Assembly (NCBI GenBank): GCA_001662655.1
Contig: KV460237.1
DNA: 64,000 nt
Direction: 5' to 3' (one strand)
Source of the DNA: Pseudogymnoascus verrucosus
Taxonomy: Eukaryota
A model generated the notes under the pieces. That model was not told where the DNA came from and searched no databases. It saw only the letters and a program-made list of their open reading frames with translations. Below are positions 1-64,000 of this stretch, one piece after another. A program made the translations under genes and the position numbers. Every line of letters starts with the position of its first letter. The stretch's first letter is position 1.

Positions 1-544
1 CTACGTTCTGAAGCTGGAGTCGTAATGAAATTCTATTGTGACGTTAGAACTATATTTAAATAGAGGTACTTGGTATTGGTTACTGAATATCCCTTGGCCT
101 ATTTGATGCAACGCCGTCAGAGTAGTTTACTGTGCCTATCAATAATGATAGAGTGCTCTTTAGGGCTTCCAAAGACTGCAGATGAGTAGCAAATTTAGAT
201 TTCTCAAATACCCAACGTATTCGAAGTATAAACCGCTTTTGAGCACTACCAGTGAGTTCCACTAGCGGTCGGAGCCTCTTGAGAAGGTTGCTGCTATCAT
301 CCAATATAGTTTGGCAAAGCGTAATCAGGCCATCGGCAATGGTCTTTGCCTTGGGCGAAATTGGCTCCTTCGTCACTAAAGCATCGCTCAGGTTGGTAAG
401 AACTTGAGCAAGTGAGCTAGCATTTGAAGCAAAGGCGCGTACTTCAACGCCTGCCGTTCCAATGGCGGCTGCGATACTGAATAATGAGATAGAGAGTTTC
501 GCGGCACCACCAGCGACGCCGATAGTTAACCCGATTTGAGCCAT
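1..544 (-). CDS. Protein with fungal N-terminal HeLo-like/SesA-type helical domain, 5' part only (runs off the left edge)
   Basis: ORF 80..544 has a hydrophobic first helix (MAQIGLTIGVAGGAAKLSISL) and an RIRWVFEK...LEALKSTLSLL signature typical of fungal STAND N-terminal domains. Probable intron 33..83 (GTAA...CTAAC...TAG). Confidence 0.6.
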
Positions 545-1173
545 ATATTACACAGAGACAGATAATAGAAAAGTTCGGTAAAAGAGAGATGCATATATAT
601 TGTAGTAGCGGGGTCACTTTCTAACCGCCTCACTTTCCTCCATGCAAGGCTAGCATAGCCACTGCCAGGGGTTCACCACGGAGGCGCAGGAGCCAACAAA
701 TGTGCTCCCTGCCTTATGGCTGTGTAAAAACGAGCGCCAGCAAACCTACCCAAGGCCGTCAACAAGGCCTACATAGGTAAATAAAACCCCACAGCATGCA
801 GCGGCTACATATCCTTGCCAGCTTGAAGCGGGCTATCACAAGAGTGGCTGGGGAAATTTCTTTGTGAATATAAGTCGAATATGGAGAATATTGAGATAGT
901 ATTTGCTTGCGTATTTTCAAATGTACTAAAACGCTACTAAAAACTCGCATACCTTCTTTCAGTGAATGTACCTGTCTATATATGTTCTAGTCCAACTGTA
1001 AATTTTGCCCGCTCATAATGTGGCCGGCAGCTCACGAGGAAGAATAACCCTCGGCTGGGCTGGAACATATACTATATATCGCTCCTTAGCATCTTTTATC
1101 GGTCTTGTCTTATTATATTTCATAACTCATAATCATGTCCAAGAAGATAGGGAGCTAGCTGAAAAATGCGCAG

Positions 1174-2677
1174 CTAAACCCTCTCTTTCATCCAGCCCAG
1201 TTTCTTTCCAAGGAAACTCACTCCGCCCACCGCCGCAGTGATGCCAGTGAACACGATCAACCCACCATATCCAGTTCCATATGCCAGAGTGGCCTTGCCT
1301 TGCCACGGCCTGGAGCTGAGAAGAGCTTCACTCAGCGGCCCAGAAGCCACAGCTCCAATGCCCCTTCCAGCGGACAAAATACCAAGCAATGTGCCAACAT
1401 CCGTCGTTTCATCGAGGCCTTTCACCGCCTTAACGATGCCGGAAATGGTGGTGACAAACCCCCCAGCGAATAAACCATACAAGATGCTAAATACGATTAG
1501 CAGAGGGAGAGCATCTGAGAACCCCCAAAACAAGAAGACGGAGAGTACAGCACCGACAGTGCTGATGATAACCACAGTCGTCACGTGGAAGCGGTCGATC
1601 AGCATCCCCAGTAAGATCGTACTTGGCACAGATGATGCGTTTACCAGGGCGACAAGGAGCGTGCCGATTGATGGACCATAGCCGAGTGAACGTGCAAAAG
1701 TCGGCAAGTAGATGCTCGGGATGAAGTACCCCAGGCTCTCCATGGTGAGGCCCATTTGGAGGAGCCAAAATGTTTTGGTTCGGAGGAATCCTAGGCCCTG
1801 GCGAACTGGTTGCCGAGTCTGGGAGGGTGGTATCCGTGCCCGCAGGAAATAAATCAATGGTGCTGATATGACAGTGATGACCACAGCCCATATCCTGAGC
1901 GTGTTGCGGAAACCGTATGCATGCAGAAGCCAGTTGATGGTAAAAGGGATGCATAGGCCGGCAGCGCCCGAGCCACCCTTCGATGAGTGTTAGAGGATGT
2001 GTCAGAAACGGAAGGAAGCTCTGACTTACCCACATAATCCCAAACGCTAACCCCTTCCTCTCAATGAACCAACCGTCTACGAATGCAAGTGCCGGGTAGT
2101 ATACGACTGATCCACCAAGAGCAAACATAACTCCCTGGGTGAGGAGCAGGTGGTTCACACTGTTGGCGAAGGAGGCAGCGATTAATGCTGTCGCCATGAG
2201 AGGTAGCCCGACCCATTTTGAGCGGTCAGCAAGGTTGGGCCAAGTCTTATATGCGGGGAAAAGTAGTAGGCCAGCCATATACATGATTCCCTGGAGACTA
2301 TGTTAGAGAGCATAACTTTTTAACAAGCAGGCAACTCACAGTAGACGTTGTGCTGATGGTAGCGATATTGGTTGCACCGGCGAAGGGTTTGTGGGTGCTA
2401 TAGTAGTCCTGGAAGACCCCAAATGAGAATGAGAACCCTGTGTAACAATTTAGCATTTATAACAATATGAGACATAAAAAAAGATTCTTAACCAACCCCA
2501 TACGAGAGCTTCGATGACAGTGCTAGCTGCTAGAAACAACCAAGCATCTTTTCCTCGATCTGCCCTTCGCGGGGTAATTACGAGTGCGGTTTGCTCTTCT
2601 TCGCTACTGGGAGAATTTCCGCTTTCTACGTGCCGCTCACGCAGTTCGCCCATAGCAATATCGCTGGAAGAATTCAT
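1174..2677 (-). CDS. MFS monocarboxylate-transporter-like (MCH family) permease, multi-exon
   Basis: Motifs DRGKDAWLFLAASTVIEALVWG, GWFIERKGLAFGIMW and GYFIPSIYLPTFARSLG; many TM segments across ORFs 2450..2677, 1487..2284 and 1174..1884; GT-AG introns between them. Confidence 0.85.
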
Positions 2678-3074
2678 CTAAGCAAATTTATTATTCAATT
2701 CAGCACTTTTGGAATATTTCAATTATATTTCAATTATGAATTGTCGGTGTGTCGGTATCGGCACATAGCCTACGGTGCCTGAATCTGGACTCGGGGGAAA
2801 GTCGGTGGGTCGGATGGATGACTAAGCTAGTTTTTTTTGGCGTAGTGCGGGGTGCGCTTGGTGGGGTGAAGTTCAAGGAACGTCCGGGATGGAACGACAA
2901 GCCTAAGAGAGAGTTTCACTAACCGATTCACCTTTATAAATTCAGTCCTTGTCTGCTTGGCTACAAAGCTATATAGCTATCAACTCACTTATATAAACTG
3001 GGAGGATGCCATTCTGCAACATCCAGTCTTAATTTTTCAAAACCCCCCGCAGTGCGGAGATAGATCATCGCAAA

Positions 3075-4599
3075 ATGGACTTCAATGGCTCGTCACCGTT
3101 CCCGGAGGGCGTCATCTCCTTCCTCGACACGGATTTGTACAAGCTCACGATGCAATGTGCGGCTTTGAAGTACTTTCCAGATGTGCCGGTCACATATGCA
3201 TTCAAGAACCGGACGCCAGAGAAGAAGCTATCCAGGGCCGCCTTCGACTGGCTTCAAATCCAGATTAACAGTCAGTCACACCCCCCCCCCCACCAGGAAC
3301 CGCTAGAGGCATTACTGACTGATACAACTAGAGCTCGGGAACATCTCGCTGTCAGATGACGAGTACAACTTCCTCAAGTCAACATGCACATACCTGAACG
3401 AGCCGTATCTTCGCTACCTTCAAGATTTCCGCCTGAACCCGAGGGAGCAGATCAAAGGAACGTTCGTCCCGGACGAAGATACTGGCAAGGATACCGACAT
3501 CGGTGAATTTCAGCTCGAGATCAAGGGTCTATGGGTGGAGACGATACTGTACGAGATCCCGTTACTGGCCTTGACCAGCGAAGCCTACTTCCGCTTCATG
3601 GACACAGAGTGGTCCTATGACGGCCAAGAAGAGAAGGCATACGAGAAGGGCATCCGTCTGCTCGAAGGCGGCTGCATCACCTCCGAATTCGGCACCAGGA
3701 GGAGACGCGACTACCACACCCAAGCTCTCGTCTTTCGCGGCCTCGTCCGCGCCAACAAAGACGGCATCCAGCGCGGCCTCCCCGGCAAGATCTCGGGAAC
3801 AAGCAACGTCCACCTCGCCATGCGCTTCGGCATCCCCCCCATTGGAACCGTTGCCCACGAATGGTTCATGGCCGTCGCGGCCATCACCAACGACTATGAG
3901 CACGCCACCGAGACAGCCCTCAGCTATTGGATTGGCTGCTTCGGCAAGGGCGTCCTCGGCATTACCCTCACTGACACCTTCGGCACGCCCATCTTCCTCC
4001 GCGCCTTCGGCAAGCCCATTCCCCGCCTCGCTTCCGCCCTGCACAGCGCTGCCACCACCGCCACCTCATCAGACGGCGCGAATCACCTTGCTTCCACCGA
4101 ACCGCCGCAACATTCGCCACCAGTCGACACGGCAGAGACGGACATGACATATGCCCAGGCCTTCACCGGCGTGCGCCAGGACTCAGGCGACCCCGCGACA
4201 TTCGTGAAAACCCTGCGTACCTTCTACGACAGCCAAGGCATCACAGAGAAGAAATCCATCGTCTTCTCCGACTCCCTCAACATCGAGCTCTGCCTAAAAT
4301 ACAAAGCGCTCTCCGAGGCGGCGGGCTTCGCGCCCGCCTTCGGCGTGGGCACGTTCCTCACGAACGACTTTATTAATCTGAAGACGGGGAAGAAGTCGGT
4401 GCCGCTGAATATTGTGATTAAACTGTCCAGTGCGGCGGGGAGACCGGCGATTAAGATTAGTGATAATGCGGGGAAGAATACCGGGGACGAGGAGACAGTC
4501 GTGGAGGTTAAGAGGAGATTGGGGTATGTGGAGCAGGAGTGGGAGGGGGTGGATGAGGCGACGAGGTGGGGGACCGAGGATGCTCCTGCTGCGCAGTGA
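3075..4599 (+). CDS. NPT1: Nicotinate phosphoribosyltransferase
   Basis: Motifs SFLDTDLYKLTMQ, SEFGTRRRR, GTSNV, GTVAHEW, GVRQDSGDP, IVFSDSL and KISDNAGK; intron 3271..3331 joins the two ORFs in frame. Confidence 0.96.
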
Positions 4600-5116
4600 G
4601 GGGTGTGTGCTTGTTATTGGATATTGGCCATTATTTTTTCTTTGGTTTGCATGATGATATGAGTTGGTTTATTTGGAGAGCATTGTGTGTAGAATGTTGG
4701 CGGCGGCTTAGACTTTTTCCGTGCGTGCATTGGGCGGTCTTTCGTGGGATACTTTGAAATATTCCGGCTATCATGGCCTTGAAATTTCAGCAGAGAGAAA
4801 GGATAATAGTCGGCATCTAATTAGAAGCACAAAAATAGACTTGCATTCTAGTACGATTACTATCTATCTCGCTTTTAACTGCCTCCGGATGATAGCAGAT
4901 CGTATCTGCTTCTTACTTCCGAGGCTTCGCATGGAGCCCGTCAATGTCTCACTCGCCGGCAGCACTGTGCCCGGGCTTGAGATAGAGGATATGTGCCTTG
5001 CGCACATCCAGTGGTGTACATAGAGGTGCACATCAGTTTGTCATCTCAGGGCAAACGGTATCCTCAGACTCGACATATGCGCTAGTTTTATGTATAACAG
5101 ATTCGCCCCGAGTTCC

Positions 5117-7108
5117 TCAGAACCTGCCAATGTCACGACCAAAAGCCCAATTGATGAGCCTGCCTAAACGTTAGAACTGTGCTCCCCAATTTGTACGATG
5201 GAGACATAGACATACCAATAAATCGGGATCAACAACTTATTCCTCCAACTGATCGTCTGCGTCAAATACGCCCCCCTCCAAACCAACCACGCCGCGAACC
5301 TGCCCACCCATTAGCTCCCATCCTCAACACCTAAATAAACACAAACTGAAAAAACGACAAGACTTACCCCGTAACCTCACTATTCCCCCCCGTCTGCATA
5401 ATCGCCTTCCAATTCCCCAAATACGTCATAATCCCCAAATTCTTATACGAGAACCCACCTCCCCTCCCCACATCCCCCGCATTAAGTCGCCGCGCGAGCC
5501 AGAGCGCAGATTGATTCGCTACCTGTGCTGTGGCGGGGAGGGGGCCGGAGTGAGGGACCGCGACGTCGCCGAGGGCGAAGACGTTTTGCATTGTTGCTGG
5601 TTTGGATGGGGTGGTGGTGTTGGTTGGGTTGGTTGAGTTGGGGGAGGAGCCGTTGAGCTGGACGCGGAAGTGGGAGTCTACTAGCAGACCGCCGGATTTG
5701 GGATCGCGTGCTAGGTGCCAGTTGAGGGACTCTGGTGGGGGAGAGGGAAGGGATGAGGAGTTGGATGGGGGAGTGGTGATAGAGGCGCTAGGGTAGCTGT
5801 GTACATCGTTAAGCGCCTTTTGGATAAAGGGGTTCATCATCAGCCCTGCAGTCAAGTCAGCCTGTATCCCCGCCTGTAAATTGAAATACGCACCAGTAGA
5901 CCAAACACACATCCCCACCCCCACCTCCCCATCCTCCTCAGTCGTCAACGTAAACCCCGAACTCCCATCCTCCTCCTCCGCCCCCGGGAGCCCAGGACGC
6001 AAACCCCTAATATGGTGCGAAGTCTTGATCGCTATCCCATCACGTCGGAAATGGTTAGTCGCGTAGTCGGCGAGCCGCTTGTCGAACATGGAGAGGATGG
6101 TAGGGGCGACATCGTAGATGCTGATGCGGGTGTGTTGGATGAGGGAGGGGTAGAGTTTGCGGAGGTCGTCGTTGCAGAGGTCAAAGAGCTCGGCGGAGAA
6201 TTCGACGCCGGTTGCTGGTGGGGGGTTAGTTTTGATCCAGGGGGCTTTGGAAGGAGAGGGGGGACTCACGTCCTCCGCCGACGACGGCGAAGTTTAGGAG
6301 TTGTCGCTTCACTTTCTCGGGTGTTGAGGGAAGGGATGCTTCTTCGAAACCTGGGATGGTTAGTATGCCGTCACTTCAGGGGTCATGTGAGAAATGCATA
6401 CAATCCAAAATCCTCTTCCTGATCTTCCTCGCATCACCCACATCCTTCAGGAAGAAAGCATTCTCTCTCACACCCGGCGTCCCAAATGTCTGCGAGTAAC
6501 ACCCCACTGCAACGACCAATTTATCATAATCCAGGTTGAACCTCTTCCCCTTCTTAGTCCCCGGCGCAACCGCCTCATCTGCCGTCTGCATCGGCGCCGT
6601 CGACTGCGTCATCATCGCATTGACCTCGACAGTGATCCGCTTGTCGGCGAAGCTGACGTCGTCCGCCCATCCTTGGTAATACTCTGTGTCAGCGACGCGG
6701 GCGCGGACGGACTCGATGGCGGTGCGGAACTCGAGGGTGCCGACGGCGGTGGAGGCGAGAAGGGGTGTGAAGGCGAAGTAGGGGCGGGGGGAGATGACGA
6801 CGGGTTGGTACTTTTTCTTGTCTAGCTTGCGGGAGAGGTTGAAGCCTGCCCAGCTGGAGGGGGGGTTAGTATATATATATTGCATGATATCTTTGGTTGG
6901 GGAGGGTTACCCTGAGCCAAGAATCACAACTCGTTCTCTGTCTGAGACTTGTTAGGGTCTGGTAATTCAATGGGGGGGAATAAAATATACCTCCTTTCTT
7001 TCTATCTAATTCAATAGTTGATATACTCCTCCGAAGCTGTTCTTCCAGCCTCGTCACGCGAGTGAGTTGAGGCTGGGCTCGTCTGGTAGCAAGACCAAGC
7101 GACGTCAT
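5117..7108 (-). CDS. Type II (alternative) NADH:ubiquinone oxidoreductase, multi-exon
   Basis: Motifs SPRPYFAFTPLLASTAVGTLEFR, YDKLVVAVG, TGVEFSAEL, VFALGD and LPATAQVANQ; spliced C-terminus WLINWAFGRDIGRF*; Arg-rich presequence-like N-terminus. Confidence 0.9.
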
Positions 7109-8027
7109 GACAGCTCAGATGCAATGATTTTTATATTGCAATGAACACTTTCGCATATAGCGGGCAGACACTCTATATAGTACAGAGACAGGCCCTTGCC
7201 TCAAGAAATTGGAAATATAAAAGTTTAGTTTTCATATATGCATATATGCAACTCACTCGTGACTCGTACCTCATACGAAAAGCAACCGGAGTTACACGGG
7301 AGGACCCCTATGACCTCACCCGGTTTGTTTCCTTGGCCTTTGCCTCCTGCATTCGGAGTTTGATATCCTCCGGTGCTTAATATTTTTAAGTAAAGTTTGT
7401 AGTAATTTAGTGCATGTGAGAGGGGAGAATGAATCGAGTCGGAGCTCTAGGATTCCGCCTCTTACAAATATGAGAATCTAGAGGCGACTCACAGTGTTAT
7501 AACTTCGTATTTGCCTGGCGGCATCTTCGGAGCGTGATGATATGAGATTTTACGACCCACAAACCTGACCTTATGATACAAAACAAGTTTATATCCTCCA
7601 TAATAACCCATAAAAGAAGCATACAAGAAATACTCGATAAGCTTACAATCCCCCTCCATTCTCGGAGAATTTTAAAAAGTGTCGACAGGGCCAAAAAATA
7701 CCTCGGTACTTTCCTAACCCCAATGATCGTCACAGCTCCAAACAGCTTCCCGCCAGCACACCTTATCTAATCCGCAAGGCTGAAACTAACCTCCAGGCGC
7801 GTCAACCTCCCTCCATCCCACCATCATCCAGTCACCCACATGCAAATCCACCCCCAAGGTGCCCAACACCACTCGGCCGACACGATATTCACACTCTCTC
7901 CGCCGACATCGCCATCCCATCTTGACGCCCAATCCTCCCAACCCGTTCTCCCTCGAGCTTTACAGCCATCAATAGAGCGCCCATCACCCACAACCATCCC
8001 GCAACCACCCGCGCCGTCGACCCCACC

Positions 8028-8872
8028 ATGGCCCCCCTCCGCCGCTACCTCCGCATAACCCCCTCCTCCGTCCTCGAAGTGCGCATCTACCCGTCCCCTC
8101 CCGGCCCGTGGCTGCTCTCGACGCGCTCGCTGCTGACGCGCGTGTTGGCTGCGGTGAGGCCGTTGATCTTGCCGAAGTTGAGGGAGGAGAATGAGAGGGT
8201 CAAGGCGAGGGGGAGGGGGAGGGGGGTGAAGGATGTTGTTTCTGGTGGTGAGTGGGGTTTCTTTTTATGGGAATGGGGATGTTGTGAGGTAGTTGTTGGG
8301 TATGGATAGCTAATGGGTGCGCTATAGATGGTTTCGAAGTCTCGGTCTTCCTCACGGAGACGAGTACAAGGCATACAGTCCTCAAGAGGCGGAAGATCTT
8401 CCGGGAACCAGAACGAAAAGAGGATACGAACCCCGATGCCCCCGCCCCTCTACTGAGAGAGGAAGACGGCGACGACGACGTAGTGATCCAAGACGTCCCC
8501 CCCGAAACTGAATCCTCAAACCAACCCCCACCAACCCGCCGCTCCAAACGCACACGCCCGACCGAAGACACAGATACCCTCTTCGTCGCCGACTCCGACG
8601 CTTCCATCTCCTCCGCCTCAGACTCCGATGCTGGTGCCCCGCCGGCCAAGCGCGCGCGCTCAGCGGCACCACTGGGGGGAGCGGAGGAAGAGGAGCAGGA
8701 CGAGAAGAAGATGGCTATGCGGAGTGAGTATGACGGATACGGGATTTATGGACGGGTGTTGTGCTTGATTGTTACGAAGACGGCGGTTAAGGATGTGGCG
8801 GGGATGGGAGGGAGGGAGGTGATGGAGGAGTGGATTGCTTCGACGCAGAATCCGGCGGGGGAAGCTACTTGA
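8028..8872 (+). CDS. Conserved fungal hypothetical protein (2 exons)
   Basis: MAPLRRYLRITPSSVLEVRIY...LPKLREE is spliced through a GTGAGT..CTAAT..TAG intron (~8248-8327) to DGFEVSVFL...YDGYGIYGRVLCLIV...MEEWIASTQ. Confidence 0.7.
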
Positions 8873-11800
8873 AGAGGGGGATATGGTTAAGACAGAAATA
8901 TTGTTGTATGGGAGATGCGGCGGGTGATTATTGGGAGTCGCCGGGCATCTAACTTCGCCTGTTGTGTCTGGGAACTGCTGGCGCCTAGACATTCCACCAC
9001 ATGCTGCAAAGGCCTAACGGTGCCGCTACACAGACAGGCAGGTCTCATCCTGCACGCGAGACATCAATGTTCCACGGCCCCTTTGCGCCGTCGACTCCCG
9101 TCACGCATCAAACAGGTCTTCTGGCGAACGGGCAACTTCCATAACAGGGCTGTGGCCGAATTGATAGACGCCCTGGGGTGTTCGCTGGGGCCAAGCTGGT
9201 CGGGGAGGTTGGGATGACTTGCGAGTATCTGGTTGCTGCTGGATGGCGGACCTATGCAGAGGACGACTGGTCTGGTCAAAAGAGCGTTTGACCCATGGAG
9301 AAGGGAAGATGAAGTCCTGAGGAGGGGATAGAGGTTGGTTTGAGTAGGTATCCTGCATATAACCGCCGCAGTGTTACATTCTTGTGTGTAACTATAGAAC
9401 ACAATGCAAGAGCATTGAAGTAATCGTAATCCCAGCTATATACTCGTATCACCTTCTTATTTTGTTGCCTGACATGTAACGGATGACTGGCGACAAACGG
9501 AGATTCCCATAGTTACCGTAAGGTTGAGTCTGTTGCCATTGGGAATTTCAACCTCCGTCAAATGGACATCTAGGAAGCTCCTCATGACTAGCCATCACAT
9601 CAATCCCAACGAAGCTCATCGCGACGCGACTCATTACCTCCCCGCTATCTTACATCAGTGCAGTATCCTCGAATATCCTCGAATATCCTTGAGTAACAAG
9701 CAGACTTCACAGCGTAAGCGGCACGACGCGTACCAATCCTACATGGATACTTCACAAATCCTCGTTTGAAGCAGCCCAACCCAACCTACCCAAACCTCCC
9801 AACATAACCAACACCACCCGGCCCTCCCGCACCTCCATGGAGAAGCAATCACCAAGTGCGGGGAGGATGTCTCAGTTCCTACCCCACAGTCTCAACAACG
9901 CAGCGCAGGCCATGCCATCAACTACCGTCCTGCACCGCTCGTCACCACATCACCACATCCAACATGCAGCTGCACCGCGCGAGTCATGCTTCACGCAGTA
10001 CCCCAGACGCATGGGAAGGTGCTTGTTCAGCCCCTGGCTATAACGCGGCGATCGCGGTCGGTCTGCAAGCTGTGCTGTGCTGTGCTGCACGAGGGAGCTC
10101 TTTCAATCAGTGCTCCTGCAGGCTGTACCTTGGAGGTTGGGGGACAAACAGGCCACTTCTGATGCGGTGATGAACCGATATAGAGAGGTGCATGAGGTGT
10201 GCATTGCCGGGTCGGTCCAAAGTATGGGGTACTTACGGAGCTGAGCTATGCTGTACTGTACAGTACCTTCATGGCTCCTTCTGTGTCAGCATCGATGAAA
10301 CCTGGGTGCTGCTGTGCTGGAACAAGAAAGTCCTATAATAACAGCGACCTATATTGGACATGGACCACGGCACTTCATGGCTTAGCAAGAACTAGAAGGA
10401 GGGTAAACAAAGACTCAGCCCCGCTGACACCGACGACAAGGCAGTGACAAGTCGGAGATAATCAGTGACGACACCGCCCCAACTCCCCTCCGCCGCGTGG
10501 CACCAGGATCAGCACCTCGACCCAATCAGCCGGACACGACCAGGGCGCTGGGTGGGTGTGGATATGGGGAGATTTTGTTCGGATGAGACCTGCTGCAGGA
10601 TAGGGTCGTATCGGGCAATACCTGCCCCGGCCTCTCTCACCACTCAACCATTCTTAAATGACTACATACATGCTGCCACGGCACGGTGATGATGGCCTGT
10701 TGGGATTGATATTGCCACCTTACTGTACTTCGTACCTTGATTTTGGGGGATCGTCAGGTGCCTGGTATGCCTGTGCGACGTGGGATTTGAGGTGGGATTG
10801 TGATATGCGCAGGGGAGGAGGAGGAGTCACTTTCTCTCTTCAACGGGACAGGCACAGGCACAGGGGGAAAGGGGATCATGTCCTAGGCAGGCACGGTATA
10901 TTGCCAATGCTAATACCAAAAGTGAAAATTTCCGGACCAATGCGCAACACCAACACCATTCCCGGACGCCAAGGGAGGCAAACGAAACAACCTGAAATCT
11001 TCGATGACGAGCTCCTCCAAGTCTGTCCATCACATGACGCCCTCTCAAACACCCTAGATTTCGTATCCATATGGAGCCAATCTGAAGATCCATCCTCCAA
11101 GCTACTCTCCATGGAGCCAAGAAGCACAAGGGCAGATGAAAATGAATCCCATCTTCGCAATTACCAATCCCAACTAAGCACGCCAAACCCACCGCTAAAC
11201 CCACGCGAAACCCACCACCGCTAACCTGCCAACTAACTAAACTCCCTAACGGCCACCACTCCCGCGCGTCCCGCCCTTCTCGAAGGAAAATAAAAAGGGG
11301 AAGGAAGGGAAAAAGAGGAAAATCGTGAGCGCGATGTGGGGGTCCAAACCCCACTACTCTATCACTTTGTTTTGCGTAGCGCGCCAATAATTCACCCTCG
11401 GTGCGGGAGATTAGAGAGTGGATTTTCTCCTTCTTCTTCTTCTTCTCCTCGGTATTGCACGTGGGGGTTACGGACAGGCGGGTGTGTCGGGTGAGTTCGG
11501 TGTCTGAGGCTATGGGAAAGGACCGACAGACAGACAGTCTGGATGAGACGTGGCCTGTTGTGTGTGGTCTCCTTTCGCATTCGCTTTCGTGTTTGTCTCC
11601 CCAAGGCAAGACCGGCCGAGACAAGGCAAAGGCAGGGCGGGCGATCTCAAGGACGTACGGGGGATACACAGTAAATTAACCCAACAAACCCTACCTTAGA
11701 GCAGCCTCGTCGGCGCCACGGCACCGAAAGGAGACTTAAAATTCGCAGCCTCGTTGCCCGGCTGCCTGTCGGCCGAACTGTCGGGTCAGCGAAACGTGGG

Positions 11801-14534
11801 TTGCTGAATCGTACTTTTGGGGGCGAGCGGTGTACATTACATCCTTAGTTGTATGTACAAACTCACAGGATACACCAAGTGCCAACAGAAAGTACGATTT
11901 CGCGGCTACGGCGGTGAGCCAAAACGACACTCAGACGAACCACTCAGTTCGTTCGTGCCACATAAACTCCAATCCCAAACCCCCTCACCCCTGCTGTGGC
12001 ACTACAGTAACCCACCACTCCGGTCGGTGGCCGTTGCAGGGACTTTTTTCATTTTCACCTCTGTTCGATAAATTACCTTGGCCCTACTCCATACACGAAG
12101 TAGTAATGTCCACAAGCGGAAATAAGGGAGGCGAAAAATTACGGGAAGGCTAGCGTAGAAGGGGTATGAATCAGAGAAAATCGAGCAAGAGTTGTGAGAT
12201 TAGGCGGTGGAGACGTCATTTTATGGGCTTGGACGGGCGCGCAGGGGTGGCTTAATTTTGTGAGCGGAATCAAATGTACCGCCAGGAAGTCCCGGAGGGG
12301 CGGGTGGATGGGATGAGATGAAGGATGGCGATGGATAGGCAATGGTGATGGTGACGATGATTACTGTGTCCGGTACTCAATCCAATATCCCCTTGTCCCG
12401 CGTCCTTACTCCTTGCCCCTTGTCGCGGAGGAGGGCGAGTTTGAGTAGCGGAATCCGAGGAACTAAGGAGGCATTCGCTGACGAACGGCGCGGCGAGGGG
12501 ATGAGGTGAGACGAGGCTGTATTTGCGCCTGTTTCGCATTGGGAGGAGCCGGAAATAGACACGGTAGTCTTATTACTCGTCGTACTGAGTAAGCCAAGCT
12601 ACTCACCGATGAACACGATGAGCCCCATCCATGCCGATATTACACTTCCCCACTACTGACCGAGCGGTGCGAGGTCACCGCCATACTTTGTACGCCCCGA
12701 ACACAAAGGGTTCTGTCTAATAGAAGGGTAGCACCGAAAATAGCTTGCCCAGCCTCGCATCTCCGGTAGGTGAGGCAGGGGCATTTCCTTTCATTAGAAG
12801 ATTGGAAGTACTGTTGTACGAAGTATGTACTCTCACAGCGCGCGGCAGGGGTAAATTGGCACGACGGGGGGGAGAACAGAGTTGTAGCGTGACCCCCTTT
12901 GTCGGGACTGACAGTGACGTGGGTTGTGGGCTGGCAAGAGACAAGGTGACATAAGGGAGGACGGGGGCGTTCATGGAGACACTTTGCTGGAATGGGGACA
13001 GAGATCAGACAGGAGAGAGTCTCAAAGGGGAGTTGAGATTCATAGGGGACCTTCATAGGGGATGAATTCGGAAAGAAAGAAGGAAAGGAGAGACGCAGGG
13101 GAACGGTGAATGCCGTGTCTTCCATCGCGCCTTCACCCCATCTCATTCTCCTCGTCTCCGTTCCGTCCCACCCCTTTCCTTCACCGACAAGATGCAGGAG
13201 GCAGGAGAAGGAGTAATCAACTCAGCAATCATCTAATCACCTCGAATCATCTCGGCGCCCACTCACTCACTCACCCCGCACCCCTACCTACACACCACAT
13301 TACAGCAGTTGCTAGGCTTCCGTTTGTTGAGAAAGGAACAAAAACCGCAATATCCGTGCGCCCACACAAGGCTGCAGGAGCGCACGCACAGTGACATGTC
13401 ATTTTTCATTTCATCCCTGAACTCCGCGCAATTGCACAGTTCAGCACAACCAAACCGAACTGAGCACCACAATCAAACGCACAGCACAACACAGGCATCG
13501 GCGAAGACCGCGCGCCGTCCGTGCAACAAAGAAAGGCTGGCTCTTGTCATACCAGAACGACTAGGAAGTGAGATTACAGATTACAGTGCATGCATGTACC
13601 ACGGACGCACAGGAGCTCCTTACTCAACCAGTAGTGCAAACGCAGAGAAGGCGAATCCAATCCACTGGCCTGTTTCTGTTCTGTTCTAGTTCTGTTGTAC
13701 GCGCAAACTCGCTCAACCCCGTGCCCCGCGTGTGACTCTTCTCTCACTCACCGCACTCTTGGTAGTACGGGACTGTTAGAGTCAAGTTGAGCCAGTAGTG
13801 GTTGCACACTACCACTATAGGAGCACCACACACGAATCCCAAGCCCTCTCCTCCTTCTCTCTCCTCTCCTGGATCCCCTGCATCCGATATCACGCCGCCA
13901 GTCCGCCGCATCCGTTTGCAGCAGCGCCCGCAGTCGCGTCCGCCGCGCATCCCTTGGCTTGGTAATTGTGCGGCGGGCGGGGTGGGTTGGTGGGTTTGAG
14001 TGGGTGTCCACTGTAAATCAGGTACCAGAGACACCAATTTTTCTTGAGCCCATTTTTCTCTGCGTTTGGCGGGGTTCGGGCCAGGTACGCGTGCTTTGTG
14101 GTGGGTTTTTGACAATGGGGAAGGAATACATTCGACGTTGTGGGTATTGTATGATATTTTGTCGTGTGAGAAGAGTATGGTATGCGTGTGTATGCGTGTA
14201 TGCGATGCGAGTATCCTATGCGCTTATGCTGACTTTTGATACCGTATTACATACACATACATACTATAGACGGCAAGAATGGGAGAAGCGGCATGTCCGG
14301 ATGGTAATCGGACAGCATTCACGCACAATGCCATACAAGCCACCAAACACAAAACACAAAAATACACCAAAGCCGCGCCATGCACGCTCTTTATTCTTTG
14401 TCTCCACCCTGGTACCGTCGACGACGCCATAGTATAGTATAGTACCTCCTTAACACCCCCCCCCTACGAAAATCCCTGCAGTGGACTACATACTAACATA
14501 TTACACTAGTACTAAGAAATGGGCCCCTCAACTC

Positions 14535-14564
14535 TCCCTGTAATTCCCTGTAATTCCCTGTAAT
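14535..14564. repeat. 3 x 10-bp tandem repeat TCCCTGTAAT
   Basis: Read directly from the sequence; lies ~770 bp upstream of the micro-ORF ATG at 15332. Confidence 0.85.
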
Positions 14565-15331
14565 ATCGGGACGGGGATAAGGTACAGGATTAAGGAGTAA
14601 GGAGGTAGAAAAAGTACGTACTGTATGGAGTACTTTGCCAAGTTTAGAGCACGCAAAACTACCAAAGTACTCGTATACCACTACTGCAGCGAACAAAGTA
14701 CTCATCTCCGTCGCCGGGGGTGTTTGAAGTTTTTTTTCTCTGCTCGTGGACGGTGAGCGCGGGATGGGCGGGGGGGTGGGGGGAAGGAGAGAGTGTACAG
14801 CATACAGTCCAAGAGACAAGAGAGAGGAGGGGGAGTATATCTTGAGACGCATCCCCCTTCGCGGCTTCTAGTCTTGGATCAGCTTTGAAGAGACAGACAC
14901 GACATATCAGACAAAACAGACAAGACCAGACGAGACACATAAGACATCCTAAGACACTAAAAGACAAGAAGAGACAGAGGATAAGACAAGACGACAACAA
15001 AGAACAAACCACACAGCGCCTATCAATAATCTCTAGCTGAAAAGTGAGAGTTACGTCACAAAGTGATACATTCCTCAACTACTGCCAGGTACAACCACGC
15101 GCAACAAGGGGAGACGGCAGAGAAAGGCTGAGAACTGAGACCACCACCTGGAACGAGTACAAGAAGGACCGCTCCTGCCAGTCTTCTCACATCCAGACAT
15201 TTTTTCGAACTACACGAAACAGAACATAAACAAAGGAAGCTACCGTTTGAACACCAAGTCGTTCAAACATTCCATCACTCACTCACTCCCACACTCAAAC
15301 CACAACAACCGCCACCATTTCCGCCTTAACA

Positions 15332-15415
15332 ATGCCCGCTCAACACCGCCCATCGCAACTCCCGCCCTGCCCGGGTCCCCCACCGAGTCGTCCCCTGCCG
15401 CCGCTGCCGAAGTAG
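15332..15415 (+). CDS. Candidate 27-aa proline-rich micropeptide MPAQHRPSQLPPCPGPPPSRPLPPLPK
   Basis: ATG in ACAATG context; no + strand ATG between ~14767 and 15331; exact RPLPPLP motif; sits in an otherwise gene-free 9 kb interval. Too short for the ORF track. Confidence 0.55.
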   Translation: MPAQHRPSQLPPCPGPPPSRPLPPLPK

Positions 15416-17238
15416 TCCCCCCACGACTCTCAAAACACTACCAACACAGCACAGCACAACAACGACGCGGGCACCAGAGGAGAAGCAACGGCAACACGAA
15501 CGCGGTTTCTTAAGAACTACTATCCTCGACTCGCCCGTAACAAACAACAACAACATAACAAACACCACCACCGCCGCAGCCAGACGTTGAGGCAGGACTT
15601 CTTCGACAAGGCAAATCTACTTCCTACTACTAAGGACGACAGGGCAGGGATACGACATGGATGCGGCCATGTGATCGCCCTCCCACGTCACCACCGTTCC
15701 CATCATCGCGAGGGGCGGACAGGCACCCATCCATCATCCTTCCACCACCCACGCCCACCACCACACCCAACCCATCACCCACCATGCACACATCCTTGGC
15801 GCGAAACGGCCCCGAAACTGCGCCATGGCGAGGACAAGAGGTGTAATAATAGCAAAGTAGCCTTACACCAGTCTTTTCACTCCCACTCGCCCATTCAGCT
15901 CGGCTCGGCTCAGCCCAGTCCAGACCTCGGGCGGACTTAGACACCTACCCTACCTCACTTATCGACGATTACTCAATCGGTTCGCTGACGAAGGAATGGG
16001 TTCTGACTCGTCGATTTCGCAAGTCTAGATTGTGCTTACCCCGCATTATTCCATCCGTTATCATCTATCATCCATCTATCCGCAAACTCGTGTCGTCACC
16101 ACCACGGGTAAGACGGCCGAAAACAGAACCGCCTTCTTTTCTCGTCGTCGGCAAATACAAACTATAGTATCTCAACACGACGACACGACAGAACCCCAAA
16201 CCGCTCCTTGGCGCGGCGCGCATCATTTGCGGACACACCTGCAGGAACTGCAAGGGGCGGGGCGGGGCCTGGGGACATGCGCGGTGTACTGTCGCACTAC
16301 GGCGCTGTACATGGCCGGCGTTGGCCCGCACATGATGCGTCTCGTGATGTGCGGGTCTTGGCGTTTTACTCCTCTACACTCTGCATGCAGTGCGCGGGGT
16401 TGAATTGAGCAAGCAAGCAACCGGCATCTTATTTTCGACTCTCTTATTTCCTATGGGTGTTTAATCGTTTCATTTATTTCGTTTATCACGCATATGGGCG
16501 GGTTTCTCTCTATGGCTACGACGGCAATGGGTGATGAGTGGAGTGGGGTGGGATTTATATGTATCAACAACACGCGATTTATTATCGATTATTTTTAATG
16601 GTTTTTTTGCCTTACCGCAACGGGACGATGAGGGGTCGGCGCGTACGGGATGGAGCGGATTGTCTCTTTTTTGAAACGGGATGGGGATTTTACTTGGGCT
16701 GGGCGTGGGGGGGATTGGGTTTATTACTACCCATCTTTTGTTCCCGAGGATATGTAATTTTGGGGCCTGACGGATGGGCACGGGATGGGATGGGGCTGTA
16801 TAATTAGACGAATGGGGGGCTTTTAATATAATATATCTCGCTCGGAGATGCTTTTTACTCGTATATCTGTCTTGTCCATATTGCTTATCTGGCTTGTTGG
16901 ATTATGTTTGCGTGATCATGAAAGGTACTATATTTCCATTCTCACCTTGCCATGTCTGTCTGTATGTCTGTCCTTTCTCCACTCTAGACTCGATGATGGA
17001 CGGGGCTACTGCACGTACGGACGGCTGTACTGTACATCATGCATACATGCATTCGCCGTACGTACGTACATATATATTACCTACTCTATTCTACTTTCAC
17101 CATCAGTTATCCCGCGGATAACCCATGGCATGGCGAGCGAGCGAGGCGGACACGAGTTCAAGATGTCAGGATGCATACATACCTGGCCATCCTAGAGGGT
17201 GTAATATAGACACACCTCCTGCGATGTCCGTATTACCT

Positions 17239-17298
17239 TCCTTCCCCCCTTCCTTCCCCTCTCCCTCCCCCTCTCCCTCCCCCTCTCCCTCCCCCTCT
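17239..17298. repeat. Pyrimidine-rich low-complexity tract (CCCTCT/CCCTCC units)
   Basis: Read directly from the sequence. Confidence 0.8.
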
Positions 17299-18242
17299 CG
17301 ACCCGACGACCTGAGAGTCGAGACCGATCCGCCCTATACCACCACCCCTCAGCTCCTCATGCACGCCACTATATCCAACAAACTCTTAAGCCCTTCCTCC
17401 CCCCAATATGGCAACACCCGCATCCCCCTCCTCCATGCACAGGGTTCTATGCGCGGGGTCAACAACGGCGACTATACTGTACTGTCCTATACGGTACTTA
17501 CCATACCCCGTGACTACCCTTGGAGTGCTAGACTGAATACCACGTTACCTCGTGAGTGACAGGTGCACGGGGGCCGCGGGGGTAAATGTGTTATGTTATG
17601 CTTAAACCCCAGCGGTGAGGTAAAAGCGCGCCGCTAGGACGTGTCATGCGTGGGTGATCGCGGTGAGGTGCGTGTTGGTGTGATTATGCGGTGCGGTGCG
17701 GTGTGCCGGCGGCGGGCATGATGCACTGCAGCGTTGATCGGCGGTGTGAGGCGTGGGAGGGGGGCGGTATGGGGATTCTGGTACGTAAGGTTTGTGAAAT
17801 GACTGATTTATATGGAATAGAAAACTAGGCTAGGGGTTTAAGACGAGAACTATGGGTTTGGGACTTGTGAAGGGTTTGGTATGTCCGTTTTTGAAGTGTG
17901 AGATGGAGGAGGAGTAAGTATCACTTTGGCTGTCTTGGCGGATAAATATCGGAGCGCGGGGATATAATTACCCGACATGTGTAGCAAGCTATCCACCAAG
18001 GGTAATTTTTTGAAGCCGAAAGCTCACCCAAAGACGCGATATTACGGATTGGACAGCAACGCGGGACGGAATTGTATTTTACGACGGATATAGGAAGAAG
18101 GGGGTTTACAGCGCGATTTTGTTTCGGTCTATTTGAGCATATATCCCGCACCACCGCACCGCGAACAACACGCGCCTCACCACCAACCCGCCCAACACCA
18201 CACCTCACACCTCACACCTCACACCCCCCACGCACCTCAAAA

Positions 18243-19618
18243 ATGCCCATCCTCGAACTCCATGTCCCCCCACCCCCCCTAACCTCCTTCCCCTCCCCCT
18301 CCCTCCCCACCCTCGACCCCGAATCCCTCGCCCTAACCGCCTACTTCTCCCTCGCCATCCCGCGCGGCGAATGGGTCCTCATCCCCTCTCTCCCCGGCGC
18401 GAACCCGACGGGTGTGCTGCCGGCGCTGAGGTGGGGGGAGGTATGGGTGGGGGGGTGGGGGAATGTGGTTGATTTTGTTGGGAAGATGGGGGGGGAGGGG
18501 TGGGCGCTGGGGGGTAAAGATGGGGGGGAGGGGAATGGGAAGGGGAAGCTGAGGGGGGAGGGGGAGGGGGAGAGGGGGGATGTTATTGCGTGAGTCTTTC
18601 TAGCATTCACTAATCTACTCCATCTACCTGAAGGATACAGCTAACAACCCCCCACAGATTCTCAAACTTCATCCGCACCAAAGGCCGCGCCCTCCTCGAC
18701 CTCTCCCTCTTCGCCGACCCCCAAAACTACAACACCCTCACCCGCTCCTCCCTCGCCTCCACCCTCCCCTTCCCCCTCTCCTGGCTCGAGCCCCGCCGTC
18801 TCCGCGAAGCAGCCCTAGCGCGCACCGCACACCTAGGCATCAAACTCGACACCACCGACGATGCCCACGACGCAGCATCCACCTCCACCCAGGTCCAGGG
18901 CGAGGACGTCATCCCCGTCAGCCTGCGAAAGGGTAACCCCAACGCGGCGGCGGCTAGTTTGGCTGCGGAAGGCGCGGCGACGATAAGGTTATCTGCGCTG
19001 GCTGATGAGTTTCTGGAGCCACTTGCGGAGATGAGGGGGGAGGGGAGGTGGTTTGTAGGCGGGCGCGCGACGGAGGTGGATTGTCTCGCCCTGGGGTACT
19101 TGGCTGTTATGCTTGTTGACGGGCTGCCGAGGCCGTGGTTGGCGGAGAAGGTTAAGTCCGTAAAAGGGCTTAAGGAGTGGGTTGCTGAGGTGGAGGGTGT
19201 GGCGTTTGAGGAGCTGCCGTGGGGAGAGGGGGAGGCGGGGGTGGGTGTTATAGGACGCGCTGTTACGGGGTGGGTTTGGGGCGCGCTGGGGATGGGAGGG
19301 GTAGCGAGGGAGGAGGAGAAGAAGGAGGAGGAGTTCTCGTCGCAGGGTGAGCAAGAGATTGTGGCGTATAGGGCGATGATTAGGAGGAGGGAGATGTGGG
19401 TTACGACTGGGAGCGTGGTGGTAGCTGTGGGCTTGTTCGTGGGGTTTTTGTTCCAGCAGGGGACTATTGGGGCGATTGTGCTGGGGGCGCAGGGGGCGCA
19501 GAAGCGCGCGCGTGCGAAGGCCGAGAAGGAGGTGGAGGGGGGGGGGGTTGCGGCTGCGGCGCTGTGGGAGGCTGCTGAGCCGGGGGTGGCGGAGTTGGCG
19601 GCGAAGATGAATTTTTAG
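18243..19618 (+). CDS. Metaxin/SAM37 (Tom37)-like mitochondrial outer-membrane protein
   Basis: MPILELHV...LPTLDPESLALTAYF...NPTGVLPAL N-domain; GST-C-like segment ATEVDCLALGYLAVM; C-terminal TM helix; intron 18590..18657. Confidence 0.8.
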
Positions 19619-20493
19619 GGGGGGGTATTGAGAGGCTGGGGGGGGGGATGGTGGGGATTGTATATTATGGGATGTACTGTATGTTTGGATATGTGGACGG
19701 AGCTGGGGTTCACTCACTGGTGTTTATTATGGCATGGTGTATGATGGGGTGTTTTGTGCTATTTAGAAAATGACAACCTTGCTGTTTATAGATGAAGCTG
19801 AAACAATAGAGAGCTTTCTATTTCACTATCTGTGTATCCTGAAGAAAATGATATGAAGCTAGAATAGTAATGTGCTTCTTCCATTCTCATATTTGGTTGT
19901 TCCCGTGAGACATTGTTTCACTTCTGCACCACCGTTGGAGCCGAAATACCAAAAACCTTTTCCATTTCCAGTGACTATTCATTTCTATAAACCACCTCCT
20001 TCCACTATAATCATTCATCTACTATAATTATAAAAGTCTTGTCTTGTCACAGTCGCGCAAACCCCTCACATTGCCGCGGGTATGACAGGCTTTCACAAGA
20101 AATCGCCGAAGCCCTCGGGTGTCGACACCAGCCACACTTGATCCCCCATTTACGCCACATGCTCGTCATCGCCGTCGGCCGCCCGGCCCCCACATGTCTG
20201 GTTATGGACAATTTAAAGAGGTGAGCACTTGCTCCGCATTTGGATGCGAAAGGCTGGACGACGACGACACACGATCTTCCAAACTTCCAGAGCTTCAAGA
20301 TCCTCGAGAAGCTTCAGAACCTCAAAGTCGGTTTTTGGTATAAATCCCCACAAAGCGACCAACGCTCCATTCGAAATATCCCCTAAACCCACCATCCGAA
20401 CGCTCCAGACAGACAGAGACCCCTCTACCAAGCTCCCGACAACAATGCGAACACCTCCCAAACCCGCATAACCGACCCACGCAAACCCTCACG

Positions 20494-23400
20494 ATGCTCC
20501 TCCTCCAGCAATCCGGCACCCTCAAAGTCGGCGAGGTCGTCCGCTACACCATCACCTACACCCCCAGCCGCGACCGCATCCTCCCGCACCCCACGCACCT
20601 GCACCTACGCATCAAGAACACCTCCGCCATCGCCCTCCGCGCGGCGTTCATGCACGGGCCCTACGCGCTCTACGTCTCCGCCGCCCCCTCCACGCACCGC
20701 GTCGATGTCGCCAGCGGCGCGAGCGCGAGGCTCGACGGCGTCCCGGAGTTCGAGCCGAATCTCAAAGCCGGTGCGGCGTGGAGCGCGAGGCTGAAGGTTA
20801 GGGGTGGTGAGGAGGAGACGAGTTGGGTGGTTGAGGTGGCTAGTCAGGTTATTTTTTCGGCGAGTGCGGGGGTGAGGTTTGAGGTGCTTGTTGGGAGGGA
20901 TGAAGGGAGTGTGGGGGGGGAGATGGGGGCGGGGAAGGGGGCGGCGAGGCAGGGGGTTTTTTCGGAGGCGGTGACGGTTAGGGTCGAGGATACGGCGGGG
21001 TTGTGGAATACGCCTAGGTTGCCGGAGTGGGAGGGGGAGGAGGGGGGGGATGGGAGTGGTGGGGAGGGGGTGAGGAGGGTGGGGAAGGTGGAGGAGGGGA
21101 AGAAGGTGGAGGGGGAGAGGGCGAATGGGGAGGGGAAGACGGATGATAGGAAGCAGAAGAAGATACATTTGGTGGTGTTGACGCATGGACTGCATAGTAA
21201 TCTGGGCGCGGATATGCTGTACATGAAGGAAAGCATAGATGCTGGAGCGAAGAAGGCGAAGGAGGAAGCCAAACTACGGCGGGACAAACGCCGGAAGGAG
21301 AGGGCAGAAGCAGCTTCTGCGCAAAGCAGCAGTACAAACGGCGACGGGACTTCGGAGCAAAAACATGCGGACGACGAGGATACTGACGACGAGGAGGACG
21401 TTATAGTCCGCGGCTTCTCCGGAAATGCGGTTCGCACCGAGAAGGGGATTAAATATCTAGGCAAGCGATTGGCGAAATACGTCTTAGCGATGACATACCC
21501 AGACCAGCCGTTCCATTCCGTCAGTATAAGCGCTGGCGAAAGTTTGAAAGCGGCAGTCACACACGACAAATCCAAAGAGGTCGAGCTCGGCGAGGCGGTA
21601 CACCCCCACAGCAGCATCCGGAAAGATACGCCCACCGGAAAGAAACTCGCATACAAAATCACCAGTATCAGCTTCATCGCGCACTCGCTGGGTGGCCTGA
21701 TCCAGACTTACGCCGTAGCGTACATCCAGAAGCACTCCCCCGACTTCTTCGACAAGATCCAGGCCGTCAACTTCATCTGCCTCGCCTCGCCCTTCCTAGG
21801 CCTCAGCAACGAGAACCCGCTCTACGTCAAGTTCGCCCTCGACTTCGGCCTCGTCGGCCGCACAGGCCAGGACCTCGGTCTGACATGGCGCGCGCCGACG
21901 CTCGCACGCAGCGGCTGGGGAGCGCTCGTCAGCGGCATCGGGGAGAACGGCAAGAAGGCAATCGAGCACCCGCGGGACCCGCGCTCGAAGCCGCTCTTGC
22001 GGATCCTGCCGACGGGGCCGGCACATGTGGCGCTCAAGAAGTTCCGCAACCGGACGGTGTATTCGAATGTTGTGAATGATGGGATCGTGCCGCTGCGAAC
22101 GAGCTGTTTGCTCTTCTTGGATTGGCAGGGATTGGGGAGAGTGGAGAAGGCGAGGAGGGAGAACGGACTTGTGGGAACGATGGCGGGGTGGGGATGGGCG
22201 GAGTTGACGGGACAGAATGCCACGGCGGCTGCGAGACAGGAATGGATGGAGGAAGCAAAAGAGACGGAAGCTGCGCAGGCTCAGGCTGAGGCGAATGGGA
22301 GTAATACACCTACACGGCAGGGAAGAGGTGGCGATGTCCCGCAGCCTCCGCCCGATGCGACCGAGGACGATGTACGCAGTCTGAAGAGCATGAAAATCAC
22401 TCGACGATCAACGAGCCAACCGCGCTCGTCGAGCAACGCGAAGGAGAACGAACTGCACCCGCCGCCGCAATCGCCAACCATCACTGGCACAGCATCCACT
22501 AAAGGCCCCATCGACAGCTTCCTCGATTTCTTCAACCCCCGCGCCAAATCCCCCGACCCCCCGCGGCAATCCAAAATCTACAAACGCAGCCAGACCGTCA
22601 AATTTGACGATCCCACCCGCAAATCAGACAGCAAAACCGACTCCGACTCAAGCACCAACCACACCGCCGGCATCAGCTCCGCCCTTCCCGAGGACCCTCA
22701 GGGCTCCGCCGCCCCGCCACGAACAAGCTTCTTCGAAGCCGCAGGCGACATCCTCGCCCCCCCCCTCCCCCCACTCTCCTTCCTCATCGACCCCTCCACG
22801 CGCCCCTTAACCATCTTCCACGACCGCGTCTACCACCCCTCCGACATCCCCCCACCCCCTCTCAAACCCCCCACCACCACCTCCAACAAACTCTCCAAGA
22901 CGCCCCCAGCATCAAACCACAGCACCAACAGCTTCGCCACCACCGCCTCCGACTCCTCCTTACCCCCCCTCGCGGAAATAGACTCTTCAGCCATGAAAGT
23001 CGAGGAGAAAATCGCGCGCGCTTACCACCGCGACCTCGCGTGGCGGAAAGTCCTCGTGCGCCTAGAGCCAGATGCACATAACAACATCATCGTGCGGCGC
23101 AAATTCGCAAACGCCTACGGATGGCCAGTCGTACAGCACCTGGTTGATACGCATTTTGCTGGTGGCGGCGCAGCGCTTACTCCTGATGATGAGGAGGGGA
23201 ATGAGGATCGTGCGACGGGGGGGTCGCCGGGGGGCAATGGACGGGATGAAGAGGAGGAGCCGGCGCTGCATCAATTCCTCAACCCTGCACAGAGGCGGGA
23301 ACGCGAGGAAGAAGATAGAGAGAGCGTAGATCACCTCTCCAGCCTCAGCGATGCGGTGAGCACGCACACGCATACCGCGCAGCGGACCCGCAAACCGGTG

Positions 23401-23850
23401 CTGGAGCGCGCGGACTCGGAGGTGTGGAGTGAGCACGATTTCATGGATAGTGAGGGGGATAGCGATGGGGAGGATGGGGGAGTGAAGGAGAAGAAGAGGG
23501 TGGAGGAGGGGCCGGGGTGGAATTGGACGGAGAAGATTGTGGGGAGGGGGGCGGTGGCGGGAAGGGCGGGGAAGGGTGGGGGGAAGGTGGGCGGGGGAGG
23601 GGGGAAGGGGGGGATGGGGCATAAGCATAAGGAGAGTAGGGAGTATACTGTCCCTTCTCCTGAAGAGGATGAGGAGGACGAGGATGGGGAGGTTGAGGGC
23701 GTGTCGAAGGGTTTGAATATGTTGAATCTTGGTGTACAGCCGGTGGCGGAGAGTGATACGCATGTTGGGATTGTGGAGGAGGTTGCGAGGGCCAGTGTTA
23801 GTAGGAATATTGGTGGGGGAGGTGGAGCTGGTGCTGGGCTGGGGGTTTGA
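20494..23850 (+). CDS. DUF676 putative lipase/serine esterase (ROG1-like)
   Basis: 1118-aa ORF with HLVVLTHGLHSN, nucleophile elbow SFIAHSLGGL, ASPFLG, YSNVVNDGIVPLRTS and DAHNNIIVRR. Confidence 0.88.
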   Translation: MLLLQQSGTLKVGEVVRYTITYTPSRDRILPHPTHLHLRIKNTSAIALRAAFMHGPYALYVSAAPSTHRVDVASGASARLDGVPEFEPNLKAGAAWSARLKVRGGEEETSWVVEVASQVIFSASAGVRFEVLVGRDEGSVGGEMGAGKGAARQGVFSEAVTVRVEDTAGLWNTPRLPEWEGEEGGDGSGGEGVRRVGKVEEGKKVEGERANGEGKTDDRKQKKIHLVVLTHGLHSNLGADMLYMKESIDAGAKKAKEEAKLRRDKRRKERAEAASAQSSSTNGDGTSEQKHADDEDTDDEEDVIVRGFSGNAVRTEKGIKYLGKRLAKYVLAMTYPDQPFHSVSISAGESLKAAVTHDKSKEVELGEAVHPHSSIRKDTPTGKKLAYKITSISFIAHSLGGLIQTYAVAYIQKHSPDFFDKIQAVNFICLASPFLGLSNENPLYVKFALDFGLVGRTGQDLGLTWRAPTLARSGWGALVSGIGENGKKAIEHPRDPRSKPLLRILPTGPAHVALKKFRNRTVYSNVVNDGIVPLRTSCLLFLDWQGLGRVEKARRENGLVGTMAGWGWAELTGQNATAAARQEWMEEAKETEAAQAQAEANGSNTPTRQGRGGDVPQPPPDATEDDVRSLKSMKITRRSTSQPRSSSNAKENELHPPPQSPTITGTASTKGPIDSFLDFFNPRAKSPDPPRQSKIYKRSQTVKFDDPTRKSDSKTDSDSSTNHTAGISSALPEDPQGSAAPPRTSFFEAAGDILAPPLPPLSFLIDPSTRPLTIFHDRVYHPSDIPPPPLKPPTTTSNKLSKTPPASNHSTNSFATTASDSSLPPLAEIDSSAMKVEEKIARAYHRDLAWRKVLVRLEPDAHNNIIVRRKFANAYGWPVVQHLVDTHFAGGGAALTPDDEEGNEDRATGGSPGGNGRDEEEEPALHQFLNPAQRREREEEDRESVDHLSSLSDAVSTHTHTAQRTRKPVLERADSEVWSEHDFMDSEGDSDGEDGGVKEKKRVEEGPGWNWTEKIVGRGAVAGRAGKGGGKVGGGGGKGGMGHKHKESREYTVPSPEEDEEDEDGEVEGVSKGLNMLNLGVQPVAESDTHVGIVEEVARASVSRNIGGGGGAGAGLGV

Positions 23851-24240
23851 ATTCCTGGAGGCGACTTGTGGATGGTTGTATTGAGCTGGGGGTGTAGGAA
23901 TAGGATAGGGTATTATAGAGTGAGCGTGGTATATATTGATACGTTGCTTTGTTAATACAATACTTTAATCGGAATGTCAAACCTGCAGCTATTCGTTCTA
24001 TGTCTATGTGGTTTCTATCCAAAGCGATAATGACAGAAGAGACATACAAGAATACGAGTCATCAATCGAAAGTGATTAAATACAGCAAAGACTCTCAACC
24101 AAAACTCCAGGGCTCAATCAAACCAGAAAATGCTATCGAGATAGAGACTAGTCGTTACAAGACAGTGGAGCTAGCCCCATCGTTTTGTATCATGTTCACT
24201 CACTCTACAGCTCAGTTTGGGTGTTAGCTATGGGGGGAGA

Positions 24241-24317
24241 TGTGGCGGTGACAACACCGCGGTGGCGGTGGGAGGCGGTGATAACACTATAGTGGCGGTT
24301 GGAGGCGGTGGTAAGAA
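24241..24317. repeat. Degenerate ~30-bp tandem repeat built on GGCGGT
   Basis: About 2.5 copies of GTGGCGGTnGGAGGCGGTGrTAAsA between convergent genes. Confidence 0.55.
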
Positions 24318-24764
24318 CGAGCGGAGGTGAGAACTAATTCTCACCTCTCGTACACTACCTGTTGTCAGTGGGAAGTGCGAAGGGAGTTGGAGGGACAGAC
24401 AATACCCGCCCTGAGTTGGTGGTTAAGAATACAAAGCCCGAATTCGACGACTTCGGCCATTTTGTATTCGCCATAGTTCTCTTTAAAGAAGATGGTGGCC
24501 ACAACGAGGGTTTGTCCCTAACAGCTTCGACTAGCTAAGCTAGACAGACAGATGAACGAATACAATCATCATAATTCATAATCCCCCTAACTTACACAGC
24601 ATCCAATCCAATCCGCTTCAATCCCGCTAAATCCTCCCCTCAAAAAGACACAATGGCCAATAAATAAATCCTTACCAAATCGCCATCCTCCTTCCCCCCT
24701 ACCATCTTCCAAAAACAAATCCCACCTACCTATCCAAAACGTATCCCCAAAAAATCCTACACCC

Positions 24765-27104
24765 CTAAACAACGCTAATAACCCCCTCCTCCGGCTCCAC
24801 CCCCAATCCCACATGCGTCCTCCACGCCCCCACCCTCCCGCTTCCCCTCCCCCGTCCCCCCAGACCAGCCATAACACTACTCCTCACCCCCTCCTTCTCC
24901 CTCGCCTCTCTCCTAACCTCCGCCTCCGCCGCCACCGCAGCAGCAGCAGCAGCCTCCCTCTCCCTCCTCCTCCTCCTCCTCTCCTCCCTCGCCACCCGTT
25001 CAGCTTCCTCCCTCCTCGCCCTCTCCTCCACAACCTCCCTCTTCCTCCTCCGACTTTCCTGCCTCATCTCCCTCTCCCTCGCCAGCGTAGCAGCTTGCGA
25101 GGACACCGCTGCATGCGCTGCTAACTGCGCTGCGGGTGTTGGTGGCGATGGTGCCGGTGCTGGTGCAGGCGGCGAATACGCGTCTCCGCGGGCAACGTAA
25201 ACATCCTGGTGCGGTAGGGGGACGGGTCGGCGATAGGTTTCATTCATGTGGTGGCCTGCTGCGTTGCCGACTCCGAAGCCAAAGTTCCAGTCCGCCACCG
25301 GCGGCGCGGGTGGGGGTGGTGCAGGTGGTGCGGCGGGGTCGATATCCAACCCCCTCATTCCCCTGACTAAATCGTCCTGATTCTGGCGACGGAGGCGCGG
25401 TGGGCGGGGTTGAGGAGGGGGTGGGAATGGGATGTGGATGACGCCGGGGTCGGGGAAGGCGCCGGGTGGTTGGGGAGGTGGGTGGGGCATAGGGATGCGC
25501 ATGTGCCCAAGCCGGTCGTTGTCGGCGATGTTGTCGTAGTTGAACCAGGGACAGGCGCAGGTTTTCCATTTGAGACCGCAGAGCATGCAGAATTCTGCTG
25601 TGCAGCGGCTGGGGGGGTGTTAGTGGGGGGACAACGGGGGGTGGGGATGGGGGTGGGTTAAAGAGAGTGGAGGGAGGGGGTAGATGAGAAAAAAAGAGGG
25701 GAGAGAGGAAATATGGGGAGAAAGTACCAAGTCATATGGTTACACCCCTCCTTCAACTCCACCATCGTCCGACAACTATAACACCTCTGCCACCCCGCCT
25801 CCTTCGCCGCCTCCAACAACCGATTCGTCTCCTCATCCCCCGCACACTCCCTCCTCCCATGCCACTTCCCACTACACTTCACACAAACCCTCGTCTTACA
25901 CCTCCCACACTTCCCATACCTCCCCCCCTTCCCATCATCATGATAATTCCCCGGCTTTATCCACTCCCCGCACCGCCGCGACGGGCAGTAAATCCGGTTC
26001 TTAGTAGTATACTCCTGGAACTTCCGGTTCCACAACTTCTTGAACGGGATGTCGAAGAGCTTGTCGACGTGTTTTAGGGGGATGCAGTCGGCGGTACAGC
26101 ATTTGGGTGGCATGTGTTGGGGGTCTGTGACGGAGAGTTTGAAGATTCGGCGCAGGCAGGAGTGGCACATGCGGTGGCCGCATTTGAGTTTGGCGGATTT
26201 GCGGCGCGGGATGTCGTCCGAGAGGCAGGTGAGGCATTCGACGCTGGGTGGGGGTGTTAGGTGGAGTTAGGGTGGGGGAGGGAGAGGGTTGAGGGGTTGA
26301 GGGGAGGGGGGCGTACAGTTTCACGGGCTCTTCTTCTTTGATGCCTGGTGTGAACATGTCGAGGAATATAGATCGTTTAGGGGTTTGTGGGGGCCCGGTG
26401 GACTCGTACGTCTTCTTCGGGAGATGGGTATTACTCGTAGTATGCGCTCTCTTGATGACGGGTCGAGTGTCGGGACGCGCGCTGGCGGAGGAGAAGCTCC
26501 TATTGCGATGATTAGCCAATGCTCACAAGCTGTTATCAAACAGTACTGTGACGCTTGATGCTTACCTTCGCAGAAAGTTCAACGGCTGACTCGAATCCTT
26601 ACGGTGGCTAGACGTCTTACTCCGACTCAACGACGCCGACGACCTATGCCGCGCCGTCCCATCTTCTTCCACCGGACGCCTGCGCCTCCGATGTCCCGAC
26701 GAGCGCCTCTCCCTCCCCTCACTCCCATCCCTCCTCTCCCCATCCCTCTCCTCCTCTACCGCCGACAACTCCTCCTCCCCACTACACGGCTCCCCCCTCA
26801 CCTCCTCCCTCCTCGGCGACCGGTGCTTTTCCCTAGCCTGCGGCGCATAAACGTATATATTCCTCCCTTCCCTCTCCCTCCCCTCCCTCCTCCTCCTCCT
26901 CTCCTCCTCCTCCCCCCTCACCCTCCTCCTATTCGGATTCGAATTTATCTTCTTCTTCTCCACCACATCAACACCAGACATGACTTTCATCTTCCTTACC
27001 CTCACCCCCCCTCCCTCTCCTTCCCCCTCCCCCCCTATATCCCCCCTTCGTCGCCTCACCCCCTCCTCCCCACCACCAGCATTCGCCATCATCATCTTCA
27101 TCAT
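24765..27104 (-). CDS. RBR (RING-IBR-RING) E3 ubiquitin ligase, multi-exon; start codon uncertain
   Basis: RING1 (C..C...CGHRMCHSC), IBR (YCPSRRCGEWI..CGRCKTRVCVKC..WH..EC) and RING2 (WQRCYSC..VELKEGCNHMTC/RCTAEFC, completed by splicing); low-complexity flanks. Confidence 0.87.
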
Positions 27105-28773
27105 CGTCGTCGTCGTCGCCAACCAGCCTCAGCCTGCCGTAGCTGCCAGCCTAGCCTAGCCCAATCGTGATCGCCTCACCTCTCGGGCAGCGCACCCATC
27201 GTTGGGCTCCGCGCGAGCAGATGAGTGGTGGAGTGCGTGGTGCGACGCCCCGAGAGTGTCAGCCCCGCAAGCGATTGGTGTGGCTGGATCTCAGGTGTGT
27301 GCGACGGCGCATGCGGGTGCGTGGTTTGGGGTTGCGCGGGGGCGTTGCGAGTTCGATTCGTTCGTTCGGCTGGTGCTCCTTCCTTCTGACACAGCCAGCC
27401 AGCCAGGTGTGTGTGTGAGTGAGTGTCGGGGGATTCGATTCGGGGTGTTGTGTTCGCTTTGGATGATGGGTGAGAGAGGTGGCCGTTAGATGCGACGGTC
27501 TTTATGGGAAGTATCGGTGTGATCGTAGGGTTTGCTTGAAGGGATTTCGAGGGCTGCTGAGCGGTGGGATGGTGTGAAGGAGCGTTGCAGCCTTGGGGAC
27601 GTTGATTCGTTGTTGCGGGGATGTTTGGGGTGGCGTTAGCGCTGTGATGGGGGGACGGACAGGGCGGGTGTGTGATGGGGCGGACGGCGGGTACAGAGTG
27701 AGATAGTGGAGGGATGATGGATGATGGATGGGTGGATAGCGGATAATGGAATTGGAAGCGCTGGGGGGGATAAGGTTGATTGATGAGGATAAAGATTGTT
27801 TGTTTTTAAGCGCCTGAGGCGAGAGAAACAGGAGGATATTCTGTATTTCTATATGTCTAGTATATTTCTTTTCTTATTCATCGTCGTGCATTATTGGTGG
27901 CGATGGATGAGAATAGAAGGAGTGACTTCTTGTGGCGATGGCGACAATCCCCAGCCTCGTCGCCGTCGTACCAAGCGCGTGCTCCCTTCCCTTCCCCTCC
28001 GTCAGCGTCCGTCCCGTCCCGTCCACTACCAGTGCGCTGTCTCACTCCGCAATGAGGAGATGTCTCACAAATGAGGCTGTCGATTGAGAATCGACGGATT
28101 CTAGATTGCATATCCCATCAACCATTAGATTAATATATCATCGATGTTGCAGTATTACAGGTCGTATTATCATTCACCATTCACCATCCACCATTCACCA
28201 TTCACACAGGCCTATGGTGGGTGAATAACGAATTCACTCCCACCATTCACCATCCACCATCACCTCACAAAGAAAACACCCATCATGCATTCATTATCCT
28301 CAAATTCCACCTATCTAGTAGCTACGATACTACTACACCACACCCCCCCCATCTTCGGCTCTCATCCCACTAGCCATCAATATACTATCCCATCACATCC
28401 CGCCTCCCCTAGAACGCAAATATCATCTCCTCCCCCAACCCCCCCCCCCCAAGCATCATAGCCCTACCACCATAACCCCCTCGTAAAAAAACCCACAACA
28501 ACGCCCCCCCACCTCCCAAATCCACAAAGATAGCTCCAGCACTGCACGCACCCTCGCAGCCATATTCTATGATACAAAAAGCGCCTCATACCATCCATCC
28601 CTATTCCCGGCCATGCTCATTGCTTTGCTTTGCTTCCCCCCCAACATCGTTCGTTAAAGTAATATTCCGTGTTTTGGTATTTGGGTATCGAAATTCTCTC
28701 ATCTCCCCCCAAGCAGAAGAAAGCCCCATTTGCATCATCGTAGTTTTTCAACAACAAACATCAACCATCACCA

Positions 28774-31557
28774 TCAACTCCCATCATCCGCCCCGGCCCC
28801 TCCCTCCCCACCACTCTTAATCGCCGGCGCGAGACTAATCGAGATTTTCTTCCCCCCACCTCCCCCTCCTCCTCCTCCGCCGCCTCCGCCCCCACCACCA
28901 TCACGCGAGCTATTAAAGCTCTTCTTCCTCCTCAACATCGGCGCCGACCCATTCGACCCAACACTAACAACCGAACTCGACGAATTCCGCCTCTTACTCT
29001 GCTGACTCGCCAACTTCGTCAACTCATCCTCCTCATCCTCCTCCCTCCGTCTCTTCTCAGACACCCGCTCCGGCGGCGGCGGCGACGCCGATTTGCGCTC
29101 TCCTTCCTTCTCCGCGGCGGGCGGCGGCGACCCAGCTTCGCGCGAGGGTAGGACCCCAGCTAGTTCCGCATCAGTCATATCCGGTTCCTCGTCCGACGCA
29201 TAGTCGACGAGCGGTTTCGCGAGGGGCGACGCGCCATTGACCGATGCGCCGGGTGGGGACTTCGCGCCCGCGAGCTCGTCCTCGTCGTCCGAGGTGTTAA
29301 AGTACTGCTCCTCCGCGGCGTCGAGGTCGCGCACGCCCTGCCAGCGACGACCGCCACCTGGCTGCGAGCGTCCGGGTCCTTCATCCTCGGTATCGAGGAA
29401 GGAGGCGTCCATGTTACTCGCGTACCCCTGGGAGGCGTGATCGAAGCGCGAGATGAGCGCCGTGAAGGTGTCGACGTAGGTGATATCCTGGATCTTGTCG
29501 CGGTAGCGCTCGACGAGGTGGCTGACCATGATGGGGACGCCGTGGTTGCGGATGTACTCGAAGAAGTCGAGGCAGGCCGAGTTGAGGAGGTTGTTGCGCG
29601 GCATCGTGTCGAGGAGGGTGTTGAGGATTGGCTCGAGGAGGTGTTCTTGGATCATTTGCTGGTTGTAGAACTCGTCGTTTAGGCCGAGGAGGTTGCGGAA
29701 GAACTTCAGCGCGGCTGGGGGTGTGGTTAGTTATGTATTTATAACGAATGAGAAGAGTAGAACTTACTAAGCTTCAAATGCTTCTCTGGGCAGCTCAGGA
29801 GTTGAGCAATGCGCTGACCCAGGCTTTCTGCGAGGACGAAGTACTTGCTGCGGTGCTGATGTTGGCGGATGAAGAACCAGAGAATCTCAATCAGATGCTC
29901 GAATAAAGACACCTGCTGCACATTGAATGCCAGGTTCTCCTTATCCTTTAACTCCACCAGAGGGCTGAACAGCCTCTTCGCCGACTCCTCGTAGAACTTC
30001 ACCAGGAACCCCTCCTGTTGCGGGTCGACCTGTGGCCGACCCCTCCCGCCAAACTCCATGCCGAGCTTACCCATACCCTCCTGCGGCCCCTGCTGCGACC
30101 CGGGATCGAGGAGAACCTTGATCGCGTCGGCGATCTGCGCCTTGACGCCTAAATCAACCTCCACCAAGAGCAGATCGATGAGAGAGTCCGTCAGAGGCCT
30201 CTGCTTCTCGCTGATCTGTCGAAAGATCGTCTGCCTTATCATCTGCGGGTCGTGATCGATCACCGAGACCAGCACATCTGTTGCGCCGACACGGACTGCC
30301 ACGTCGCTATGGGCCAGGGCGTAGTTGATGACTGCAAGCAGGCCGTGGCTCAGGAAGTTATTATATAATGAGTTCCGTGCAGGAGGCTGGAAGTTCTTCG
30401 CGATCGCGCAGCACTGCTGGATGAACAGGACCGCATCCTTCTTGCGCTTCTCGTCCTTCTCCTCCGGCCCGAAAATGGCGAATAGATCGTTGAGGAATTG
30501 GGGGTTTCCCTGGATGTGTTGGATTATGTCGACCTGATAGTAGAAGATCAATGAGTTAAGTATGGAAAACGTCGGGTCGTCCAAAACCCTAGCTAGAGCC
30601 ACATCTTTTAGATATTGTAGTCGATATGTGTGGTGAATCTTCCTCCGGACCTGGTCATCGTCGATGCGAACAACCTCCTTGTATCGCGATTCATCGCCCA
30701 ACCACTGTCTATGGTTCGCCTTGTGACTCGGGAAGTCAGGATCGTATTCCAAAGCCCCCATCACTCCCAAAAAGACCTCGTCCGTCATGGCATACTCGAT
30801 GATATCGTTGTCGTTGAGAAGGATCAGCATCTTCACAATGTTGCACAGGCGATGCAGTTCAGGGAGGCGCTGTGCTGCCTCAGCCTCCTCGACCAGTGGC
30901 ACGAGCTTTGGGATGTATTCATCGTGGATGACAAACTTTGCCAGTGCATCGCGTCCCGCCTGGGTGTTATTCAGATGGCGCATCTCCAATTCAACCTCCT
31001 TCAAGTTGTTGATGTTTGGCACGGGCAGGTTCACCGGCGCGGCCTCGGGCGCCATGTCCTCAGATAACGCGTCGTCCGGCCCGCCATTGACCACCATCTG
31101 CTGCTGCACCATATTGATGAACTTCCAGATCGCCGTGCACCCATCCGACTCCTGGAAACTCAGCGCCATATCAACCCCATTCACCGGCTCCGTCCATATT
31201 ATCAGCGTCTCCTGCTGTTTCGCGAACCCGCCCTGCCGCGAGATCTGCGTCTCGAGAAGCAGCCTCTCCGGCCCTTCCTCAGCCTCAACAATTATACGCG
31301 GCTCGCCATCGGCATGGTCCCATGTGCTCTACACGCGGCGCAAACCAGGTCAGTAAATGCGCGAAAATCGCAAACGCGCGGCGCACGCCACCACCAAACA
31401 AGCGGGCAGCGACGCGCACGTGTCGCCGGGGAGGGTAGAATCAACTCACCGACGCGATCGCGAAGCCCGTGCCGCGGTCAAACCAGTCATTGTTGCGCAA
31501 CTCGTAGACCTTGACCCTCTTCCTCCCACTCGGCGGATTAGGCACCGCTTGTGCCAT
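28774..31557 (-). CDS. PSY2: Protein phosphatase 4 regulatory subunit 3 (Psy2/SMK-1)
   Basis: N-terminal RKRVKVYELRNNDWFDRGTGF (EVH1-like), ALSFQESDGC, GALEYDPDFP and IHHTYRLQYLKDVAL (SMK-1 domain), NNLLNSACLDFFEYIR; introns ~31329-31449 and ~29715-29767. Confidence 0.93.
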
Positions 31558-32750
31558 GATCAGAGGTTGTGGTTCGCCCTCTGCGGTGTCGGGCAGGTAG
31601 CTCAGGATGCTGGAGGAGAGATCGAGGTGTTGCTGAAGAGAGAGCTGATCGGACGAGAGCAGCGTTAACGACGCCACGGTGATGCCTCGGCGATCCGCGG
31701 GACTGTGCCAGGAAGGTTCGTTGGGCTTCGGGTTGTCGCGGGGGGGTTCGTGTCGGGGGGTTGGGGTGTGGCGAGTTTAGGCAGGGTACGAGGTGCGATG
31801 GAGGTGAGACATGCGCAGTGATCGCGGGTATCGTGAAGATTAAATGAGACTGTTGTCGATGGGGGTTGAGGTTAGTATTGAGGTTGTTGTCGCGGCTAGG
31901 AGGAGGTGGGTTTTAGTTTGGGGGGGTTTGTGGCGAAGGGCGGCGTTCGCATGGCGTGTTTGCAAGGAGCGAGCGAGGCGGACCGAAAGTTGCGGCTAAC
32001 GCTTCGCTAGACTAACTAAACTAAAATAAGGTTGGGAAGCGCGCTTACGGGTTTTTGGTTGGTTGTTGGTTGTTACAGTGGTACGTTGTCACCTAATAAT
32101 CCAGGTACATAAGAGATGAGGGACTGACTCGAATAAACGCGCGGGGAAGGGGTATATTGTTTGTTTATTCTATTTATTTATAGGCATATTACTATATCAA
32201 CAGGCCATATTCTCAAAAACATCACTATATGGAAGACGCGGGGATAAACCGGCCGCTTAGCGTCTATCTTGGCTACGTGGAGCAGGCTTGTGGCTCGTTC
32301 TGTGATGGTTGCTGGAAAAGTTCTGCAAGCCACCACCAAGACCAAGAAGGCATTCAGCCGGCAGGGGTCTGTAGTCTGCATGTCTGCATATCCAGCCGGT
32401 ACCGGTGACTTTCCCGTGTTCTACAACACGCTGCATATCTCGGTACTCGGTACTCAGTATTATCATCCTTCGCGTCCATCGCACGCGCATCTATCCCACG
32501 GCACTCCCGTCGCTGCCCCGCACTTTGACAGATGTTGGCATCTGTCTAAGTTCTCCGGGGATTACTTCAGAGTTCATCATGCCAGATTACGCATCTGTTG
32601 GCGCGTGAGCGTAAGGGATGGTGGCGCTAGTGATGACGGCGGCCGATGTGATTTCGGCTGCTCGTACGTATTGCACGAGGTGGATGTTGGCAGTCCGAAT
32701 TATAGACCAACTGTCGTCTGTGAAGGCAATCACGATCCAACCCAGAGTCC

Positions 32751-35700
32751 TTAAACCTGACTCTCATCCCCCTTCCCACTCGAATCATCCACACCCCTTC
32801 CGGCCCGGGAGTGCTCCAGCTTCAACTCCAGTAACTCCACGATCGCCTCGTGTCCCTTCCCCTCCGCCATCCCCAGTGCTGTTGCGCCGGAGTCGCTCTT
32901 CGCCGCAGGGTCAACATCCTTCCGATCCAAAAGCATACCCACAATCGTTTTGTATCCTCCGACTGCCGCCCACATCAGCGGCGTCTGGCCGTGAACATCC
33001 TTTGCGTCAGCTTCAATATCCTCTCGCTGCAAGAGTAGTCCCACAACTGCTTCATACCCTTTCAGTGCTGCCCACGAAAGTGATGACTGACCCCCTACCT
33101 TCTCCTTTACGTTAATGTTAACATCCTCGTGTTCTAAGAGTAGTGCCGTAATTTTCTCGTGCCCTGCCCGTGCTGCCCACAAGAGCGGCGTATGGCCGTC
33201 ATTGTCCTTTGAGTTAACATCGATGTCGTGTCGTTTGACGAGTAGCTCGACAACTGATTCGTTTCTCCCTAACGACCCCGAGAGTATTCCCCCACCTCGC
33301 GCTGCCCACGAAAGCGGTGTTTGGCCCCCTTCGTCCTTGATTTCGGCTTTAACACTCTTTCGTTCTAAGAGTAGTTTTGCAATCACTACATGCCCTCCCT
33401 GTGCTGCCCACGACAGGGGTGTCAGGCCATACTTGTCTTTCATGTCGGCTTCAACACCCTTTCGTCCCAAGAGTAGTTTCACAGTCGCTACATGCCCTAG
33501 CCGTGCTGCCCACAAGAGGGGTGTCTGACCATATCCGTCTTTCATGTCGGCTTCAACACCCCTTCGTTCCAAGAGTAGTTTCACAATCGCTCCATGCCCT
33601 ACCCGTGCTGCCCACAGGAGGGGTGTCTGGCCAAATACGTCTTTCATTTCGACTTCAACACCGTTACGTTCTAAGAGTAGTTTCACAATCGCTCCATGCC
33701 CTTCCCGTGCTGCCGACGAGAGAGCTGTCAGACCTTGTACATCCGTTACGTTGAATCTAACTGACCTATTCTTCCGTTGCATTGCGGCCGAGAGCTGCGC
33801 CTAGCTGTCCTCGTCCTTTGGGTAGTAATCATTCGTTAAGGCTGCTTTCTGCCCGATAAGTAGTTCCACGATCACCCTGCGCTTTGTCTTCGTCGCCCAC
33901 CACAGCGCCGTCTGGCCTAGGTTGTTCTTCGTCTCAGGGTTAACGTCCTCCCGCTCTAAGAGTAATTTCACAATTGTCTCGTATCCCAGCTCTGCCGCCC
34001 ACATTAGCGGTGTCTGACCCTCAGAATCTTTTGTGTTGGCTTCAACATCCTTTCGCTCTAAGAGTAGCTTCACAATCTCTTCATATCCTTCCACTGTTGC
34101 CCACGAGAGCGCTGTGTAGCCGTTTATATCCTTGGAGTTAATGTTGACGTCGTGTCGTCCTAGAAGCAGCTTCATAACAGATATGTTTCTGAGCCGCGCT
34201 GCATACAACAAGGGCGTCTGACCATTCAAGTCTTTCGAGTCAGCTGCGACATCTTCCCGGTCTATAAGCACCTTCATAGTTTCTTCATTCCGTGCTCGTG
34301 CAGCCCACCAGAATGGCGTACGATTACTATTGTCCTTGGAATCAGCATTGACGTCCGCCCGCTCTACAAGTAGTTTCACGGTTGCTTCGTTCCCTCCTTC
34401 TGCCGCACACGACAGTGGCGTCCGGCCGTGAAAGTTCCCCACGTCGACTTCAGCTACAACATCCTCATTCTCAAGGAGCAGCCTCACAATAGCTTCATGC
34501 CCTAGTTGTGCCGCCCTCGATAGCGGCGTTTGATCATGTGGGTCCGCTAAGTTGACGTTGGCTTTAACATCATCATGCTCTAGGAGCAGCTTTACTATAT
34601 TTTCGCGCCCCAATCGTGCCGCCCAAATTAGTGGCGTATTACCATGAATATCCATCGCGTTAAAGTCGATATCCTCCCGCCCTAGGAACATTTTCACAGT
34701 CGATTCGGCCCCTCCTTGTACCGCCCATAAGAATGGAGTTATTCCTTCCCTGTCCCCGATGTCAATTTCGGCGCCCTCCAGCTTCATGAGCAGTTCCGCT
34801 ACCGCCCTATGCCCTCTATCTGAGGCCCACGACAGCGGCGTCCGACCACGCTTATCCTTAGTATTGGTGTCAACTCCATCCAGCCCCAGAAGCAATTTCA
34901 CAGCTGCTTCATGCCCCCCACGCGCTGCCCATAACAACGGCGTCCGACCGTAAAGGTCCTTCGAGTTGATGTCTGCGTCCCGCTCCAGTAGTAACTCTAT
35001 TATCGCCGTGTGCCCCTCAGATGCTGCCCATGTAAGCGGCTTCCGGCCATGCCTATCCATTGCGTCGGCCGCCATGCCACCAACCCCATCTGACCCCGAC
35101 AAAAGTCCTGCTAGCAAGTACTGCAATCCGAACTTCGCTGATAGATGTACCCCCGTTGCATATTTCGGGAAGGATTGGCCATAGTTAGTGAATGTATATA
35201 CAGCTATCGACATGGTCTGGACAGCACAGGAAACCAGTTTGTTGTCCCGTAGGAAGGCAAGCGCTATCTCGGACACCTGCTCTTGTACCGTCTGTGCATG
35301 GTGGCCCCAGTATCGAGAGGCGTAATCGAGGAATGTGTAGTGCGCAATTCTTTCCTCATACTCTTTGTCCTCCTCACAGCTGCCGCTCTTAAACGGGCCA
35401 AAAGAAAGGTAGGTAAGGCATGTCGTTGTAATCTCTTGTTGAGCTGTCGGGTTCCAAGCCTCTCTGTTCTGTAAAAAGTATTCCTGGGTGGTGTAATGGA
35501 CGAGGCGAACTATGTTGCTCTCTTCATCAACTGTGACGAGACCAGCGCAGACAGAGACGATGTCTTCAACATCTAGAATGTTGTCCTCGTCGAGGTCGGT
35601 ATCATCGGGATCGACTGCCAGAGCATGGCATAGCTCCGCCGTAGTCAGGGGCCGCTGCGCATACGTGATCCAAGAAAGAACCGTCTTGGCCAGCTTGCTG

Positions 35701-37343
35701 TCATCGGGCAACTGAGCCTCTATCCTCTTTATTGCGTCGTCGTAGGCCTCCTCTAGCGCTTCCGCGCCCCTAGGAAGCATGCCCAACATAGACTGAACCT
35801 TGGCTTTGGTCCGCTTGTCCCGAAGCGAGTCTACATGGAGACGCGCAAGGAGGAACCTAAACAATTTATGAGCTGATAGGACTTTGAAACCGGGCGGGAA
35901 CCACTAACATGCCATCCACTGCCTCACCGATCTTATCTTCAACGTCTCCCTGTAGCTTCTCGTCGCGTTGCACACATTTAGGGAGCCGGTGAATCTGGCC
36001 TCTAACGTACCGCTTCACATCCGCAGGACTGGCCCGAATCTCCAGCGTCAGCGAAGACTTGAACTGGCTCATGATATCGGGGTTAGCGCGCGAGGTAAAC
36101 ATCAGTCGCACATCAAAGTCCTGTTGTAAATCGCGTAGCCTGCCCAAAAACTGACTGCGAGTGCCATCTCGATCAGCGCACTCGTCGAGAGCATCAATAA
36201 CAACATACACGGTCCAGAAACTCATCATCGTGGTTTTGAGTGTGGCAAAGATCTCCTCGAGTGAGGGTCTCGTTCCCTGGTCGTAGTGGCGCTCGTAAAG
36301 TGTGTTTGCTGCCTTTGCGGCAGAGGGCTTTGCTTGCACCAGCTGCTTGAGAATGGCTGATAGTAGAGTAGTTGTGTTCTGCTCTGACTGAGTTTTGTAG
36401 TTGCAGAATATCTGCGCCACTCCATGGAGGCCACTGTGGAGCGTATTTCCCATCTTAACTGCAAGGAGGTCGCCGAGAGCCCTGTCTGCCACCTTACGGA
36501 GGTGATCCACGGTAATTGCTGACACCATAGTCTTTCCAGCTCCAGGGATTCCAGGGCAAAACAAAGTCCGACTCGGTTCGTCAAGCCACTTGTTGAACTC
36601 GGGGGAGTCAAGAAACCATTGGCCGGTTCCAGGCTCCCTCCTGGATATAAAATCAGACTGTTGAGATGAGTAATTGGCCGATGATATCCACTCCACGAGC
36701 ACCTGGTTCTTCTTTCTGCCTTGCTCTTGCTGAACCGCATCAACACTCTCCTGAACCGCACCAACACTATCTTGTATTGCAGGTATTTGGGACCGGACAA
36801 CGGCCAGGTCAATTTTTATCTCTTCACTGTTGTCATAAATCCCGTCCAAGCCAGATTTAATTGCTTGAGATAGTTTTCTGGGAGAGTAAGTAGTCTCATC
36901 TAAACCATCTCTCACATAACTCACAAGTGGTCCATCTGTAGAGCAATCTGAATCAGGCTCTTCAACCGTTCAATCCTCAATAATATACCCGCAACCTCCT
37001 CTTCAGTAAATCTCCACCAAAGTGCATTCCCAATCTTCACCAGCCCCTTGCCGCTCACGATCTTCAGCTGCAGCTTCTCCAGCGCATGTCTGTACTGATC
37101 CAAAGGCCCATCCCGCACAGCGAGCAACGTGACTTGGCTCGTCCATGCGTCATTTGATTTCTCACAAATTTCTTCCTCTATCTGGTATCTCAAATTAAGG
37201 AGAAGGCTTGAGAGGCTTGAAGCCTCCATCGCAAAGCGCGCACGATCTTTGGGGGCGTCTTTGACATCGTTGGCGTAGTTTACCAACGTAGCTGTGACCT
37301 GCAGGATGGCAATAATGCTCGCCGTGATGCTGAGGGGATCCAT
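32751..37343 (-). CDS. Fungal NLR: HeLo-like/SesA N-terminus, NACHT, winged-helix and ankyrin repeats; in-frame TAG at 33801-33803 separates the last ~340 aa of ankyrins
   Basis: MDPLSITASIIAILQ N-terminus; Walker A GIPGAGKT; Walker B VVIDALDEC; MFLLARLH and VRLVHYTTQEYF; more than 20 GxTPLxWAA repeats; introns ~36878-36924 and ~35857-35908. Confidence 0.9.
33290..33730. repeat. Near-identical 102-bp ankyrin-coding tandem repeats (about 4 units)
   Basis: AAGAGTAGTT recurs at 33367, 33469, 33571 and 33673 (period 102) with highly similar intervening DNA. Confidence 0.9.
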
Positions 37344-37986
37344 CGGAGAGGTTCTTCATATACCTTCATATACAGCGACAGCGCAGAATAAGAAACAAAG
37401 GGGGCATGATAGATAGAAAGGAAGTTACATGGCTCGATCTCGACGTGTCAACCATCGAGGCTGAGCATCCTGCGGCCCTAACTTACTGTGCTGCATATAG
37501 AGTTTCCCTGCATATACATGTGCGAAGCCTCTCAAAATCTTCTCCTGCTGACATAATGGAAATATAATTTCAAAAACCCATCACTATATCAATATTCTCA
37601 TGCCACTGAAGCTTGAAAGCATTTTTCGATTACCATTTACACATGTTAAGGGTCCAAATCCCACTCCTACTTTGACAAGCCACCGCCAAGACAAGGCTAC
37701 TGAACAAGGCTACCACCCGTCCCCGTCCCACCCGTCGCCGCAGCGAATCACCCTCCCCAGCTCTAATTGACACGTTCCGCGCCGCGCAACGATCGTCCGC
37801 ACTCCTCAAACCCCCATCTCCACCACCACCTCACCACCTCCCTCCCTCCCATCTCCCATAGATGGAGAAGCTTCGCGCGCCTTCCTCCCATCATTTGCCC
37901 CATCCCCGGCAGCTCGCGGCCGTTGAACGACTGCGCAATTGCCCGCTGAACTAAGTGCTGCCGCATACGAGGTCTCATAAGGAGCT

Positions 37987-39308
37987 ATGGCAGATGCGGT
38001 GATGGATAGAGCGGTGCAGATTGCCGCTGAGGCGTGGGAGGTTGTGAGACATGCTCCGGCGTGGATCTTGGTAGTGTCTGCTACATCAATACTACCATTC
38101 GCCTTCATATCCGTACGTCCCCCCTCAATCACACTCTTCCTTGCACTGATGTTCCACCACTACCCTCCCCCTCCCCAAACCCCCCTTCGCGTCCAAGACT
38201 AACACAACCACAGCTCTACCTAACACTCCACCTCATCGCCCCCCTCCCACGCCACCCCCACCCCTCAGAAAAAACATACATCACCACCCTCCCCTCCGGC
38301 GGCGTCACCCCCCCCCAGCCCCTCGCCTGCTGGCACGACGACTGGCTCTCCCACCGCGCTTCCCACGCCGCCGGGTCCTCCTCCAAAGACACCGGCCACA
38401 TCGAGCCCGCCACCCTCGCAATGAGCGTCGTCATCCCGGCCTACAACGAGGAAGCAAGGTTAGAAACTATGCTCGAGGAGGCTGTTTCCTATCTCGACGC
38501 TACTTACGGCCGCGCCTCCTCCCCCTCTCCCTCCACCAAATCGTCGAAATCGAAAACCTCCTCCTCTTCGCCCAGCGAGCCCCAAGGCTACGAAATCCTC
38601 CTCATAGACGACGGCTCCTCCGACTCCACCGTTAGCACCGCCCTCCGCTTCTCCCACGCCCACTCCCTCCATGATACCCTCCGCATCATCTCCCTGCACC
38701 GCAACCGCGGCAAAGGCGGTGCGGTAACCCATGGTCTGCGGCACGTCCGGGGCACCCATGCTGTCTTCGCCGATGCGGACGGGGCATCGCGGTTCCGAGA
38801 TCTCGGCGCGCTGGTCGCGGGTGCGGAGTTAGTCAAGGATGCACGGGGTAGAGCGGTGGCTGTTGGGAGCAGAGCGCATTTAGTGGGGAGTGAAGCGGTG
38901 GTGAAGAGGTCGTTTGTTAGGAATGCGTTGATGCATTCTTTTCATCTTCTTTTGAGGCTGCTTACTCCACCTGCTACGTCGCGCATCCGCGATACGCAGT
39001 GTGGGTTTAAACTCTTCACCCGCGCCGCGCTGCCACATATAATCCCCTACATGCACGCCGAAGGGTGGATTTTCGATGTCGAGATGCTGATGCTCGCCGA
39101 GAGTGCACCGGTGTGTATACCAGAGTCCAAGCACGAGGGAGGCAAGATTGGCGGCGCCGTTAGGGGGGTAAGAGTAGCGGAGGTCCCGATTGCGTGGCAG
39201 GAGGTGGGGGGGAGTAAGTTGAATGTGCTGTGGGATAGTATAGGGATGGCCTTTGGACTGGCTGTTTTGAGGGCTAGTTGGGCGCTGGGGGTTTATAGGC
39301 GGCGGTGA
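37987..39308 (+). CDS. ALG5: Dolichyl-phosphate beta-glucosyltransferase (GT2)
   Basis: N-terminal TM; SVVIPAYNEEARL, IDDGSSD, NRGKGGAV, FADADGA, GSRAHL, DTQCGFKLF and WIFDVEML; intron 38113..38213. Confidence 0.95.
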
Positions 39309-39729
39309 GGGGGTTGTGTTATAGTACAGTACCCTTTTTGTTGCGCGTGTATATATAAAGTTATAAGTTATATAGAGAAAGAAAGAAAGCAGGCATACAG
39401 GTCACATATATCACATGCTTCAAACATCGCAGGGGTTTTGGTTCAGCTGTCTGTCTGTCTGTCTGTTTGTAAAATGGATTGAATTGAGTGAGTCCATAGA
39501 TTCATGATTAATATTACCAGCCTCCACGGCTCAGCTGAAGGCTATGCTGGATGCCTGTCCCCCCACACACCCCAAACGCCGTAGTTTATGTCTTATGTCT
39601 TCAACAAACCCGCCACCACTCCAATCGAAGCATATGTAAGTAGTACAACCCATCATCATTAACCGCCCATCAATTTTATCTTTTTCTCACCCCAACGCTC
39701 CCTCGTAAGTCCGTCTATGCGAGCTCACC

Positions 39730-41352
39730 TCACCACTTCAACTCCGAAAAAATATACGGGAAAATCACCTCCACCGCCTTCACCAACACCGCACCACTCT
39801 TGTACACCCCCAGCGGCGCCTTCCAAACCCCCAGAACGTTCCCCACACAATCACACATAATCAACCACATCGCCAGCAGCGCCACCGAGAAGAAGTGGTA
39901 GAACAGCAAAAACGGCCTGGGAAGAATACACGCCAGCATCCCCGCCGGCTCCTCAACGCACACGCCCCCGTAGAGGAAGTACTCGAAGCAACCCCTCTGC
40001 AGGGCTTTCAGCTCGGCGTTGTTGGCGGCGAAGAGGGCGTAGAGGGCTTGCGCGAGGATATTGACGATGGATGTGAGTTGTTTCCTCCTCCAGTGGAAAG
40101 TGCGCATTGCGAGGCTCATGGCGGGGACAGACGAGAGGTCCGCGATGCGAGTCGGGTGCAGCAGCTCTGACAAAATCACCACATCTGTGAGCGCCACTGA
40201 CATCCCGCCTCCCGTCAGCGGGTGACGCATATTCATCGCATCCCCCAGCACCACAATCCCCGGCGTCTGCTGCTGCGTCGGCGGCAACCACGAATTCGGC
40301 ATGCTCCTCAAGCCCCCCTCCTCCAGCGCCTTTATGAACGTCGGCTTTATAGCCTCCGGCAGTGTCGGCACCACGACATTGCGGATATGTGCTTTTACCC
40401 CTCCCAGGGCTGATTTTGCGGACTCCAGGTTCTCGGGGACGTCGATTAAGGCGCGGGTCTCGTGGGTGCCGATCTGGTAAACGAGGACGGGGGCGTTGTC
40501 GGAGAGGATGATGTGGCCGTGGTTCGGGACTGGGATGGGGCAGTCGATGAGTTCGAGGGCGTAGAATTTGGATTTCGCGACGGGGGTCTTGGAGATGTAT
40601 TGTTTTCGGAGGGTGGATGCGTAGCCGTCTGCTGCGATGGTGAGGCCGCCGAAGAAGTAATCGGGTTTCTTAGATCCGTCTATAGGGTCTGTAGTCTCCG
40701 TCTTGACACCCAGGACTTGCTCGTTGTTATCCGTGCTCACCGTCCCCTTCACCGTCGTCTCGAAGATCGTGATGTTCGGCTCCCTCTTACACGCCTCGCG
40801 GAGCTTATTAATGAACCTGCCATGGTGAAAACACCACCCCACCGGCCTCGACTCCTTCATCGCCCTCGACTTCTCCACCCGCGTATCGTACGGGTACGGG
40901 ATATGCACCTCCTTGCCGTAGTAAATGACGTTATACCCATTAACAACCACCGCATCAATGCCTTCCAGACACTCCGACAGCCCCAGCTTGTGTAACGCCG
41001 ACACACCCCCCGGCTGCAGCAGCTCCCCCACGATCCGGTTGGGCTCCTTCATCGACCGTTCAAGCAGGATGACACTGCGGCCCTGGCGAGCCAATGTGAC
41101 CGCCGCGGCGCACCCGAAGACGCCCGCCCCGACGATGACAACGTCGGCTTCGTGATGCATCGTGCGCCGCTGCTCCAGAGACTCGTGTGTGTTCTGCGTC
41201 GCCGTCATGGACGGGTACTGGTTATCGATTGGCGAGGAGGCGAGGAGGGAGGTGAAGGGGCGGGAGACGGCGGAGGCGATTTTGGCGGGCACGCTGACTT
41301 TGGCGGTGGTGGGCGGGCTGTTGAAGCTGCGCAGCTGGACGAGGGTGTTCAT
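39730..41352 (-). CDS. ERG1: Squalene epoxidase
   Basis: Motifs DVVIVGAGVFG, RIVGELLQPGG, FHHGRF, IAADG, LGDAMNMRHPLTGGGMSVA and NILAQALY. Confidence 0.97.
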   Translation of the reverse strand: MNTLVQLRSFNSPPTTAKVSVPAKIASAVSRPFTSLLASSPIDNQYPSMTATQNTHESLEQRRTMHHEADVVIVGAGVFGCAAAVTLARQGRSVILLERSMKEPNRIVGELLQPGGVSALHKLGLSECLEGIDAVVVNGYNVIYYGKEVHIPYPYDTRVEKSRAMKESRPVGWCFHHGRFINKLREACKREPNITIFETTVKGTVSTDNNEQVLGVKTETTDPIDGSKKPDYFFGGLTIAADGYASTLRKQYISKTPVAKSKFYALELIDCPIPVPNHGHIILSDNAPVLVYQIGTHETRALIDVPENLESAKSALGGVKAHIRNVVVPTLPEAIKPTFIKALEEGGLRSMPNSWLPPTQQQTPGIVVLGDAMNMRHPLTGGGMSVALTDVVILSELLHPTRIADLSSVPAMSLAMRTFHWRRKQLTSIVNILAQALYALFAANNAELKALQRGCFEYFLYGGVCVEEPAGMLACILPRPFLLFYHFFSVALLAMWLIMCDCVGNVLGVWKAPLGVYKSGAVLVKAVEVIFPYIFSELKW

Positions 41353-42250
41353 GGTGAAAGAGGAGGTTTTGGGGCGAATTGAGGGTTTTGGGGGAGGTTT
41401 GGAGAGTGGATTAGGCGATTATGGGGGGGGTGGTTTTTGTGGTCGGGGGCGGGCGGACAATTAAAATTGTTCTAGAGGGATACATTGGTTTATGTATTTT
41501 TGGGGGTGCAACGGCGGAAGGGTGGGAATAATCACGGGCATCACGGAATGTACGGTTATATCTCGCTCGTAGTAGAGCATTGTAGGTAGAGATTATCTTT
41601 CCTCCATAACTATACCACTACAGAGATTATCATTCCCCCCCAAATCCATACTCCTTTTTCCTAGAGTTCCGTACAACTTACCTACAGTAACTATACGGCC
41701 ACAGCTAATCTGTCCCCCCATACTAAACCATCGGTCCTCAACTCTCCGACTGGACTCCTTCAAACCTTGGCTGGCAAGGAAACATAGCCTCACACTAGGG
41801 GCGCATTATCCAGTCAGGAACACGCGTTCTCCCGTGACATCTGGCTAGACTCGTCGCTAGGAATCCACTACTGTACCCGAGTGGCGTGGTTTGTTACATG
41901 GATTAGGAGGGATTTTGCGGCGGTGGGAGCGGGAGGGATGGTACCCCTATTAAAGAGGGAAATGAAATCGGATGCGATGGGATTCAACGTTGATAGCCGG
42001 GGTTATGGGCTATTTATTGACTTTAGAGAGAGTGAGAAGAGGACTCTATATAACGATTTTATAGTATATTTTTATAGTATAGTAAATACTTCATAGCGAT
42101 TAATTCAAACTGCTTAATATATAATTACGGTCAGTGTAAAATACAGTTATGTGCATGCAAGTTACACTATATAGCACAAATCCCAACCCTTACCTCCCCC
42201 AACCTCACCCCTCACCCCTCACCACCACCACCACACCCACCACAAACGAT

Positions 42251-45200
42251 CTACAACCACCCCGACACCACCTTCCTTGCCAACACCCCTCCCCCAGAAG
42301 TAACTCTCCTCACCGCATCCTGTCTCGCGTGGTGCCTCGGTTCTGCCTCTATATACTCGTACGTTGGCTTGGGGGACACCTGATTCTCAACCAGAGGCAT
42401 CACCGGGGTCTCATGCCTCTTCTGTCCCGAGGAGCCAACCCCGCGATCAAGCGGCGTAACTGAAACAGCCGTCCACATCGCAGGTGGTGGCGGTGAACCC
42501 CGCGAGGCACGTGACTCCTCCTCGTGAAGCTGCCCAGCAGTCTCTCTCTGCTGCTCAGCGGTGGAATTCACACCAGCAGAAACATGCTGCCTCGCAGCAC
42601 CCAGTTCCTCTCCCTCACCCGCACCACCACGCCTCGACTCAACAACCGCCGCACTCATAATATCCAACAACCTCCCCCCCACCCTCCTACTCTCCACCCC
42701 ATGCCTCTCCCTCCTCAACCTAACCACCCCCAGCGCCTCCTCCAGCATCTCCCCCAACGCATTCGGCACCCCATCCCCGCACCGCCTCATCTGCTGCTTC
42801 CTCAGATTCGCAATCCCCAACTTAATCACAAGCATAAACCGTCTGCTCGGTACAATCTCATTTCTCTCCAACGTATCCATAACCCACTGCACACCCTCCA
42901 CATTCTCCAGCGCGATGTGCACGCGCATCAGAACCGTCAGGCTCGACAAATCCACTAAGCCCCGCGATACCCCGTTGCGCGCGGCGTAGTACTCCCACAG
43001 CGCCAACGCGTCACGGTTGAGGCCGCGCTGGGAGAAGACGCTCGCGACTTTCGTAGCAACGCCCATGGGCATGGTGAGCCCGTGATCAGCGAAGAGTAAG
43101 GTATTCTTCCTCAGCACGGCGTGCAGGTCCATGTAATCCAGACTTCTGTCCTCGAGCTGATGCATCAGCAGCCTCGCCATGCCGAGACTAATATCAACGC
43201 CCCTCTCTCTGGCAGAGCTGACGAGGGGGAGGAGGGAGCTGATACTGCTGTCTGCGGGGTGGGACTCGATAGCGGCTTGTATGGCGAGGGCGAACATGGA
43301 GGGTGGGATGTGGATGTGCTCCCGCTTTAGGGCGGAGTGGTAAATACGCAGTGTTTTGCGGGGGGATCCTTTAGCCATAGCCTCGCGCATAGAGGGGTAG
43401 AAGTCCAGCCCGCTATCGCTGTCGGCTTGGCCTTGACGAAGGTAATCGATCTGCCTCGAGAAGCGGACGAAAGCGAAGCGATCCCCTTTAGTTTCTCGTA
43501 TCGCGGCCTCGCGAAGGATGCGCGCGGTGCATTGGTCGAGGAGATTCTCGTCTGTGTCTTTCATCTTGTGGCAGAGATGGAGGAGGTCGACGAAGGGGGT
43601 GTTCCACTCGTCGCGGTAGTTGCTGAGCATGGCGTTGAAAGAGACGGCGTCGGGGATGAGGCCGAAGGCACGCATGGTCTCAAGCCAGTGTGGGATGGAG
43701 TCGATTTCGTTTGCGTCTGCGTATTTCCCGACCATGATGTTTGATACGTAGATGTTTGGAACGAGTCCATACTCTTCCATGACCTTTCGGACGAACTGCT
43801 CTGACTCGGCGACGCTGTGGGATTTGGTGTAGAGCTTGAATATCGGTGCGAATACTTGTGCGTGCTGTTCTTTCGTCTTATGGTCGACCAAGAGAGGTTT
43901 CATGGTTTTAAGACTGCTTTCGACACCCTCCCAATCCTCCTTCATTGCCTTCGACAGAGCCAGATGGCCGCAGGTCCTCAGGCTTGCCGCGCCATTATTC
44001 GCCGACGTATGTTGATTGAGGTATGCGCTAGCCTGGTCATCCTTCCCGTCCTCGACGCAGAACTGGATAATCGCACTGTACAGCGCTTGCGGTAGATCAA
44101 TACAATCCACCAGTGTCTCAAGCCTGCCAAAAAGCGCCCGTGTACACGCAAGATCGCGCGTACTCCTCCAATGCTGCCCCAGCACCTTCATAGGCCACTC
44201 CGCTCTTATCTTGAACCCCCCAGATCTAGCCATTTCGGCACCGGTACGGACAACATCCTCAGCCTGGCCGAGTGCGTTTTTGCGAAGGCACGAGTCGAGA
44301 ACTGCCCCGACAACTTCGTCAAGTTCGTATTTCGAAGGTTCGGTGAGGACGAAGAAGCGTCGGAAGTAGTGTAGCACGGATTTGTGGTGGCCCATGCCGT
44401 GGTTGGCAAGGATGAGGTAGTCGACGCAGGAAGGGGCCTCGTCGCTGGGAATAGCAGACATTCGCCAATAGAGGGAATCGGTTAGTTCGTAGAGTTGTTC
44501 CTTCATGGCTTTGGCGCAGAGAAGCACGCCGAGATGTCGCATCTTAGGATGGGCGTTTTCGAGTCGCTTTGTAGAAAACTCCGTCATATACATGGAGGAT
44601 GCCGAGTGCAACGCCTCAAGATATCCTTGATCCTCTCCTTCCTTGCGTGTTTTTATTTCCAATAGGTGGGCTATCACCTCCGGGGTGTGAAGTTCGTAAA
44701 AGAGGTCTTCTTCAATTGGACCCAGGCTAAGGAGTTTCTGGATGACCGGAACGTATACCCCAATTGAGTTGTGTTTTTGGCAAGCATCGAAGAGTTGTCC
44801 ACACGCTGTAACCAGCCGTTTCGAAAGTTGGGATTCATGGCGTCCTGGTTCTTTGCCGATGTACAGCCCATTTTCAAAGGACTCGAAGAAAGCGTTCGCA
44901 GCCAACTCAATCCCACCAGCTGAATTGTCGGCTTCAAGGGTTTCCATCATACTGGCAGCCAACACAGTCTGTCGACTCTGACGCTGTCCAGTCTTTCTAA
45001 TAGCAATGGGAGTAGCATGGCTTTGTGTTCTCGCTCGCAAGTCGGCATCGTGAGAAGCATCCCGCTTCTCCTTCGCTACCACCGGCTCCAAATCATCCTT
45101 CAACTCCCGCTGTGACTGCGGGCGGACAAGTCTCTTCGATTTCACCGACGCATCCTTCCCCCAGCTCGCAATCGACTTCGGCGCCACCTCGCCATCCCCC

Positions 45201-45454
45201 GCCGAATACAACGGCGGATTCAAAACATGGTCCTCAAAATTCGCAACCGCAACCGCACCCGCCGCCCCGTGATAGCTTCTCGACGACTTGATACGTCGGC
45301 CGTTCTCCTGCACCTCACGCGCGGAATGGATTCGGCGCCTGCGGTCCTCTGCCAGCAGCCCGGTCGTGAAGGCGACGGTACACGATGTTCCGAGGGCGAG
45401 CTGGCGGAGGGCTCGCAGGGCGCCCGGGGAGGGAACGGGGAGTCCGAGAGACAT
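42251..45454 (-). CDS. Pentatricopeptide-repeat (PPR)-containing protein, probably mitochondrial
   Basis: 1067-aa ORF with PPR-like units (GLVPNIYVSNIMVGKYA, GLIPDAVSFNAMLSNY, LYSAIIQFCVE) and an Arg/Leu-rich N-terminus. Confidence 0.75.
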   Translation of the reverse strand: MSLGLPVPSPGALRALRQLALGTSCTVAFTTGLLAEDRRRRIHSAREVQENGRRIKSSRSYHGAAGAVAVANFEDHVLNPPLYSAGDGEVAPKSIASWGKDASVKSKRLVRPQSQRELKDDLEPVVAKEKRDASHDADLRARTQSHATPIAIRKTGQRQSRQTVLAASMMETLEADNSAGGIELAANAFFESFENGLYIGKEPGRHESQLSKRLVTACGQLFDACQKHNSIGVYVPVIQKLLSLGPIEEDLFYELHTPEVIAHLLEIKTRKEGEDQGYLEALHSASSMYMTEFSTKRLENAHPKMRHLGVLLCAKAMKEQLYELTDSLYWRMSAIPSDEAPSCVDYLILANHGMGHHKSVLHYFRRFFVLTEPSKYELDEVVGAVLDSCLRKNALGQAEDVVRTGAEMARSGGFKIRAEWPMKVLGQHWRSTRDLACTRALFGRLETLVDCIDLPQALYSAIIQFCVEDGKDDQASAYLNQHTSANNGAASLRTCGHLALSKAMKEDWEGVESSLKTMKPLLVDHKTKEQHAQVFAPIFKLYTKSHSVAESEQFVRKVMEEYGLVPNIYVSNIMVGKYADANEIDSIPHWLETMRAFGLIPDAVSFNAMLSNYRDEWNTPFVDLLHLCHKMKDTDENLLDQCTARILREAAIRETKGDRFAFVRFSRQIDYLRQGQADSDSGLDFYPSMREAMAKGSPRKTLRIYHSALKREHIHIPPSMFALAIQAAIESHPADSSISSLLPLVSSARERGVDISLGMARLLMHQLEDRSLDYMDLHAVLRKNTLLFADHGLTMPMGVATKVASVFSQRGLNRDALALWEYYAARNGVSRGLVDLSSLTVLMRVHIALENVEGVQWVMDTLERNEIVPSRRFMLVIKLGIANLRKQQMRRCGDGVPNALGEMLEEALGVVRLRRERHGVESRRVGGRLLDIMSAAVVESRRGGAGEGEELGAARQHVSAGVNSTAEQQRETAGQLHEEESRASRGSPPPPAMWTAVSVTPLDRGVGSSGQKRHETPVMPLVENQVSPKPTYEYIEAEPRHHARQDAVRRVTSGGGVLARKVVSGWL

Positions 45455-46171
45455 GTTATGACGAGGGCGAACGCTGCATGTGCCCCCACTGCATTATTAG
45501 ATGCGGGAGACGCGGGGTCGCTGGGAGGTTGCAATTGATAGTGGTGGAATGAGCGTGAGCGGATTTGTTGTTGCTCGGGGCTGAATTGTCGATGGGAGGG
45601 AGCTTGAGATTGATTTTGGCTCAGGTCAAAATCCACATCATGTTCTGTCGTCCATCTCCGGTTTCAAGCTCGGGCCGGCAGTACTTTGTTCCTCGGCCGA
45701 ACTTGGAACTTTCGGACGACAATTGCTTGGAGGGAGAACCAAGTGATAATTAATAAATGAACTGTTAAAAAAAATATGGAAATGGCTATAGACTTTAAAA
45801 TTGGTCATTATAGAAAAGAAAATCAACGATAGTTATAGGTTTTGTTAAGATAAACTATTCTTATAAACCTGATATGCGAAATAAGGGGATAAATATATTT
45901 GATTCTGCATCTAGAAATTAAAAGCCAAATAACTTCAACAATTTGAAGTAGCAGGATATAAAAGTAATACGTTAATTAATCGGCATTTAATATTTTATTA
46001 AATTTAATAGAGACTTTGTTAAATTACAGTGAATTATGTCGCTTAGTGTATTCGTGGGCGGCTTATTCTCAAATGGACCAGAACAGATGTTAAGGGACTA
46101 CTTATTTGCGCCAGCCACTGTTAACCTCTGCCATCTCAACAGCTACTACAAATCCTCATCTTGACCACAAA

Positions 46172-47275
46172 ATGGCTGCCGCAATTTTCAAAACTCTGCC
46201 ACTGTGGTAGAAAGCCGCCGTGAGAGGGTTTTCCGCCGCTCCCCGCCAGCTCAAAACCCGAACCACCTCACAGCGCCTCAAACTCCTCCAGTCCATCTAC
46301 GAGCCTGCCTTCAGCCACCTGAGGCCTGGCTCCCCAGAGTACGAAGGGCTCGCAAACTCCGGAAAAGTCTGGGAAGACCACTTCAAACCCCGTGACCTGG
46401 GGCCATGGCTTGAGACACAGAAAAAGCTAAAGAGCAAGTTGGAATCTGTGGACAAGTTTAAGATATTTTTCGGGGAGCGCCCACAATTACGCATCTCAGT
46501 CACTCACTCTCTGGTACCTGAGTGGGCGCACCAAAGCGTGGCTATCGAAGCAAACCCACTGTCACTCGGAGACGCCTTGATCTCTGAAGGGCTTGAGAGC
46601 CAGTTCTTCTCACGCTATGAAGATTTTGGGACAATACGCACCCAGGCCCTGCCAGATCTCGATCTTCCTCCTGCTCGCGATCTGTCTTCTCAGAGTCCCT
46701 CCAAAGTCGCAGAGCTGAGAAATCATATTATTGTCTCCCGCCACGTCAGCGACTCTGCTCTTGCCAACCCCGGAACGGCAGGGATATCACTCGATGAGAT
46801 CAAACTACTCACTCGCACACTGCTACGCGGCACAGACTCTGAAGAAGCAGCCAAGTACTCCTGGGGCCCAAGAGTCCCTCTCGGCGAATTTCGCGCCTTA
46901 CCCATCTCTGTCAGGTCGAATCCTCTGAGGGTATTCCCCTACCACCAAGAGGTGCCCGCGTGCACGAAACGTTTCTTTGAGTGGCGTGATAAGACTCACG
47001 CTATGGGCCAACTACATCCCCTGATCTTCGCCGCGAAGCTGTGCGTTTACTTTGCTTCCGACCATCCTTTTCCTGATGGAAACGGGAGGGCGAGCCGGGT
47101 TATGATGGCGGATTATCTGATCCGTCAGGGGTTTTTGCCGGTTGTTTTTCAGGATCTCGAGCGGATGGACTATCTTGGAATGATATCTGAGGCCCAGGAT
47201 GGTGAACCAGAGGGACTGTGCGCATATGTTACGCAGACAGCGCTGGACATGATGTTCACGATCAGCGTGCGCTAG
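46172..47275 (+). CDS. Fic/Fido-domain protein (FICD-like); in-frame TAG at codon 13 (46208-46210), so possibly a pseudogene
   Basis: Catalytic motif HPFPDGNGRASR; inhibitory-helix-like SVAIEAN; ATG at 46172 in CACAAAATGG context is in frame with ORF 46220..47275. Confidence 0.8.
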
Positions 47276-47861
47276 GGTATCACGGTTTTTGTGCGGCTGG
47301 AGATGGATTTCAAGGCATTTGAGAGGCACAGGCAGGCGTTCAATATACCAATTTGAGGTGCAAAGAGCACATTTTCTAGCTAATAGTTCCCATGACGTGC
47401 AATCGAGAATATATACTGCGCCCCTCAGGAGATTCCGTGACTGTACTTGTGCCACTCAACTGTCCCAATGTGCACTATCCATAACATATGTGTATACGGA
47501 AATTTATGATTAAAATGAAGTCGTCCAATCACTCGAGAGTTATAATTTTATGACATGCCCTTTTAATGAGTCAGTTTCTCGAAGTTATGCCAAAGGAATA
47601 AATCCCAACGGACTGAATTTATTGTATCGATCCTATCACGCACAGCACCCTTCAGACCTTTGGGCGGCATGAATAAAGATTTTGTATTATATAAAAACAG
47701 ACTGTAGGTTGTGGTGGCATAAGGCGGCGCTGAAAGCTGCACCAGACTAGACGCTACTATTTGGACTGGGTGTGAGTAATATCGCGGCACGACCCTCGTC
47801 ATCCCCAAGCTCAAACTCCAAACATACAGCTTGCAAACTCACAACCTAATTCTTTGAAACA

Positions 47862-48320
47862 ATGGCCGAAAGAAGACTCATAAGAAGCGGCTTCGCATTT
47901 GAAGAAACCATCGGGTACTCTCGAGCCGTAGTAACCGGATCATGGATCATAGTCTCAGGCACAACAGGGTAAGTTTTCACATTGACTCACACATCACCAA
48001 AACCTCAAAATCCCAACAACAATCACAGCTACGACCACGCCACCGGCAAAATATCCCCAGACATCGTCGAGCAGACCGAACAGATATTCCGCACCATCGA
48101 TAAAGCTCTGCGTGAGGCGGACGCGACCATGGCAGACGTCGTACGGGTCAGGTATATCCTGCCGGATGCAAAGCAGTTCCCGCTGTGCTGGCCGGTGACG
48201 AGGAAGTGGCTGGGGGAGGTTAAGCCGGCGGCGACGATGATTCAGGCTGGGTTGATGGACGAAGAGATGAAGATTGAGATTGAGGTTACGGCCAGGCGCG
48301 GTGACTCGGCGGAGGATTAG
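47862..48320 (+). CDS. RidA/YjgF/YER057c/UK114 family protein
   Basis: MAERRLIRSGFAFEETIGYSRAVV...VSGTTG/YD spliced across intron 47969..48028 to VVRVRYIL...PAATMIQAGL..EMKIEIEVTA. Confidence 0.92.
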
Positions 48321-48553
48321 AGATTACCTGGTTGAAATGGAGATCCCGCCAGCAATGGATGCCTGTTTGATGATGCGCCTCGGAGAAGGGAAACGTCACC
48401 CTCAAGCAAGTGAAGCCACTTGAGGACACTAGAGTGCTGTATCTAATATCTGCGGGGACTTCCTGGCTCCCGCGGCTCTTCTAGCATTTATGTTCGCACT
48501 GTACCGTAGACGAAATATCAAAACATATCAAACTGGCAAAATAAGAGGTAAAA

Positions 48554-48672
48554 ACATACAACAGTGGGTATTCGCTGGTGGTCACCCACCCAACTACTAA
48601 TCCACCGATCTCAAGCTTGTGTATGGCAGAGCGGACGGGATGCCCAATTCTCTTGAGTCTATGGTCGTATGT
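48554..48672 (-). rRNA. 5S ribosomal RNA (dispersed copy)
   Basis: 119 nt, ACATACGACCATAG...CATCCCGTCCGCTCTG...TTAGTAGTTGGGTGGGTGACCACCAGCGAATACCCACTGTTGTATGT; paired termini; followed by an oligo-T Pol III terminator; TTAAA element at about -25. Confidence 0.97.
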
Positions 48673-48899
48673 GAAAGTTCTGTATGCGATTTGGTTTAAG
48701 TAGGAGGGTGCGGTGGTGGTTGTCAGGTTCAACAGACCAAATCCGAGATAACGTTCCAGAGGTAGTAATATTTCACCGCATGCTACGCAGTAAGCTACAG
48801 TATAAAAATTAAATAAATTGACAGCAGTAGCGTTTAATTAAAGAGCACATAGTGAGAATCATATAAGAGGTCGGGCATTAACCCATAGAATAGCCTAAA

Positions 48900-50563
48900 T
48901 TAAACAGTCTTTGTCCCTTGAACTACTTCCAGATGGTTGATAGCCTGACCACCTTTCTGAGAGTCACTTGAACCTCTATCATGACCCAATTCGCTAGCTT
49001 TTTCGGCTTGAACAGTAATTGCGGCTGCGGGACCATCGAAAATTTCTGCAATCTCCTCGAGACCCCGGCCCTTGGTTTCTGGCAGAAAGAAGAAAGTGAT
49101 GGTTATCTCAAACGCCAAAATGACGCAATATACAATATAGTACCGCCATTTGATAGCATCTATGGCAATGGGGTTGACAAAGTTGTTGAAGACACTTGCG
49201 GTGTAAGCGCATAATTGGAAAATCATCGAGGTTTTGGCCCGAAGGGAGAATGGCGCAGATTCGATGACATAGACGATGGCGGAGGCGCCAACGGGTTGAT
49301 ATCCGAGTTGAAAAATAAAGATCATAGCGACGACGGCCGAGGCTAAACTCTTGTTGTGGAAATTTTGCTCTTGGTTAAGGGCGGACAAGACGGTCCATAT
49401 GATAAACACGAGAAACATGGTGGTAGTTCCGAAGAGTATGAGTCCACGACGTCCAACCCGGTCGATCAACAGCGCGCTGACAATAGAGCAGCCAACTTTA
49501 AAGACTGCTATTAAAGCGTTGATCAATAGTTGCGTCTCAGGTTTTGTGATATTGATAGAGTTGAGGACCTTGGGTAAATAATAGCTTGTCAGCCCATTGC
49601 CAGACCACTGGGTCATGTAGCCGACGAAGATGAGGATAAAAAGGCGGCGTCGATTGCCGGGAGTGCGAACGAATTCACTCCACTGCATCGCCTTCTGTTC
49701 CTTCTCTTGATTAAGAGCAATTTGGATTTCTGCTACTTCAAACCGGACCAGGCGAGAATTACGATCCCCATTGGCATGATACTTGGCTATCATGTCGATA
49801 GCCTCGTCGGTTCGATCATTGTATATCAGCCAACGGGGCGATTCGGGGGCGAAAAAGCTCAGGATCAACTGAATGACGGACGGAACAATCTGCAGCATGC
49901 TGGGTAGGCGCCAGCTCCACGAGGATTGGAGCTTGAAAGTGCCATAGGTGGTCCATGCAGCAATCAGATATCCCTGCAACAATGTTAATCAAGGCTGGGC
50001 GGGTTGGGGTAGTCTAAACTTACCACAGGCCATTGGGTCATATACAGAGAAACCAACTTTCCACGGTGTGATGGATATGCACACTCCATCATTAATTGCG
50101 GCGCCGCAACGGCCACAAGACCACCTCCGATACCAATCAAGAAGCGACCGAGGATAAACATGCCATAATGAACGGCCGCCGTCTGCAATATAGAGCCGAC
50201 AATGATAATCGAGGTGCCAATGGTAATGGGGTACCGTCTTCCAATCTTCTCACATAGCTGAGATGAGAATGTGAGAGAAATTAAAACACCAAAGGCAACA
50301 CCGTTGACCATGGCCCCGAGTTTCCCAGCGCTAGGAGAACCGAAGTACTCTCGCCATTGCGGAAGAGCTTGCATACCATTTAGCATGCTCCCATCGTAAC
50401 CTGTCGCAGTCTGGCCAAGGAAAGCGCAGAGCAAAAGCAAATTCAGCTGGACTAGCCTAGGGTATTTAATCCAGATTTTCTCTAGTTTGGGCGTAACATC
50501 CACGAGAGTGAGGCCTTTAAATTCATCCGAAACAGGCATCGTTGAAACGCGTTCGGAGGACAT
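48900..50563 (-). CDS. MFS sugar porter, lactose/cellodextrin permease-like
   Basis: Motifs GYDGSMLNGMQ, KIGRR, ECAYPSHRG, PESPRWL, QWSGN, DRVGRR and PETKGRGLEEI; one intron near 49974-50023. Confidence 0.92.
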
Positions 50564-51254
50564 AGTTGTCGAGGTCAATAGGCGTACTGTATTGAGCAGT
50601 TGGGATTGAGCGTGATAAAAAGTTTACTCCCCTCATATTAGAGCGTCGACAACAGCTATATATTATATTATCAAGCTGGGCGACAAGTGGTGGAGGTCGG
50701 AGCAGGTGTTGCCGGCACCACCTGTATTGCGCGGCGCGACCTCTCCCAGTTTCCGGCTGGGGAAAGCCAGCCCGCTGCTCCACAACCCAACAATTACTAC
50801 TGCTGGCATGTTAAACGCGGGGTATCTGTGGAGAAGGTGGGTCCTGTAGCATCTAGCACGTACTGTTATCTGGCATGGTAACATTAATTAGGACTATCAA
50901 GCCTTCACTAGTTGTCTGGGTTAGTGGTGGCTGTTGTAGCAAGATAATATTCCAGATTAAAATCAAAGCCCGGCCATCGGGTTAGGTGCGCAAATGTCGG
51001 CCGACCGGAGACTGATGGAAAAACCATGGCGGCGCCATAGATCCGATCTCTTGCCAGTGAAAACTACAAGAGTATGGCAGTTTAGTCCATCTTGGAGTTT
51101 CTGCGGATAGCTTACCCCCGTCCGACATCTTGAGTGAATGTTACAGGGCGACGACATAGATACTCACCGAGTGCAAAGCTATAACCAGGCTTTGTTCCCA
51201 TCAAACCAATCAAACTAAGCAGAGAGCAGAAGATAGAGAGCCACTTTATTCACC

Positions 51255-52813
51255 ATGGGCAGCTGGTATAACATTGAAACCAAAGGCGCAAGTGCTCCAG
51301 CAACTTTCACGGCCGAAATTTCCGATTTTAAAACCCTCAAGCGCAATCCTCAGCATGAGTCTCTGAAACATTGTCTTGTTGAGCTATACTCGGAGAACGT
51401 CATAGCAAAAGTTCTTCGCGCAGCTGTTGATCATCTGTTGGAAAATGTGAGCAAATAACATCCCAAATACTGAGAACAAGTGCTGACTCTCTGATAATGT
51501 AGAACCCGCCTGCTCAGTATCCGGAGACTGTACCACAGCTTGGGTCTGGCAAGGGTCGCTATGAATCGCGAGAGATTGACTTCTGGACAAGCGGCTTCTT
51601 TCCTGGGTGCATCTACTTGCTGCTCGAGCGATTCATAAAACATCCACACGCCCTGGGTATCCAAAATGCAGAGGTTAGCCTACCCGTGCTTCGCCAAAGG
51701 TTCAGAGGACTCGGCCATATCTGGTCTGAACCTCTTCGCAGCCAAGCATTGCGGAAGGATACGCATGACCTGGGTTTCGTGATAATGCCTCATATGCGTC
51801 CCAGATGGGAGCTTTTTCATGACGAAAGCGCCCTTGAGACTATCGTAACAGCTGCAGGGAGTCTATACGCACGGTATGACCCACAGGTACAGGCGATTCG
51901 CTCATGGGACACTTTCGACTGGCACGAAGGTGTTGAGATAACATCCATGGAGGAGAACTTTCTTGTCATCATCGATTCTATGTGTAATATGGACCTACTA
52001 TTCTATTCGGCGGCACATTCCGGAAACACGGCGCTCTCCGACGCGGCGGTGAATCATTCACGCACACTGTTGAAGTCGCATCTCCGTGTTGAGACTGTCA
52101 CTCGAAGAGGCTACGCCGGGTGCCTGTACAGCTCTGCACACCTAGTTAATTTTGCTCCTGCGACGGGGTCAATTAAAGAGGTGCGAACAGCCCAAGGGTA
52201 TAGCAAAGACTCAACCTGGTCCCGAGGACAGGCGTGGGCAATACTTGGTTATGCGCAGACGTATCACTGGACTGGCCACGCCGAGTTTCTTGACGCGGCA
52301 TGTGGTCTAGCAGAGTATTTTGTTTCTCGCCTTGAGACTGCACCCGAGTGCGTCGAAATAGAACTGCCTAGCTCAGGTGGACGACGTGTTGGGCGATATG
52401 TGCCGTTGTGGGATTTTGATGCTCCAATCCAAGATTCTCAGAATCCCCTGCGCGACACTTCAGCAGGAGTTATTGCCGCCAATGGCATGCTTGTGCTGTC
52501 AAACGTCTTGGCAGGAAGAGGGGAACATGAGCTGAGTTCAAGGTACTTGGAGCTGTCCCTCAGGATTGTTCAGGATGTGCTCGATTTTGCTTTGGCCCAA
52601 GAGAAGGCGCATTTAGTAGTCTCTGAGCATGGCGAGCTAGCTTGTAAAGACTCTATTGCGGGTGGACGGTTTGAATCCATCCTAAAACATTCGACCGTAT
52701 GCAACAATGCCGCAAGCTTCAGCAAGAACAAGCCTAGTGATCACGGGTTGGTGTATGCGGACTACTACTTGTTGGAGTTTGGGGGAAGACTTTTAGACAT
52801 GGGAATACTATAG
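51255..52813 (+). CDS. Glycoside hydrolase family 88 (unsaturated glucuronyl hydrolase), no obvious signal peptide
   Basis: Motifs FWTSGFFPG, THDLGF, IRSW, VIIDSMCN, TAQGY, WSRGQAW, WDFDAP, RDTSAG and YADYY; intron ~51447-51501. Confidence 0.92.
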
Positions 52814-53306
52814 ACAATGCGAAAACATGGTTGTGGCTCATCTAATACAACGTTTTTGGTGTTTTAACTCGCTCTAGTTATCAAGGTATGAAAATTTGAG
52901 ACAAAAGTACCTCTGTATATAAACTTGGTATAAAGATAAGACATTAGGGACTTTATCATACGGGACTTTTATGGCACGATTTGCGTTACTGTACACATGT
53001 AGTTTGGCTCTCTCCTTACTCGGCGACAGGCACTAAGACATCCCAATTAATATCCCTGAAGGGTCCCTAGTGCAACACAAGCATGGGGGATCTGCCGCCT
53101 CACAACACCACTACCACCCCATTAGCCCCGCATGTAACATTACATGATGCTAGAGCTACCTGGAACCCCGTTCCGTCCCCGCAATCTGGCTATGTGCATT
53201 GATAATTATCTCAACATCCCTCCCTCCTGCGTGACTCTTGTTCAATTTCGTGCCGTTCATAATTATATAGGTTTGCGGCTCCTAGCACTTCACGGGTAAT
53301 ACGTCA

Positions 53307-56234
53307 ATGGCAGGCGCACCGATGGAATCGAACAGTGACACAGTGGCTCCCGAAGGAGAGAATCCGCTGCCTTCTTGCGACGAATGCCGGACCCGCAAAC
53401 TAAAATGCTCTCGCCAGAGCCCCTCGTGCTCAAACTGCAGACGGTTGGGTCAGTAGGAGCACCCTTCCCTGCAGGATCGTGTATATGCCTCGAGTCACAC
53501 TGACATTTCCATCCCTGCAGACGTGTCGTGCTTCTATGACCCAGTTCGTACCAAGCCAGGATTCAAGCGTGGCACAATAGACAAACTGGTTAGGCGCATA
53601 GGTACAGCCTAGTTTTTGCCGTAATGGGGAATACGTTACTGATTGACATGCAGAGGTTCTTGAGCACGCTGTTAGCCACCAACGAGATGGTGGTTCTTCA
53701 TCACCCCGTCTCGCAGCTGCTTCTGCAACCCATGATCCTGTCGTTACAAATACTGACCTTGAGGGCTTGGGAACAGCTAATTTCTCAGCTCTTGCTATGC
53801 AAATTCAAAACCTGACTTCTAGCATCTCCTTTTTGTCTCAGTCCATCGTGCCCGGCTCGGGGTCGCCCGGGTCACAATTAGATGCAAGTAGAAACAATGA
53901 TAAGCATCGTTGCAAGCGCCAGAGGTCTGGCAGCGAAGAAACTCAGCAGCCTAGGCACAAAAAACCCTCATGTGAGGCATCTGAAGAGCTTGAATTGTCA
54001 TCACATTTTCTCACTGGAACACATCTTGAGGATCTGCTCGATGCCTACTTCATGAATATTCACCCATGGATCCCCATGATCCATATGACGACATTTAGAC
54101 GAAAAATACAAGGGCTGGATGAAGCCGCCGACCCGCCTCTAATACTACATGCTATGTTAGCTGCGGCGTTGCGCCCCATGAATGCAGCATCTGGCGACCG
54201 CATTTCTGCTGGCCGCATAGAGCGAGAGGTTGAACGATCGAGGAATATAGTCATTACGAGGGCAACCAACAGTCTTACAGTCGAGGACCTCCAAGCCTTG
54301 ATTATTGTCGCGTTCATGCATGTGAGTCTCATTTCCGTGAAATTATGGCGAGTATTCAGCTTAAATTCTGGTACAGATCGGGAATGGCGAGCCGCTAAGA
54401 GCATGGCCTATAGTCGCATTACTCACCAGAACGGTGGAATATCTCCAGCTAAGCGTCGAGGAAGGAGATGCGGACGTACCGGAGGCATTCTTGAGGCCAA
54501 AGCCGTTACCTCCACCATCTGATTGGATGGAGCAAGAGGAGCGTCGACGGGTATTTTGGAATATCTTCATACTAGATCGGCACGTGCATCCTTACTCTAA
54601 CATAGATAGTTGCTAATATTTGTAGAATGTGCTTTGTCCTGACCGGGTCAGTGAACATACGTGAGAATGTCTTCGTAGGGGTGCTGGGCTAACATTTCAC
54701 CAGATGGAATATTGGACTCACTGCTGACAACGTCTCACGAAGACTTCCTATCTGTGGAACACATTGGAACCGAGACAATCCCGCACTATCACCATACTTT
54801 GGGGTATGGGACAAATCGGCTGCCAAAATTAGCAACTCAGTGGCGTTTCTGCCAGCCCACTATGAAAGCCCAGGACAATCCGCGGGCACAAGTGGTGCAG
54901 ATTTTGAAATTACCCCTCCGGGCGCCCAGAAACTGCAATCGCCAACAGCGCATATCGATACGTCAGCTATCGGTGCTTTTGCATACTATGTTGAATCTCT
55001 GGAGTCTCTGTGTCGGATCAACATGTATTTCCTAAATCAGAAGATTGATTTCAGCAACCGCCAAGAAGTTTCCTCCTGGCTCACACGATTTAAGGAACTC
55101 GATCTTCGTCTAGTCCAGTAAGCTAACCCTATTCCTTCAAAAGAGACTGAACAATACGTTATTAATATTGTCGTAAATAGCTGGAGAACCATTTTACCCG
55201 CTAAATGGAAAGATCCCGAAGTCCCCCCTCCGGAGGCGACAGCAGCATTGGACCCGAATATGACCCTAGCCCATATAACGCATAATACGTCAATGATTCT
55301 CTTACATCAGCGAATAGGCTACCCCGAGCCGCAGCTGAAAGGCATCAAGCTCCCAAATTTCAACAGTGCTAAGACATGCCAGTCGGCAGCAATTGAAACA
55401 GCAAATATCGCCATGAAGTATCTTGCTCACGCGCCAGAAACCATGCCACTTTCTCCACAATTTTCTTTTTGCAGCTACGTTAGTGCTCGGGTGCTTCTTG
55501 GTATGTTTCTCAGGTTAGATGAGGCACATAAATTAAATCTAACTACCTGTACAGTGCACTGTCAATATTACGGACTTGCATTGGATCCGAAATTTTCGAT
55601 CCTAGTCAAGTGCCTTCAGGAGGCATCACGGCGGTGGCTTTTCTCTCAAGAACGGAGCTCAACGCCGTCGCTTTCGGATCAATTAGCAGATCATCTCCAA
55701 TTTCTTCACAAGCGCTGTCTCGATGATCCTACTTTCTATTTGAGAGTTGTCGGCTCTGTTGAAAGTGATGTCTCCCGAGTGACTGAGGGTCAATTAGGGG
55801 ACGACATGCAAAGGTCTCAGAATCGATGCGAAGCGAATCATCCCTCAGAACAATTTCTGTCTGCTGTCGCGACTGCGGACTTTGCAACGGCACTACAACT
55901 AGGTCAACCATCAACATCCATCTCTGTCGAAATGCCTCTTGGTGCCCCAGGTAGAAATATATTAAGCGATGAAAACCCCGAGCATTGGACGCCATCATCC
56001 GATGTACCAGAGTTCAGAGGGTCGAAGAGTTCCACTGAACCACAGGACGAGCTGTCTAACATATTGCAAACCCTAACAGATCAAAGTTATGCGGTAATGG
56101 ATCGCGTTATTAGTTTGGACGATTTCAACTTTGATGCGGCATCCTATGACTTGGCACAAATGCCAACCGTACCGGCGAGCAGTGACTGGGCTCCTGAGAT
56201 ATACGGATATGTAGCTAGAGAACATCACTGGTAA
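53307..56234 (+). CDS. Zn(II)2Cys6 transcription factor with fungal-specific TF domain, multi-exon
   Basis: [27 protein letters not shown] binuclear cluster; [45 protein letters not shown]. Confidence 0.92.
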
Positions 56235-56689
56235 GGACGACCGGCATTTTGAATATCATAAGATAGTGCCTACATCTGGCCAGCTGGCCGTACCAATAGG
56301 CAAAGTCGCCACGCATGCATGTAGCCTCACTCGTGTATTGCTATATGGCCCAGAGGGGGCAGCGGATCAACAGCCGCTCCTCTTGGTCAAGGAGCTGGGA
56401 AAAGCCGTGCCAGGCATATGCCTCTCTCTACGCACTCTAGTCCTCAGTACCCCAGGCGGTGCTAACTTGCACTGATATATAGTTGGTTACAACAGAGATG
56501 TGGCATGGGATGTTGGCGATGGTGTTGTTAAACAAGATTGAGTGCACACAGCTTAACCAAGAAAATGGTATAAAGGGCCAGCCACTCGCCTTTATAATTC
56601 GAAGCCTCTGTTAGCATCATATATTTATTTCAAGTTATTTGCTACTATGGAACGGCTAGTCCTTAGAACAGATTTGCCATGGGCATAGG

Positions 56690-57085
56690 GGCGAAGTTAT
56701 TCTAGACAGAGTTAGGGTTATATCCTTTATAGTAGACCTATAGGATAGAATATAGTATTACCTCTAACTTACACTCCTATATACTACTATAGAGAGCTAT
56801 ATCCCTATGTCCTTATAAGTAGCCTCCTAAAGTAGCCTATTCCTAAGCTAGATATTAGAGAAAATACAACTACTTACATTCTAAGACTAAAAATACTATA
56901 TCTATCTATCTACTTATATTATACGTTTAAAGTAATAGTATGCTCCTGTTCTTAGAGCTAGTAGCAGCAAAAGCTGACCTAATATTAGAGCAGACACATT
57001 TTTAGCACGCTTAAGAGTTGCAGGTAACATAATAGCTAGAGCTAACAAGTTGTTATTAGGCGTATAGGCAGTACTTATGTAGACA
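56690..57085. mobile_element. AT/TpA-rich degenerate repeat relic with a RIP-like signature
   Basis: Abrupt AT-rich tract dense in TA/TAG/CTA, visibly poor in CA/TG, with no ORF. Confidence 0.6.
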
Positions 57086-57116
57086 AGAAATATTCGCCGA
57101 TGGTCTATTACGAACT

Positions 57117-57184
57117 GTTACGCCACAGTCAACGTTACGCCACAGTCTACGATACGCTACATCCTACGTTACGCCACAACCAAC
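57117..57184. repeat. 4 x 17-bp tandem repeat (GTTACGCCACAGTCAAC consensus)
   Basis: Units start at 57117, 57134, 57151 and 57168. Confidence 0.9.
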
Positions 57185-57243
57185 ATTACCGACAGTGAGC
57201 CATTTTTTATTACCCGTTGGACTGAACGTCTTCCTCTCTAGCC

Positions 57244-58650
57244 ATGGCAGATGGAAAACAGGATATTGTGATTGTGGGTAGGATATATACGATTGCTGGT
57301 CTGCACATACCTAGCTGATAGTGATCATTAATAGGGGGTGGCATCATCGGCTGCACAACGGCCTACTATCTCACTAAACACCCGTCCTTTGATCCTTCAC
57401 GTCATTCCATAACTCTGTTCGAAGCAACACGAATTGGCGGCGGAGCATCAGGCAAAGCCGGAGGATTACTTGCTCAGTGGGCATATCCCGCGTCCATTGT
57501 ACCACTGAGCTTCGACCTACACAGCCAGCTTGCTGAGGCGCACGACGGCGTACGGCAATGGGGCTACAGGCGCATCAACTGCGGCAAGCTGACCGCGAAG
57601 GACCAAAAACTATCTACATCAGAGGCTGCTACGTCGTGGACCCAGCTCGCTACGTGGTTTCCGCTGGGTAAGAGGAAATACATTAAGGAGGAAAACAGGG
57701 ATCTACCCGCCAAAGACTTTCCAGATGATCTAGATTGGTTCAATGCTAAGTCCATCAAGAGCTACGAGGATATATCCACAACGAATGCCACGGCCCAGGT
57801 AAATCCATTGCAGTTTACCATGACGATGGCAAGGCTCGCGGAGGAGGGCGGTGTCAAGGTTGTTTTAGGCTCGGTAGATGCTATAGGTTATGCTCCGGAT
57901 GATCAGCAATCGCCGAGGGAACAGTATGTGGCGAACGAGAAAGCTGGAGGTTTCATAGCAGGGAATGCGGCTCGTGAGAAGAGAGTGCAATCGGTAAGCT
58001 ACATTGACAAAGCAACATCTGAATCTCGATCAATACCAGCCACTATTGTTGTCATTGCTGCAGGGCCATGGACGCCGGTCCTATTACCTTCCGCCCCCAT
58101 CTCCTCCCTGCGCGCGCACAGCGTCACCATCCGGCCCACGAAACCTGTCTCGGCGTACTGTCTCTTTACGGAGATCCCCGTGGCCCCGGAGGATGCGGAT
58201 GGCGATGGAGCAGAGCAGGGAGATCCGGCGGTGCCGCGGGAGATCGCGAAGGTCATGTGCCCCGAGATATACTCGCGGCCGAATAACGAGGTGTACGTCT
58301 GCGGCTCGGGCGATAACGTCGTTCCTCTACCGGCGAACACCGACGCGGTGGAGGTCTCTAGACAGGACTGCCAAAACATCATTGATGCCGTTGCGAGCAT
58401 ATCTGATGAGCTCGGAAATGGCGTCGTCACTAGTCGCCGCGCTTGTTATCTGCCTGTGATGAATGTAGGTGGCTCAGGAGGGCCGCTGATCGGGGAGACG
58501 GGGGTTCCAGGGTTGTTATTGGCGGCGGGACATAGCTGCTGGGGCATCCACAATGCGCCAGCAACCGGAAAGCTCATTAGTGAAATCATCTTCGATGGCG
58601 AGGCAACCAGTGCAAATATCAGGAGTTTGGATCCTAGACTGGTAGTATAG
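57244..58650 (+). CDS. FAD-dependent oxidoreductase, DAO family (Tda3-like)
   Basis: DIVIVG/GGIIGCTTAYYL across an intron (~57278-57334), GGASGKAGGLLA, VIAAGPWT, PEIYSRP and AAGHSCWGIHNAPATG. Confidence 0.9.
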
Positions 58651-58897
58651 AGTGCGTAATCCAAATAAATCCTTCTACCGAACTGACAAAGAGCTTTGAA
58701 TCTTTATTTTTACACGTAAGACACAAGGAATTTTTGGGACCGCTTACGATTAATTCTTATTTGTCTAAAATTGACAAGGGTCGGCTGGGCGTTGATACAC
58801 AAAGTGGTTCATGACGATCTTACTACGTTATAACACCCTCTTCCTTGAACTGCCCGTTCAGTCATTAAAGTATTGCTTAAAGGTATTTATGATATCA

Positions 58898-61800
58898 TTA
58901 ACTAGACTTATATCTGCCTGCCGATCTTGCATGTGGCAATCTTCTCACGACCACGCCATGATCGTCGTCATTATCATGAATCTGGTCCCCAAATTGTACT
59001 AGGACTATATCTTCCGCCAAGCCCACAGCAATTGCGTTTCTTCCAATTGGTTTTATCGGGCCAACCCTACTTGTAACTACCTCGACCTGGAGCGGATGGG
59101 TGTTGATTATTCCTCTTGCAGTCATCGTCCAGGCTTCCCATCCTTCCTCGTCTAGCTTGGGCTCTTTCCGAGCCCTTTTCTCTCCTCTTCTGAATAGTAT
59201 GCCATTTCGTATGCCCTCACGCACGACCTGGACATCTGGAATTGCTCGTCTTACTCCAGCCACGCCATTGGAAGCAGTGGCTTCCCATGCCCCTGCTTGT
59301 GACATGGAGTAAGAATTTTCTGTGCTACCGTGAAACCCGATACATCTCCTCTCCCTAGCGTCTCTTTCCGCACGGAGACAGAACAATCCTATCCTTTTAC
59401 GTGGATTTGGCTCCGCAGACAGTGTGAGCATTGTGAATCGTCCATCCTGAACTTCACTGTATGCGATCGAGAATGATACAAGTGCTACTGCTCCACACGA
59501 GAGACACTGCTGAGGTGGGGAGTGGATAGTCCTCAATGTACTATGTATAAATGGCTTAGGTTGGAAGACATAAATCGGAGAAGCTATGTTAAGGGATTAT
59601 TGTTAGCGATGAAGATGGTAAGGTTATTTCCACTAACCTGACAGAAAGTCAATTAGATACAATTGAGATGTGACCATGTTAAACGCCAACCCAACCATTT
59701 TCAGATCAGGAATGACAGTGAAGCGCAACCGCGAGGGCTGTTGCAAAGTAGTTAACGGGATATGGAGAGCCTGGGACATCCAGCCGTTTTCTCGGTTAAC
59801 GGTAATATATATCTCGTCATCCTCAGTGACCGAGATGAGTCTCAGCGGATCATGCCGGTGAGAGATGAGGTGGGACGATCGAATTTGCCTGGCGCAGATT
59901 TGGTGTAATATAACATCTTCAGCTTTGCCTTCGACCTTGACTAAAATGCCATTTGCGCCAACCATTAAGAACGTTGAGTGCTGACAATCAGGGAGAAATC
60001 CTGGTACGAAAAAGCATAGGACTATATGAACGTGAAGGCTAGCACTTATGATTCGTAAAGTTTGGAGCTTGATATCCCAAAGACCTACCTCGCCTCGCTT
60101 AGAGCAAATAGCAAGCCACTCCCCCTTGTCGTCAATAGCAACAGCAGCTGCGGGCCATAGACTTTCCAGCTCAGAAGAAGTGGCGAGATGGCTGGTGATA
60201 TTCTTTGGCTTCAAACCCCAAACTCTAATCTCATGGTCAAAACCTATCGATGCTAGATAGGGCTTGGTAGATGTAGATAGTATGTAAACGTCCAAGGTGT
60301 GACCATGAGGGAGGTAGCGGACAGAACAGAGACTGTCGGGTTTTTGGATTCGTGTTTCTTCCTCGTCCTGTTTGGAATGGGACGAGTAATTCGAGACAAA
60401 GAATGCTAATAGGGAACAGAGGGCAACAATATATAGCCAGAACTGCGTGGGTGTGTAACTGTTTATTAGGAACGACTTAGATATCTTCGTCTGTAATGAC
60501 ACGTTTCTGTTCGTGAATTTTGGCACAACAATCAAAGGGCTGTAGATTCTAGCAACAAAGCCCTGTAATCGAGCATCAGCTAAGAGGTGTATTTCTTTCA
60601 TCGTGTTGTAGTCCTGACTTTCGAGCCAACCCCTTGAATCTGTTGACTGTCCCAATACAGTCTTGAGGCGAGTCGGGTAGTTTGGTGATATTTGGGTTCT
60701 ACCCAGGCCAGGAGCAGACGTAAACTCTTGGTTGAAGTTAAATGAGATCTTTCCAGGGGTGAAGTGCCAAGCCAGCATGGAAATATACAGTAGAATGGCA
60801 ACTGTTCCCTGGTCTCTTACGAAATATAATATAGCCTGCCACCATCGCCAAGTAGTATCTCTTCGTTGTTGGAGATTGAATCCATGAATAGCTGATCCAT
60901 TAACGTCCTCGGTGCCCTCACGATGCTGACCTACATTCTCGAACGAATCTTGTATTCCATAGTTCCGCAAATTGATAGCTAATATCGCCACAAAGAATGA
61001 CCAAAAGAAGAGCATGTCAATTACTAGAGAGAGCGCAGCAAAATAACAGAAAGCGGCCAAGCCCGGAGGGAGCAGCTTTGATAAGATCAAAAGAATAAAA
61101 ACATTCTGCACTACTGCCATAAGCAATAAATGTCCTACGGATCCCAGTGCTATAGATAATCGGCGTTTAGGTCGATCTAGAAGAGGTGTTCTTTCTACTT
61201 CATGGATGAGTCGAAATCTAGCAGCGTATTAGAAACAGCGTGCACACAGTATCAAAGAAACTCTTACATGTTATCTAATGCTCCCACAAGAGCGATAAAC
61301 GGATATGCCTCGAGAGGAATATTGGAAATGTCGAGGTGGAAATATGTAGCAACTGCAAAACTGCAGCAAATCGAAAAGCATCCCTGTAACATCAATAAGA
61401 ATTGAATGCATTTACAAAAGGTAATACGAACCTTCACAGCAATCGCTACCAATAAACCGATCTTGCTTCTCAACGAATTTAGGTTTCTTAAACCCAGGAA
61501 GACGAGAAGTGCCACCAGGCCATAGGCGCCAAAAAATATAGCCTCATCTTGAGCACTAACCAGGCGAGACTGATACTGTAAGAGTTTGCTTCCTGTCCCA
61601 CCATCATCATCCATATAGATGTCCCATCTGCCCTCGCCAGCTTCCGTTAGTGCCGCCACCCGCTCATTCCATATCTCCCCAGCCCGAGATCCCGCCTTGT
61701 AGAAGAGACTCACGACGAGTGCGTCAGCTGCAACAAGTCTATCGCCCGACCACACCGGTTCCAATAAGACCGAGGCCGGTGTCAGGGTGATATTTGCAGG

Positions 61801-62462
61801 GGATTTTCGGGTTATAGGACTGTTGATTGCAGCCAGGATGGAGTCGGTCGATTCGATTGCTGCGGAACCATTCCAGTATAGAAGAGGCGAGTGGATGAAG
61901 GAGACAGCCGCATCGGATTCCAACGCACTGCGCTTGGCAGGTTCTCCGAGGATACCACTAGTACCTTCATGGCGCAACAGTGTCGTGGCCCAACTCGAGA
62001 TTGGTCCCAGGAGCGCCTCTTGAATGTCGACTGCCTCGAGGAGGGTCTCCCGCTCCAAGGCCTTAATCCAGCTGCCCTGAATCCAAAGCTGCTTGATCGA
62101 GATATCTGGAATCAAACTATCTCCACCTGGAAAGGGCAGGATTGACGTCCACGCATGGCCCGAGAGATTTGGGTATTTCGAGGAGAAGGGTGGCTGGCGG
62201 AGATACAGGATCGGCAACGAAAGATATGTGCCAATTGACACCGTAACGGCGATAGTCGCAAGTGCGTGCCGTGCCATGACCATCCCGAGATGGGACATCC
62301 ATCTGTGAAGCTGGTGATCATCGTGAAGTATGGGTGGGTTCAAAGTTCTGTTTGCACGATAGTAAGAAATAGAATGCAGTCACCTAGGATGGGGAAGAGT
62401 TGGCTTTGACCAATAACATGACACACTTACCCTCGTAGAACATAAAGCAGATACCATATCAT
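58898..62462 (-). CDS. SREBP cleavage-activating protein (SCAP/Scp1)-like: sterol-sensing domain plus WD40 region, multi-exon
   Basis: Exon 1 MIWYLLYVLRG spliced (intron 62348..62430) to TLNPPIL; FIHSPLLYW; LVAADALVVSL; SSD-like TM block (LRSKIGLLVA..YPFIALVGALDN..AAFCYFAALSLVIDMLFFWSFFVAIL); WD40 segment HGHTLDVY..SIGFDHEIRVW. Confidence 0.85.
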
Positions 62463-62513
62463 CGTAATTAAAGTGCATGTTGTGCGTTGCTGTCTACGGT
62501 AGGTTGATGAAAG

Positions 62514-62551
62514 CGTGCTTAACCATCCCTTTCGATGGTTAAGCACGTGAC
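62514..62551. promoter_or_regulatory. 14-bp perfect inverted repeat overlapping an E-box (CACGTG) upstream of SCAP
   Basis: Arms CGTGCTTAACCATC (62514-62527) and GATGGTTAAGCACG (62534-62547) around a 6-nt loop; CACGTG at 62544-62549. Function is inferred. Confidence 0.5.
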
Positions 62552-63055
62552 TAGATGGTCGGTTTAACAGGTTTTATTAGATATTTCCAGGATACGGGGG
62601 GGATCTACACACGGTGTAATTCTCCGGTGGCCTAAAATATCCCTTCTGGCAAAACGGAAGCTAGTATATGGCGTAGTAATACATACAGTGATCAATTGAG
62701 TTATTCTATCCATTCAAATGGGCCTACGCAGTGGTTTATAGGCTTTGAAGAGTCTGCTATGACCCCCGAAACCACTGAGTAGTCTACTGTTTCCAGTGCA
62801 GAGCCTCTACTAGCCCTAGTGAGTACCACGGGGAGAGCTGGCCCTACGGTGAGGATTACCAGCTTTTCAGGGCCAAAAACCCGGAATCTCCCAGAGCTCG
62901 GCCCGGTTTCCCAACGGGTTTGGCATTATCAGTATTATTATTTACGGCAGTTACATCACCGAAGAAGGTACTGTCACTTCGCGCGGACTCTGGACGCGAA
63001 TAGTTCAGCGGCAATAAGCTAGACATGTATGCATGAGACCCGCAGCCCTGGTCAT

Positions 63056-64000
63056 TCAGCAACGTGTGTCCCTCATCCCGACCAACCAACTTAACACATC
63101 AACACATAGCATCGCTATCTCACATTTGACATTCTTTCCCAGTCCACTGTTCCTACCCTGTGTCCCGCTCATCCACAGCTTCAGAGCACCTGCAACGTTC
63201 TCTAATGCTCCCCTAGTCTCATTTTCGAGAGCATTATCCCGAAATGCTGTGTCTAACCAGTTGTATGCAGCCGTGAAACCAAGGAGGCCAAAATCATTGT
63301 CATATATGTGAATGTTTCTGATTAAGGCGATTGCTTCTTTCTTATATTGCGCACGCTTCAGGAGCGCAACAGCCATGGCATATTGCAAAGCTAGGCGAAG
63401 CTCAGGATGAGTCTCTGAATTTATAGAACTGGATAAAATAGCATCAGCCATTGTTGGAACGCAAGTGCCGGATTTCGACAGCGGCGGTAGAACTTGAAGA
63501 GCGGCAGCAATATTAGCACCCCGATGCTCGTTTAGTAGTACTGCGCAAGCAACAACACTGTAGCCTTGAACTAAAGACCCAGTGGGGGAAATCTTTAGGG
63601 CGAGATCAAGATCATGTTGGAAGTCAGCATTGCTGTCCGCAAGGCCAGTTCTCGACCGGAGAAAGTTGACTAGCGCTTTGTGAAGTTTAACACATGAGCA
63701 CCACGCAGAAAGAGCATCTAACGGAGAACCTATAGCAGTGTCATTGATGACAGTGTTCATGCCATCAGTGCAATCGGATACCTTGTTGTCGGTTGGCCTA
63801 TCCCAAGCAAGATTGTGTGCCCGTTGCACCACTCTGTGCTGCATGACGGTGTCAATGTCGAGATCTAGTAAATTAGCCAAATAATCTGGCAGCGCGTCCG
63901 ATCTAGATGTGTCGTTTAATGGCAGTGATAAGCTGATTCGGTTATGGAGCTTCCTCGCTTTCACCCACTGATATCTTGCGAACTTCATAGCAAAGGTCCT
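63056..64000 (-). CDS. SREBP (Sre1/SrbA-like) C-terminal regulatory domain (DUF2014-like); 5' part lies outside the window
   Basis: LPDYLANLLDLD..VVQRAHNLAWDRPT..MNTVINDTAIGSPLDALSAW..LDLALKISP matches my recollection of the Pezizomycotina SREBP C-terminus. The bHLH domain is not in the window. Confidence 0.8.
   Translation of the reverse strand, partial: RTFAMKFARYQWVKARKLHNRISLSLPLNDTSRSDALPDYLANLLDLDIDTVMQHRVVQRAHNLAWDRPTDNKVSDCTDGMNTVINDTAIGSPLDALSAWCSCVKLHKALVNFLRSRTGLADSNADFQHDLDLALKISPTGSLVQGYSVVACAVLLNEHRGANIAAALQVLPPLSKSGTCVPTMADAILSSSINSETHPELRLALQYAMAVALLKRAQYKKEAIALIRNIHIYDNDFGLLGFTAAYNWLDTAFRDNALENETRGALENVAGALKLWMSGTQGRNSGLGKNVKCEIAMLCVDVLSWLVGMRDTRC

Follow-up and report, generated by a model that had tools for sequence, protein, structure and literature searches.

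The arginine attenuator peptide, which is ~24 residues long and conserved across fungi, is encoded by the first-AUG uORF of arg-2/CPA1, the main ORF of which is regulated. In insects, tarsal-less/pri represents a stand-alone micropeptide gene. Among proline-rich SH3 ligands, the class I ligand RPLPPLP reportedly goes back to original phage-display work, and Pbs2 of Saccharomyces cerevisiae, which carries a closely similar heptamer, is a 668-aa kinase. Residues 93–99 of Pbs2, KPLPPLP, form a type I motif that is bound by the SH3 domain of Sho1, and the residues flanking this heptamer also tune the binding (PMC12505296, in excerpt). RPLPPLP itself is named the canonical class I SH3 motif (PMC10769378, in excerpt). 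Nrs1, a microprotein of yeast, is young and yeast-restricted (PMC11413187, in excerpt).

Here we describe a short open reading frame (sORF) of Pseudogymnoascus verrucosus, contained in a 64,000-nt stretch of contig KV460237.1 (assembly GCA_001662655.1; hereafter, the window). Its peptide carries a heptamer identical to the Src-family class I ligand RPLPPLP and identical, save for K/R, to the type I motif of Pbs2, which is likewise a fungal protein. Animal SH3 domains and synthetic peptides were the basis of the Src-family consensus, which indicates no particular fungal domain. Within the Pbs2 kinase the motif makes up a small part of the chain, whereas the sORF peptide is the entire gene product. 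The sORF resembles the arginine attenuator peptide in encoding a short conserved fungal peptide from the first AUG of a long leader, but differs from it in that no conserved main ORF follows. It is also very short, as are tarsal-less/pri and Nrs1, the transcripts of which were first deemed non-coding and the products of which bind larger proteins. Unlike Nrs1, however, the sORF family spans two fungal classes with almost no amino-acid change, and it has no sequence relation to Nrs1 or tarsal-less. We assign a probability of roughly 0.55 to the whole explanation developed below, in which the sORF would be a stand-alone micro-gene for a cytoplasmic polyproline-II ligand, with an SH3 domain as the best candidate partner.

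The original prediction placed a 27-aa ORF at the centre of a gene desert, and the frame was present exactly as described, ending in TAG (Table 1). Its start context is AACAATGC, with A at position -3, as described earlier. The nearest + strand ATG on the 5' side lies at 14764, so that the ATG-free run, given earlier as ~565 nt, measures 568 nt; it ranks third longest among the + strand gaps in the window, in which the mean gap is 63 nt. The match to the class I consensus was also exact. The six-frame translation of the 64 kb contains a single RxLPPxP, at 15389, compared with 129 occurrences of [RK]xxPxxP and 1374 of PxxP.

Table 1. Positions of the sORF and of the features around it in the window.
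Feature	Position	Strand	Basis or remark
TGTTTGA, one mismatch to TGTTTCA	14721..14727	+	exact element absent in the window
Leader free of ATG, C/A-rich and G/T-poor	14765..15331	+	base counts, ATG spacing
TATATC, candidate TATA element	14836..14841	+	80 nt 5' of the first RNA-type contig base
Stretch bridged by X1, X4 and X6 contigs	14921..16628	+ (predicted from the ORF and base composition)	no joint listed
sORF, 27 codons and TAG	15332..15415	+	peptide MPAQHRPSQLPPCPGPPPSRPLPPLPK
Constrained core of 22 codons, RPSQLPPCPGPPPSRPLPPLPK	15347..15412	+	21 invariant columns in 40 sequences, all retrieved with a pattern that demands RPLPPLP
RPLPPLP, class I SH3-ligand consensus	15389..15409	+	sole RxLPPxP in the six-frame window
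Trailer of ~1.2 kb	15416..16628	+	no conserved reading frame

The tract 14850–15800 has the composition A.33, C.35, G.18 and T.15, and the sORF itself is 50% C. Because of this C/A-rich composition, Pro codons are favoured in the tract, and ATG and stop codons are rare. In addition, 109 ATG ORFs of at least 27 aa, nested ORFs counted, are contained in 8800–18300. The C-rich tract and the many similar-sized ORFs of the desert would both suit an ORF that arose by chance in C-rich promoter or leader sequence, or a non-coding conserved DNA or RNA element. Judged within the window alone, the sORF is not beyond chance; it rises above chance because of its conservation in other genomes.

The surroundings of the sORF agreed with the claim of a 9-kb gene desert between 8872 and 18243. 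None of the 10 longest stop-to-stop frames scanned contained a Pfam family, a tRNA scan of the desert found none, and a search of 8000–19000 against Rfam gave four weak matches, all far below their gathering scores; the tRNA and Rfam results speak against an RNA gene in the desert. The gene starting at 18243, predicted to be metaxin-like, is a Tom37/metaxin-like gene with a GST_C domain, the second exon of which is 73–83% identical to proteins of six Pseudogymnoascus records. This is the next gene on the + strand, and it begins 2.8 kb from the sORF. No SH3-domain protein was found among the 49 window ORFs scanned.

Exact look-up in a 15-billion protein collection retrieved neither the 27-aa peptide nor six other small ORFs of the transcript (7/7 absent), and an exact 22-mer anchor outside the ORF (15707–15728) matched 0 loci in metagenome contigs. 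The metagenome contigs were searched with a codon-degenerate pattern for the last 10 residues, PSRPLPPLPK, which matched 74 loci. Complete frames were present in 50 of these; two more (L044 and L059) are interrupted by a contig end, and the remaining 22, most of them PFPKHF or PFPPLPKRR frames, are unrelated sequences. All of the complete loci have M at the same place and a stop 0–2 codons past K. Together with the window, they comprise 40 distinct DNA versions, 11 peptide variants of 26–30 aa and 24 unrelated flank groups, a flank group being defined as a set of loci sharing >400 nt of alignment. The common form of the peptide is M-P-A-(Q/H)-(H)-R-P-S-Q-L-P-P-C-P-G-P-P-P-S-R-P-L-P-P-L-P-K-(R-G)-stop, with TAG as the stop codon in 31 of 51 copies and TAA in 20. 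The N-terminal tip is variable (PAQ, PAH, PSQH, PAEH and others), as is the tail after K (nothing, RG, SG, RN, QG, KG, AH and others). Because retrieval was based on a motif or, as described below, on a profile, lineages that lost the frame are undetectable in these data.

Across the 40 DNA versions, all 22 third codon positions of the 22-codon core vary, whereas only one of the 22 second positions and five of the 22 first positions do. The first-position changes are all synonymous Arg/Leu changes, with the exception of one S to T. For the 12 N-terminal core codons, which lie outside the search pattern, pN/pS was 0.027 (pS 0.605, pN 0.016) over the 276 pairs among 24 flank-group representatives. 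This dN/dS-type comparison, which had been proposed together with the prediction, thus showed a strong synonymous bias. RPLPPLP is invariant in all 40 DNA versions, an invariance that is partly built into the alignment because the retrieval pattern demands this heptamer. The R, S, Q, L, C and G residues of the core are as invariant as the prolines, and the Cys codon is TGC in 38 of the 40 versions and TGT in one.

The conserved segment is sharply delimited. In blastn comparisons between flank groups, the similar segment extends, in the median, from -3 to +83 relative to the ATG, and the ungapped identity per 66 nt is 0.33 before the core, 0.81 within it and 0.27 after it. In-frame residues 5' of M are unrelated from group to group. 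As a control, the same pattern was searched in 596 Gb of bacterial and archaeal genomes; it gave 12 matches, and the N-terminal half was present in 0 of the 12.

As judged from these codon-position patterns, selection acts at the peptide level and is strongly purifying. Barring a systematic artefact in the public contigs, a chance ORF, or a conserved element acting as DNA or RNA, has a negligible probability: the third positions vary and all but one of the second positions do not, similarity is bounded by the ATG on one side and by the stop on the other, the start and stop are intact in 50 of 50 complete loci, and the prokaryotic matches lack the N-terminal half. The sORF is almost certainly a real, translated gene; we infer its translation from the selection pattern, its first-AUG position and the A at -3. 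The original prediction named, as evidence that would speak against it, orthologous regions lacking an intact ORF with synonymous-biased substitutions. The outcome was the opposite, with 50 complete frames, and the predicted unannotated gene with a long leader and large gene-free flanks is upheld by the codon-position pattern, the pN/pS and the AUG-free leaders described below.

A profile built from the 40 peptides was run against 1.84 billion representative proteins, with no pattern required, and gave 39 matches at E<=1e-3. The profile alone retrieved the variants NRPLPALPKRA, QRPLPPLPTRG, SRPLPPTPKRR, RPSHLPP and RPSPLPP, including matches with an altered motif, PLPALP in a second form of Fusarium and PLPPTP in Sodiomyces. 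The named carriers are Fusarium venenatum, F. oxysporum, F. mangiferae, F. fujikuroi, Dactylonectria macrodidyma, Daldinia grandis, Hypoxylon sp., Sodiomyces alkalinus, Sporothrix brasiliensis, Seiridium cupressi, Colletotrichum asianum, C. gloeosporioides and Grosmannia clavigera. Those for which the lineage was looked up belong to three subclasses of Sordariomycetes, and the named carriers together represent six orders of this class. The window itself comes from a Leotiomycete, so that the named carriers and the window cover Sordariomycetes and Leotiomycetes. The peptide is thus near-invariant across two classes of filamentous ascomycetes, including the plant pathogens Fusarium and Colletotrichum and the tree pathogens Seiridium and Grosmannia, and the family is also found in Sporothrix, the genus of an animal pathogen, and in the genus of the bat white-nose fungus.

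The records of the carriers are labelled 'hypothetical' or 'uncharacterized', apart from one 84-aa record of F. oxysporum labelled 'Enolase'. In nearly all of the profile matches, the peptide forms either the C-terminal end of an over-extended ORF call, which runs upstream through the stop-poor leader, or the N-terminal end of a gene model, and the sequence beyond the peptide in the gene models is unrelated from model to model. The expectation that gene finders would miss the peptide was therefore correct in the sense that it is either missed or mis-modelled, inside makeshift gene models in the carriers. An apparent gene desert in such genomes can be the regulatory territory of a 27-codon gene.

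Searches with the 27-aa and 30-aa forms at E<=0.1 matched 0 Pfam families, the profile had 0 matches among PDB chain sequences of at least 20 aa, and the ESM Atlas gave no usable match to the peptide. The exact peptide strings were absent from 8.1 million PMC papers and 0.36 million preprints, and the locus tags of six carriers were not mentioned in the literature searched. The excerpted text of a review of hidden fungal genome elements (PMC11413187) makes no mention of SH3 or proline, and three core strings had 0 occurrences in the excerpted text of a survey of conserved fungal sORFs and its three supplements (PMC7394265). The peptide family is new to Pfam and to the literature searched. It is rare for a fungal micropeptide gene to be deeply conserved and interpretable at once.

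Eleven public runs have sequence words in common with 13000–19700, and four of them (X1, X4, X6 and X11) were compared to 8000–20000; X2, X3, X5 and X7–X10, with word shares of 0.05–0.15, were left out. X1, X4 and X6 come from three studies, and their run type, RNA, is a guess. The X1 contigs cover 14921–15317, 15184–16220 and 16222–16628, those of X4 cover 14996–15643, 15641–16284 and 16358–16606, and those of X6 cover 15246–15554, 16003–16206 and 16300–16506. These contigs span the sORF without a splice, and show neither strand nor level. X11 covers 30 of 30 bins and looks like DNA from a related strain. The X4 and X1 contigs stop at 16606 and 16628, 22 nt apart, whereas X11 continues, which gives a weak hint of a 3' end. 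X1, X4 and X6 have no cover at 9617–14920 and 16629–20000, the Tom37-like gene included, which is evidence neither of silence nor of relative expression. These results weakly suggest that the sORF is transcribed, and the stretch 14921–16628 would correspond to a probably unspliced transcript of ~1.7 kb.

The X1 contig 15184–16220 is diverged from the window, with 28 substitutions and 47 gap letters. Among the differences listed, at least 10 small indels fall within 15205–15300, none of them a multiple of three. Inside the ORF, the differences listed include two substitutions, 15340 T to A and 15343 A to G, both of them synonymous.

A leader of this kind is also seen in other lineages, where it is C/A-rich and G-poor. 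Of the 26 measurable loci, 23 have an ATG-free run of at least 270 nt, the exceptions being 24, 118 and 130 nt, and position -3 is A in 37 of the 40 DNA versions and G in the remaining three. The sORF would accordingly be the first AUG, in a good fungal initiation context, of an apparently unspliced mRNA of ~1.7 kb, in which an AUG-free leader of ~400 nt would be followed by the sORF and then by a non-conserved trailer of ~1.2 kb.

In the window, the frame remains open for 174 codons past the TAG. This open frame matched one protein, P0002, from a relative; between 15661 and ~16200, P0002 is pieced together from three window frames. Because of this mosaic, indels appear to shift the frame freely downstream of the sORF, and the region is not coding-conserved; a read-through product after the TAG was thus rejected. 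Splicing at the stop was also rejected, since the sequences of the stop region differ between lineages and no joint was seen. In tblastx comparisons between flank groups, the 1.5 kb downstream showed no coding similarity, with only 9 short matches in two pairs. Of the 287 flank ORFs (>=90 aa), the 70 longest were scanned, and all fell short of the Pfam cut-off. The class of uORFs with a conserved peptide is excluded, since a conserved main ORF is absent within 1.5 kb downstream across flank groups. Because there is no conserved downstream ORF, the sORF is better read as a stand-alone micro-gene than as a uORF. On the sequences retrieved, every lineage, like the window, has this micro-gene by itself within a large intergenic space.

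These downstream comparisons also bear on a possible action in cis, in which the nascent peptide, with its PPP and PP stretches, would stall the ribosome and thereby control how stable or how well translated its own transcript or a distant downstream gene is, much as the arginine attenuator peptide or eIF5A/polyamine-sensitive uORFs do. The translation of polyproline needs eIF5A, and a stop close to the 5' end with a 1.2-kb trailer behind it is typical of NMD substrates. The position at the first AUG after a long leader would suit such a role, as would the fact that the peptide, not the RNA, is conserved. However, no flank group has a conserved ORF within 1.5 kb downstream, the trailer RNA is not conserved between groups, which leaves nothing conserved to regulate, and in the window the next gene on the same strand lies 2.8 kb off. 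In addition, the C terminus and the stop vary (K-stop, KRG-stop, KSG-stop, KRN-stop, KQG-stop and KAH-stop), unlike those of termination-stall peptides, and the non-proline residues R, S, Q, L, C and G are no less fixed than the prolines. We therefore regard stalling in cis as distinctly unlikely.

The functional product of the micro-gene would then be the peptide, neither the RNA nor a downstream ORF. The peptide variants are basic, with a pI of 10.9–11.7, have 26–30 residues, of which 43–46% are Pro, and contain no hydrophobic segment or signal peptide in any of the 11 variants, as judged by reading. The Pro content and the lack of a hydrophobic segment suggest that the core is accessible and unfolded. 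The peptide fits +xPhiPxPhiP (RxLPPxP), with the basic residue N-terminal. In the ...LPKRG forms, PPLPKR also reads as class II.

The peptide is probably a proline-motif ligand acting in trans, as judged from its composition and conservation. It would most likely be free in the cytoplasm and dock as a polyproline-II ligand on one or two proline-recognition domains. For the partner being an SH3 domain, we regard the chances as evenly balanced. In that case RPLPPLP would bind the SH3 domain in the class I manner, and in the lineages with ...LPKRG the peptide might also bind as a class II ligand. By occupying or bridging the domain, it would compete with motif-bearing proteins.

The constraint on the core extends beyond the heptamer. 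It could be explained in part by the precedent of Pbs2, in which neighbouring residues matter for binding. A single SH3 core takes ~7–10 residues, and for this reason the invariant N-terminal half, RPSQLPPCPGPPP, is not explained by one SH3 domain; it suggests a second contact or a second domain.

The same constraint, which covers all 22 residues, suggests an interface that is longer than one SH3 pocket or double, and thus bears on the possibility that the peptide is a ligand of a group II WW (PPLP), GYF, EVH1 or profilin module, or spans two modules. WW, GYF and EVH1 domains have ligand classes of their own, and PPLP also suits WW-domain ligands; the core has both PPLP and PGPPP beside RPLPPLP. 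The flanking Arg that sets the SH3 class I orientation is invariant, however, and the heptamer is the canonical class I motif (PMC10769378, in excerpt) and differs only by K/R from a proven fungal SH3 ligand (PMC12505296, in excerpt). A partner of one of these other kinds is therefore unlikely. If the peptide is a free ligand of an SH3 domain or another proline module, it would represent a natural gene whose whole product is one short linear motif, and would offer an easily tested entry point to polarity, endocytosis or MAPK signalling in fungi.

The sequences upstream of the micro-gene were compared by counting k-mers at -800 to -250 in 17 group representatives, with downstream sequence as the control. 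In this exploratory count over related lineages, 13 of the 17 representatives had a TATA-like box, TACATAA(GGC), on the coding strand within -222 to -351, compared with a shuffle mean of 0.18 and a maximum of 2. The element (A)TGAAACA was present at -411 to -762 in 12 of the 17, almost always reading TGTTTCA(T) along the coding strand; it was seen in 0 of 15 downstream controls, and shuffling gave a mean of 1.13 and a maximum of 5. The window is without the exact TACATAA heptamer and has one-mismatch versions of the two elements only, TGTTTGA at 14721–14727 and TATATC at 14836–14841.

TGTTTCA is the complement of the Ste12-type PRE TGAAACA. TGAAACA is bound by yeast Ste12 and is the pheromone response element (PMC10789715 and PMC11870069, both in excerpt), and a promoter segment with TGAAACA is bound by CcSte12 of the Sordariomycete Cytospora chrysosperma (PMC10789715, in excerpt). 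For STE12 of T. guizhouense, a different motif, ATTTA, has been reported, and Msb2 and Sho1 switch on the pathway to Ste12 in M. oryzae, U. maydis and F. oxysporum (PMC11870069, in excerpt).

These upstream elements raise the possibility, which we consider unlikely, that the micro-gene is a feedback decoy of the MAP-kinase pathway from Msb2/Sho1 to Ste12. The Ste12-type element upstream of a TATA-like box would drive the peptide when the pathway is active, and the accumulating peptide, essentially a free copy of the Pbs2-type docking motif for the Sho1 SH3 domain, would occupy that domain or another and damp or re-route the signal. Against this reading, the copy in the window has one mismatch, the k-mer counts are exploratory and the lineages related, and the STE12 motif of T. 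guizhouense differs. If it were true, a whole gene would exist for one short linear motif and would have remained near-unchanged since before the split of Sordariomycetes and Leotiomycetes.

A different fate of the peptide would be export. In this reading, the sORF would encode a precursor that yields a signal or antimicrobial peptide, exported or modified, with processing at KR, modification of the Cys and unconventional export. Proline-rich antimicrobial peptides are cationic and Pro-rich, like the sORF peptide. Many lineages end in K-R-G, which offers a dibasic site, and the Cys is nearly invariant. In addition, protein P0053 of the Dothideomycete Elsinoe fawcettii contains two similar units, RQLPPxPGPPPxRxLPP, which sit behind a signal-peptide-like segment and after EAR/EKR sites. 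However, P0053 matched the profile only at E=2.3e-4 and has a different architecture. The 11 variants of the peptide have no signal peptide, hydrophobic stretch or CaaX end, and KR is missing from the window and from roughly half of the loci. An exported precursor is therefore very unlikely.

Two special forms of precursor were rejected. A secreted, Kex2-processed repeat precursor such as P0053 does not agree with the single unit and, by reading, the lack of a hydrophobic N terminus in the 11 variants, and an a-factor-like lipopeptide pheromone would carry a CaaX box, whereas the peptide ends in K, KRG and similar tails. A CaaX-type sORF does lie nearby, at 14247–14318 on the - strand, in a different frame.

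The reading frame of the proline-rich micropeptide (27 codons, window 15332-15415) stays open for 174 further codons past its TAG (window 15416-15940 (+)). The 161-aa ORF call of a relative over this region (P0002) is a mosaic of three window frames. The openness after the TAG is therefore explained by the C/A-rich composition, not by coding.

In most flank groups (sets of metagenome loci sharing >400 nt of alignment), a TACATAA(GGC) core-promoter box precedes the sORF at a conserved position and in a conserved orientation, and the same holds for the TGTTTCA(T) element lying upstream, which is the complement of the Ste12-type PRE. In the window, only near-matches to the two elements were found, TGTTTGA at 14721-14727 and TATATC at 14836-14841. 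For the public sequencing run X1, two versions of the locus were observed at window 15184-15317, one near-identical to the window and the other about 93% alike, an indication that the sample contained either two alleles or more than one strain or species.

The peptide occurs in two differing forms, …PPPNRPLPALPKRA… and …PPPSRPLPPLPKQG, within one forma specialis, Fusarium oxysporum f. sp. albedinis (P0029 and P0060, the latter wrongly labelled 'Enolase'). The occurrence of both forms there suggests that Fusarium carries two paralogous micro-genes.

The Dothideomycete protein P0053 (Elsinoe fawcettii KAF4549943.1, 108 aa) matched the micropeptide core with E=2.3e-4. Behind a segment resembling a signal peptide it carries two units, RQLPPAPGPPPTRSLPPI and RQLPPTPGPPPSRPLPPFA, which are preceded by EAR and EKR sites. 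P0053 could be a secreted, Kex2-processed relative of the micropeptide core, or a convergent look-alike.

A CaaX-type ORF is present on the opposite strand, some 1 kb upstream of the micro-gene; in size and type of end it resembles lipopeptide pheromone precursors.

Features of the window and of the related loci
Feature	Position	Strand	Remark
TACATAA(GGC) and TGTTTCA(T) elements	-222 to -762 relative to sORF ATG		L006, L008, L010, L013, L014, L017, L018, L021, L024, L025, L037, L046, L050, L060, L068 and others
23-codon ORF MLSDYHPDMPLLPFLPSIVCMCM	14247-14318	-	CaaX-like end CMCM
CCCTCT-type simple repeat	17233-17303		between micro-gene transcript and Tom37-like gene
PP4R3 phosphatase regulatory subunit	28777-31328	-	EVH1-like domain (proline-motif-binding fold)
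Large NPHP3_N/NACHT-type NTPase	32754-36969	-	many ankyrin repeats
Squalene epoxidase	39733-41418	-	
Sterol-sensing-domain protein	59636-62379	-	SCAP-like
DUF2014 protein	63059-64000	-	

The CCCTCT-type repeat was left out of the read alignment as repetitive. The PP4R3 subunit and the NPHP3_N/NACHT-type NTPase have no evident tie to the micropeptide. The squalene epoxidase, the SCAP-like protein, and the DUF2014 protein are all encoded within 25 kb of one another, and possibly represent a grouping of sterol-related genes.
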